From: Eledone cirrhosa
Taxonomy: Eukaryota
NCBI GenBank assembly: GCA_964016885.1
Contig: OZ024757.1
Span: 15,500,001-15,564,000 of the forward strand
Direction: 5' to 3'
DNA: 64,000 nt
Positions 1-64,000 of the stretch are shown in pieces (position 1 is the first letter of the stretch; each line of letters opens with the position of its first letter). Made by a program: the position numbers and the translations under genes. Under the pieces are notes generated by a model, which did no database searches, was not told where the DNA came from, and saw nothing but the letters and a program-made list of their open reading frames with translations.

Positions 1-309
1 TAACAAAACGATTTTTTTTTCTTTCAGATATCTCCTGCTAAATCACCACAGGCTATTATGAGTTAATAGCTTCTTTCTAATGTGATGCTTTTAGTTATAA
101 TCAATAAGTTCAATAATATAGAATTTTGAAAACATCAAACAAAACCAAATATGTTGCCCATCCTATTATAAAGAAACAAAAATGACAGCCAGAAAATTAG
201 ACTCTGCTATATGATGAGTAATGCATATAAAATTGACTGCAGGATAAAACAAACGAATGAACAAGTATGTATATGAGGCTATGTAATAAAAGATATATCA
301 TATATGGAT

Positions 310-980
310 AATAGGTTCTACTTTTGGCACAAAGCCAGCAATTTGAAAGTGGAGGGTGGGGTGGGTGGGTGGATTGATTAAATAATAATAATGATTTCTA
401 TTATAGGCACAAGGCCAGCAATTTGGGGAAGGGAAAAGTCGATTAAATTGACCCTAGTGAAGCACTGGTGCTTATTTTACCGATCCCAGTGCATGACTGG
501 TACTTAATCGACCCCATAAAGATGAAAGCCAAAGCTAACCCCAGCGGAATTTGAACTCAGAACGTAAAGGGTCGTAACTCTATGCCAATCCAATACTACT
601 ACTACTACTACTACTAATAATAATAATAGTAATGTTAATGTTTTCTGATTTTTAGACAGAAGGCCAACTAGTTTGAGGGAGGGGAAAGTCAATTAAATTG
701 ACCTCAGTACATTACTGGTACTTTATTTCATTGACTCCGTGAGGATGAACGGCAAAGCTAACCTCGGCAGGATTCGAACAAAGAACATAAAGGGCCGTAA
801 CTCTATGATGCAACAACTACTACAACTAATAATGTCTTCTGACTTTTAGACAGAAGGCCAACCATTTAAATGCAGGGGAATGTCAATTAAATTGACCCCA
901 GTACGTTGCTGGTACTTTATTTTATTAACCCCCATAAGAATGAACAGCAAAGCTAACCTCGACAGGATTTGAACTCAGAG
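310..980 (-). mobile_element. Cluster of 3-4 tandem or truncated tRNA-derived SINE copies (Meta/MESC-like central domain)
   Basis: Repeated GGCACAAGGCCAGCAATT...GGTACTTTATTTTATCGACCCC...GATGAAAGGCAAAGCTAACCTCGGCAGGATTTGAACTCAG. The minus strand gives a B box (GAGTTCAAATCC), and copies end in (TAC)n/(TAA)n tails. Confidence 0.75.
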
Positions 981-1223
981 TAAACGACCGGCCATTGGCT
1001 GATGTGAGGAAGGAATGAAGCAACCAACATTTGACAGCCATTGACAGACAGTTTCTACTTCATAGCAGTGAACTAGGCTAGAAATCAATGGTTGCCTGGT
1101 GACATGTGCTGGCTACATTCACAGCATCAAAGATCACCAGTGTAAACACATGTTAGTAGTGGAGTGCCCTACTACTACTACTACTACTACTTCTAGCTTT
1201 GCAAAGTTGTGTGTGTATGTGTA

Positions 1224-1255
<32 letters not shown>

Positions 1256-1265
1256 CACTCATTCA

Positions 1266-1318
1266 GAGTTTCCTGATGATTTCTAAAGAATGAAACAGTT
1301 TTAGTCCTGTAGAATCTC
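1266..1318 (+). ncRNA. Type I hammerhead ribozyme motif (family H1)
   Basis: Stem I GAGTTTC/GAATCTC, core CTGATGA, stem II TTC-TAAA-GAA, GAAAC, stem III ACAG/CTGT, GUA cleavage triplet at 1309-1311. Confidence 0.7.
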
Positions 1319-1671
1319 ATCTATATTAAAACTTGTATACTCTGCTATGTATTGACTACCTTACTTACTGTGGTTACCTCCGATTCAACCCAGAATAACG
1401 TATATATATATATATATACCCGGAATTACTTCATATATATATATATACTCTTTTACTCTTTTACCTGTTTCAGCCATCCGGCTGAGGCCATGCTGGGGCA
1501 CCGCATGATATATAAATAAATATCATCTTCATCATTTTACGTCCGCTTTTCCCTGCTTGCATACATATATAAACAGACACATATATTCATATACAAACAC
1601 ATGCATACACATATATATAATATATATACACATATATACACATATATATATATATATATAATATATATATA

Positions 1672-1988
1672 TCATCATCATGATCATCGTTTAACGTCCA
1701 TCTTCCACACTAGCATGGGTTAGACGATTTTGTTCCATTTGATGCGGGAATGGTCGGGAGACCATGTCTCGCTCGCACAGATGCATCTCTGGCAGGTTTT
1801 CTTTACAGCTGGATGCCCTTCCTAACACCAACCACATTTACAGTGTGGACTGGGAGCTTTTTTCCTGTCTCCTACACGACCACATTACAGTGTGGACTGT
1901 TGTGTCTCATCGACACAGTGGACACAATGGGAGAGGGAGGATGGGGTAGGGTGTGGCGGTGGGGTGTATATTGAGTTAAGAGGTGCCT
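1672..1988 (-). mobile_element. 3' UTR fragment of RTE subfamily A (V-domain-like module plus RTE tail)
   Basis: (CAT)n-CGTTTAACGTCCATCTTCCACACTAGCATGGGTTAGACG...CTGGATGCCCTTCCTAACACCAACC; matches the 3' UTR at 54560-54987. Confidence 0.75.
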
Positions 1989-2109
1989 ATATATATATAT
2001 TTATATATATATATGTGTGTCTGTGTGTGTGTATGTGTATATGATATATATATCAATACATACATATATAAACACATATATTACACCCACATACATATAC
2101 ACGCACATA

Positions 2110-2300
2110 TATATTTGTTTAGTATTGACTATTGTGTGAATGAGTAATCAATACCATGGTAGAGGTCAATATATTCTTTAGTAAGGCGAAGCCAGAATTA
2201 TTTTACTATCGAGTTTCTGTGTACTCACAGTGTAGTCTGTATTTGTAGGTCATCTGATGAACCTGTGAATACATAGGAGAAACTCCTGGCAACAGGACAT
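2110..2300 (+). mobile_element. (TA)n-associated short element ending in a hammerhead-like core; inverted partial copy at 4974-5108
   Basis: 2110-2242 is the reverse complement of 4974-5108. It is followed by CTGATGA-A-CCTGTG(AATA)CATAGG-A-GAAAC-TCCTG(GCAA)CAGGA at 2254-2297; the cleavage triplet and stem I are degenerate. Confidence 0.55.
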
Positions 2301-2315
2301 CAACTAGGCCTTTGT

Positions 2316-2650
2316 CAAAAGGACTGTATCACAAAAACTGCACAGAAAAGACTGTATCACAAAAACTGCATCAAAAAGATGGTATCCCGAAAACTGCATC
2401 GAAAAGATGGTATCCCGAAAACTGCATCGAAAAGACTATATCATGAAAACTGCATCTAAAACACTGTATCACAAAAACTGCATCAAAAAGACTATCACAA
2501 AAACTGCATCAAAAGACTGTATCAAAAGACTGTATCACAAAGATTGCATCAATAAAACTGCATGGAAACATTGAATCACAAAACTACTTCACAAAACTGC
2601 ATTACGAAAACTGTATCAAAAAGGTTGTATCACAAAAACTGTTGTATCAC
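2316..2650. repeat. Minisatellite, ~27-bp unit AAAAGACTGTATCACAAAAACTGCATC
   Basis: About a dozen diverging tandem copies. Confidence 0.85.
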
Positions 2651-3537
2651 TTAGTCCCTGTCAAAGTTCCACTGAAGTCTAAAGTCTGTCTCGAGCCTGG
2701 AATCTCATCAGGCTGGTCCTTATCCACATTTGCATGGTATGAAGCAACTGAGAGTACAAGACTCCCCCATGGACAGGAAACGAATCAACACAGGATTAAA
2801 CCCTCAGCTATTACTGGTATGGAGCAATGTAAAATGAAGTGTTTTGCTCAAAAGCACAACACACAACCCAGTCGAGGAATCAAACACACAACATAATCAT
2901 AATCAACACCCATACTTCTAGGCCACACACCCTCCTGCTTGGCCTTACTAAAGAATATCTGTATATATATATTTATATACATACACACACAGTCAGTCAT
3001 AGAAAGCATGTCAAACAAAGAGTTGGGAGGACATTTTAGTTGTGTCAAGAGACACGACAACCTCCAGAGTTTTGTGATCTACCTGATAAAAGGATCCAGC
3101 TGTAGAAAGTTTGCCATAGAGGGGCTTGGGAGGATCCTTGTGTTTGTATCAAGAGATTACGACAACCTCTCTGCACTCGATAGAACGTATGACCATACAT
3201 AAGCAAGATATAGACCCCTCAGCCTCATCATGTAATCAGAGCCTCATTATTATTGAGTGGATTGGCAGTATCGGTAGAGCGTCAGACAATATGCTTTGCA
3301 GTATATAGTTACGGTTCTTTACTTTCTGAGTTCAAATCCCGGTGAGGTTAATTTTGCCTTTCACTCTTACAGGGTGGATAAAATAAAGTACCAGCAATGC
3401 ATATATGTATATGAATGTATATATATATGTATATTTATGTAAACGGAAAAAATGAAACGATATTTCATTTCCCACTCTTAGTACGGCTGTTACATACTTA
3501 TATATTTATGTATATATACATGTATATATGTGTGTGC

Positions 3538-3614
<77 letters not shown>

Positions 3615-3616
<2 letters not shown>

Positions 3617-3956
3617 CACATGCTTAGTGGTTAGAGCATTGGCCTTGCAATCAAAAGGTTGTGAGTTCAATTCTCAGACCGGGTGATATGTTGTTTCCTT
3701 GAGCAAGGCACTTTATTTCACATTGCTCCAGTTTACTCAGCTGTAGAAATGAGATGATAGGGACTGGGGTCCATATCATTCCACTGCAAAGTGGTCGTGG
3801 AGGTGCCACGGCAAAAAAGCACCCACCACTCACTGTAAATGAGGTTGGTGTTAGGAAGGGCATCCAGCTGTAGAAATCAAGCCAGCATCAGTTTCCGTCC
3901 CACCCTTGCAAGCAGGGAAAAAAGCGGACGTAAAATGAAATGAAATGATGAATGAT
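3615..3956 (+). mobile_element. Young chimeric SINE (tRNA head + CORE-like + V-like + RTE tail), copy 1
   Basis: A box GCTTAGTGGTTAGAGC, B box GAGTTCAATTC, CORE-like CCTTGAGCAAGGCACTTTATTTCACATTGCTCCAGTTTACTCAGCTGTAGAAATGAG, AGGAAGGGCATCCAGCTGTAG, tail GGACGTAAAATGA. Confidence 0.85.
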
Positions 3957-4154
3957 ATATATGATGATATATATAGATGATGATGATGATGATGATGATA
4001 TATATATATGATGATGATGATGCACATACATACATACAGTGTACGCCAAGCATTCGCGGTACCAGCATAATAATAATTGTTCATGGAAACCAACGCATAT
4101 TCGCAGAATCATAAATATCTTCCGTGGGTTTTTTATGACATTTTTCATGGCAAT

Positions 4155-4733
4155 ATCATCATCACCGTTTTACGTCCGTTCTTCCATGCTAGCATGGGTT
4201 AGACGGGTTGTCCTGTTGTGGGCAGTGCCCGGTCGGCCGACTTTGTCTTACTTATACGGAAACTGATTTTGACTTGATTTCTACAGCTAGATGCCCTTCC
4301 TAACACCAACCTCATTTAGTGGTGGGTGCTTTTTTCCGTGGCGCCTACAGGTCCACTTTATAGTGCGGGCTGGTCCACTTTATAGTCGGCCGACCTTGTC
4401 TTACTCATACGGAAACTGATTTTGACTTGATTTCTACAGCTAGATGACCTTCCTAACACCAACCTCACTGGAGTGTTGGGTGCTTTTTTCCGTGGCGCCT
4501 ACACGTCCACTTTATAGTGCGGGCTGGGTGCTTTTTTTGCCACCATGGCACCTCCACGGCCACTTTGCAGTGGGAGGGTGTGGGGGCATATTGTCTATAA
4601 GGTTCAGCTTCGGCTTGTACTCATGGGAGGTCGGATACTCCGTATTACTGAGTGACGCCAGAGGTCACGGTCGTGTGTCATCGCCTTTGAGAGGTGTAAT
4701 TGGGTAATGTCGGCTTTTATCACCTCATCCCAT
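4155..4733 (-). mobile_element. RTE LINE subfamily B, 5'-truncated 3' end with an internal duplication in the 3' UTR
   Basis: Minus strand encodes WDEVIKADITQLHLSKAMTHDRDLWRHSVIRSIRPP. Homologous to 12711-13186. The V-like module is duplicated (~4232-4500). Confidence 0.75.
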
Positions 4734-5383
4734 AGATATAATTTTTAACACTAAATTATTAATAACAATATACTGTCTTTATCGGCCTACTGGATGGCCC
4801 TTCGCATAAAATGCTCCCTTTTTTAAAAATTATATTTTACGTTAGATTTTAACATTTATAGGCATTTTTATGGACCACATCCAATATTTATGGTTTTACA
4901 ATCTTTGAGGGTGCTCTATGAATATGATCCCTGTGACAACTGGGAGACAACTGTGTGTATATATATATATATCATACAGACAACACTGTGAGTACACAGG
5001 AGAAGCTTGTTAATAAAATGATTCAGGCTTCGCCTTACTAAAGAATGTATTGACCTCTACCATGGTATTGATTATTCATTCTCACAACAATCAATACTAA
5101 ACAAATATATATGTGTGTGTATGTGTGCATGTGAGTGTGTGTGCGCATGTGTATATATGTATGTGTGTGTGCATATATATATATATGTGTGTATATATAT
5201 ATATGTATGTGTGTGCATATATATATATGTGTGTATGTATTTATGTATATATATATGTGTGTATATATATATATATAGGTTATTTTGTTGATTACTGTTG
5301 GTGGCACCAGTGTGAACACTCAATGCTGCAGCAGAGAGTATATATGATATAACGAAGATGTAAATGTTTTGATTGAGTCCACA

Positions 5384-5451
5384 CATCTGAGGAGCTGACC
5401 AATCACATTGATGAAGATTTCAAGCCAATCATCTGCGAATCATATGTAATG
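5384..5451 (+). ncRNA. Degenerate minimal hammerhead-like motif
   Basis: CAT-CTGAGGA-GC...GC-GAAT-CATATG-TA-ATG: palindromic loop III and a short stem I, but GAAA is mutated to GAAT. Confidence 0.4.
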
Positions 5452-5516
5452 GTCAATATACAATAAAAATAAAAATATTTTAAAGTGAAATCTCGTTTTA
5501 TCATATATATATATAT

Positions 5517-6779
5517 ATCATCATCATCGTTTAACGTCCATATTCCATGCTTGCATGGGTTTGGACGGGAGTTTTCCCACTTGAGGCAAGAGTGGTTGTC
5601 TTGCTCACATAGGACTGTCTGGCGGGTTTTCTACAGCTGGATGCCCTTCCTAACACCAACCACATTTACAGTGTGGGGCTGGGAGGTTTTTACCGTGTTA
5701 CCTACACGGCCACATTACAGTGTGGACTGTGTGTTTTTTTGTCGTGACAACTACATTTGTTTCGGGCTGGATGTTGTGGTACCAACATAACTTTACATTG
5801 AAAGGGGTGGTGTGGATGGGGTGGGGTAGTAGGATGGGGGTGTATTTTGTTAGAGGTGCCTACTGACTGTAGTAGGTTTCACTTTGTACTTAGGTAAGGC
5901 GGGTCTTCTCTATTAGTGTGTAGCGCCAAAGATCTCGGTCCAGTGACATTGTCTTGGAGAGGTGTAAGTGTGTGAGGTCGGAATTTAGCAAGTCGTCCCA
6001 GGTTTTTCTGGGTCTGCCTACTCCGTGGCTACCGTCTATTTTTATTGCCCTGCACTTTTTTATACATACGTCTTTCATGCGCATCACGTGACCATACCAA
6101 CGTAGCCTTCTCTCGAGTAAACAACATCTGATCCCTCTTATTTCTAATTTTTCCCTTAGTTCGTTTATGCTTTGCCGTTCACGTATATTACTATTACACA
6201 TCCAGCGGAGCATGCAAGGTTCGTTCCTCTCCAGTCTGCGTATATCCTCTGCACACAATGCCCAGGTCTCACTGCCATGCAACATTGCTGTTCGTATGCA
6301 GGCATCATACAGCCTGCCTTTCATTTTTAGGGAGAATTCTTTAGCGGCTTATAGTGGTATAAGCTCTCTGAACTTTTTCCACCCAGTTCTGACTCTAGCT
6401 ACTGTACTTTCAGAGCACCCTCCCCCACTGCTGATTTTGTCACCCAGGTAACGGAAGCTGTCCACTATTTCTATAGAACCATCTGTGCAATGGAATGAGC
6501 TAGTATTCTGTGGGCACTTGCTGCTACTTATTGCACCAGAGCACCGGCCACATATAAAATTATGTTCTTAGTTAGCTTACCTGTGATCCCACTACATCTT
6601 TTATGCACCCATACTTTGCATTTGGGACATAAAATGGAGTTTCTACCTACTCCTTTCCTACACACTGAGCATGGCCATTTACCGGATGGGACCGGCGCCC
6701 TATTTTCCTTCCTACAAACTAGAACTTTAGTCTTAGACAGGATAATTTTAAGGCCTTTTGATTCTAGGCCATGCTTCCA
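5517..6779 (-). mobile_element. RTE-clade LINE subfamily A, 5'-truncated and frameshifted ORF end plus 3' UTR
   Basis: ORF pieces GLESKGLKI.LSKTKVL, WPCSVCRKGVGRNSILCPKCKVWVHKRCSG, SFRYLG and LHGSETW...RRLRWYGHVMR...GRPRKTW...DRDLWR; (GAT)n tail; flanked by (TA)n. Confidence 0.9.
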
Positions 6780-6860
6780 TATATATATATATATATATAT
6801 ATATCTATTAAAATCCTTATCGAGCCCTCTTTGGATTTTAGTCTTCAAATTTATTATTAT

Positions 6861-6914
<54 letters not shown>

Positions 6915-7042
6915 CCTAGACTGATATGTTACACATCAATGAAACATGTGTCAGCAGTGTTATGCAATAAATGTTATCCTTCCTCTTCTGGATTGTGGTG
7001 TTTTAAATAATAATTTTGTAAATTTCTATATATACTCTGTAG

Positions 7043-7123
7043 ATTGTTACACCTGGAACCTATAGTGGAACTACCGCAGAATTTACCAAATGAAATAATT
7101 CAACCGTTGAGTAAAACACTACT
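7043..7123 (+). other. Candidate 81-nt internal coding exon of an unidentified host gene
   Basis: Acceptor TACTCTGTAG| and donor ACT|GTAAGT; length divisible by 3; open frame LLHLEPIVELPQNLPNEIIQPLSKTL. No recognisable homology. Confidence 0.3.
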
Positions 7124-7199
7124 GTAAGTGGCTTCTGATTCTTGTTACATAATCAAATTAATTGATTACACTAACGGAAACAGAATAATGCTCTAATTT

Positions 7200-7244
<45 letters not shown>

Positions 7245-7250
7245 ATATAT

Positions 7251-7348
7251 ATAGGAACAAGTATGTTCCTATCACCTACTCTACTACCCTAAGTATTGAG
7301 TACTTTGGTGCGTTATGGTCCATCTGGTTCCTTACCATATTTCCTTTG

Positions 7349-7350
<2 letters not shown>
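7251..7350 (+). mobile_element. Snap-back element family F1, short-hairpin copy
   Basis: Hairpin ATAGGAACA-AGTA-TGTTCCTAT followed by the conserved body CTCTACTACCCTAAGTATTGAGTACTTTGGTGCGTTATGGTCCATCTGGTTCCTTACC; (TA)n on both sides. Confidence 0.75.
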
Positions 7351-7388
<38 letters not shown>

Positions 7389-7611
7389 GCAACTAGATGT
7401 AAATATATATATATATATAACGTGGGTAATAATAAATATTACCCAATTACAAGTATGAAAACAGCTGAATGAAAAATAAATATACTACAGAGCCAAAATA
7501 TAATACACTTTGATTGTCATTGTCATTTATATTGTATATATGTGTGTGTATAGATATTTTTTTTCAATTCCATCCCGCCCGTCCCCTCAATCTATTTTAT
7601 TTCTCATTCTT

Positions 7612-7647
7612 TCTTCTGATGAAGGAATAGCGTCCGAAACGTTAAGA
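7612..7647 (+). ncRNA. Minimal hammerhead motif (family H2)
   Basis: TCTT-CTGATGA-A-GGA(ATAGCG)TCC-GAAACGTT-AAGA with a palindromic AACGTT stem III. The downstream ~90 nt is shared with 9169-9290 and 38330-38454. Confidence 0.65.
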
Positions 7648-7969
7648 CCCTCTTTCTGCTATATCAAGCGTTAACCTAATATATACCTTCCATATACTGT
7701 ACCGATTGTGTTGTTATTTCTGTTTACCTTTTACATACATATATATATATATATAATAAGTAAGTACACTCACGTGCGTTACATGATACGTCGGTATGGC
7801 GAGCCGCTAACGGTGACAAGAACTTCGTTATCAGCGAATCAGCTCCCCCAAATGTGTCGAACGTCACAGTCAAGAAAAAATAGATTGCCGATAATTCCTG
7901 GTATTTTAGAATTTTATTTCACCAGATTCAAATCACTACCTCGAAGCTGCCGGACTGAACTTCTAGTTC

Positions 7970-8137
7970 TAATAATTGTTTCTATTTTAGGCACAGGGCC
8001 AGCAATTACCCAGTACATTACTGGTACTTTATTTTATCGACCTCGTAAGGATGAAAGGCAAAGTTAACCTCGGCGGGATTTGAACTCAATGCTTCAAAGC
8101 ATGGTGTCCGACTCTCTACCGATACTGCCAATCCACA
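7970..8137 (-). mobile_element. tRNA-derived Meta-like SINE
   Basis: GGCACAGGGCCAGCAATTACCCAGTACATTACTGGTACTTTATTTTATCGACCTCGTAAGGATGAAAGGCAAAGTTAACCTCGGCGGGATTTGAACTC. Further copies at ~3255-3395(+), 15890-16060, 16500-16650, 16880-17075, 25190-25385(+), 37755-37868, 41370-41510(+), 46135-46238, 52470-52770(+) and 53935-54030. Confidence 0.75.
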
Positions 8138-8175
8138 ATAGTAATTAGCAAAAGATATATACTTTATATCATCTC

Positions 8176-8252
8176 TATTTTATTATATATATTTTCGAGG
8201 ATGTAAAGTTTTATGTATAAGAAAGCAAAACATGTCTTCTTCAGACAAAATA
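8176..8252 (-). ncRNA. Hammerhead-like motif (family H3b)
   Basis: Minus strand TATTTTGT-CTGAAGA-...-GAAA-ATATATA-TA-ATAAAATA with an 8-bp stem I. Paralog at 11085-11159. Confidence 0.55.
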
Positions 8253-8422
8253 CATATGAGATGCAGAATTTTTCATGATATGCTGGTAGATAAACAAGTT
8301 GGACAGATCGGTGATTACCAAGCATATGACTAGAAAAAAACTCACCATATAGGGGCTTACGTGACTAGGATTATAAATCAACTAACTCTTTTTTCATTGA
8401 TTTATATATATATATATATATA

Positions 8423-8758
8423 TGAACAACCCAGCATGGATGTGTTGAGAGATAAACTGTGTGTGAGAGGGATAGAATGTAGTGTGCGAGAGAGGAGACT
8501 GCGGTGGTATGGACATGTGATGTGCATGGTGGATGACCGATGGGTGAAGAAGTGCCAGGAAATGCCAGTTGAAGGAAGACGTGGTAGAGGTAGACCACGA
8601 AAAACATGGGCGGAGGTGGTGAGAACAGATCTCAGATTGCTGAAGCTCACGGTGGAGATGATGAAGGACCGTGACAAGTGGAGAGATGTTGTGCTGAATA
8701 AGACCCGTCCCACCCTTGCAAGCAGGGAAGAGCGGACGTAAAATGATGATGATGAAGA
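8423..8758 (+). mobile_element. RTE LINE subfamily C, 5'-truncated 3' end
   Basis: Encodes RERRLRWYGHVMCM...GRRGRGRPRKTW...DRDKWRDVVLNKTRPTLASREERT*, then (GAT)n; inserted in (TA)n. Confidence 0.9.
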
Positions 8759-9168
8759 TATATATATGAACTGTTTATTACCTATTTTGGTGTGGACTAT
8801 AAAATTATATTGAGCTTTAAAATAGTTTTACCTTTATATGGTTGTATTATCAACTTAATTAAAATTGTTTATATATTGTTCACTGGACTCTCACAAACAT
8901 GTTCACTGGACTTTCAACAACATATTGACCCACCTACATATTTGTGTTAAGACCTGATGATGTCACATAAGTGCAGGTCACTGTTGTAATAAGTATACAA
9001 CAGTTCCGTAAATATAGATATTATAAATATGATTATGTAACTTCTGCCTTAACCTTTATTTCATGCATGATAAATCTATTACATTTGATTGCCACCTCTA
9101 AGTTGAATGAATACAACTGACCCATTTATAAAACTCTTATGGATAAATAAGATAGCAACTAGCAACTA

Positions 9169-9204
9169 TTTTCTGATGAAGGGCTAGTATCCAAAACTTT
9201 AAGA
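9169..9204 (+). ncRNA. Degenerate H2 hammerhead copy
   Basis: CTGATGAAGGGCTAGTATCCAAAACTTTAAGA, homologous to 7612-7647 with GAAAC changed to AAAAC. Confidence 0.45.
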
Positions 9205-9299
9205 CTATTTTCCTACCTTATAAAGTGTAAAACTAACACATTGTACTGTGTCCTTTATTTTGTTATTTCTGTTAACCTGTTGCATATATATATATATAT

Positions 9300-9430
9300 A
9301 TATAATGGAAAACAGGGCCCAGATCTCCTCAGGGAAATGGCCCTGCTTAATATGCAGAAAATGAGTAGGTAGAAATTCCATTCTATGTCCCAAATTCAAG
9401 CAATGGGTACACAATAGATGTAGTAGAATC
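9300..9430 (+). mobile_element. Small RTE fragment (Cys-rich segment)
   Basis: Encodes ENRAQISSGKWPCLICRK*VGRNSILCPKFKQWVHNRCS, homologous to 6590-6720. Confidence 0.7.
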
Positions 9431-9589
9431 AAACTCACAATTTACAATCTCATATAGAAGACTAATCTCTAAACCAACTGCCTTCACAAGACACAAGTGT
9501 ACATATGCTGGTAAGTATACACATACACGCAAACACATGGTCCTCTTCTCAATTACCATCCACCAATTTCTACTCACAAAGAAAACAGG

Positions 9590-10145
9590 GTTGTGAGGAC
9601 TCTTGAGAAAAAAAAAAAAACCTTCCCTAGTGCTGACATCACGATAAGATACACCCAGTATACTCTCTAAAGTGGTTAGTGTTAGGAAGGGCCTCCAATT
9701 GTAGAAACCATTGTAAATAAAGTGTTGAGAAAAATGTTCAGTTGTGTAAAAGACATGGCAATTTTCTTAGAGCTGGTTCCACAATAAAATGTACCCAGTA
9801 CACTCTGTAAAGTGGTTGGCATTAGGAAGGGCAACTACCTGTAAAAACCATGCCAAACAAAAAGATGAGAGAATTCTTCAGTTGTGTAAAGGACATGACA
9901 GCCTCTCTAGCACTAGCACAATGATAAAATATGCCCAGTGCCCTTTGTAAAGATGTTGGTGTTAGGAAAGGCATACAACTGTTAAAACTCTGCCAAAACA
10001 GGAATGTATGTATCTAAGATGTGACCCCTAGACCCCTAGACTATGTAGGAGATCAGTAGCTTTAAGTACTGACAAGGTCTGTAACATACCCCTCCAACCC
10101 ATGTCAGCATGGAAGACTGGACGTTAAATCATGATGATGATGATG
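9590..10145 (+). mobile_element. Old element with three tandem 140-bp V-domain-like units and an RTE-type tail
   Basis: CCCAGT...GTAAAGTGGTTGGxxTTAGGAAGGGC recurs at 9654, 9794 and 9934; ends CCCATGTCAGCATGGAAGACTGGACGTTAAATCATGATGATG. Confidence 0.65.
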
Positions 10146-10569
10146 AAAGTAGCAGACATTGAGAAACTGTGATAGAAGACACTCGCCCAAGATGCCACTC
10201 ACACAGTGAGACAATGAGCTCTATAATAGAGCCATGTGGTTACAAAACATACTTCTAACCAAACAACTATGTCTACATCTACTGCCAACAACAACAACAA
10301 CACAACTGCTAACCACTCTAACAAAATATAAAAAAAATAAAAGATAAAAAAATAAAAATCGAATTTGGCAATGAAAGTGAGAGATGTGTGAAAGTATTGA
10401 ATTATTAAGTTTTTATGTCACATCCCAGAGGAGTGGAATGTCAGTTTGTGGAATGGTTAACAAGACAGTAGTACATATATATATATATATATAACAGGAG
10501 AAATTGTTAGTGGTTTTACTGTTGGATGTAATTAACCTAGCAGGAATTAAAGCCTATATATATATATAC

Positions 10570-10997
10570 ATGTTCAGAGCCATCCTCAGCATTCTCATGT
10601 AGCACCCATCCACCATCTGAGTGAGTATCTTGGTCAGTGTCCAAGTCTCAGACCCGTACAGCACCACAGACGCCACTACAGCAATGAAGAGGCGGATCTT
10701 CAGGTCTTTACAAAGGTCCGACTTCCACACCAATCTCAAGCTGTGGCACGCCGCCTGCCAAAATCAGCTCAAAAGTGACAGAGAGGAGACTGAGGTTAGC
10801 TGGACATGCTCACCGACATCTAGAGTTGGCACTGCACTCAGTGCTCCTGTGGGAGCCCCTGCAAGGACACACTGGAAGAGTTAGACCGAGGTTAACATAT
10901 GTTGATGCCCTAAGGACAGACACTGGTCTCTTGGAAACGCAGGACATGGCAGTGATAATGAGGGACAGAGTCCACTAGAGAGAACTCGTCCATGGAT
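10570..10997 (+). mobile_element. RTE subfamily D insertion with a 5' inversion
   Basis: 10570-10756 is minus strand (AACHSL...LYGSETWTLT...RMALN). ~10758-10997 is plus strand (KISSKVTERRLRLAGHAH...MRDR). Both match 19944-21206. Confidence 0.85.
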
Positions 10998-11084
10998 CTA
11001 GATATATATATACATATATATATACATATATATATATATATGCTGTCTACCAGCATATCGGGAAAAAATTATACATTTTCTATA

Positions 11085-11159
11085 TATTTTGTCTGAGGAG
11101 AACATGTTTTGCTCTGTTATACATAAACTTTGCATCTTAGAAATATATATAATGAAATA
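11085..11159 (+). ncRNA. Hammerhead-like motif (family H3b)
   Basis: TATTTTGT-CTGAGGA-...-GAAA-TATATA-TA-ATGAAATA. The element ~11040-11190 is an inverted paralog of ~8155-8295. Confidence 0.55.
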
Positions 11160-11353
11160 AATAGAGATGATATAAAGTTTATATCTTTCATTTATTACTA
11201 TTATTATATATAAATATATATGTATATGAATTGAAAGGGACAAGGCTGTGTGGTTACTAAGAATGAGTGTTTAGAAAGTAAAGGAAACACAAACATAGAA
11301 ATAGACATTTTCCCTCATCAGTTGTTTGCTGCAGGTCTCAGATATTTTGCCAG

Positions 11354-11384
<31 letters not shown>

Positions 11385-11414
11385 TACTCCCACATATATA
11401 TGTGTATATATAAA

Positions 11415-11459
11415 TTCCTGATGATTTCATACGAATGAAACAGTTTTACTCCTGTAGAA
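11415..11459 (+). ncRNA. Type I hammerhead motif (family H1, copy 2)
   Basis: TTC-CTGATGA-TTTC(ATAC)GAAT-GAAACAG-TTTTACTC-CTGTA-GAA. Differences from 1266-1318 are confined to the loops. Confidence 0.65.
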
Positions 11460-11726
11460 GTCATTTCTATATAAAATTTAAAAAATGCTTATAATCTACC
11501 AGTGTAATGAGTAACTTTTTTTAACTGTGGTTACTCCACAACATAACTTAGGAATCTACACACACACACACACATCACCATCATCATCATTTAACATCCA
11601 TTTTCCACACTAGCATGAGTTAGATCGGTTGTCCCGTTAGAGGCAAGTTGGGGCAGGTGACTGTGTCTCACTCATATAGGACTGTTTCTGCTTAGGTTTC
11701 TATGGCTGGATGCCATTCCTAATGCC

Positions 11727-11775
<49 letters not shown>

Positions 11776-11779
<4 letters not shown>

Positions 11780-12116
11780 TCATTTCATTTTACGTCCGCT
11801 TTTTCCCTGCTTGCAAGGGTGGGACGGGAACTGATTTTGGCTTGATTTCTACAGCTGGATGCCCTTCCTAACACCAACCTCATTTACAGTGAGTGCTGGG
11901 TGCTTTTTTTTTTTCCCGTGGCACCTACACGTCCACTTTACAGTGGAATGATAGGGACCCCAGTCCCTATCATCTCATTTCTACAGCTGAGTAAACTGGA
12001 GCAATGTGAAATAAAGTGTCTTGCTCAAGGAAACAACACATCACTCGGTTTGAGAATTGAACTCACAACCTTTCGATTGCAAGGCCAATACTCTAACCAC
12101 TAAGCCATGTGCCTCC
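11776..12116 (-). mobile_element. Young chimeric SINE, copy 2
   Basis: Near-identical reverse complement of 3615-3956 and 23306-23629. Confidence 0.9.
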
Positions 12117-12710
12117 ACTTTATATATATATATATAAAACTAAGACTGCCATTTGCCTTAACTAGAACACAAACAACAAATCTAAACCAAAGCCATGCTA
12201 TCTATGAACTCAAGAAAATGAAAATTATAATCCTACAATCATCCCCTCCCTCCACACTCTCATGTACATATTGCACCAGTCATGCATTAAATTCAAACAT
12301 ATCTTTCAAAACTATACCCCACCTTGTAAAACTTGGTGAAGCCTATCCCCTATCCAGGTCTGATCCCAGTTAATTACAACCAGAGAGAGAGAGAGAGAGA
12401 GTAAACAAGAGAAGAGAGGAAGTGAGAAAGAGATTTGGATGAAGAAACACCCAGTATGTAGACACACAAAAACATATATAAATGTGGTTGGTGTTAGGAA
12501 GGGCATCCTGATGTAAAAAAGCCCCACCCAAAATAGGACTGTGTTTGAGCAAGGTATGGCACAGCCAACTGGCCAGGCTTGTCTCACAATGTGGACAACC
12601 GATCTAACACATGCAAGCGAGGAAAAAATAATAGATGTTAAAACTGTGATGAAGATGATGATATATAATAATAATTATGCACAAGCACATATATAGGGTT
12701 ATATATATAT

Positions 12711-13186
12711 AAAAAGGTGCAGAGCACTAGAAGTTGATGGAAACCGCGGAGTGGGCAGACCCAAGATGACCTGGGATGAGATGATAAAAGCCGACCTTAC
12801 CCAATTACACCTCTCAAAGACAATGATACACGACCGTGACTTCTGGCGTCACGCAGTAATACAGAGTACCCGACCTCCCATGGGTACAAGCTGAAGCATA
12901 TAGACAATATGCCCCCACACACCCCACCGCAAGGTGGTCGTGGAGGTGCCACGGCAAAAAAGCACCCAGCCCACACTGTAAAGTGGACGTGTAGGCGCCA
13001 CGAAAAAGGACCCAGCACTCACTGTAAATGAGGTTGGTGTTAGGAAGGGCATCCAGCTGTAGAAATCAAGCCAAATCAGTTCCTGTATGAGCAAGGCATG
13101 GTCAGCCGACCAGACACTGCCCACAACAGGACAACCGTCTAACCCATGCTAGCGTGGAAGACCGGACGTAAAACGGTGATGATGAT
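12711..13186 (+). mobile_element. RTE subfamily B 3' end with V-like 3' UTR
   Basis: Encodes KRCRALEVDGNRGVGRPKMTWDEMIKADLTQLHLSKTMIHDRDFWRHAVIQSTRPPMGTS*; tail GGACGTAAAACGGTGATGATG. Confidence 0.85.
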
Positions 13187-13192
13187 ATATAT

Positions 13193-13398
13193 ATAGGAAC
13201 GAGTAGGACCCCGACGGCTGAGCTCAAGCCGTTTTGACGGCTAATTCTGGACTAAATTTAGTCCAGAATTAGCCGTCGAAACGGCTTGAGCTCAGCCGTC
13301 GGGGTCCTACTCGTTCCTATTACCCACTCTACTACCCTAAGTATTGAGTACTTTGGTGCATTATGGTCCATCTGGTTCCTTACTACATTTCCTTTGTT
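13193..13398 (+). mobile_element. Snap-back element family F1 with a 128-bp palindrome
   Basis: 13193-13320 consists of two 64-bp arms with no loop (centre 13256/13257) and one mismatch, followed by the conserved F1 body and (TA)n. Confidence 0.85.
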
Positions 13399-13399
13399 A

Positions 13400-13544
13400 T
13401 ATATATATATATATACATACACATACATACACACACATATACAAACACACACACACATATATATATATACATATATATACATACATATATATATACATAT
13501 ATACACACACACATATGCATATATATATATATATACATATATAC

Positions 13545-13576
<32 letters not shown>

Positions 13577-13801
13577 GTGTGTGTGTGTTTGTATATGTGT
13601 GTATATATATATATATATACATACACACACTCAAAGATATACATAGATACATACATACATACATATATATGTGTATATATAATACAGGGAGAGAGAGAGA
13701 GGTAGACACAAAGGGAGTAAGATGAGAGGGAGAGAGAAGCAGAGAGGAGAAGTCAGAGGTATGTTTCAATATCTCATGACACCTTCATATGTTAAGTTGG
13801 T

Positions 13802-13843
<42 letters not shown>

Positions 13844-14602
13844 TAATGGAAAGAGAGAGTAATGGAAAGAGGGAGGAAGAAAGGGGGAGAAAGAGAGATA
13901 GTGATGGAAAAAGGGAGAGTAAGAGAGAGAGTAATGGAAAGAGGGAGGAAGAAAGGGAGAGTAAGAGAGATAGTGATGGAAAGCGGGAGAGAGAAAGGGA
14001 GAGTAAGCGAGAAAGGGATATAAATATATATAAAGAAAGAAGAATAGATAGGTAGATAGGATATATATATATATAGGTAGATGGGATATAAATATATATA
14101 TATATAGGTAGATAGGATATAAATATATATATATATATATAGGTAGATAGGATATAAATATATATATATATATATAGGTAGATAGGATATAAATATATAT
14201 ATATATATATAGGTAGATAGGATATAAATATATATATATATATACAGAAAGAAGAATAGATAGGTAGATAGGATAGATAGATTATATAGATAGATATGTT
14301 TCTTTTATTTGCCACCAGGGCATCAAAAGTGGGACAAGTACAATGGGGGGAGTTTACAAAACAAGGCGTCCTCAATAAGGAGGAGGCAATAACAATATAT
14401 AAAAATAAAATAAAATATAACAAAATCCTCAATAGAGAGGAGGCGCCTTGGGGGGGTCGCACACACCCCCGAAAAAAGTGTGCAACCCTTTAGATTATAT
14501 AGATAGATAGATAGATAGAGGGTGACATACAGATAGATAGAGTGACGTACAGCCAGACCGATAGATAGATAGCTAGCTAGGCAGGTAAATAGACAGATAG
14601 TG

Positions 14603-14700
<98 letters not shown>
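13400..14700. repeat. Compound microsatellites: (TA/CA)n, (GA)n, GA-rich minisatellite and (ATAGGTAGATAGGATATAA(AT)n)n
   Basis: Direct inspection. Confidence 0.85.
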
Positions 14701-14701
<1 letters not shown>

Positions 14702-15264
14702 AATATTCCAGGGAAATCTATTCAACCTCGTTAATAACTGCACCTACACAAGTGGCCATGCAGATATTGATCTGGCACAGCCTCCAAATAGTAGCAATAC
14801 TTGACAAAATAAGCTGAAACACTAGATCTTATTATATGCTTACTTTAACCAGAAAATTGTATAAACACAAATTATCTCCTACACTTTCACTTTCACCCCC
14901 CCCCCCCTATCCTCCTCCTTCGACTCTTCTCTTGCTCCCCCCCCCATTCCTCTAATCCTTTATTTATTTTCTTTTTTTCAACTGGCTGCAATCCACAGCA
15001 CACCCCCTCTCCCCACACTTACACCATGGATTTAAAATATTTGCATATGTGCATATGTTCATATGTGCATATTAGCACATGTATAATGAGCAGATAGTCA
15101 CCACACAATTTTGCTAATGTGCATCATCATACGTGCACACAAGATATTTGATATTACATCACTGAAGGTGCTTGGTCTAGCAGTTAGTGTGTTGGACTCA
15201 CAATCATATAGTTGTTGGTTTGATTCCTAGACTGGGAAAGTACCATACACAGACACGTGACATA

Positions 15265-15610
15265 TCATTCATTCATCATCATTTCACTTTACGTCCACTT
15301 TTTCCCTGCTTGCAAGGGTGGGACGGGAACTGATTCTGGCTTGATTTCTACAGCTGGATGCCCTTCCTAACACCAACCTCATTTACAGTGAGTGCTGGGT
15401 GCTTTTTTGCCGTGGCGCCTACACGTCCACTTTGCAGTGGAATGATAGGGACCCCAGTCCCTATCATCTCATTTCTACAGCTGAGTAAACTGGAGCAATG
15501 TGAAATAAAGTGTCTTGCTCAAGGAAACAACACATCACCCGGTCTGAGAATTGAACTCACAACCTTTCGATTGCAAGGCCAATGCTCTAACCACTAAGCC
15601 ATATGCCTCC
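15265..15610 (-). mobile_element. Young chimeric SINE, copy 3
   Basis: Near-identical to the other copies. Confidence 0.9.
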
Positions 15611-16195
15611 ATAGATCTTGTTAATTACAAAATTCACATGACATCATTCCATCATTATGTCTTTTACATCATCCTCATCATCATTTAATGTCCACTTTTC
15701 CTGTTATAAAAGGTTGGATAGGTCTACATAGACAAAGACAGTACTGAAACAGAGCCACTGATCTCCCAGACCAGGGATCTGTATCTCACTTCTGTACAGT
15801 CCAGTTAAGTAATACTTAGGCAGTGACTTTGATTATTTCCAATATAGTTATTTCGGATGTTGAAAATATTAGGAATAGCCAAACTCAATAATAATTGTTT
15901 CTACTTTTGGCACAAGGCCAGCAATTACCCAGTACATTACTGGTACTTTATTTTATCAACCTCGTAAGGATGAAAGGCAAAGTTAACCTCGACGGGATTT
16001 GAACTCAGCTAGAAAGCATGGCGTCCAACCCTCTACCGATACTGCCAATTCACCGCCCTTAATAATAATAATGAGGTTCTGATCAAATATTTTTTATTAA
16101 TAAAAAATATCTGATCAAAGACTTTTGATAATTACAATATAATAATGATTCTAATTTAGACACTTTTTTGCGGGGGGGGGGGGGGGGGGGGGGGG

Positions 16196-16500
16196 TTGAG
16201 AGATCACAGCTCTGATACTATGGGCATGTGGTTAGAATGTTTCAAGAGAGAATCACTGGACAGATTTTATGGGCAAAACCAACCGGTAGGAGACCCTGGC
16301 GTACACCTCAAGCAAGATGGTTGGATAACATCCATGAGCTTGGCTGGTAATGCTTTGGGATCCAGCCTGATCAGTTGGAGATGGTTGCTTCTGCAGGACC
16401 TGCTGGAAGTAATACTTGAGGACTCTACCCATGACCCTCCAAAGAAGAAGAAGAAGAAGAAGAAGAAGAAGAAGAAAAAGAAGAAAAACGAAGAAGAAGG
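16196..16500 (+). mobile_element. Degenerate RTE 3' fragment with (GAA)n tail, preceded by a G24 run
   Basis: Encodes ERSQL*YYGHVVRMFQERITGQILWAKPTGRRP...RWLDNI. Confidence 0.7.
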
Positions 16501-17961
16501 GTAAAACAATTCCATTGATCCCAGTGTCTAAGTGCTACTTATATTTTATCAACCCTGGAAGGATGAAAGGCAAAGTTGACCTCGACCGGATTTGAACTCA
16601 GAATGTAAAGATCCAGAACTAAATATCACAATGGCATTTTGTCCAACCATCTTCCACCATCACTGTTTAATGTCTATTTTCCATGCTTACATGGGTTAGA
16701 TGGCTGTCACATGCTGAGACCAGACTGGTCATGTGATTAAGTCCTGATTGTACACATTATTTTGGCCTGGTTTCTACAGCTGGACACCCTTCATTGTGCC
16801 GACCATTTTACAGCATGTACAGTAGCACTAACAGTTCTGATAACCCACCACCCTTAATTAAAATATGATACCTAACATAGACAAAGGCTAGCAATTTAGA
16901 GGAAAAAAGAATGCCAACCCCAGTACTTGACAGTTATTTTATTTTATTGACCTCAGAAGGGTGAAAGGCAAAGTTGACCTTAGCAGGATTTGAACTCAAA
17001 ATGCAGAAAGTTCTAACTAAACACAGCAAGGCATTTTGTCTGATGATGTAATGATATGGCCAACTCATTGCCCTGCACATAATTATAATATACTAGACCA
17101 CTCATGACCCATGGGTCACATTCACTTAGAAATATTTTAAAAAATCATGTTCACTTAAAAATAATTTTTAAATAATTAAAATATATACAGACATGTATAT
17201 AATGTGAAATGAAACTGGAAGGCTCATATATATACGTGTAGGTATGTATATAAAGGTGTGTGTGTGTATATATATGTGGGTGTTTGATCTGTATACACTG
17301 GTCATAGATACACATACACATATACACACACATATATATATGTGCACACACACTCACACACATATATATACACACACACAACACCACCACCACCAGCTCT
17401 CTTCCCGTCCCCCTTCTCTGTTTCCCCTCCCTCTCTCTATGTCTCTCTTTCAATCTACTCTGTCACAACCACTATGTCTTCCTCTCTATCTTTCTCTCTC
17501 TTTGTTTATGAAGGTACCCGCTAAAACCCCATATCTTGGGAACCAGTGATCCGATTTATGCGAAACTTGTTTTATTCCATTTGTATTCCCATTTCAGGTG
17601 CAATTTTCTTTCAAAGTATTTTCCGATTATGCACCCTTTTGGCTGTATTACATTACAGACAAGCAAGCAACAACAGAGTTTTAGTAATATATAGATAATA
17701 CCAGGAGTCATTAGAAATAACCACACACATCTTTTTATTGTCATCAGCATCCTTTTATAACTATGATTACAATACATGGGGTCACTGCACCTCACAGAAA
17801 CACAGAGGACATTGAGGTTTACACCATCAGTTTCCTTTGAATTACATAATCAGCACTGAGAAGATTCATTTGGGATTCTCATCTATAGTTTCTTGGTTGA
17901 AAAAACCTGGAAGACACCAGCGTCACTCCACCAATTAAATCAACACCAATACTTGAATGTG

Positions 17962-18250
17962 AAGGCATGTGGCTTAGTGGTAAGGGAGTTTGATTTATGA
18001 TCAAAATGTCATGGGTTTAATTCCTGGGCTAGGTTGTGTGTTGTGTTATTGAGCAAAACACTTCATTTCTCATTGTTCCAGTATACTCAGCTGGAAATGA
18101 GTACCAGCACTAGTAGGGGGTTTAACCAAGTGATGGACGGGGGTCCTGTCCAGGGGAAGTTTTGTACTCTCATTTGCTTCATTCTACAGAAAACAGGATA
18201 ATCATTGGCCTGATGAGCCCCCAAAATTGAGACAGACTTTAGACTTAACT
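17962..18250 (+). mobile_element. Older tRNA/CORE-like SINE
   Basis: GGCATGTGGCTTAGTGGTAAGG...TTGAGCAAAACACTTCATTTCTCATTGTTCCAGTATACTCAGCTGGAAATGAG. Related old copies at ~2660-2910(-), 24430-24560, 31720-32060, 32940-33065(-), 52818-53020 and 54990-55300(-). Confidence 0.7.
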
Positions 18251-19127
18251 GGAACTTTGGCAGTTTTTGTGAGGCATTTGATGCTGCCTTTGTGATGCTG
18301 CCTTTGTGATGCTGCCTTTGTGATGCTGTCTTTGTGATGCAGCCTTTGTGATGCTGTCTTTGCTACGTTGAGGGGGTGAGTGTTAGCCAGATAAGTTAAA
18401 CAGATCTATAACGAAACAACAATTAAAATACTTTCCACACTGATTAGATGCTTTATTTGCTAAATTTTCGATATGGGGGTGCCGGCCAGCTTAATGGCAA
18501 CAAGCTAAATGCTGGCTCCTCATATCCCAAAATTTAGAAGTTGCTTGTTTACATATCTTAATGTTATCTCATGATCTCGGACCATTAGATGGGTGGAAAT
18601 CCCACCACCTAATTGTCGACCCCAGTGAAATATATATAATAGCCAGAGGCATAATGAAGGAAAATAGCTCTTATGGCAGCAACGAAATTGCACCCCTGCC
18701 CAGCACTGTATGTTTACCTATGGGCCTAATAATTTATATACATGGTTTAATGATCTAGCCACCATAGTGTTGACACCCATGATAATCTGAAGGAGTTTCT
18801 TTTTTCACTCTCTGAGGTTTATTTGACTTTAATAGAAAGAGCTTCTAGTCCATGTGGTGCTCCCTTCATGTGGTGTCCATGGCCATACCCTAACGCCACC
18901 ACTGATAATATCTAAATAGATACATTTATACACAACTTCATACGGTCCTTGCTATATTTACGGTATTGTATACTCCTGTTTGTACTACCAAAATGAAAGT
19001 GGATTAGTGCATGTCGTTGAGTGCTTTATTCTAATAATATCACTGTTAACTGAATGGAGTGTGGACTGCATAATTCTTGCTGGTTAACTCCCTATAAACA
19101 TTATATATATACATACATATATATACA

Positions 19128-19392
19128 AGTCCGAAATAAATGAGGTCGTGTAGGTGTCACGACAAAAAAAACACAGTCCACACTGTAATGTGGCCGTGGG
19201 GGTAACACGGTAAAAACCTCCCAGACCCACACTGTAAATGTAGTTGGTGTTAGGAAGGGCATCCAGCCGTGGAAAACCTGCCAGACAGTCCTATGCGAGC
19301 AAGACAACCAATCTTGCCTCAAGTGGGAAAATTCCCGTCCAAACCCATGCAAGCGTGGAAGATGGACGTTAAACGATGATGATGATGATGAT
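19128..19392 (+). mobile_element. RTE subfamily A 3' UTR fragment
   Basis: Matches 52160-52430; (GAT)n tail. Confidence 0.8.
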
Positions 19393-19583
19393 ATGTACAT
19401 GTATATATACATATATATATATGTATACACACATATATATATATATACATATATATATTTATATATATACACATATATATATATATGTATACACACATAT
19501 ATATGTATACACACACATATATATATATGTATACACACACACATATATATGTATACACACACACATATATATGTATATATATT

Positions 19584-19683
<100 letters not shown>

Positions 19684-19754
19684 CACACATATATATATAT
19701 ATATATATATGTATACACACATATATATATATATATATGTATATATATACATAT

Positions 19755-19927
19755 AACGAAGGAAATGTGGTAAGGAACCAGATGCACCATAACGCACCAA
19801 AGTACTCAATACTTAGGGTAGTAGAGTGGGTGATAGGAACGAGTAGGACCCCGACGGCTAATACTGGACGCGTCCAGAATTAGCCGTCGAAATGGCTTAA
19901 CCTCAGCCGTCGAGGTCCCACTCGTTC
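19755..19927 (-). mobile_element. Snap-back element family F1
   Basis: Body AAGTACTCAATACTTAGGGTAGTAGAGTGGG, then a foldback centred on CTGGACGCGTCCAG with one arm internally deleted. Confidence 0.8.
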
Positions 19928-19943
19928 ATATATATACATATAT

Positions 19944-21220
19944 CTAAGGCGGGTAAAATTCCCGAGATCCATGGACGAGTTCTCTCCAGCGGTCTCTGTC
20001 CCTCATTATCGCTGCCATATCCTGCATCTCCAACAGACCAGTGTCTGTCCTTAGGACATCAACATATGTTAACCTTGGTCTTCCTCTTCTAGTGTGTCCA
20101 TGTAGGGGCTCCCAAAGGAGCACTGAGTGCAATGTCAACTCTGGATGTTGGTGAGCATGTCCAGCCAACCTCAGTCTCCTCTGTGTCACTTTTGAGCTGA
20201 CTTTTGGGATGCTCCCATACAGCTCTGAGTTTTTCATCCTCAGTGTATACTGATTAATGTTCAGAGCCATCCTCAGCATTCTCGTGTAGCACCCATCCAC
20301 CATCTGAGTGAGTTTCTTGGTCAGTGTCCAAGTCTCAGACCCATACAGCAGGACAGACTCCACTACAGCAATGAAGAGGCGGACTTTCAGGTCTCTACGA
20401 AGGTCCGACTTCCACACCGATCTCAAGCTGTGGCACGCCGCCCAGGCCTTGCTCTTCCTCTCAACCACACCATCTTCCGTATTCCCAATCTTTGCTCCCA
20501 AATACAGGAAGTCCTCAACCAATTCCAGCGGCTTCCCGCCTACATTAGTGATCCCCTCTGGCTTCTCAACATTCTCTACCAGATATTTTGTTTTAGTCTC
20601 ATTCATTCTCAGCCCCACACTCATCGACACAGTCTCAACCTCCTGCATCAAATCCTCTGCCTCCTTCACTGTATTTGTCACCAAAACTATGTCGTCGGCA
20701 AATTCAGCATCCGATACCTTTTTCGCCCTAACTCTCCTGCTCTGAGCCGGTGCTACAGTAAAGCCAGAGTCCTGGTGTTTCTCCAGTGCAAGGCGCATAC
20801 AATAGTCCACTACGATGATAAAAAGGTAGGGAGCCAATGTATCTCCCTGGAGCACTCCAGCCAGTATCTCAAAGAACTCTGTCATCCCATCAGGTGTAAT
20901 GACTTGGGCTTTGGTGTTGGTGTAGAGCAGTGATATCAGGTCCACTATCCTCTTGGGGATTCCATAAGCCTGTAAGATCTTCATCAGGCAGTAACGGTCC
21001 ACAGAATCAAAGGCCTTCCTAAAGTCAATGAAAACCATGACCGCAGGAAGGCACTTTGCTCTAGCTCCCTCTAATATCCTCCTCAGCATCAGGATGTGAC
21101 TGGTGGTTGATCTACCCTCTCTGAAGCCGTTCTGGTTGTCCCTGAGCTTCTTCTCCATCTCAGGCTGGATCCTGTTAAGAATCATCCTGTTGAGGGTCTT
21201 TGCCACAAGTGACGTCAGAG
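19944..21220 (-). CDS. RTE-clade non-LTR retrotransposon reverse transcriptase and C-terminus (subfamily D), 5'-truncated
   Basis: Uninterrupted 420+ aa with QNGFREGRST, FIDFRKAFDSV, GVLQGDTLAPYLF, EFADD, FLYLG, LLYGSETWTLT and GRPRLTY. No endonuclease domain; the stop is followed directly by (TA)n. Confidence 0.93.
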
Positions 21221-21231
21221 TATTTACATAT

Positions 21232-21478
21232 CGAGAGAGAGAAAAAAAGGAAGGATAGGTGATCCATGTAGTTATTTGCCAAATAGCGTATGCAGAAGGT
21301 ACTCAATACTAGTGCTGGCAGTGTTAAATATTAGAAGTGTTAATATTTAGTGGGCGAGAGAGTTAGCAGAGCATAAGCACGTGGGAAAGTAAGAAATCGG
21401 AGAACAGCCCGTTAATACATGTTTATTTTAAATAAACATGTATTAACGGTCTGTTCTCCGATTTCTTACTTTCCCACG

Positions 21479-21479
<1 letters not shown>
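21232..21479 (-). mobile_element. Snap-back element family F2
   Basis: GTACTCAATACT motif at ~21299. Terminal palindrome at ~21379-21479 (ACGTGGGAAAGTAAG...CTTACTTTCCCACGT), ~50-bp arms with one mismatch, next to (TA)n. Confidence 0.7.
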
Positions 21480-21517
<38 letters not shown>

Positions 21518-21872
21518 GTATATATATATACATATATACATACATATATATACATATATACACATACATATATATACATATATACACATACATATATATA
21601 CATATATACATACATATATATACATATATATATATACATATATATACATATATACACATACATATATATACATATATACACATACATATATATACATATA
21701 TACATACATATATATACATATATATATATACATATATATACATATATACACATATATACATACATATATATACATATATATATTTATATACATACATATA
21801 TATACATATATACATACATATATATACATATATATATATACATATATATACATATATATATATACATACATA

Positions 21873-21908
<36 letters not shown>

Positions 21909-21951
21909 CATACATATATATACATATATACATACATATATATATACATAT

Positions 21952-21986
<35 letters not shown>

Positions 21987-22065
21987 AACACATACATATA
22001 TATACATATATACATACATATATATACACATACATATATATATATATACACATACATATATATAC

Positions 22066-22096
<31 letters not shown>

Positions 22097-22127
22097 CATA
22101 CATATATATATACATACATATATATAC

Positions 22128-22162
<35 letters not shown>

Positions 22163-22290
22163 AATACATACATACATATATATACACATACATATTATGT
22201 ACATATATGTATGCACATATATATATGTAATATGTGTGTGTATGTATATATGTATATATGTATGTGTGCATGTGTGTGTGTGTATTTATA
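21480..22290. repeat. (TA)n/(TACA)n compound microsatellite
   Basis: Direct inspection. Similar tracts at 19395-19754, 23105-23305, 48135-48990, 59170-59400 and 62715-63010. Confidence 0.95.
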
Positions 22291-22938
22291 ATAGTGTATA
22301 TATTTATAATAGTGTATATATTTAAATATAGTGAAGTGTTCAGGTACACAGAGTGAAGTATTCAGGTAAGGCAACTTAAGTGTCCAGCTACAATATGTAA
22401 GTGTTTGTATACAAGTATTTTAGAGACCCAGATATAAGAAATAAAAATAAAATGCATCAATATATTTTCTAATTAAGGAAAGTGTAATTGGAACTCCTGT
22501 AAGCAGCTTAACACCTCCTGACTATGTTACCATGGCCAACTATTTACATTAACTGTGTCAATGTATTTAGCTATATCTGTTAACACACAGCTAATCCTTC
22601 GTATATTTATTTATAGAGTTTACATACATTAGCAACAACTACAACAACAAGAGTTTCAAGGCTATTTTCCATGCTAAACCAGAGGTTAGCCTTGCCAGCT
22701 CCATGTTAGAATCTGTACTCATTGTGAAGGGGAGAGGTTGCCTTTTGAGGCAATGCTTTACAGCCAGATGCCCTTCCTGGCATCAACCATTTTAGTTGCC
22801 TTCTATAACACATAGAGATATGGTGTGCATATTTTAAACTGGATATACACAGGGATACACACATATGTGAGTGTATATATATATATATATATCAATAATA
22901 TTAATAAATGGAAACTATATTATTTATAAAACCATATT

Positions 22939-22999
22939 TATTCTATTATATATATTTCAAGGGTACCAAAACTTTGGTAGGCTCTCATCAGATAAAATA
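22939..22999 (-). ncRNA. Type I hammerhead motif (family H3a)
   Basis: TATTTTAT-CTGATGA-GAG-CC-TACCAA(AGTT)TTGGTA-CC-CTT-GAAA-TATATA-TA-ATAGAATA. Confidence 0.7.
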
Positions 23000-23214
23000 C
23001 AAAGCTTATTTTATAAATAGTGACATATCCAGGAAGGGGATCTTAACGGTTGAATTACCAACAAATTAAATAAAATATCCCTTTGCTTTTGTTTGTTTAT
23101 TTATTATATATATATATAGATATATATATGTATATATATATGTATATATATATGTATATATATGTATATATATATATATGTATATATATGTATATATATA
23201 TATATATGTATATA

Positions 23215-23305
<91 letters not shown>

Positions 23306-23629
23306 GGAGGCACATGGCTTAGTGATTAGAGCATTGGCCTTGCAATCGAAAGGCTGTGAGTTCAATTCTCAGACCGGGTGATGTGTTGTTTCCTTGAGCA
23401 AGACCCTTTATTTCACATTGCTCCAGTTTACTCAGCTGTAGAAATGAGATGATAGGGACTGGGGTCCATATCATTCCACTGCAAAATGGTCGTGGAGGTG
23501 CCACGGCAAAAAAGCACCCAGCACTCACTGTAAATGAGGTTGGTGTTAGGAAGGGCATCCAGCTGTAGAAATCAAGCCAGAATCAGTTCCCGTCCCACCC
23601 TTGCAAGCAGGGAAAAGCGGACGTAAAAT
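23306..23629 (+). mobile_element. Young chimeric SINE, copy 4
   Basis: Full head GGAGGCACATGGCTTAGTG to tail GGACGTAAAAT, inside (TA)n. Confidence 0.9.
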
Positions 23630-24631
23630 ATATATATCATCATCATTATTGTTTAACGTGTGTATATATATATATATATATATAAACATCTAACCTACAC
23701 TGTAAAGTGATCATGTAGGTGTGTGTCACAACAAAAAGCAGCCAGCACACACTGTAAATGTGGTTGATGTTAGGAGGGGCATTCAGCTATAGAAATCAAG
23801 CCAGAAGCAGTCATATATGACTGCCGAACTTGCCTCTAATGGGACAACCTGCTTAACTCATGCTATCATGGAAAATGAAAGTTAAACGATGATGATGATG
23901 ATAATATGTGTGTGTATATATATATATGTATACACACACATGTATATGTATATATATATTTAAAGAATAAGGATTAACCAGGATTTTATTTCAATCATTT
24001 AATTAATTTATGATTGTTTCATTAGATTAACAAGAAAAATTCCTGACTATAAAATCACATTGAGCTTCAAAATGATCTTTGTTTTTATATGATTGTATTA
24101 TCAATTCATTTAAACATATCTTATACATATATATATTTAGATATATTAGTCATCTGTGTGTGTATATATATATATAAATGTGTATATATATATCCATGTA
24201 TATAAATGTGTATAACTATATCTATATATATATATATATAGTAATTGGAAAGACCAATGGAAACATTGTTTCCTCAGTCTGATTTGACACACACACACAT
24301 ATGTGTGTCTGTGTGTGTATGTTAGTCCCCTCTTAAGACATGCTTAAGAGGTACTGTGTACCTATTCTAAACTGGATATACACAGAGAGCCTATATACAG
24401 TAGTACGTATAGAAATATGCACACATACATGGTGGTAAGGGTGTTCAGCTCACAATCATAATGTCATGAATTTGATTCTCAGTAGCACATTATGTCCTTG
24501 AGCAAAGCAATTTAATTTGTATTGCTTCAGTTCACTTAGCTAGCAAAACTGAGTTTGTACTCGTAATGTCTTAACACTTTTGGAAAGACCCTACCTGAAA
24601 CTGATCCTGGTTCTATGTAACATTGTTTCTA

Positions 24632-24810
24632 TTAACCCTTTAGCATTTACATTATTCTGTATACAATATTGTATTTTTGTGGTAAAGGCCACATCTTACA
24701 TAATTATCCCCACATAATGTCAGTATGAGCGGTCAATTATGGTGAGTTTGAACAGAAAGAGGTAAGAGGATTCTGGCTGGATATGGCCGGTTTGAATGCT
24801 AAAGGGTTAA
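24632..24810. mobile_element. piggyBac-type MITE (TTAA flanks, TIR CCCTTTAGCATT)
   Basis: TTAA-CCCTTTAGCATT...AATGCTAAAGGG-TTAA. Another copy at 32167-32419. Confidence 0.8.
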
Positions 24811-24826
24811 AGTGTTCACAAAGCCC

Positions 24827-25083
24827 AGTACCGCAGAGGACAGGAAGACAAGCAAATACCGGGGCCTGTCTGAACACTTCCTCTTCACACTGGTAGTCAT
24901 TGAGACCTCAGGTGTCCTCGGACCCTGTACAGCTGACCTCCTCCATGAAATTCGAATGATAGCCATCTGTCTGTGGAAGTAGCCCTCAACGGTGGGGTGG
25001 CTGTTGCATTGGTGTTGTTGGCCAGTGTCCATGGAAATGCCTTTGCCATTTTGTCCATGGGACACAGTCGAAACACTGCTTAG
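24827..25083 (+). pseudogene. Decayed C-terminal restriction-like endonuclease fragment of a CRE-clade non-LTR retrotransposon
   Basis: Encodes AEDRKTSKYRGLSEHFLFTLVVIETSGVLGP...LLHEI and, after decay, HGNAFAIL; fits the CRE pattern AE..K..KY...F.P..IET.G..G...QRGNA..IL. Confidence 0.7.
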
Positions 25084-25526
25084 ACATACTAATAACTCAG
25101 ACAATCCTTTACCTAAAAAAATAAACTATGTCATTATACTATGACACTGCTATGTTGCAACACTATTACACCTCTACATTATTATGCTGCTTGGGTCGGA
25201 CGACATGCTTTGCAGCATAGAGTTACGGCCCTTTATGGTCTGAGTTCAAATCCCGCCGAGGTTAACTTTGCCTTTCATCCTTACTTTGTCAATAAAATAA
25301 AGTACCAGTAACGTACTGGGGTCGATTTGATCAACTTTCCCCTCCCCCCCAAATAACTGGCCAGTGCCTATACTAGAAATCATTATTATGCTACTTGACT
25401 ATGACACTACTACCAACACTACACCAAAACACTACACTATTACATACACTAAACCACCACCACCACCATCATACCAAAACCACTCCACCACGACACCAAC
25501 ACCACCACTACACCACCACCACCATG

Positions 25527-28225
25527 GTGCCAGTTGTACTGTTATACTACACTACCACCACTACCACTACACCACCACTGCTACCACACCACTGCTACCA
25601 CCACTACACCACGGTGCCAGTTGTACTGTTATACTACACTACACCACCACCACCACGGTGCCAGTTGTACTGTTATAATACACTACACCACTACCACTAC
25701 ACCACTACACCACCACTACTACACCACTACCACACCACCACGGTGCCAGTTGTACTGTTATACTACACTACACCACTACCACTACACCACTACCACTACA
25801 CCACCACCACTACCACAGTGCCAGTTGTACTGTTATACTACACTACACCACTACCACTACACCACTACACCACCACTACTACTCCACTACCACACCACCA
25901 CCACAGTGCCAGTTGTACTGTTATACTACACTACACCACTACCACTACACCACTAAACCACCACCACTACACCACCACCACCACATCAGTGCCAGTTGTA
26001 CTGTTATACTACACTCCACCACTAAACCACCACCACTACACCACCACCACCACATCAGTGCCAGTTGTACTGTTATACTACACTCCACCACTACCACTAC
26101 ACCACTACCACACCACCACCACTACACCACCACCACCACAGTGCTAGTTGTACTGTTATACTACACTACACCACTACACCACCACCACACCACTACACCA
26201 CCACCACTGTGCCAGTTGTACTGTTATACTACACTACACCACTACCACTACACCACTACACCACCACCACCACAGTGCCAGTTGTACTGTTATACTACAC
26301 TACACCACTACCACTACACCACTACACCACCACTACTACACCACTACCACACCACCACCACGGTGCCAGTTGTACTGTTATACTACACTACACCACTACC
26401 ACTACACCACCACCACTACCACACCACCACCACTACACCACCACCACCACAGTGCCAGTTGTACTGTTATAATACACTACACCATTACCACTACACCACT
26501 ACACCACCCACCACTACTACACCACTACCACACCACCACCACCACCACCACGGTGCCAGTTGTACTGTTATACTACACTACACCACTACCACTACACCAC
26601 CACTACTACACCACCACCACCACAGTGCCAGTTGTACTGTTATACTACACTCCACCACTACACCACCACCACCACATCAGTGCCAGTTGTACTGTTATAC
26701 TACACTCCACCACTACCACTACACCACTACCACACCACCACCACTACACCACCACCACGGTGCCAGTTGTACTGTTATACTACACTACACCACTACACCA
26801 CCACCACACCACTACACCACCACCACAGTGCCAGTTGTACTGTTATACTACACTACACCACTACCACACCACCACCACTACACCACCACCACCACAGTGC
26901 CAGTTGTACTGTTATACTACACTACACCACTACCACACCACCACCACTACACCACCACCACCACAGTGCTAGTTGTACTGTTATACTACACTACACCACT
27001 ACACCACCACCACACCACTACACCACCACCACCGTGCCAGTTGTACTGTTATACTACACTACACCACTACCACTACACCACTACACCACCACCACCACAG
27101 TGCCAGTTGTACTGTTATACTACACTACACCACTACCACTACACCACTACACCACCACTACTACACTACTACCACACCACCACCACCACCACGGTGCCAG
27201 TTGTACTGTTATACTACACTACACCACTACCACTACACCACCACCACTACCACACCACCACCACTACACCACCACCACCACAGTGCCAGTTGTACTGTTA
27301 TAATACACTACACCATTACCACTACACCACTACACCACCCACCACTACTACACCACTACCACACCACCACCACCACCACGGTGCCAGTTGTACTGTTATA
27401 CTACACTACACCACTACCACTACACCACCACCACTACCACACCACCACCACTACACCACCACCACCACAGTGCCAGTTGTACTGTTATAATACACTACAC
27501 CATTACCACTACACCACTACACCACCCACCACTACTACACCACTACCATACCACCACCACGGTGCCAGTTGTACTGTTATACTACACCACTACACCACTA
27601 CCACTACACCACCACTACTACACCACCACCACAGTGCCAGTTGTACTGTTATACTACACTCCACCACTACACCACCACCACCACATCAGTGCCAGTTGTA
27701 CTGTTATACTACACTCCACCACTACCACTACACCACTACCACACCACCACCACTACACCACCACCACGGTGCCAGTTGTACTGTTATACTACACTACACC
27801 ACTACACCACCACCACACCACTACACCACCACCACAGTGCCAGTTGTACTGTTATACTACACTACACCACTACCACACCACCACCACTACACCACCACCA
27901 CCACAGTGCCAGTTGTACTGTTATACTACACTACACCACTACCACTACACCACCACCACACCACCACCACTACCACACCACCACCACTACACCACCACCG
28001 CAGTGCTAGTTGTACTGTTATACTACACTACACCACTACCACTACACCACCACCACACCACCACCACTACCACACCACCACCACACCACCACCACCACAG
28101 TGCCAGTTGTACTGTTATACTACACTACACCACTACCACTACACCACCACTACACCACCACCACACCACCACCACTACCACACCACCACCACTACACCAC
28201 CACCACCGCAGTGCTAGTTGTACTG
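25527..28225. repeat. Anchored minisatellite: conserved GTGCCAGTTGTACTGTTATACTACAC separated by variable (CAC/TAC) spacers
   Basis: Roughly 40 anchors with spacers of variable length and recurring higher-order variants. Confidence 0.9.
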
Positions 28226-28319
28226 GTGGACTGGTAAAAGGTTTTATGTAAAGTACTTCATACATATTTAACTGTATTGAACAATGTATATAGTTTAATG
28301 GTCTACTTCTATTGATTGG

Positions 28320-28576
28320 TTAGTAGTAGTGGTAGTGGTAGTAGTAGTGGTGGTGGTGGTGGTAGTGATATTTGAAGTAGTAGTTGTGATAGTAATGTGC
28401 CATGGAGGTAGTAGTAGTAGTGACAGTAGTAGCAGCATTAATAGTAGTAGTAATGTAGTGTGGCAGTAGTAGTAGTCGTAGTAGTAGTAGTAATAGTAAT
28501 AGTAATATAGTGTAGAAGTTGTAGTAGTAGTAATAGCAGTAGTAGTAGTAGTAGTAGTAGTAATAGCAGCAGCAGC

Positions 28577-28607
<31 letters not shown>

Positions 28608-28815
28608 AAAGCAGTAGTAGTAATAGTAGTAGTAGTAGTAGTAGTAGTAATTGTAATGTAGTGTGAGAGTAATAGTAGTAGTAGTGGTAGTAGTAGTAGT
28701 TGTAGTGCTGGTGGTGGTGACAGCAGCAGCAGTAGAAGCAGTAATAGTATAGTAATAATAGTAGTAGTAGAAACAGCAGGAGTAATAGTAGTAGGAGTAG
28801 TAGCAGTAGTAGTCG
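28320..28815. repeat. (AGT)n/(GGT)n/(AGC)n trinucleotide tract
   Basis: Direct inspection. Similar tract at 47490-48090. Confidence 0.9.
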
Positions 28816-28975
28816 TTAATTATTGAAAAATAAGAAAATAAAAAAAACAATATAACTACAGTAAAATTGATTCAATTTTAATTATTTTGATGAAATAAAT
28901 TAGTTTTAACAACTTTAATAGAAACCTGCCTTAAACTGTGCCCAGCTCTATCATACAAATACAAAGCTGTTCATA

Positions 28976-29552
28976 TTAACCCTTTAGCATTTAAAGCTGC
29001 CATATCCAGCCAGAATTCTCTCACCTCTTTCTGTTCAAACTGGCTGTAACCAGCCACTCATACTTATGTTAAGGTATTGTTCTCAAAATAAATAATACCA
29101 AAATCTCATAGATTCTATATTATGTGAGATAAAGTCTTTACCACAAAAATACAATAGTAAATATAGAGTAATGTAAATGCTAAATGGTTAATACTCATCA
29201 CCAAATGTGATACAAGATTCATATACATTGACATGCGGCCCAGGGGTTGAGGCGTTAGACTTATCATAATAGTGTTGTGGCTCAATTATTGGAGATCCTA
29301 TCATTAACCCTTTAGCATCTATATTACTCTATATATTACTCAAAATTTCATAGATTCAATATCATGAGAGCTAAAGCCTTTATCATGAAAATACATAAGC
29401 ATATATAGAGTAATTGTTTCTTCTTTTGGCACAAGGCCAGCAATTATCCCAGTGCATGATTGGTACTTTATTTTATCAACCCGATAAGGATGAAAGGCAA
29501 AGTTTACCTCGGTGGGATTTGAACTAGAGTAATGTAAATGCTAAAGGGTTAA
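28976..29552. mobile_element. Composite of two piggyBac-type MITE units around a ~112-bp spacer, with a SINE fragment inserted in the right unit
   Basis: Units are bounded by TTAA-CCCTTTAGCAT and GCTAAA(G/T)GG-TTAA. The SINE at ~29415-29524 is flanked by a TAGAGTAAT duplication. 28976-29335 matches 61975-62323 in reverse. Confidence 0.75.
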
Positions 29553-29755
29553 AATGTTTATTTTTCCCTAAAATACTGAATCTTGATTGGTCAAAATACT
29601 ATTAATATACAATAGGTTCACATCTTACACAGTCAATTGTTTCCCAAACCCCCGCATTTTTCATAATTATCTAAAAACCTCCATCATAATTTCATGTAAG
29701 ATCTCGTGTTAAGTTATGTTCCAAACATCAGCTTAACCTTTTTGTTACTCTATAT

Positions 29756-31702
29756 CAGGGGTCGGTAACCCCCCAGCCCGCTGTCCACATCAGGCCCACC
29801 AACATGTTTCAATCTTAGGCTAAGCGATCCCTGAAAAAGTGCTCTGAATTATTTTGGATTAGAATACCGACTAGAGAACATGTTTAGCCACAAGACTCAC
29901 TTGGCTGAACTCAGACATCGAAATATACCAAAGATCATTTAATGACAAGGCTGCGTCATGACTATCTGGACAATGTTCTACTCCTGTCCTCAACAAATAT
30001 TTCGCCTGATGTAGAGAAGCTATCCAACGACAGGCAAAAACAAGTATCTCATTAAACAATTTACCATTTCTGCCTGTATTTCATTTGTAGTAAGGAATGT
30101 CATTAAAATAATATCACATAAAATTCATTGTTCTTCTTTAAATCCTGGGATTAAGGTAGCCTTCTGGACAGAGCAATCTAAAGCCGAGCAAATTTATTAC
30201 ATTTTGATATCATGGCCTGCCAACGAGACACTGCATGGCTAAGTGGCCCACCAGCGAGACACTGTATAAATATGTGGTCCACAGATGAGACACTGCATGG
30301 CTAAGTGGCCCACCAACGAGACACTGCATGGCTAAGTGGCCCACCAATGAGACACTGCATAGCAATGTGGTCCACAGATGAGACACTGCATAGCAATGTG
30401 GCCCACAGATGAGACACTGCATAACTATGTGGCCCACAGATGAGACACTGCATAACTATGTGGTCCACAGATGAGACACTGCATAGCTAAGTGGTCCACA
30501 GATGAGACACTGCATAGCTATGTGGTCCACAGATGAGACACTGCATAGCAATGTGGCCCACAGATGAGACACTGCATAACTATGTGGTCCACAGATGAGA
30601 CACTGCTAAGCTATGTGGCCCACAGATGAAACACTGCATAGCTAAGTGGTCCACAGATGAGACACTGCATAGCAATGTGGTCCACAGATGAGACACTGCA
30701 TAGCAATGTGGTCCACAGATGAGACACTGCATAACTATGTGGCCCACAGATGAGACACTGCATAGATATGTGGTCCACAGATGAGACACTGCATAGCAAT
30801 GTGGCCCACAGATGAGACACTGCATAACTATGTGGCCCACAAATGAGACACTGCATAACTATGTGGCCCACAGATGAGACACTGCATAACTATGTGGTCC
30901 ACAGTTGAGACACTGCTAAGCTATGTGGCCCACAGATGAAACACTGCATAGCTAAGTGGTCCACAGATGAGACACTGCATAGCAATGTGGCCCACAGATG
31001 AGACACTGCATAGCAATGCGGCCCAAACATGAGACACTGCATAACTATGTGGTCCACAGATGAGACACTGCTAAGCTATGTGGCCCACAGATGAAACACT
31101 GCATAGCTATGTGGTCCACAGATGAGACACTGCATAGCTAAGTGGTCCACAGATGAGACACTGCATAGCAATGTGGCCCACAGATGAAACACTGCATAGC
31201 TATGTGGCCCACAGATGAGACACTGCTAAGCTATGTGGCCCACAGAAGAAACACTGCATAGCTATGTGGTCCACAGATGAGACACTGCATAGCAATGTGG
31301 CCCACAGATGAGACACTGCTAAGCTATGTGGCCCACAGATGAGACACTGCTAAGCTATGTGGCCCACAGATGAGACACTGCATAGCAATGTGGCCCACAG
31401 ATGAGACACTGCTAAGCTATGTGGCCCACAGATGAGACACTGCATAGCAATGTGGCCCACAGATGAGACACTGCTAAGCTATGTGGCCCACAGATGAAAC
31501 ACTGCATAGCTATGTGGTCCACAGATGAGACACTGCATAGCAATGTGGCCCACAGATGAGACACTGCTAAGCTATGTGGCCCACAGATGAGACACTGCTA
31601 AGCTATGTGGCCCACAGATGAGACACTGCATAGCAATGTGGCCCACAGATGAAACACTGCATAGCTATGTGGCCTGCACACCCCAAAAGATTGCTGACCC
31701 TG
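29756..31702 (+). mobile_element. Internally deleted hAT (Charlie/GTF2IRD2-like) DNA transposon containing a satellite array
   Basis: Left end CAGGGGTCGGTAACC, right end GATTGCTGACCCTG. 29921-30055 encodes KYTKDHLMTRLRHDYLDNVLLLSSTNISPDVEKLSNDRQKQVSH*. Flanks CTCTATAT/CTCTTTAA. Confidence 0.75.
30211..31675. repeat. 31-bp tandem satellite GAGACACTGCATAGCAATGTGGCCCACAGAT (30-bp variants)
   Basis: About 47 highly similar tandem units. Confidence 0.95.
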
Positions 31703-33819
31703 CTCTTTAACAAATGTAAAGTTGCATGGCTTAATGGTAAGAGCATTAGGCTTAGAATTGTTAGGTTGTGAGTTTGATTTCTGGATTGGGCTGTGTGTTG
31801 TGTTCTTGAGCAAGACACTTTATTTCATGTTCCTCCAGTTTACTCAGCTGTAGAAATGAGTTGTGACATAACTGGTGTCAAGTTGTATCAGCATTTGCTT
31901 TACCCTTGCATAACATTGGTGACATGGAGAGGGAGATTTTGTATGCATGAGTGACTTCTCATCTTCTACAAAAAGCCTTGCCCAGACTTTGTGTCTCAAA
32001 GGGGAAGTTCTAGATGCAAATCCCATGATCATTTGTGACTGAAAGGAGTCTATACTTCTAACTAATGAAAGACACTACCTATGATTTTCAAATGATTTTG
32101 AAAATAAGAAGATATCTAAGAATAGAACCGATTTTCTCATTATTAAGCTGGTGTTGGAAGCATAACTTAACCCTTTAGCATTTACATTACACATTATATA
32201 TACTCTATACATTACTCTATATATACTATTATATTTTCATGGTGAAGGCTTTACCTCACATAATTATCTCACATAATATTGAATCTATGAGATTTTGAAA
32301 GTATTTATTTTGAGAACAATACCTTAACATCAGTTTGCGCGACAGGTTACAGCCAGTTGCAACAGAAAAAGGAAGAGAATTCTGGCTGGTTTTGGCCGGT
32401 TTGAACATTAAAGGGTTAAAGGTTCTATTAAAAAAATTATGATGGAAGGCACAGAAGTTGGCATCAGAAGCGCATTCAGCCATAGAAACCAATCCCCAAA
32501 TAGTATATGTTAGACCTGTCTAATCCATGCAACCATGAAAACAGACATTAAATAGTGATGATAATTCCGCTGATGACCATAATGGTATAAACACTTTGAA
32601 ACAGTTTTCTATCAAAGAAGCAGTGGCTGTTTTAGGTACTTTGGTATCAAAAAGGTTCAAATAATCAAGAGTGCTATGGGGTTTGGTATCAAAAGGGTTA
32701 AGCAGGGTTGATGTGATTTATTGTTATATTTTACATCTATGTAGGTTTAGCAGGCTTTCAATGAAGTTGCATCTTACAGGAAGTTTCTAGAGTGTTTTAA
32801 CACTTTTCAATACAAAACTGCTTCAAATTACCTGTTTCTACATGTTGACAGTTGATTGACTTTCGTCAAATCGAACCGAGGAAACAATGTTTCGTTGGTC
32901 TTTCCAATTGCTAGTACTATCTATCGGTCACAACTCCAGGTAGAAGGAGCAACGTGAAGTAAAGTGTCTTGCTCAAGGACATAACGCATCGCCCAGTCTG
33001 GGAATCAAACTCACAACCTCAAGATTGTGAATCCAATTCTCTAACCACTCAGCCACGTGCCTTCCACATGTATGATGCAAAATTGTTTATTATAAAGTGT
33101 CTATATTTATCTAAAAGCCTTCCTTGATAATTCTTTTTTGTAAGAGCCTTTGTTAAGTTATGTTCCAAACACTAACTTAATAATGACAAAGTTATTTTAC
33201 TAAATCCCTCCAAATTCTTGATTATTTAAAAAAATAATTGAAATGTTTATAGTGTCTTTATTTGTGTACAGATTACTGTGAAAATCTGTAGTATTAGAGT
33301 AAATCTTTAATATTTAATGTGATGCAGTCATAGTGGTGTTTTCTACTTTTCAAGAATGTCTTGCTAATGTGGTTTCATGTGGTTTGTTAATTGAAATGAT
33401 TGTAAGTGGACAGATCTTTGTAAAAATTTGCTAGATTACGGAAAAGATTTAAATTTTTAATGTAAAGTAGTCATAATGTTAATGCTGTTTTATGCGGTCC
33501 AGGATGTTAAGAATTACTGTAAACAACGATAATCGGATAATGTCACTTAATCAATAAATAAAAAAAATCTAGGACAGAAACCCACTAGAAACGAGAGTTA
33601 AGTTTCTATACAGGAGATAGCTTGTCACAGCAACCTGTCAGTTTACTTGGCAGCATTCTAGAGCAGGGTTTCTGAACTGAGAGGGGTGGGGGATATAAAC
33701 TTTATCAATAGTATCATTTTCTACAAATAAATATAAGCTTTTATGGTGGTATTAGTCATTAGACCAAGTTGGGGTTACATTGATAACAGATTTTAGTCTA
33801 TCATATCAACCTGCAATAT

Positions 33820-34385
33820 ATAATCATCATCATTTCTCAGCTAGCAAGGGTTAGACAGGTCTACAAAGGCCAAGTCAGTACTGAAGCGAGGCTACTGACC
33901 TCCCAGACAATTCAGGGATCTGTTATCGCGCTTATGTATGATCTAACGTTATACTGAGTGCACAGGAGAGGTTGTCATATCTTTGACATAACAGCAGAGT
34001 CCTCCCAACACTTTGTTTGGCAAGCTTTCTACAGCTGGACACCCTTCCGAACAACAAATGTGTTTATTGTGTAGATCACCAATACTAAAGAGGCCATATG
34101 TCTTTGACACAACTGAAAGGTCCTCCCAAACCCTTAGTTTGGCAAGCTTCCTACAGCTGGACACTCTTCTTAACACCAGTCACTTTACAGCATGGACTGG
34201 TGCATTTATCGTGTAGATCATCAGCACTAGAGAGGCTGTCCTGTCCTTGACAACACTGAAAGGTTGTCTCAACCCTCTGTTTTGCAAGATTTCTTTGGTT
34301 GGATGCCCTTCCTATCAACAACCACTTTATAGAGTGTACTGGGTGTGTTTATCGGGTACATCACCAACACTAGGGAAGTGCCATA
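33820..34385 (-). mobile_element. Old RTE-tailed element with tandem ~140-bp V-like units
   Basis: GTAGATCAxCAxxACTA recurs at ~34071, 34213 and 34356, each with TTCTACAGCTGGACACCCTTCC-like sequence. Confidence 0.6.
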
Positions 34386-34709
34386 CTATATGTTCATGAA
34401 CAAATATAGATAAATATATAATAAATCAGATCCTACACTAGATTGAGCACTGTGTTCCATCTTCCTTTTTCATATCGACTGATATTTTTACTACACACAC
34501 GTACACACACACACACACATATATATATATGTTAAAACAATGAAATAAAAATCATGTCATTAGAAATAAACTTCACTGCTTTACGAGCGTTTCTAGGTGA
34601 TGATAATACATCGTAACTATACCTCGTTATCCATCTATGTAAGGTTAGTTACAAAATATCAAATAAGGAGAATATTTACTTACATGCATATCACCAGCTG
34701 TTGTCAAAA

Positions 34710-34773
<64 letters not shown>

Positions 34774-34893
34774 AGAAAAAATGAAACAAAATTTCATTTC
34801 CCACTCTTAGTATGGCTGTTACATACTTATATATATATATATATATATATATACGATATTAACAAATGGAAACTATATTTATAAAACCATATT

Positions 34894-34958
34894 TATTTCA
34901 TTATACATATTTCAAGGACACCAAGTTAAATTATGGTGTGCTTTCATCAGATAAAATA
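34894..34958 (-). ncRNA. Type I hammerhead motif (family H3a, copy 2)
   Basis: TATTTTAT-CTGATGA-AAG-C-ACACCA(TAATTTAACT)TGGTGT-C-CTT-GAAA-TATGTA-TA-ATGAAATA; covaries with 22939-22999. Confidence 0.7.
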
Positions 34959-35038
34959 TAATATAGATCAGTTTTATAAATAAATATTGACATACCCTTA
35001 AAGAATGCAACCATTGCTGTTGGAAGCTCCCGGATCTA

Positions 35039-35073
<35 letters not shown>

Positions 35074-35209
35074 TGAAGTTTCCGTTGAAAACAGAAAAAG
35101 TCATAGGAGTGAAGAGTGCTCTATGTAAGTACCAGAGCAAAATTTAATGTATTGTTGTTTTTTTTTTTATACATTAAAAAAAAAAATATATATATAGAGA
35201 GAGAGAGAG

Positions 35210-35426
35210 AGGAATAATCCACTATTATTTTGGGTAAGTTGTGTTAACCTCAATGTATTATTAGAGTTGACAGAATGCAGGGATCGAAAGCCCAATCAAA
35301 GGTGTACTCCAATGGGTTAGGCACCATGGGTGGAGACAGTGACAGCCACAGAGCATAAATACTTAATACAAAATGAAACTCAAGGTTGTTATTCAAAAAC
35401 CTTGGTTTTCATTTTGTATTAAGTAT
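35210..35426 (-). mobile_element. Diverged F2-like snap-back element
   Basis: Terminal hairpin at 35359-35426 (ATACTTAATACAAAATGAAA...TTTCATTTTGTATTAAGTAT) preceded by AGAGCATAA, as at 21368. Confidence 0.55.
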
Positions 35427-35445
35427 ATAAATAAATATATATATT

Positions 35446-36127
35446 GACAATGTCACTGGACCGAGACCTTTGGCGGTACTCAGTAATAGAGAAGACCCGC
35501 CTTACCTAAATACAAAGTAAAACCTACTACAGTCAGTAGGCATCTCTAACAAAATACACCCCCGTCCCACCACCCCCACCCCATCCACACCGCCCCCTTC
35601 TATGTAAAGTTATGTTGGTGCCACACCATCCAGGCCGAAACAAATGAGATCGTGTAGGTGTCACGACAAAAAAACACACAGTCCACGCTGTAATGTGGCC
35701 GTGTAGGCAACACGGTAAAAACCTCCCAGACCCACACTGTAAATGTGGTTGGTGTTAGGAAGGGTATCCAGCTGTAGAAAACCTGCCAGACAGTCCACGC
35801 TGTAATGTGGCCGTGTAGGCAACACGGTAAAAACCTCCCAGCCCCACACTGTAAATGTGGTTGGTGTTAGGAAGGGCATCCAGCTGTAGAAAACCCGCCA
35901 GACAGTCCACGCTGTAATGTGGCCGTGTAGGCAACACGGTAAAAACCTCCCAGACCCACACTGTAAATGTGGTTGGTGTTAGGAAGGGCATCCAGCTGTA
36001 GAAAACCCGCCAGACAGTCCTATGCGAGCAAGACAATCACTCTTGCCTCAAGTGGGAAAACCCCCGTCCAAACCCATGCAAGCGTGGAACACGGACGTTA
36101 AACGTTGTTGATGATGATGATGATGAT
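35446..36127 (+). mobile_element. RTE subfamily A 3' end with a triplicated 112-bp V-like UTR module
   Basis: Encodes TMSLDRDLWRYSVIEKTRLT*; units start at ~35678, 35790 and 35902. Confidence 0.85.
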
Positions 36128-36508
36128 TGTCATTACAACAGCAGAGGTCCAACGAGCTTTTGATTCCAGAGTCAGGCCAGATCGATATAGATCGAACCTT
36201 AAGCTGATCAATAGCGAAACACGCGTCCCCAATCAATAAATGTAATGAAGGCTTAACAAATCATCCTTGTATTATTATTATATATATATATAATCGAAAA
36301 AAGAAAATTAAGTGTGTATGTATATATATATAAATACGATATAAAACATACGATATATATATATATTAAACATACAATATATATATACACATATATTATG
36401 AATACATATATCATCATTTTACATCGGCTTTTCCCTGCTTGCAAGGCTGGGAATATACAAGTGTCTATATATTTATATAAATATATACACATATATATTA
36501 TAAATATT

Positions 36509-36551
<43 letters not shown>

Positions 36552-36562
36552 ATATATACATA

Positions 36563-37425
36563 TGAGGTGTGTCAGAAAAGTTCCAGGACCGATGTCACAA
36601 AAGATTTATTTCAAACCCAAACTTCACACTAAGAGTTTTCTCCTTTAAAGTAATCCCCCTGGAGAATGTAACTGTAATCGTAGCTCTCTGCAGCCATCAA
36701 ACTTTTTTCTTCATAATTTTATATACATGTCCTCTGTTTCAGGTCGTCAAGCAATGAGCACAGAACAACGAACAAACTTGAAAACTCCGTCAGAAGCACT
36801 GGGATTGCTGCAGCAAGTGTATGGAGATGAGACGTTGTCACGCTCACGTGTTTCTGAGTGGTGCAAGAGGTTTAAAAAGGACGCGAGGACGTGGAAGATG
36901 ACCCCAGGAGCGGAAGGCCCTCAACAACCAGGACTGAGGTCAACGTCGAGCGCGACAGGCAGATGGTGCGTAGCGATTGTCGGCTGACTGTTCGACTGAT
37001 GGAAAATGAGCTGGGCATGAATCGGGACAGCGTCTGGAAGATTCTCACTGAAGATTTGGACATGTGGAAAGTCTGCGCGAAGATGGTGCCAAAACGGCTG
37101 AGCGATGACCAGAAGGGTCGACGCATGCAAGTGTGCCAGGACATCCTCGAGCGTCTTGAAATCGAACCAGACTTGGTAGGGACAGTCATCACCGATGAGT
37201 CATGGATCTTCGAGTACGACGTGGACGACATCAAAAAGGCTGCAACGACGGAACTGCGGAGGATCCCAGAGGATTCAGGAGTGCATGCAAGCGTGGCAGA
37301 AAAGGATGGAAAAGTGCATTAGACTCCAGGGGGATTAATTTGAAGGAGAAAACCCTTAGTGTGAAGTTTGGGCTTGAAATAAATCTTTTGTGACATCAGT
37401 CCTGGAACTTTTCTGACCCACCTCG
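36563..37425 (+). mobile_element. Mariner-family transposon, internally deleted and frameshifted
   Basis: ~100-bp inverted ends (TGAGGTGTGTCAGAAAAGTTCCAGGAC... / ...GTCCTGGAACTTTTCTGACCCACCTCG) with TA/CA flanks. Encodes the HTH LQQVYGDETLSRSRVSEWCKRFK, EDDPRSGRPST, KVCAKMVPKRL and ITDESWIFEY; most of the DD34D domain is deleted. Confidence 0.92.
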
Positions 37426-38229
37426 CATATATACATACACACATAAATACATAATTTTCTTTTTTCAATTCCTGTCTGGTGGTTATTTTATGTACAATTT
37501 ATCAGACACAAACATATAGTAAACACATATACTCAAAGTGCTCAGACACACTTGAACATACATGCACAAACACATACACACACACACAAACAAACACACA
37601 CACCAACAACATCAAATAGTATTTGTCAATCTCTCCTCCACCATCACCACACATACATCAAACAGCCTTGTTCAATCTTGCACACACAACCACACACACA
37701 CACACACACACAACCACAATCACACACAGATATTCATGAATCATGAAATGAAAAACAGCAAAGTTGACCTCGACAGGATTTGAACTCAGAATGTAGAAAG
37801 TCATAACTAAATACTGCAAAGCATTTTGTCCGACGCTCTACAGATTCTGCCAATCCACTGGCACCTTCAATATATAAATAAATAAATATTACTTATCTTG
37901 AAGACTTCAAGGAAGGTAATCCAAAAGTGAAAGGTGGAGCTGATGGCACTGTAAGACACTTCCATGAACGTAATCCAAAGGGACACAACCCAACATGTGC
38001 CTCTTTATGCCCATATAAGGACATAAGGTAGTGGCTATGGTATTTAATGTATTTACTAGCAGCTGGAGGAGCTGGAGAATTTAATCCAAGACATTGCAGT
38101 TTTTGCAACCACACACGGGAATATTGACAAAATTATACACACAAACACACTCATTATATATATAGACATATATATTAATTCGATTAAAACAAGAAAAGGC
38201 CAGACTGGTGATATTTGTGTGTGTGCGTG

Positions 38230-38309
<80 letters not shown>

Positions 38310-38418
38310 CACGCACACATATATATAAACATGTAAAAAGTAAACAGAAATAACAAAGAAACAATACAGTACAATGGAAAAATATATTAGTTTAGAGCTT
38401 GAAATATTAGAAAAAGAG

Positions 38419-38454
38419 TCTTAATGTTTTGAGCACTAGTCCTTCATCAGGAGA
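38419..38454 (-). ncRNA. Degenerate H2 hammerhead copy
   Basis: TCTC-CTGATGAAGGACTAGTGCTCAAAACATTAAGA; flanks homologous to 7590-7740. Confidence 0.45.
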
Positions 38455-38583
38455 TAGAATGAGAAATAAAAGATGAAATAGATGTGTATATACGTAGATA
38501 CATATATATGTGTGTGTGTGTGTGTGTATATATGTGTGTGTGTGTATATATATGTATGTGTCTGTGTGTATATATATATATAT

Positions 38584-38731
38584 AACGAAGGAGGTGTGGT
38601 AAGGAACCAGATGGACCATAACCCACCAGAGTACTCAATACTTAGAGTAGTAGAGTGGGCAATAGCAAAATGTTTAACCCTGACGGCAGAGCTCAAGCCG
38701 TTTCTGCCGTCGGGGTTAAACATTTTGCTAT
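38584..38731 (-). mobile_element. Snap-back element family F1
   Basis: Body GAGTACTCAATACTTAGAGTAGTAGAGTGGG; 29-bp arms at 38662-38690 and 38703-38731. Confidence 0.8.
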
Positions 38732-38743
38732 ATATAAATATAT

Positions 38744-39357
38744 GTAGGTGTCACGAGAAAAAACACACAGTCCACGCTGTAATGTGGCCGTGTAGGTAGC
38801 ACGGTAAAAAGTTCCCAGTTCCACACTGTAAATGTGGTTGGTGTTAGGAAGGGCATCCAGCCATAGAAAACCTGCCAGATAGTCCTATATGAGCGAGACA
38901 CGGTCACCCGACCAACCTTGCCGCAAGTGGGACAACTCCCGTCTAACCCATGCTAGCGTGGAAAGTGAACGTTAAACAAGGATGATGATGATGATGATAT
39001 ATATATATATATATATATATCATCATCATCATCATTTTACGTCCACTTTTCCCTGCTTGCAAGGGTGGGACGGGAACCGATTCTGGCTTGATTTCTACAG
39101 CTGGATGCCCTTCCTAACACCAACCTCATTTACAGTGAGTGCTGGGTGCTTTTTTGTCGTGGCACCCCCACAACCACTTTGCAGTGGAATGATAGGGATC
39201 CCAGTCCCTATCATCTCATTTCTACAGCTGAGTAAACTGGAGCATTGTGAAATAAAGTGTCTTGCTCAAGGAAACAACACATCACCTGGTCTGAGAATTG
39301 AACTCACAACCTTTCGATTGCAAGGCCAATGCTCTAACCACTAAGCCATGTGCCTCC
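38744..39357. mobile_element. Tail-to-tail pair: RTE-A 3' UTR fragment (+, 38744-38998) and chimeric SINE copy 5 (-, 39018-39357)
   Basis: Junction (GAT)n-(AT)n-(CAT)n. Confidence 0.85.
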
Positions 39358-39646
39358 ATATATATATATGTGTGTGTGTGTCTGATGGTAGCTAAGATGC
39401 TTCCATAGGCGGTATGCCGGTTGAGCAGTCTATGCAATATATATATTTATATATATGATATGTACTCTACCGGGAGTGACTTTCTAATCTCCAAGCTATT
39501 CACCCTAAACCATTGAAAGTGGTGCCCTAATATGTTCACAGTCCAATGACTGAAACCAGTTTAATATTAATACTAAAAAAATATTCCATGACAAATAACT
39601 ATAAAGAAAGTTATGACAGAGAGTGTCATTCATTTAAAGTGATAAA

Positions 39647-39741
39647 TACCCCAAAATGTATACATACTTCAACACCATTCTAATAAATATTGCTTGTGCA
39701 GGTAATCAAAATGTGTATACATTTTTGGGGGACACCCTGTA
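39647..39741. mobile_element. Tc1/mariner-type MITE remnant
   Basis: CCCCAAAATGTATACA...TGTATACATTTTTGGGGGACACCCTG-TA. Confidence 0.5.
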
Positions 39742-39760
39742 TATATATATATATATATAT

Positions 39761-39958
39761 AAACAAAGAGGATGTGGTAAGATACCAGGTGGACCATAAC
39801 ACGCCGGAATACTCAATACTTTGGGTAGTAGAGTGCATAATATGAAAACATTCAGGACCCCGATGGCTAAGCTAGATCCGAACTAAGCCGGGCTTAGTTC
39901 GGATCTAGCTGTCGAAACAGCTGGAGCTCAGCCATCGGGGTCCTGAATCTTTACATAT
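39761..39958 (-). mobile_element. Snap-back element family F1
   Basis: Body AATACTCAATACTTTGGGTAGTAGAGTG; foldback centred on AGCTAGATCCGAACTAAGCC-G-GGCTTAGTTCGGATCTAGCT. Confidence 0.8.
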
Positions 39959-40007
39959 ATATATATATGCAGATTATATTTATATATATATTATTATATA
40001 TTTATAT

Positions 40008-40378
40008 ATCATTCATCATCATCATTTCATTTTACGTCCGCTTTTCCTTGCTTGCAAGGGTGGGACGGGAACTGATTCTGGCTTGATTTCTACAGCTGGA
40101 TGCCCTTCCTAACACCAACCTCATTTACAGTGAGTGCTGGGGGCTTTTTTTCTGTGGCGCCTCCACTTCCACTTTACAGTGTCAGCTGGGTGCTTTTTTG
40201 CCGTGGCACCTCCACGACCACTTTGCAGTGGAATGATAGGGACCCCAGCTGAGTGAACTGGAGCATTGTGAAATAAAGTGTCTTGCTCAAGGAAACAACA
40301 CATCAACCGGTCTGAGAATTGAACTCACAACCTTTTGATTGCAAGGCCAATACTCTAACCACTAAGTCATGTGCCTCC
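40008..40378 (-). mobile_element. Chimeric SINE copy 6 (variant with internal duplication and deletion)
   Basis: Same head and tail as the other copies, with an extra CACTTTACAGTG...GCTGGGTGC unit. Confidence 0.85.
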
Positions 40379-41019
40379 ATATATATATATATACATAACA
40401 TCATCATTATTGTTGTTTTAACATGTACCTTCCCTGCTAGCAAGTGTTGGATGTGTCTACCTATACCAATTCAGTACTGAAGCATAACTTTAAACATCAG
40501 CTTAACCTTTTTGTTACTCTATATCAGGGGTCGGTAACCCCCCGGCCCGCTGTCCACACAGTTTTCAGTTGCCACTTTTCCCTAAGTCTGTCTCATAAGA
40601 GAAAACATGTGATAAAAAGAATTTTAGCACTATCATCTCTAACCCAGAGATATGAACCTAGACTGTGTGGATGAACATTCTCAGGTGTCTGAGAGCCCAT
40701 GCATATGAGAGCTTTCGGCCCCATCAGACAGAATGGAGAAAAACATACTGTTATTTTGTGAAAATAGTTGGAAAAGCAAAGCTATTTATCACCAACATAT
40801 GGCTTCACCTAGCTGACACAATTTTCATACATTTTTGAGATTTATTCATCAGTTGCAGGCAGTAATACACAATGAATCTTCTTACATTAAATAGTCTTAA
40901 CTGAATTGTTAAAATAAGCTCCTTAAATGGCTTGTACACTATCTTCAATGAATATGTATAAATGTCTGCTGCAGAGCATTGTTAGCCAATATATAAATAT
41001 ATATTTATACACACACATA

Positions 41020-41060
<41 letters not shown>

Positions 41061-41539
41061 GCAAACACACGTGTGTGTATATATATATATATACACACAT
41101 ACACACACACATATATACGTATAGCCCTTATTTAATGATGTCCTCACTTTCTAAATAAGCCCTTTCCTATTTCTTTACAGAGACTACATGTCTCGTATTA
41201 ACCCTTGTGACATCAATATGGCCAAAGCTGGCTTTGGCTCTATGATGCAAAGCTGCTTATTTTAACCTTTTTTCAAACCAAGCCGGCTAAAACCAGCTCT
41301 GCTTCTATGAAACAAAACTACCCAGTATAAAGGATTTTTATTATTTATTTATTTATTTACGATATAACAGTGAATTAGCAGTATCTGTAGAGGGGTGGAA
41401 ACCATGCTTTCCAGCGTAGTTTCGTCCCTTTACATCCAGAGTTCAAATCTCGCCGAGGTTAACTTTGCCTTTCATCCTTACGGGGTCGATAAAATAAAGT
41501 ACCAGTAATGTATATATATATGTATTTTTTGTATGTGTG

Positions 41540-42112
41540 TGTAATATATTCTGTGGAATACTCAGCCATTTAGACTATAATACAAGGTAGACAGTACTTC
41601 AAAGAGCCTTGTCATGCTGAATCTCCCTGAGAACTACATTATTGAAAAATATGTCAGTAGAATGCTCAGCAACTTACACTATAATACAAGATGGATTGTA
41701 CTTGTATTCAAAAGACAAGCCTTGTCACTGAATCTCCCTGAGAATTACATAAAGGGTCATGTGTCAGTGAAACACTCAACAAACAACAGAATCATTCATT
41801 GTTAAAACTGAATCTTCCTGAGAATTCCATTAAAAGTGATGTGTCAGTGAAATATTCAACAAATAACAGAATCAATCATTGTTAAAAAAGAATCTTCCTG
41901 AGGATTACATTAAGGGTAAATGTGTCTGTGAAACACTCACTGTAAAAACTGAATCTCCCTTAGAATTACATAAAGGGTACATGTGTCTGTGAAACACTCA
42001 TTGTTAACACTGAATCTCCCTTAGAATTATACTAAGGGTACATATGTCTGTAAAACACTCAGCAAACAACAGAAACACTCATTGTTAAAACTGAATCTCC
42101 CTGAGAATTCCA
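41540..42112 (+). repeat. Diverged tandem array of a SINE-tail-like unit (CTGAATCTCCCTGAGAA...)
   Basis: About seven units of 60-110 bp. A single copy terminates the SINE at ~52995. Confidence 0.7.
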
Positions 42113-42155
42113 TTTCATATCCTCCAAACAATATATCTACCCCCATTTCTCTCAC

Positions 42156-44424
42156 TCTCCAACATCTAACGCTTCTCCCACATCTAACCCTTCTCTCACA
42201 TCTAATCCTTCTCCCACATCTAACCCTGCTCCCACATCTAACGCTTCTCCCACATCTAACCATTCTCCCACATCTAACGCTTCTCCCACATCTAACCCTT
42301 CTCTCACATCTAATCCTTCTCCCACATCTAACCCTGCTCCCACATCTAGCCCTTCTTCCGCATCTAACCCTTCTCCCACATCTAACCCTTCTCTCACATC
42401 TAACCCTTCTCTCACATCTAACCCTTCTCCCACATTTAACCCTTCTCCCGCATCTAACCCTTCTCCCGCATCTAACCATTCTCTTACATCTAACCCTTCT
42501 CCCACATCTAACCCTTCTCCCACATCTAACCCTTCTCTCACATCTAACACTTCTCTCACATCTAACCCTTCTCTCACATCTAACCCTTCTCCCACATCTA
42601 ACCCTTCTCTCACATCTAACCCTTCTCCCACAACTAACCCTTCTCCCACATCTAACCCTTCTCCCACAACTAACCCTTCTCCCACATCTAACCCTTCTCC
42701 CACATCTAACCCTTCTCCCACATCTAACCCTTCTCCCACATCTAACCCTTCTCTCACATCTAACCCTTCTCCCACATCTAACCGTTCTCCCACATCTAAC
42801 CCTTCTCCCACATCTAACCCTTCTCCCGCATCTAACCCTTCTCCCACATCTAATCCTTCTCCTACATCTAACCCTTCTCCCACATCTAACCCTTCTCCCA
42901 CATCTAACCCTTCTCTCACATCTATCCCTTCTCTCGCATCTAACTCTTCTTCCGACTAACCCTTCTCCCGCATCTAACCCTTCTCCCACATCTAACCCTT
43001 CTCCCACATCTAACCCTTCTCCCACATCTAACCCTTCTCCCACATTTAACCCTTCTCTCACATCTAACCCTTCTCCCACATCTAACCCTTCTCCCACATC
43101 TAACCCATCTCCAACATCTAACCCTTCTCCCACATCTAACCCATCTCCCACATCTAACCCTTCTCCCGCATCTAACCCTTCTCCCGCATCTAACCCTTCT
43201 CCAACAACTAACCCTTCTCTCACATCTAACCCTTCTCGCACATCTAACCCTTCTCCCACATCTAACCCTTCTCTCACATCTAACCCTTCTCCCACATCTA
43301 ACCCTTCTCTCACATCTAACCCTTCTCTCACATCTAACCCTTCTCTCACATCTAACCCTTCTCCCACATCTAACCCTTCTCCCACATTTAACACTTCTCT
43401 CACATCTAACCCTTCTCCCACATCTAACCCTTCTCCCACATCTAACCCATCTCCAACATCTAACCCTTCTCCCACATCTAACCCATCTCCCCCATCTCCC
43501 ACATCTAACCCTTGTCCCACATCTAACCCATCTCCCCCATCTCCCACATCTAACCCTTGTCCCACATCTAACCCATCTCCCACATCTAACCCATCTCTCA
43601 CATCTAACCCTTCTCTCACATCTAACCCTTCTCCCACATCTAACCCATCTCTCACATCTAACCCTTCTCCCACATCTAACCATTCTCTCACATCTAACCC
43701 TTCTCTCACATCTAACCCTTCTCCCACATTTAACCCTTCTCCCACATCTAACTCTTCTCTCACATCTAACCCTTCTCCCACATCTAACCCTTCTTCCACA
43801 TCTAACCCATCTCCCACATCTAACCCTTCTCCCACATCTAACCCTTCTTCCACATCTAACCCATCTCCCACATCTAACCCTTCTCCCACATCTAACCTCT
43901 AACCCTTCTCTCACATCTAACCCTTCTCCCACATCTAACCCTTCTCTCACATCTAACCCATCTCCCACATCTAACCCTTCTCTCACATCTAACCCTTCGC
44001 CCACATCTAACCCTTCTCCCACATCTAACCCTTCCCCCACATCTAACCCTTCTCCCACATCTAACCCTTCTCCCACATCTAACCCTTCTCCAACATCTAA
44101 CCCTTCTCTCACATCTAACCCTTCTCCAGCATCTAACCCTTCTCCCACATCTAACCCTTCTCCCACATCTAACCCTGCTCCCACATCTAACTCTTCTCTC
44201 ACATCTAACCCTTCTCCCACATCTAACCCTTCTCTCACACCTAACCCTTCTTCCACATCTAACCCATCTCCCACATCTAACCCTTCTCCCACATCTAACC
44301 TCTAACCCTTCTCTCACATCTAACCCTTCTCCCACATCTAACCCTTCTCTCACATCTAACCCTTCTCCTGCCTCTAACCCTTCTACCACATCTAACCCTT
44401 CTCCCACATCTAACCCTTCTCCCA
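42156..44424. repeat. 18-bp minisatellite CCCACATCTAACCCTTCT containing the telomeric hexamer CTAACC/TAACCC
   Basis: About 125 tandem units. Confidence 0.95.
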
Positions 44425-44768
44425 CTCCCACTTAGAAGAATAAGATATGCTTCATTAAAGCGAACCACTCCTGGATATTGGTTATTTCAAGATCAAATTA
44501 ATATAAAGAAGAGGATATGTTTAGTTTGAGATGGTAACCTGACTATTTACAGATGACATGAAAGACCCACCAACTTGATACCTTAAGTAGGATGGGGGGA
44601 GGGGATTGGGGGTATGGGGAGGTTATAAAGCCTTTTTACTAGACAAAAAACAACAAAATTTGATATGAACACATTACACACACACACATAACATACATCA
44701 CACACAGAACACATTTAATACACACATACAACACATATACATAAGATACTTACATAAGATATATACAT

Positions 44769-44817
<49 letters not shown>

Positions 44818-45579
44818 CATAAATACATATATCACATGGTGGCTGCCAACTCGTTTTCGAGTACGGCCACTACTTTATATCCATGTAGGAGAACCCCTAC
44901 CGATATGCTGAACGAGTGTGACTTTTTAGTCCAGCCACCGACTTGTAAACTCTGGTACAAACACTACACTTGTGACAATTATTGACACATAGTGCTGGGC
45001 CCATGGTACCATGTGACAACAAGTGCAGAGAGATCTCCAGATATAAAGCAATGCCTGTGCCGTGAAGCTTTTATAGTGAGCAAAGGCACTGCACAAAGCC
45101 AGTCCCACTCTCTTAACCAAGATGATATTTACCAAAAAGAAGAACAAGTCAACATCATTGGATACGATCAGGGTTGCAGGTGTTATATCAGAGTTTTCCT
45201 TCTCCTAGAATTCTGCGTTGACAAAGGCTAAGGAGTCATCTCTCCCGGTGATTTTGGATGGCCACATATATCACATACATACATACAAACATACTACATA
45301 CATACTATATACATATATACATACATACATACTATATACATACATAATATAACATACAAACATACTACATTCATACATACTATATACATATATACATACA
45401 TACATACTATATACATACATACATACTATATACATACATACTATATACGTACATATATACATACAAACATATCATAACATACAAACATACTACATACATA
45501 CATACTACATACATACATACTATATACATACATACTATATACATACATACTATATACATACATACATACATCACATAAA

Positions 45580-47410
45580 AATAATTATTATATAAAATTA
45601 TGTCAGAAGATTTTAATTTAAATAAGAACACATTAAAATGGTTGGGTATTTATTTTCATTGAACCTGAGCTTATTTTGCCTGTATTGGTATTAAAAACCG
45701 TTAATGAAGAATTCGAAGAGATTTACCAAAATTATTAATTATTTCATTAGTTAGATCATAACTTATATGTTTCTTACATAACATTTTGTTGAAAGATTCA
45801 AAATTGAACCCTTTCATTACCATATATCTTATTACAAATGCATGCACTCCCGTACTTATGGTTGTTATATAACATTATGTTGGAAGATTTTTATTTAAAT
45901 AGGAACCCTTTAAAACAGGTTGTTTTCTTTCATAAAACCAGAGTTAGGTTTGGCTGGGTTGGTATAAAAAGATTTAATGAAGAACTTTGAGTGATTTACT
46001 AGAATTATTAATTAGTTCATTACTAAATCTGTGATTTAACATATGGTCCTTATGTAAAACTATGTTGGGAAATTTAAAATGTAACCCTTTTATTACCATG
46101 TTTCTAATTATCTACAATATATTTCAATTAATTAATTGTTTCTACTTTTGGCACAAGGCCAGCAATTACCCAGAACATTACTGGTACTTTATTTTATCGA
46201 CCCCGTAAGGATGAAAGGCAAAGTTGACCTCGGCGGGATAATGATGAATTTGCAGTGATATATTAAAATTTCATTACGAACAATGCAGTGCTCCAGTATG
46301 GCCTCAAACTGACAGCTGCAACACATGATAGAGTAACAGAGTAACATGCTATTTGTAACATGACATAGCAAGGATTTTATATATAAAATTATGTTGGAAG
46401 GTTTTGATTTAAATAAGAACCCTTTAAAATTGGTGATTTTGTTTCATAGAAGCTGACCTGGGTTTGTATCAAAAGAGTTAATGAAGAATTTTGAAGGATT
46501 TACTAAAATTTCCTGACTAATATTGTATGTGTAATATAATATAGCAACGGTTTTATACATAAAATTATGTTGGAAGGTTTTGATTAAACTAAGAACCCTT
46601 TAAAATGGGCGGCTTTGTTTCAAAGAAGCAAATCTGGGTTGGTATCAAAAGGGTCAATGAAGAAATTTGAAGATCTTTACTAAAATTATCAGTTATGTCA
46701 TTATTACTATTAAGATAGTATTCGTAACAAATTTTTCTTATATAAAATTAATATTTTTAGCTTGTCTATGCGTTTTTTGTCTTCCCCTATTTTGTATCTA
46801 TCTTGTTTTTGTTTCTTAACTGTAAGGGGTACCAGATATCTCTCCTAGTCTATCATTGATTACTAGCTCTATACAGACGTTTAGATTGGTTAAGTATATA
46901 AATAAATAACAAATAGAAACCGTTTAAAATGAAGGATTTTCTTTCATAGAAGCAGATGTGGTTTTGACAAGGTTTATTTTAATGAAGAATTTGGAGGTAT
47001 TTACTAAAATTACCAATTATGTCATTATTGAAATAGAAATAGAAGCTTTGCCATAATATTTGACCAAATAATATAGTCTAATATTGGAGCATATAAACCC
47101 ACTGAATGGATAAAATGGGTATCAGCACACAAGTTCATATATAGAATTAATATTTTTATCTTATTTAAGCTTCTTTTGTCTTACCCTATTTTTTCTCTAT
47201 CTGTCAATCTTGTTTTGGTTTTTTAACTGTAAGAGATACCAGATACCTCTCCTAGTCTGTCATTGCTTACTAGCTCTATACAGACGTTGAGATTGGTTAA
47301 GTAAATAAATAAATAATAAATAAATAAATAAATACAAAACCCTTAAAAAATTAGGGATTTCGTTTGATAGAAACAGAGCCGGTTTGTGGGTGGGTTGGCA
47401 TCAAAACGTG
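45580..47410. repeat. Diverged AT-rich tandem array related to MITE-like sequence
   Basis: Recurring AATTATGTTGGAAGGTTTTGATTTAAATAAGAACCCTTTAAAAT...AAAAGAGTTAATGAAGAATTT...TTTACTAAAATT; 46745-46920 duplicates 47145-47345. Confidence 0.65.
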
Positions 47411-47626
47411 ATGTATTTCTAACAAGGTCTACTACAGCTACGACAGCTGAATTTGATCTTGTATAAGAGAGAAATCAGAAACATTATCATATATTAGTTT
47501 TAGTAGCATCACCAGCAGCACCCGCAGCAGTAGGTGTAGCAGTGATGGCAGCAGCAGCAGCAGTAGCTGCAGTAGTAACAACAAGAGTAGTAGTTGTAAT
47601 AATAGTGATAGTACTAGCATTTAATG

Positions 47627-47660
<34 letters not shown>

Positions 47661-48153
47661 CTGCAGTAGTAACAACAAGAGTAGTAGTTGTAGTAATAGT
47701 GATAGTACTAGCATTTCATTGTAGTAGTAGTAGTAGTAGTAGTAATGGTGGTGTAACTGGTGGTGGTGGTGGTAGCTATAATGGTGGTGTAACTAGTGGT
47801 GGTAGTAGTAGTTATGGTGGTAGTAGTTATGGTGGTAGTAGTAGTAGTAATGTTGGTAATAGTAATAGTAGTTACGCTGGTAGTAGTTGTAGAGGTAGTG
47901 GTAGTAGTAGTAGTGGTGATGGTAGTAGTGACGGTAGTAGTAGTGATGGTAGTAGTGGTGATGGTAGTAGTAGTGGTGGTAGTAGTAGTGGTGATAGTAG
48001 TAGTGGTGATAGTAGTAGTGGTGATAGTAGTAGTGGTGATAGTAGTAGTGATGGTAGTAGTAGTGGTGGTAGTAGTAGTGGTGATAAGTAGCAATAGCAA
48101 GTGAAATTTCCACTGTAAAAAGTGACGGAGAGAACACACATATATATATATAT

Positions 48154-48208
<55 letters not shown>

Positions 48209-48291
48209 CACATATATATATATATATACACATATATATATATATATACACATATATATATATATATATACACATATATATATATATACAC

Positions 48292-48322
<31 letters not shown>

Positions 48323-48590
48323 CACATATATATATATACACACATATATATATATACACATATATATATATACACATATATATATATACACACATATATA
48401 TATACACATATATATATATACACATATATATATATATACACATATATATATATACATATACACATATATATATATATATATACATATACACATATATATA
48501 TATACATATACACATATATATATATACATATACACATATATATATATATACATATACACATATATATATATATACATATACATATACACA

Positions 48591-48622
<32 letters not shown>

Positions 48623-48860
48623 CACATACATATATATATAAATACACACATATATATATATATATACACACATATATATATATACAAATATACACATATA
48701 TATATATATTTATACACATATATATATATATATAATATATATATACAAATATATATATATATACACACACACACACATATATATATATACAAATATATAT
48801 ATACAAATATACACATATATATATATATATATAAATATATATATACAAATATATATATAT

Positions 48861-48896
<36 letters not shown>

Positions 48897-48897
48897 G

Positions 48898-48989
<92 letters not shown>

Positions 48990-49061
48990 TATAGTTCACT
49001 CCTGACACTGTAGCTTCGCATCAGAGAACTGCTGTCATGTGCTGTGAGTGGCAGTGGCTGG

Positions 49062-51148
49062 TCATAACCATCACCATCACCATCATCATCACCACAACCA
49101 TCACTATTATCATCATCATCACCATCACCACCACCACCATCATCACCATCACCATCACCACAACCATCACCACCACCACCATCATCACCATCACCACAAC
49201 CATCACTATTATCATCACCATCACCACAACCATAACCATCACCATCACCACAACCATCACCACAACCATCACCGTCACCATCACCATCACCATCACCACA
49301 ACCATCACCGTCACCACAACCATCACCACAACCATCACCACAACCATCACTATTATCATCATCATCACCATCACCACCACCACCATCATCACCATCACCA
49401 TCACCACAACCATCACCATCACCATCACCATCACCACCATCATCACCATCACCATCACCACAACCATCACTATTATCATCACCATCACCACAACCATAAC
49501 CATCACCACAACCATCACCATCACCACAACCATCACCATCACCATCACCATCACTATTATCATCACCATCACCATCACCACAACCATCACTATTATCATC
49601 ACCACCACCATCACCACCATCACCATCACCACAACCATCACTATTATCCTCACTATCACCACAACCATCAATATCATCATCATCATCATCCTCATCATCC
49701 CCAATACCATCTTCATTACCATCACCACCACCAACACCACAATCACCACCAACACCACCACAACTACCACCACCACCACCACCACAATCACCACCACCAA
49801 CACCACCACAACTACCACCACCACCACCACCACAATCACCACCACCAACACCACCACAACTACCACCACCACCACCACCACAATCACCATCAACACCACC
49901 ACCACAACTACCACCACCACCAACACCACCACAACTACCACCACAACCACCACCACAATCACCATCAACACCACCACCACAACTACCACCACCACCACAA
50001 TCACCATCAACACCACCACCACAACTACCACCACCACCAACACCACCACAACTACCACCACCACCACCACCACCACAATCACCACCACCAACACCACCAC
50101 AACTACCACCACCACCACCACCACAATCACCATCAACACCACCACCACAACTACCACCACCACCAACACCACCACAACTACCACCACCACCACCACCACA
50201 ATCACCATCAACACCACCACCACAACTACCACCACCACCAACACCACCACAACTACCACCACCACCACCACCACCACCACAATCACCATCAACACCACCA
50301 CCACAACTACCACCACCACCAACACCACCACAACTACCACCACCACCACCACCACAATCACCACCAACACCACCACCACCACAACTACCACCACCACACA
50401 CACCACCACAATCACCAACAACACCACCACCACAATCACCAACAACACCACCACCACAGTCACCACCAACACCACCACCACCACAATCACCATCGACACC
50501 ACCACCACCACCACCACAATCACCACCAACGCCACCACCACAACTACCACCAACACCACCACAATCACCACCACAATTACCACCACCACCACCACAATCA
50601 CCACCACCACCACCACCACAATCACCACCACCACCACCACCACAACTACCACCAACACCACCACAACTACCACCACCACCACCACAATCACCACCACAAT
50701 CACCACTACCACCACCACCACAACTACCACCACCACCACCACAATCACCACCACCACCGCCGCCACCACAAACACCACCACCACCACCACAATCACCACC
50801 AACACCACCACAATCACCACCACCACCACAATCACCATCAACACCACAACTACCACCACCACCAACACAATCACCACCAACACCACAATCACCATCAACA
50901 CCACCACAATCACCACCAACACCACCACCACAACTACCACCACCACCACAATCACCACCAACACCACCACCACCACCATCACCACCAACACAACACCACC
51001 ACCACAATCACCACCACCACCACCACTACAATCACCATCAACACCACCACAACTACCACCAACACCACCACAATCACCAACACCACCACCACCACCACCA
51101 CCACCACCAAAACGACCACCACAATCACCACCACCACCACCACTACAA
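49062..51148. repeat. (CAT)n grading into (CAC)n trinucleotide array with higher-order units
   Basis: Direct inspection. Confidence 0.95.
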
Positions 51149-51418
51149 TATTTCACATTAATATATAATGAAGATTTACTGCAAGCCACAGTGAATATCA
51201 ATAGAATATTGACAGTCACTGAGAATATATTTCCTAATAGTGATAATGATATCACTATATATGTATAGGTGTAGGTATATATGTGTGTGTGTGGGTATAT
51301 ATGTGTGTGTGTAGGTGTGTGTGTATGTGTGTAGGTATATATAAATATATACCTACACATACACACACACATATTTGCATTGCTTTATTGTGCTACAATA
51401 AAACTCACCTCCTATATT

Positions 51419-51755
51419 ATCATCATTTCATCATTTCATTTTACGTCCGCTTTTTTCCCTGCTTGCAAGGGTGGGACGGGAACTGATTCTGGCTTGATTT
51501 CTACAGCTGGATGCCCTTCCTAACACCAACCTCATTTACAGTGAGTGCTGGGTGCTTTATTACCGTGGCACCTCCACGACCACTTTGCAGTGGAATGATA
51601 TGGACCCCAGTCCCTATCATCTCATTTCTACAGCTGAGTAAACTGGAGCAATGTGAAATAAAGTGTCTTGCTCAAGGAAACAACAGATCACCTGGTCTGA
51701 GAATTGAACTCACAACCTTTCGATTGCAAGGCCAATGCTCTAACCACTAAGCCAT
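51419..51755 (-). mobile_element. Chimeric SINE copy 7
   Basis: Near-identical to the other copies. Confidence 0.9.
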
Positions 51756-51768
51756 TATATATATATAT

Positions 51769-52431
51769 GTAAAAAATTAGAAATAAGAGGGATCAGATGT
51801 TGTTTACTCGAGAGAAGGCTACGTTGGTACGGACACGTGATGCGCATGAAAGTCGATAGCTGTATAACAAAGTGCAGGGCAATAAAGATAGACGGTAGCC
51901 ACGGAATAGGCCGACCTAGAAAATCCTGGGACGAGCTGATAAACTCCGACCTCACACACTTACACCTCTCCAAGACAATGTCACTGGACCGAGACCTTTG
52001 GCGGTACTCAGTAATAGAGAAGACCCGCCTTACCTAAATACAAAGTAAAACCTACTACAGTCAGTAGGCATCTCTATCAAAACACACCCCCGTCCCACTA
52101 CCCCCACCCCATCCACACCGCCCCTTTCAATGTAAAGTTATGTTGGTGCCACAACATCCAGGCCGAAACAAATGAGATCGTGTAGGTGTCACGACAAAAA
52201 AACACACAGTCCACGCTGTAATGTGACCGTGTAGGCAACACGGTAAAAACCTCCCAGCCCCACACTGTAAATGTGGTTGGTGTTAGGAAGGGCATCCAGC
52301 CGTAGAAAACCCGCCAGACAGTCCTATGCGAGCAAGACAATCACTCTTGCCTCAAGTGGGAATACCCCCGTCCAAACCCATGCAAGCGTGGAACACGGAC
52401 GTTAAACGTTGATGATGATGATGATGATGAT
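51769..52431 (+). mobile_element. RTE subfamily A 3' end
   Basis: Encodes KLEIRGIRCCLLERRLRWYGHVMRMK...KTRLT*, followed by the V-like UTR and (GAT)n. Confidence 0.9.
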
Positions 52432-53029
52432 ATATATACGTGTGTGTGTAGGTATATATATATATTTTTGTCCAAATCCCTCCATGGTTAGCTTTACCTC
52501 TCATCCTTACGGAGTCAATAAAATAAAGTACCAGTAACACATGTATGTAATATTGTTATCATCATGTTAAGTGTGGGAGATAGCCAGAATCGTTAGAGCA
52601 ATGGTCAAAATGTTCTGCCTCATTTGTTCCATATCCAATCAATTTAACTTTACTTTTCATCCTTCTAGGGTACAATAAAGTGAAGTACCAGTTATTTACT
52701 GAGGTTGATTTAATCGACTTCCACTCCCCATAAAATTGCTGGCCTTGTGCCTCAATTAGAAATCCTTATCATAGTGATAATGATATCTGTATGTGTGGTG
52801 AGAATGATACTTCTTGTCATGTGGCTTAGTGGTGAGGGTACAGGGGTCACAATTGCAAGGTTATGAGTTCAATTCCCAGGCTGAGTGGTGCAGTGTGACC
52901 TTGAGCAAGATACTTCATTTCACTTGGCTCCAGTTCACTCAATTGGAAAAAAAAAAAGTTGCACCTCTGATTTAAAGGGCCAGACTTGTCACACTGAATC
53001 TCCCTGAGAAATATGTTGCTGGTACCTAC

Positions 53030-53752
53030 AACCTACTTCATGGTCGAGTGGTTGGCCCCTAAACCAGCTCCCCCACCAGACCCTGGTCTGGTGAGGAGGG
53101 TAAGAGGAACCCCAACAACACAAAAATCACGAGCTGTTAAAAGGGTAGATGAACTCCTCAGATAATGGCCATTCACCCCAACTATGGGTTAAATAGCCTC
53201 ACCAATCCACAATCTGCCAAGCATGGTGAGTACAGCTACACACCTGACATGCCAAACCCATAGAGAAAGCAGTGGAGGTCAACCATGGAGGGTTTCTTCC
53301 AACAGGTGTGAGAATGGATTGGATTAGATATATATCTAGACTGTGTTAATTGGACGACAAGGTCACTTCAGAAGCTCTCTACATTCCAGAACCACATCAT
53401 GAGACTTATGACTGGCAAGCGGCTCAGCGACCGTATCTGTATCAGTGAGCTGCTCAACATTACTAGACTTAGACCAATTATATAAATTGTCAAGTCAAGA
53501 GTACTCAGACTTATATGGTCATATAAAAAGATCAACTCGTGGTGTGAGTAGGTTATGCCTGGAAGGAAGGTTGGCTGGTAAGAGAAGCTGAGGCCGGCAG
53601 CCAAAATGATGGCTTGATAATGTCAACTTATGGACTGGACTTGATCTTTGCACTTTAAACTCTGCTGTTGATCGAACTTTGTGGAGAAAAATATCTCATG
53701 TTGATGCGCATTCTGAAACTGGCAGAGTTTTGTGTCAAAGTAGTAAGTAGTA
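53030..53752 (+). mobile_element. Old, probably internally deleted RTE derivative
   Basis: The 3' part encodes decayed LRLYGHIKR...CLEGRLAGKRS*GRQPK*WLDNV...WTGL...DRTLWR and ends in an AAGTAGT-type tail. Confidence 0.6.
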
Positions 53753-54080
53753 TGTACCTGTAACTCTTGACGGAGTTTTAGGAATGCCATAATGACATAT
53801 GGTACGTCATGGGTATCTTAAACCTGGTGAAACCAATCCACTCTCCAGGTCTGAATGAAGCCTATTTCTCCTAGAGAAAGAAATAGAGAGGTGATAGACA
53901 GAAAGTGATATAGAGCTGAAGAAGAATCTTCCCAACCAATATTGAACTGGTACTTTCATATTTTCGAGGCTGAAAATATGAAAGGCAAAGCTAACTTCAT
54001 CAGGATTTGAACTTAGCACAGTGACTCAGAACAAATATCCAATATCCTACTTGCTGCCAAATATATATATATATATATTT

Positions 54081-54144
54081 ATTCGTTCTGACGACTGAAG
54101 ACAGATATAAATATCTGTCTTCAAGAAACCACTGGTAAATGAAT
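54081..54144 (+). ncRNA. Type I hammerhead ribozyme (family H4), most complete copy
   Basis: Stem I ATTCGTT/AATGAAT, core CTGACGA, 12-bp stem II TGAAGACAGATA(TAAA)TATCTGTCTTCA, GAAA, stem III ACC(ACT)GGT, GUA triplet with predicted cleavage after 54137. Confidence 0.8.
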
Positions 54145-54184
54145 TAATTATCTTATGTTGTTTATTACATAACTATATATATGT

Positions 54185-54955
54185 GTAGAGGACCTGCGCA
54201 GACTAGAAAGGAACAAAGCATGCATGTTCCATTGGATGTGTAACAGTAATATACGTGAACGGCAAAGCATAAATGAACTAAGTGAGAAATTAGGAATAAG
54301 AGGGATCAGATGCTGTTTACTCGAGAGAAGACTACATTGGTATGGCCACGTGATGCGCATGAAAGACGACAGCTGTATAAAAAAGTGCAGGGTGATCAAA
54401 ATTGATGGTAGTTATGGAGTAGGTAGACCCAGAAAAACCTGGGACGATCTGATAAATTCTGACCTTACACACTTACACCTCTCTAAGACAATGTCACTGG
54501 ACCGAGATCTTTGGCGCTACGCAGTAATACAGAAGACCCGCCTTGCCTATGTACAAAGCGAAACCTACAGTCAGTAGGCACCTCTTAACCAAATATACAC
54601 CCAAATCCACTACCCCTACCCTCCCACTCCCACCAACACCACCCTCTCTCTGTAAGGTTGGTACCACAACATCCAGTCCAAATAAATGAGATAATGAGAT
54701 TGAGATCGTGTAGGTGTCACGACAACAAAAAACACACAGTCCACGTTGTAATGTGGCCGTGTAGGTAACATGGTAAAAAGTTCCCAGTTCCACACTGTAA
54801 ATGTGGTTGGTGTTAGGAAGGGCATCCAGCCGTAGAAAACCTGCCAGATAGTCCTATATGAGCGAGAGACAGTCTCCCAACCAAACTTGCCTCAAGTGGG
54901 ACAACTCCCGTCTAACCCATGCTAGCGTGGAAGATGGACGTTAAACGATAATGAT

Positions 54956-54987
<32 letters not shown>
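54185..54987 (+). mobile_element. RTE subfamily A 3' end
   Basis: ORF 54224-54577 (RRLHWYGHVMR...GRPRKTW), followed by the V-like UTR and (GAT)n. Confidence 0.9.
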
Positions 54988-55394
54988 AAAGGGTAGGGGT
55001 AAAGATCCCTTCGGTCATGAATGATCATGGGATTTGCACCAAGAAAGTTACCCTTCAAGACACGAGACCAGTGGTTGCCCATGCAAACCAGCTTCCCCTC
55101 TCCATGCCACCAATGTTGTCCAAGGCTGACACAGCTTGGCACTTGTGATGTCACAACTCATTTCCACAGCTGAGTAAACTGGAGAAATGTGAAATAAAGA
55201 GTCTTGCTCAAGGACATAACACATCACCTGGTCCGAGAATCAAACTCACAACCTCCAGATTGCAAGCTCAATGCGTTAACCATTAAGCCATGTGCCTTCA
55301 TGTATATATCATGTATAATGATCATGTGGCTCTAGGAGAGAATTAGAGCTATATAGATTAAGAGTTGCTAGTTAGACTAGTAAGAGCATATTCA

Positions 55395-55511
55395 GCAAAG
55401 TACTCAATACTTGGGAAATAAGAGTATATGCATATTTAAAAGTTAGTGTCAAACAGCTGAGTTCATGCTGTTGAAATGGTAGGAGCTCAGCTGTTGGACA
55501 CTAACTTTTAA

Positions 55512-55514
<3 letters not shown>
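55395..55514 (-). mobile_element. Diverged F1 snap-back element
   Basis: AAAGTACTCAATACTTGGG, then a hairpin at 55433-55514 (TATTTAAAAGTTAGTGTC...GACACTAACTTTTAAATA). A single-arm relic lies at ~55912-55975. Confidence 0.7.
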
Positions 55515-55553
<39 letters not shown>

Positions 55554-55557
<4 letters not shown>

Positions 55558-55895
55558 TCATCATCATCATCATTTTACGTCCACTTTTCCCTGCTTGCAA
55601 GGGTGGGACGGGAACTGATTCTGGCTTGATTTCTACAGCTGGATGCCCTTCCTAACACCAACCTCATTTACAGTGAGTGCTGGGTGCTTTTTTGCCGTGG
55701 CACCTCCACGACCACTTTACAGTGGAATGATAGGGACCCCAGTCCCTATCATCTCATTTCTACAGCTGAGTAAACTGGAGCAATGTGAAATAAAGTGTCT
55801 TGCTCAAGGAAACAACACATCACCCGGTCTGAGAATTGAACTCACAACCTTTCGATTGCAAGGCCAATGCTCTAACCACTAAGCCATGTGCCTCC
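55554..55895 (-). mobile_element. Chimeric SINE copy 8
   Basis: Near-identical to the other copies. Confidence 0.9.
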
Positions 55896-56329
55896 TATAT
55901 ATATTTATATATGTGAAAAGATTCAGGAACCCGACGGCTGAGCTCTGGCCATTTCGACAACTAGATCTGAACCAGAGAACTCGATACTCCAAGTATCAAC
56001 ACGGTCACCTGACCCAACTTGCCTCAAACGGGACAACCCGTCTAACCCATGCGAGCGTGAAAAAATAGACATGAAATGATGATGATGAAGATGATATATA
56101 TACATACATACTACACATATAATGTATGGGTTAGTGTCAAGAGGGTACATAACTGAAGAAAATCTGCCTCAAGAGGTCTCGCCCATGCAAGTATGGAAAA
56201 GCGGAATGTTAAAATTATGATGAACACACAACCATCATCCTTATCATTTAATGTCTATATTTTCATGTTGACATGGGTTGGGCAGGTAGTGAAGGGCAAT
56301 ACTTAATCAGAGGCATTGTATCTCTAGAT

Positions 56330-56526
56330 CAAGTATGTCAAATTGAGGGTCACCCGAGGTCCACATGGGTCACATATGTGTTGTCATAATTTCACACACA
56401 ACTAATTTTTTAAATTTTATATTACAAAGATAAAACATGCTTGCACTGTAAAAACCCTAGTGCAAGCCGCAGGTATGCTTGTAAAGGGCCGCATGCATCC
56501 CACAGGCTGCATGTTTGACATGCCTG
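56330..56526. mobile_element. hAT-type MITE
   Basis: Ends CAAGTATGTCAAA / TTTGACATGCCTG; 8-bp flanks CTCTAGAT/CTCAAGAT. Confidence 0.7.
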
Positions 56527-56549
56527 CTCAAGATGGAATTACATACATT

Positions 56550-57185
56550 CCAGTTTTGGCTTGATTTCTACAACTGGATGACCTTCCTTGCTTTACAGAG
56601 TGTACTGGGTACAATTTATGGTACCAGTACTAAGGAAGCTATCATGTCCTTAATACAACTGAACAGCCCATTCGAATTTTTGTTTGATATGGTTTCTACA
56701 TCTGGATGCCCTTCCTAATGCCAACCATTTTACAGAGTGTACTGGGTGCATTTTATCATGGTACTAATACTAAGTAAGCTATCATGTCCTTAATACAACT
56801 GAACAGCCCATTCAAGTTTTTGTTTGACATGGTTTTTACATCTGGGTGCCTTTCCTAATGCCAACCAATTTACAGAGTGTACTGGGTGCATTTTATCATG
56901 GTACCAGTACTAAGGAATCTATCATGTCCTTAATACAACTGAACAACCCATTCGAGATTTTGTTTGACATGGTTTTTACATCTGGGTGCCCTTCCTAATG
57001 CCAACTAATTTACAGAGTGTACTGGGTGCATTTTATCATGGTATCAGTACTAAGGAATCTATCATGTCCTTAATACAACTGAACAGCCCATTCAAGTTTT
57101 TGTTTGACATGGTTTTTACATCTGGGTACCCTTCCTAATGCCAACAATTTTACAGTGTACTGGGTCCATTTTATCATGGTACCAG
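56550..57185 (-). repeat. 140-bp tandem array of V-domain-like units
   Basis: Units at 56621, 56761, 56901, 57041 and ~57179, each containing TTCTACATCTGGATGCCCTTCCTAATGCCAAC. Confidence 0.85.
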
Positions 57186-58048
57186 AAGTAGGGATTTATT
57201 TTTACAATCATATATGCATATGTCTGTGTGTTTATAATGGATTAATTAGAGAGAAATAGACAGGCCCTATGTCTTCTTTGCCTGGTGGAGTGATGGGAGA
57301 AAAGGACCATTACAAATGCTTCTCAAACTAGGAAAATATCAAAGACTGGTTCAGAATATTTGCATCGAAAGATTTGTACTGTTAGATCTAAAATGTCCTT
57401 AAAATAAACTTTGTAGTGTAGATAGTGTCCTCAAGGTCTATAGATAAACTGTCAGCATGATCTACAGTAAAGCTTTATACAAAATGTCAGGAGGCTTCTT
57501 TAGTTGTGCCATAACCATGACAGCCTCCCTAGTTTTAGTAATCTACTCAATAAATGCACCAAGTACATTCTGTAAAGTTTTGGGAAATGAGAAGGCTAGC
57601 AAGCCATAGAAACCGTGCCAAACAAAGGTCAGAAGGCCCCTTTAATTGTGACATAGACATGACAGCCTGCCTAGTGTTGGTGATCTACATGATAAACATA
57701 CCATGTACACTCTGTAATGTGGTTGGGGGAAGACCCTTCAGCTGTGTCAAAGGCATGATGACTTCCATAGTGTAGGTGGTCTCCATGATGAAATACACTT
57801 GTAAGAGCATAAGAACATATGTAAGCAAGGTGCAGGCCCCACCATACCATCTGAGCATTTGGTAGAAGTGAGACGCAGGCCACATGGCACATTTTAGAGG
57901 TCAGTAGCTCCTCATGAGCACTGACTCAATTTGTGATGACCCATCCAATCCTTGCTAGCAGAGAAAACGATTATTAAATGATGATGGTGATGATGATGAT
58001 GATGATAATGGCATATAGCATATTTACATACATACACACAAACATACA

Positions 58049-58394
58049 TATCATCATCATCGTCATCATCATTTTACGTCCGCTTTTCCCTGCTTGCAAG
58101 GGTGGGACGGGAACTGATTCTGGCTTGATTTCTACAGCTGGATGCCCTTCCTAACACCAACCTCATTTACAGTGAGTGCTGGGTACTTTTTTGCCGTGGC
58201 ACCTCCACGACCACTTTACAGTGGAATGATAGGGACCCCAATCCCTATCATCTCATTTCTACAGCTGAGTAAACTGGAGCAATGTGAAATAAAGTGTCTT
58301 GCTCAAGGACACAACACATCACCCGGTCTGAGAATTGAACTCACAACCTTTCGATTGCAAGGCCAATGCTCTAACCATTAAGCCATGTGCCTCC
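58049..58394 (-). mobile_element. Chimeric SINE copy 9
   Basis: Near-identical to the other copies. Confidence 0.9.
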
Positions 58395-59489
58395 ATATAT
58401 ACTACAATTACACACTCACACACAGATACAGACATCCACATACATATACTCATAAATACACGCACACATACATACACACATATACATACATACAATTACG
58501 CACTCACGCAGATACAAACATACACCTACAGACGCTCACAAATACACACACACATATACATAAGCACACATATACATACATACAATTACACTCACATACA
58601 GATAGACATACACCTACAGATGCTCACAAATACACACACACATACATAAGCACACATATACATACATACAATTACACTCACATACAGATAGACATACACC
58701 TACAGACGCTCACAAATACACACACACACACATATACATAAGCACACATATACATACATACAATTACACTCACATACAGAGACAGACATACACATACAAA
58801 TGCTCACAAATACACATACATAAACACACACAAACACACATATATACAATTATACACACATGGATACAAAGACATTCACATACAAACACTCACAGACACA
58901 CACACACACACACAAACATAGATACAACTAAAGAGGTCTCTGTGTGGTCATTCAACCTGCTAGAAATAACAACCAAATACCTTTCAAACAACACCCTACT
59001 GTTTTAAATAAGGAATTACTTTAACTAATGTACTTCCTTACCTACTAGATAGTCATGGTTGGATTAACTTAAATAGGGCAGATATATTACAGCATACATA
59101 CAACTAAAACAACAACAGACAAACACACACACATATATATCGTCATCATCGTTTTTACGTCTGCTTTTCTATATATATATATATGTACACATATATATGT
59201 GTGTCTATATATGTACACATATATATATATGTGTATATATACATATATATATATATATATGTGTATATATACATATATATATGTGTGTATATATACATAT
59301 ATATATATATGTGTATATATACATATATATATGTGTGTATATATACATATATATATATATATATGTTTATATATTATACACACACATATATATATGTATA
59401 AAGCATAATACAGTTTATACAACAACGTTATTATTTGGAAACACAAATATACACTCACAAAAATAGAAGTTTTAAAAATATATAATAAT

Positions 59490-60095
59490 GATAATAATTG
59501 TTTTTACTTTAGGCACAAGGCCAGCAATTTGGGGGTAGGAGTAAGATCATTAAATAGACCCCAGTGTATTTCTGGTGCTTTATTTTATCGACCCTGTAAG
59601 GTTAAAAGGCAAAGCTAACCTTGGTGGGTTTTGAACTCATAATAATAATGGTTTCTTATACAAGGCCAGCAATTTCGGGGGAGGGAGAAAGTCGATTAAA
59701 TAGACCCCACTTCGTGAATGATACTTTATTTTATCGACCCCCGCAAGGATGAAAGGCAAAGTTAACCTCAGCAGGATTAGAACTCAGAACGTAAAGGGCC
59801 ATAACTCTAAGCTGCATAGCATGGTGTCTGACGCTCTACCGATACTTCCAAACCACTGCGCTTAATAATAATTGTTTCTACATTAGGCACAAGGCCAGCA
59901 ATTACCCAGTGCATTACTGGTACTTTATTTTATCGACCCCGTAAGGATGAAAGGCAAAGTCATCCTTAATAATAATGGTTTCTAATTTAGGCACAAGGCC
60001 AACAATTTTCCCAGGAAAGGGCAAATCGATTAAATCAACCACAGAGCATTACTGGGGCTTTATTTTATCGACCCCGTAAGGATGAAAAGCAAAAG
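59490..60095 (-). mobile_element. Four tandem Meta-like SINE copies
   Basis: Repeated (TAA)n-TTGTTTCTA...GGCACAAGGCCAGCAATT...TTTATCGACCCCGTAAGGATGAAAGGCAAAG. Confidence 0.8.
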
Positions 60096-60479
60096 GAGAA
60101 TACGTATTTTTTAATGTATACATATATTAGTTCTTTAATGTCTTTTAACCATTCTTTTTGTGTATATGTGTATCTACGTGTTTGCACTGACTAATCTGCC
60201 TTGGGCACGAATTTCAATCAACTAATCTTATTGGAGTTATTTCCCTTGCCTGTTTTGCTAATATTTTGAAACCTACTAGAGGGAGTCCAGTTATGGCCAT
60301 CACTGTATAGTGGAGGAGCTGTTTCAATACTGGGTTCTCAACAGGCACCAGGATAAAATTATGAGAAAAATCGTTAGCCCATTAAATTTGGTTTTAATAT
60401 GTAGTAGAGAACCCCTTCTCGAGAATAAGGGAGACAATCCCAAATTCTGAATTTCTCAGGGCAAGAAACTTTGAAATAT

Positions 60480-60966
60480 GCATATGTATAATGGGTCCAT
60501 GTGTAATGTGTGCATGTGCAATGTGTAATGTGTGCATATGTAATGTATGTATGTGTGTATGTGTAATGTGTGCATGTGTAATGTGTGCATGTGTAATGTG
60601 TGCATGTGTAATGTATGCATGTGTAATGTGTGCATGTGTAATGTGTGCATGTCTAATGTGTGTATGTGTAATGCGTGTATGTGTAATGTGTGCATGTGTA
60701 ATGTGTGCATGTGTAATGTGTGTGTAATGTGTGTATGTGTAATGTGTGTGTAATGTATGTATGTGTAATGTGTGTGTAATGTATGTATGTGTAATGTGCA
60801 TATGTGTGATGTGTGTATATGTAATGTGTGTATATGTAATGTGTGTATATGTAATGTGTGTGTATGTTTAATGTGTGTGTAATGTGTGTATGTGTAATGT
60901 GTGTATGTGTAATGTGTGTGTGTGTAATGTGTGTGTAATGTGTGTGTAATGTGTGTGTAATGTGCA
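60480..60966. repeat. 15-bp minisatellite (GTGTAATGTGTGCAT)n and variants
   Basis: Direct inspection. Confidence 0.9.
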
Positions 60967-61770
60967 TGGGACTTGAGCTGTAAGCTAATTATCGAAAAAA
61001 CCTAAACACTTTAAAGGAGTTTGTTACAAATGGAGATGGCACATTGTTTACCCTGGTGATATGACATAAAAACACACAATCCACCCTGTTAGATGGCTGT
61101 TTTGGGGTCATGATGAAAAGCACCCAGACCACCGTGTTACATAATTGTTTCGATGCTACAATAAAAAACACGCAGCCCACCTGATTAAATGGTCGTTTTG
61201 GTGCCATGATAAAAAGCATCCAGTCAGCGTTTTAATGTGGCTTGTATTAAGAAGGGCATCAACCCATAAAAACTAAACTAAAAACAGATCCATATGAGCA
61301 AGACATGGTCACCTGACCTGAGTAAGACATGGTCACCTGACCTAGCAAGACATAGTCACCTGACCTGATTTGTTACATAACGTGGCAACCTCTCTAACTC
61401 ATGTAAGTGTGCTAAATTGATGGTAAGTGATGATAATGACCTGTGTTTGTGTATACAGATGAGTCTAAAGAAACATGGTTTAGTTGACCTCCTTATCAAG
61501 TTGCTTCTCACAGGAGGTTTCTAGAGTGTTTTTAAACCATTTCTGCTTCTACCGCTTTGAAATAAAATTGTTTATTATAAAGTGTTTATATATAAAAGCT
61601 TTCCATGATAATTTCTTGTTACAACCTTTGTTAAGTTATGTTCCAAACAACAGCATAATAATGAGAAAGTTATTTTACTAAATCCCTCCAAAATTTTGAT
61701 TACTAAAAAAAAAAAAAAAAAATATTTGAAACATATAGACAATGTCTTTCTTTAGAGGTTTCTTGATGTT

Positions 61771-62323
61771 TTAACCCTTTAGCATTCAAACCGACTGTAT
61801 TTGGCCAGATGTCTCTCACCTCTTTCTGTTAAAACTGGCCATACTTATACTAACTGCTCATACTTATGTTAAAGTATTGTTCTCAAAATAAATAATATCA
61901 AAATCTCATAGATTCAATATTATGTGAGATAATTATATGAAGTAAAACCTATACCATGAAAATATGATAGTAAATATAGAGTAATATAGAGGCTAAAGGG
62001 TTAATGATAGGATCTCCAATAATTGAGCCACAACACTATTATGATAAGTTTAACGCCTCAACCCCTGGGCCGCATGTCTGAATGTATATGAATCTTGTAT
62101 CACATTTGGTGATGAGTATTAACCATTTAGCATTTACATTACTCTATATTTACTATTGTATTTTTGTGGTAAAGACTTTATCTCACTCACATAATATAGA
62201 ATCTATGAGATTTTGAGAACAATACCTTAACATAAGTATGAGTGGCTGGTTACAGCCAGTTTTAACAGAAAGAGGTGAGAGAATTCTGGCCGGATATGGT
62301 CAGTTTAAATGTTAAAGGGTTAA
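61771..62323. mobile_element. Composite foldback of two inverted piggyBac-type MITE units around a shared spacer
   Basis: Units 61775-61999 and 62123-62319 face each other, all boundaries are TTAA, and the spacer is the reverse complement of ~29192-29302. Confidence 0.8.
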
Positions 62324-62754
62324 AGTTATGCAACCAAGAGGGCTGCCTATTTTGGGAATTATATTGGCTGAATATTCCACAATCACATGTATTCTTAACA
62401 CAACACTCACACAGAATTAGTCACATAGTCTGACAAGCCTGAATCTTTGAATTACAGTTACTATAAATGGCTGAGTATTCTACAGGCATGTGTACCTTGA
62501 CTGAAATTCCCTGCCAATATCAGCAAAATATACTGGGTGACCAGACTGGCCATTTGCTGGACTACAACACAGTTTTCATCAACCAAATATCACTTACAAG
62601 GTAGGGCTGAAACTGAAGGCATAGTAAAAGACAAAAGATGCCATAATGTGGGTGAGAACTCCTGTTCTATGACTGTGAAGTAAAGAAACTTCTTGACCAC
62701 ATGGCAATGCTTGCACATATATATGTATATATGCATATATATACACAAACACAC

Positions 62755-62818
<64 letters not shown>

Positions 62819-62832
62819 TATATAAACATATA

Positions 62833-62870
<38 letters not shown>

Positions 62871-62882
62871 TATATGTATATA

Positions 62883-62913
<31 letters not shown>

Positions 62914-63039
62914 GCATAAACATATATATATGTATATATGCATAAACATATATATATATATACATATATGTATACATCCATACATACATAAACATATATA
63001 TATATACATACAAACACATGTACATGCAAGTGCTTTTGT

Positions 63040-64000
63040 GTATGCATAGATACATGGATGCATAGAAGCATGTATGTATATGTGTATCTGTATGCATACA
63101 TGTATGCATATATGTGTGTATGTGTCTGTATGTATGTATGCATGCATGTATGTATGTGTGTGTGTCTTTATGTATGTGTGTTTATATGAATGTATCTATG
63201 TATGCATGTATATGTGTATCTGTATGCATACATGTATGCATGTATGTGTGTATGTGTCTGTATGTATGCATGCATGTATGTATGTATGTATGTGTATGTG
63301 TCTTTATATATGTCTGTTTATATGAATATATCTATGTATGCATGTATATGTATATCTGTGTGCATGTATGTATATGTGTATCTGTATGCATACATGTATG
63401 CATCTATGTGTGTATGTGTCTGTATGTATGCATGCATGTATGTATGTGTGTGTATGTGTCTTTATGTATGTGTGTTTATATGAATATATCTATGTATGCA
63501 TGTATATGTATATCTGTGTGCATGTATGTATATGTGTATCTGTATGCATACATGTATGCATGTATGTGTGTATGTGCCTGTATGTATGCATGCATGTATG
63601 TATGTATGTGTATGTGTCTTTATGTATGTGTGTTTATATGAATGTATCTATGTATGCATGTATATCTGTGTGTGTATGGTAAGTGTATAAAAGTATGTGT
63701 GTGTATGTGTCTATGTATGTGTGTTTATATGACTGTATCTATGTATGCATGTATATGTATATGTGTGTGTGTATGGTAAGTGTATAAAAGTATGTGTGTG
63801 TATGTGTCTATGTATGTGTGTTTATATGAATGTATCTATGTATGCATGTATATGTATATCTGTGTGTGTATGGTAAGTGTATAAAAGTATGTGTGTATGT
63901 GTCTATGTATGTGTGTTTATATGAATGTATCTATGTATGCATGTATATGTATATCTGTGTGTGTATGGTAAGTGTATAAAAGTATGTGTGTGTATGTGTC
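63040..64000. repeat. (TG/TATG)-derived satellite with ~90-100-bp higher-order units
   Basis: GGTAAGTGTATAAAAG recurs at ~63678, 63775, 63872 and 63967. Confidence 0.9.

What the first reader, a model, noticed from the sequence alone, without database searches (positions are those of the whole stretch)
54081..54144. Near-complete hammerhead with a perfect 12-bp stem II
Seen: all conserved core nucleotides (CUGACGA, GAAA, GUA) and all three stems (7, 12 and 3 bp) within a ~95-bp island between two TA tracts. The only defect is a C.A pair at the base of stem II. This is the best single candidate for an active ribozyme.
Basis: partly seen in the sequence, partly recalled or inferred. Interest (0 to 1): 0.75.

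Follow-up and report, generated by a model that had tools for sequence, protein, structure and literature searches.

The report
Hydra-clade Penelope retrotransposon hammerhead end
This is a 100-base leftover end of a common jumping gene of a known kind; it carries a real hammerhead self-cutting RNA motif whose "defect" is shared by its whole family, and on its own it would likely cut poorly or not at all.

Summary
The motif is there as described and is not chance (0 hits in 100 shuffles). It is not a unique ribozyme. It is the 3' end (54076-54175) of a 5'-truncated Penelope-like element (PLE) inserted in (TA)n. The genome holds 6 exact copies of the 64-nt motif, 245 exact matches to its right half, and 6038 matches to a sister form. 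One relative is a complete repeat-ORF-repeat element; the ORF has the Hydra-clade marks (RWK, DKT, CxCX5C, GIY-YIG-type end). The C.A is family-wide, not a lesion: the base after A9 is C, U or A by subfamily, always opposite A. In the published Hydra table 15 of 25 families also have a mismatch there. Stem II covaries between subfamilies. Stem III is a palindrome, which predicts dimer-dependent and probably slow or protein-assisted cleavage. Copy 5' ends do not pile up at the cleavage site. This copy is solo; no cleavage or expression was shown. The scan noted Hydra-clade hammerheads before, on other DNA of this genome. Verdict: new member of a known kind.

The parts
54076..54175 (+). 5'-truncated solo 3' end (pLTR end) of a Hydra-clade Penelope-like element; stops at the first of the family's two 3' ends and has no tail
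   Evidence: BLAST to both repeats of the full element L149 (89-90%); 53 scored genome matches at 90-100%
54081..54087 (+). stem I, 5' strand
   Evidence: sequence; 6 of the 7 pairs recovered by the alignment fold
54088..54094 (+). core CUGACGA (C3-A9)
   Evidence: sequence; conserved across subfamilies except N7
54095..54095 (+). base after A9 (C here; U or A in other subfamilies), opposite A54124
54096..54123 (+). stem II, 12 bp with a 4-nt loop; starts U-A, G-C
   Evidence: pair probabilities 0.77-1.0; 3 pairs change on both sides between subfamilies
54124..54128 (+). A opposite C54095, then core GAAA (G12-A15.1)
   Evidence: sequence; invariant in 19 of 19 aligned representatives
54128..54136 (+). 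stem III: 4-bp palindrome around one base; 3-bp hairpin as monomer, predicted 8-bp duplex as dimer
   Evidence: same layout as Hydra-1_Obim and 16 of 25 Hydra families (my count)
54135..54137 (+). GUA triplet; predicted cleavage 3' of A54137
   Evidence: hammerhead consensus (established knowledge); cleavage not tested
54138..54144 (+). stem I, 3' strand
   Evidence: sequence
54145..54175 (+). conserved terminal segment up to the common 3' end; likely the first reverse-transcription start
   Evidence: 18 of the 30 best loci stop at or near this point in a microsatellite, 12 of 30 go on into a tail; role inferred from PMC11167929
54061..54078 (.). (TA)n tract, left half of the likely target
   Evidence: sequence
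54174..54182 (.). short (TA)n tract, right half of the likely target
   Evidence: sequence

Best explanation
The motif is the type I hammerhead at the 3' end of a Hydra-clade Penelope-like retrotransposon, and this copy is a 100-bp 5'-truncated end in a TA microsatellite that is likely inert here. Shown: hundreds of near-identical ends; two fixed 3' ends about 68 nt apart; inverted partner copies; a complete element with the hammerhead about 215 nt before the start codon and again 4.8 kb downstream; Hydra-clade protein motifs. Inferred: the element's endonuclease nicked (TA)n, its reverse transcriptase started about 36 nt downstream of the cleavage site on uncut RNA and stopped 5 nt past stem I. 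Predicted: in the parent RNA two hammerheads pair through the palindromic stem III and cleave slowly, perhaps only with the element's protein bound; the mismatch under A9/G12 is tolerated because the U-A and G-C pairs behind it hold stem II.
For: Copy number and anatomy: (an inverted partner within 700 bp in 16 of 30 loci, two pairs counted from both sides). Link to the ORF: L094 and L100, L138, full element L149 and near-full L147, L148, L152. Clade marks: RWK, DKT, YRDDG, CxCX5C, CxxC and CxH around the endonuclease end against PMC8557442 section 11 and supplement. Structure kept between subfamilies: 93.4% of cells paired, 19 cells changed on both sides, 0 of 500 shuffles as high; slid controls 31-53% paired. 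Dimer: double-hammerhead model -44.8 kcal/mol against -37.0 for two monomer MFE folds. Precedent for weak, dimer- or protein-dependent cleavage: PMC4209133, PMC11167929. Uncut RNA as template: 152 copies start in the cleavage-site window against 110 in an upstream control window.
Against: No cleavage or expression data. Pfam and PDB sequence searches gave no RT or GIY-YIG hit for the ORF pieces (0 of 5 and 0 of 1), so the protein call rests on motifs and by-eye comparison with the published alignment. No tree was built. All three ORFs translated whole carry stops or frameshifts, and endonuclease regions are 86% alike at the median, so an active master was not found. C.A is in none of the 25 published Hydra hammerheads. 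No copy with a canonical G-C junction and the same stem III was found. The covariation set was 19 sequences that I picked from 122 to represent subfamilies; the 3 covarying pairs may be 3 events, the count of such pairs does not beat the shuffles (341 of 500), and hairpin-templated repair could mimic selection. Core positions decay at about the same rate as the 3' flank in inserted copies (2.2% vs 2.4%; sample chosen by similarity).
Confidence: 0.8

Rival explanations
1. Same origin, but the family's hammerhead no longer cleaves at all; the fold is kept only as a binding or positioning structure for the element's protein, or rides along in the pLTR.
For: No G10.1-C11.1 pair in any subfamily seen; no excess of copy 5' ends at the cleavage site; in PAc, cleavage mutants do not affect insertion in vitro (PMC11167929).
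Against: All catalytic-core bases and the GUH triplet are invariant across subfamilies whose stem II and loop differ; natural hammerheads with a U10.1.U11.1 mismatch are described (PMC3088659, passages); a cut 3' piece of about 36 nt may simply not be copied.
Confidence: 0.13
2. The window copy is an efficient stand-alone ribozyme that cuts a host transcript running through the locus.
For: Intact core, three stems, 12-bp stem II; the hammerhead fold lies within 0.6 kcal/mol of the MFE for the 64-mer.
Against: 3-bp stem III with a 3-nt loop; stem I is lost in longer context; no second family hammerhead in 64 kb; the island ends where ordinary truncated copies end, and five other loci are identical; no host exon was evident among ORFs of 110 aa or more in 46000-64000.
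Confidence: 0.05
3. A non-coding element: a tandem retrozyme or a hairpin DNA (MITE-like) element rather than the end of a coding PLE.
For: Many copies are short, non-coding and in inverted pairs.
Against: Inverted arms are of unequal length and differ by a one-sided tail; the same end flanks an RT/endonuclease ORF in direct repeat; no head-to-tail arrays were seen in the fetched loci.
Confidence: 0.015
4. Chance match in AT-rich DNA.
For: No Rfam hammerhead match.
Against: 0 hits in 100 shuffles; hundreds to thousands of homologous copies, with 0 matches for the reversed control patterns.
Confidence: 0.005

Closest known systems
Hydra clade of C-terminal EN+ Penelope-like elements, esp. Hydra-1_Obim (Craig et al. 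2021, PMC8557442; abstract passages, section 11, supplement part 2 and search passages read)
   Same: RWK, DKT and CxCX5C motifs, C-terminal endonuclease, (TA)n target, sense-strand type I hammerhead near the 3' end; stem III ACCA-N-UGGU as in Hydra-1_Obim; mismatch at 10.1.11.1 (15 of 25 families) followed by U-A (20 of 25), by my count from File S2.
   Different: A separate family: 24 of the first 44 residues identical to Hydra-1_Obim (counted by eye). C.A rather than U.U, U.C, G.U or G-C at the base of stem II; stem II 12 bp rather than 3-7; unit about 4.8 kb with a long microsatellite-rich 3' region rather than under 3 kb; pLTRs present, whereas Hydra-1_Obim is listed with none.
Metazoan PLE hammerheads (min-HHRs; Cervera and de la Pena 2014, PMC4209133; parts 1-2 of 4 read)
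   Same: Type I, in pLTRs, mostly found as solo truncated copies or opposite-strand pairs 100-700 bp apart, long stem II, palindromic stem III, predicted dimer.
   Different: Their consensus has one extra base after A9 and then a conserved G10.1-C11.1; here there is one unpaired base on each side and the first firm pair is U-A.
PAc, Poseidon element of Anolis (Frangieh et al. 2024, PMC11167929; parts 1-2 of 4 read)
   Same: Two fixed 3' ends that define a tail; AT-rich target; hammerhead shortly upstream of the ends.
   Different: Different clade; tail about 68 nt here against 30-40; hammerhead about 215 nt before the ATG here, overlapping it in PAc.
Animal non-LTR retrozymes (PMC7229834, search listing only; bioRxiv 10.64898/2026.07.22.740005, part 1 of 5 read)
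   Same: Type I hammerhead with PLE affinity.
   Different: Those are non-coding tandem arrays; this is the end of a coding element and is solo.

Membership tests
Type I hammerhead ribozyme | Core CUGANGA, GAAA and UH with three helices, stem I open | tested here: met
Type I hammerhead ribozyme | Usual G10.1-C11.1 closing pair of stem II (consensus, with known natural exceptions) | tested here: not met
   C.A, U-A or A.A in 122 of 122 parsed copies; exceptions in PMC3088659 and in 18 of 25 Hydra families
Type I hammerhead ribozyme | Structure supported by covariation | tested here: met
   3 stem II pairs change on both sides; none in stems I and III; picked set of 19
Type I hammerhead ribozyme | Site-specific self-cleavage | not testable with these tools
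   needs in vitro assay; genomic footprint test negative
Type I hammerhead ribozyme | Match to an Rfam hammerhead model | tested here: not met
   no hammerhead family among the matches up to E 10
Penelope-like element (EN+) | Single ORF with RT and C-terminal GIY-YIG-type endonuclease flanked by pLTRs | tested here: met
   L149: repeat 3103-3505, ATG 3614, second hammerhead 8124-8221; domain names rest on motifs, Pfam and PDB blank
Penelope-like element (EN+) | 5' truncation, inverted 5' partner, one-sided tail | tested here: met
Hydra clade | RWK motif near the N terminus | tested here: met
   RMRWKA in L124, L138, L139, L147, L148
Hydra clade | DKG changed to DKT | tested here: met
   FSDKTKN in L116, L121, L122, L124
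Hydra clade | CxCX5C linker | tested here: met
   CSCRKPEEC in most endonuclease-bearing copies shown
Hydra clade | No CCHH motif in the endonuclease; CxxC and CxH near the end | tested here: inconclusive
   CSLC and CPH are present; absence of CCHH judged by eye only
Hydra clade | Insertion into (TA)n | tested here: met
Hydra clade | Generally short (under 3 kb) | tested here: not met
   4.8 kb between hammerheads in L149, partly from microsatellites and nested repeats; the paper gives this as a tendency, not a rule
Hydra clade | Placement in the clade on an RT tree | not tested
   reference proteins were seen only as supplement text; no tree built
Non-LTR retrozyme | Non-coding head-to-tail array of hammerhead units | tested here: not met
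   solo copy in the window; coding parent

The most novel reading that the evidence does not exclude
The hammerhead of this lineage works as a switch at the head of the mRNA: its GUA cleavage triplet doubles as a 5' splice site (G|GUAAAU), and splicing to an AG about 25 nt before the start codon would remove a leader with several upstream AUGs. RNA that splices would be translated; RNA that stays unspliced and uncut would be the template for insertion; dimer cleavage would destroy both. It would also define a hammerhead subclass in which position 10.1.11.1 is a free mismatch (C.A, A.A or U-A) with activity kept.
Probability: 0.1. Interest if true: 0.55.

Novelty: new member of a known kind. 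Interest (0 to 1): 0.2.

Why it matters
As a single locus it matters little: it is one of hundreds of decaying ends. The family has some use. It is a Hydra-clade PLE with a complete repeat-ORF-repeat locus and both 3' ends mapped, and its subfamilies form a natural series at the base of stem II (U-A, C.A, A.A) with compensatory changes behind it. That series could test whether PLE hammerheads need G10.1-C11.1 and whether they cleave as dimers or with protein help, a question the papers read here leave open. I found no report of cleavage tests on Hydra-clade hammerheads in five searches; the 2017 dimer paper (PMC5785218) was not held, and other supplements were not read.

Tried and rejected
Rfam: no match at gathering score in the window and no hammerhead family up to E 10 around the locus. 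A second core register starting at the CUGAAGA inside stem II was considered and dropped: it is part of the stem II arm and is not kept in the sister subfamilies. A canonical sister form (extra base, G...C, same stem III) gave 0 matches; copies with odd bases after A9 proved to be decayed ones. Two neighbours first taken for the parent were not linked: the ORF in L096 and the segment shared by L032, L052 and L113. Cleavage footprint: 152 vs 110 copies, a 1.4-fold difference that TA microhomology can explain; none of the 30 inspected cleavage-window copies ran on into the ORF leader, and several were inversion junctions or small deletions; the planned downstream control window was not run. RNA: no RNA holder listed, which says nothing on expression. 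Contigs of three runs of one sample did not span the locus, so an empty allele could not be tested. Pfam and PDB searches of ORF pieces were blank; the protein atlas did not answer. An acceptor AG inside the tail was dropped because most copies have CGG there.

Full report
Observation. The motif is present at the stated coordinates: 7-bp stem I, CUGACGA, a C opposite an A, 12-bp stem II, GAAA, 3-bp stem III, GUA and the 3' strand of stem I. It folds better than 200 shuffles (z -4.1). A type I descriptor found 4 motifs in the window and none in 100 dinucleotide shuffles. Rfam did not match it. As a single strand the hammerhead fold is 5% of the ensemble, and stem I is lost in longer context.

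It is a repeat end. The own genome (3.0 Gb, TA-rich; octopus-like is my inference from the closest published family) gave 1809 first-look candidates, of which 40 were scored, yielding 53 matches at 90-100% identity. Exact counts: 6 for the 64-nt motif, 175 for a 35-place left pattern, 245 for a right pattern, with 0 for reversed controls. Of the 30 best loci, 18 stop at or near a common point in a microsatellite and 12 continue into a tail of about 68 nt; 16 have an inverted partner within 700 bp (two pairs counted from both sides). Left ends vary. This is the anatomy described for PLE insertions in PMC8557442. The window copy spans 54076-54175, has no tail and no partner, and is the only family hammerhead in the window.

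The parent. Walking upstream led through a long microsatellite-rich region to a coding region. In L094 an inverted hammerhead arm abuts a copy that begins in the RT thumb region; in L100 the inverted tail abuts the sequence just after the endonuclease. A search with the endonuclease region gave 1550 candidates, 40 scored. L149 is complete: repeat with hammerhead and tail at 3343-3505, ATG at 3614, ORF, 3' region, second hammerhead at 8124-8221. The ORF shows RWK, DKT, YRDDG, CSCRKPEEC, a GIY-YIG-type region and terminal CxxC and CxH, the marks given for the Hydra clade. By eye it follows Hydra-1_Obim in the supplement, with 24 of the first 44 residues identical, so it is a separate family. Pfam and PDB searches were blank and no tree was built. 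The three ORFs translated whole are broken; endonuclease regions are 86% alike at the median, 95.5% at most (435 hits).

The C.A. Among the first 100 listed left-pattern matches, the base after A9 is C in 97, U in 2 and A in 1; among the first 100 right-pattern matches the base before GAAA is A in 100 (my count). A sister form with a different stem II has 6038 exact matches and mostly U-A at this place. Over 122 parsed copies from all fetched loci the pair is C.A 83, U-A 35, A.A 4; the next pair is U-A in 116 and the third G-C or G.U in 115 (the parser required an intact core). A canonical extra-base-plus-G-C form with this stem III had 0 matches. In the published table of 25 Hydra families I count U.U 14, U.C 1, G.U 2, G-C 7 and one bulged A-U; 20 have U-A next; 16 have a 4-bp palindrome around one base as stem III. 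The window motif fits this pattern; C.A itself is not listed there.

Structure under selection. On 19 sequences picked from the 122 to represent subfamilies, RNAalifold returned the whole hammerhead fold. For the named structure 93.4% of cells pair and 19 cells change on both sides, above all 500 shuffles; slid controls pair 31-53%. Only 3 pairs covary, all in stem II, that count does not beat the shuffles, and related sequences inflate the cell counts. Forms with a mismatch between the two paired states exist (L096, L203, L224), which fits stepwise repair, though direction was not established.

How it likely works. Stem III reads the same on both strands around a central C; two RNAs would form an 8-bp duplex. 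A double-hammerhead model scores -44.8 kcal/mol against -37.0 for two monomers. Metazoan PLE hammerheads showed no monomer activity and low dimer activity (PMC4209133); the PAc hammerhead cleaved only with protein, and uncut RNA was the insertion template, with two internal start sites defining the tail (PMC11167929). If cut RNA were copied here, 5' ends should pile up after GUA. They do not: 152 copies in that window against 110 in an upstream control, and inspected cases include inversion junctions and deletions. So the window copy was most likely made from uncut RNA, starting at the first end and stopping 5 nt past stem I. These steps are inferred; cleavage and expression were not shown.

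Earlier notes. My PLE reading was recorded before any look-up and the Hydra assignment. Those notes report Hydra-clade hammerheads elsewhere in this genome and a hairpin just beyond each end. In this family a hairpin starts about 7 nt beyond the first end (-8.2 kcal/mol in L149, -4.9 in L147, absent from the truncated L146 and L153 windows); beyond the second end folding is weak and variable (-1.6 to -5.9). That is partial support only, and the window copy lacks both.

Verdict. A real hammerhead motif, explained as the end of a new family of a known clade. Interest 0.2. The most novel open reading, a splice site sharing the cleavage triplet, rests on sequence alone and gets 0.1.

Noticed in passing
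window 7616-7643 (+): Minimal PLE-type hammerhead with the canonical extra base and G-C pair, palindromic ACGU stem III and 4-bp stem I; a similar sequence lies in L113 near 6675.
   Followed up: partly
window 22991 (-) and 34950 (-); related cores at 8244 (-) and 11093 (+): Hammerhead motifs with 8-bp stem I and AT-rich palindromic stem III; another family or families.
   Followed up: no
window 1273-1300 and 11418-11445 (+): Two related cores with a U.U at the base of a short stem II, as in many Hydra-clade hammerheads; they did not pass my stem I cut-off.
   Followed up: no
window 54183-54955 (+): 5'-truncated 3' end of a LINE-like element right after the TA tract; related copies at 5520-6255 and 51766-52431. 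The LINE label is recalled, not tested.
   Followed up: no
window 53946-54015: Fragment of an abundant short repeat that contains a local inverted repeat at about 53953-53984.
   Followed up: no
L149:3400-3614; L147, L146, L152, L153 leaders: About 215-nt leader between the cleavage site and the ATG with several upstream ATGs, a donor-like GTAAAT at the cleavage site and two AGs shortly before the ATG; a 9-nt word of the tail recurs near the ATG.
   Followed up: partly
L210, L224, L233, L243 (near 1500): More distant subfamilies share the same 3' end but have a different stem II and a stem III with a UUU centre.
   Followed up: no
L032:150-660, L052:530-1170, L113:1800-2320: A different repeat with a very short hammerhead-like core about 330 nt before a (TA)n end, in an inverted pair in L113.
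   Followed up: no
L096 minus strand 4400-6950; L086:127-1200; L093: Other PLE-like ORFs nearby: a second Hydra-like family, a DKS-bearing RT that may be Naiad-type (label recalled), and a further GIY-YIG-bearing ORF.
   Followed up: no
window 30225-31674 and 25642-28206: A 31-bp tandem array of about 47 copies, and a long CAC-rich compound array with a recurring 20-nt spacer.
   Followed up: no
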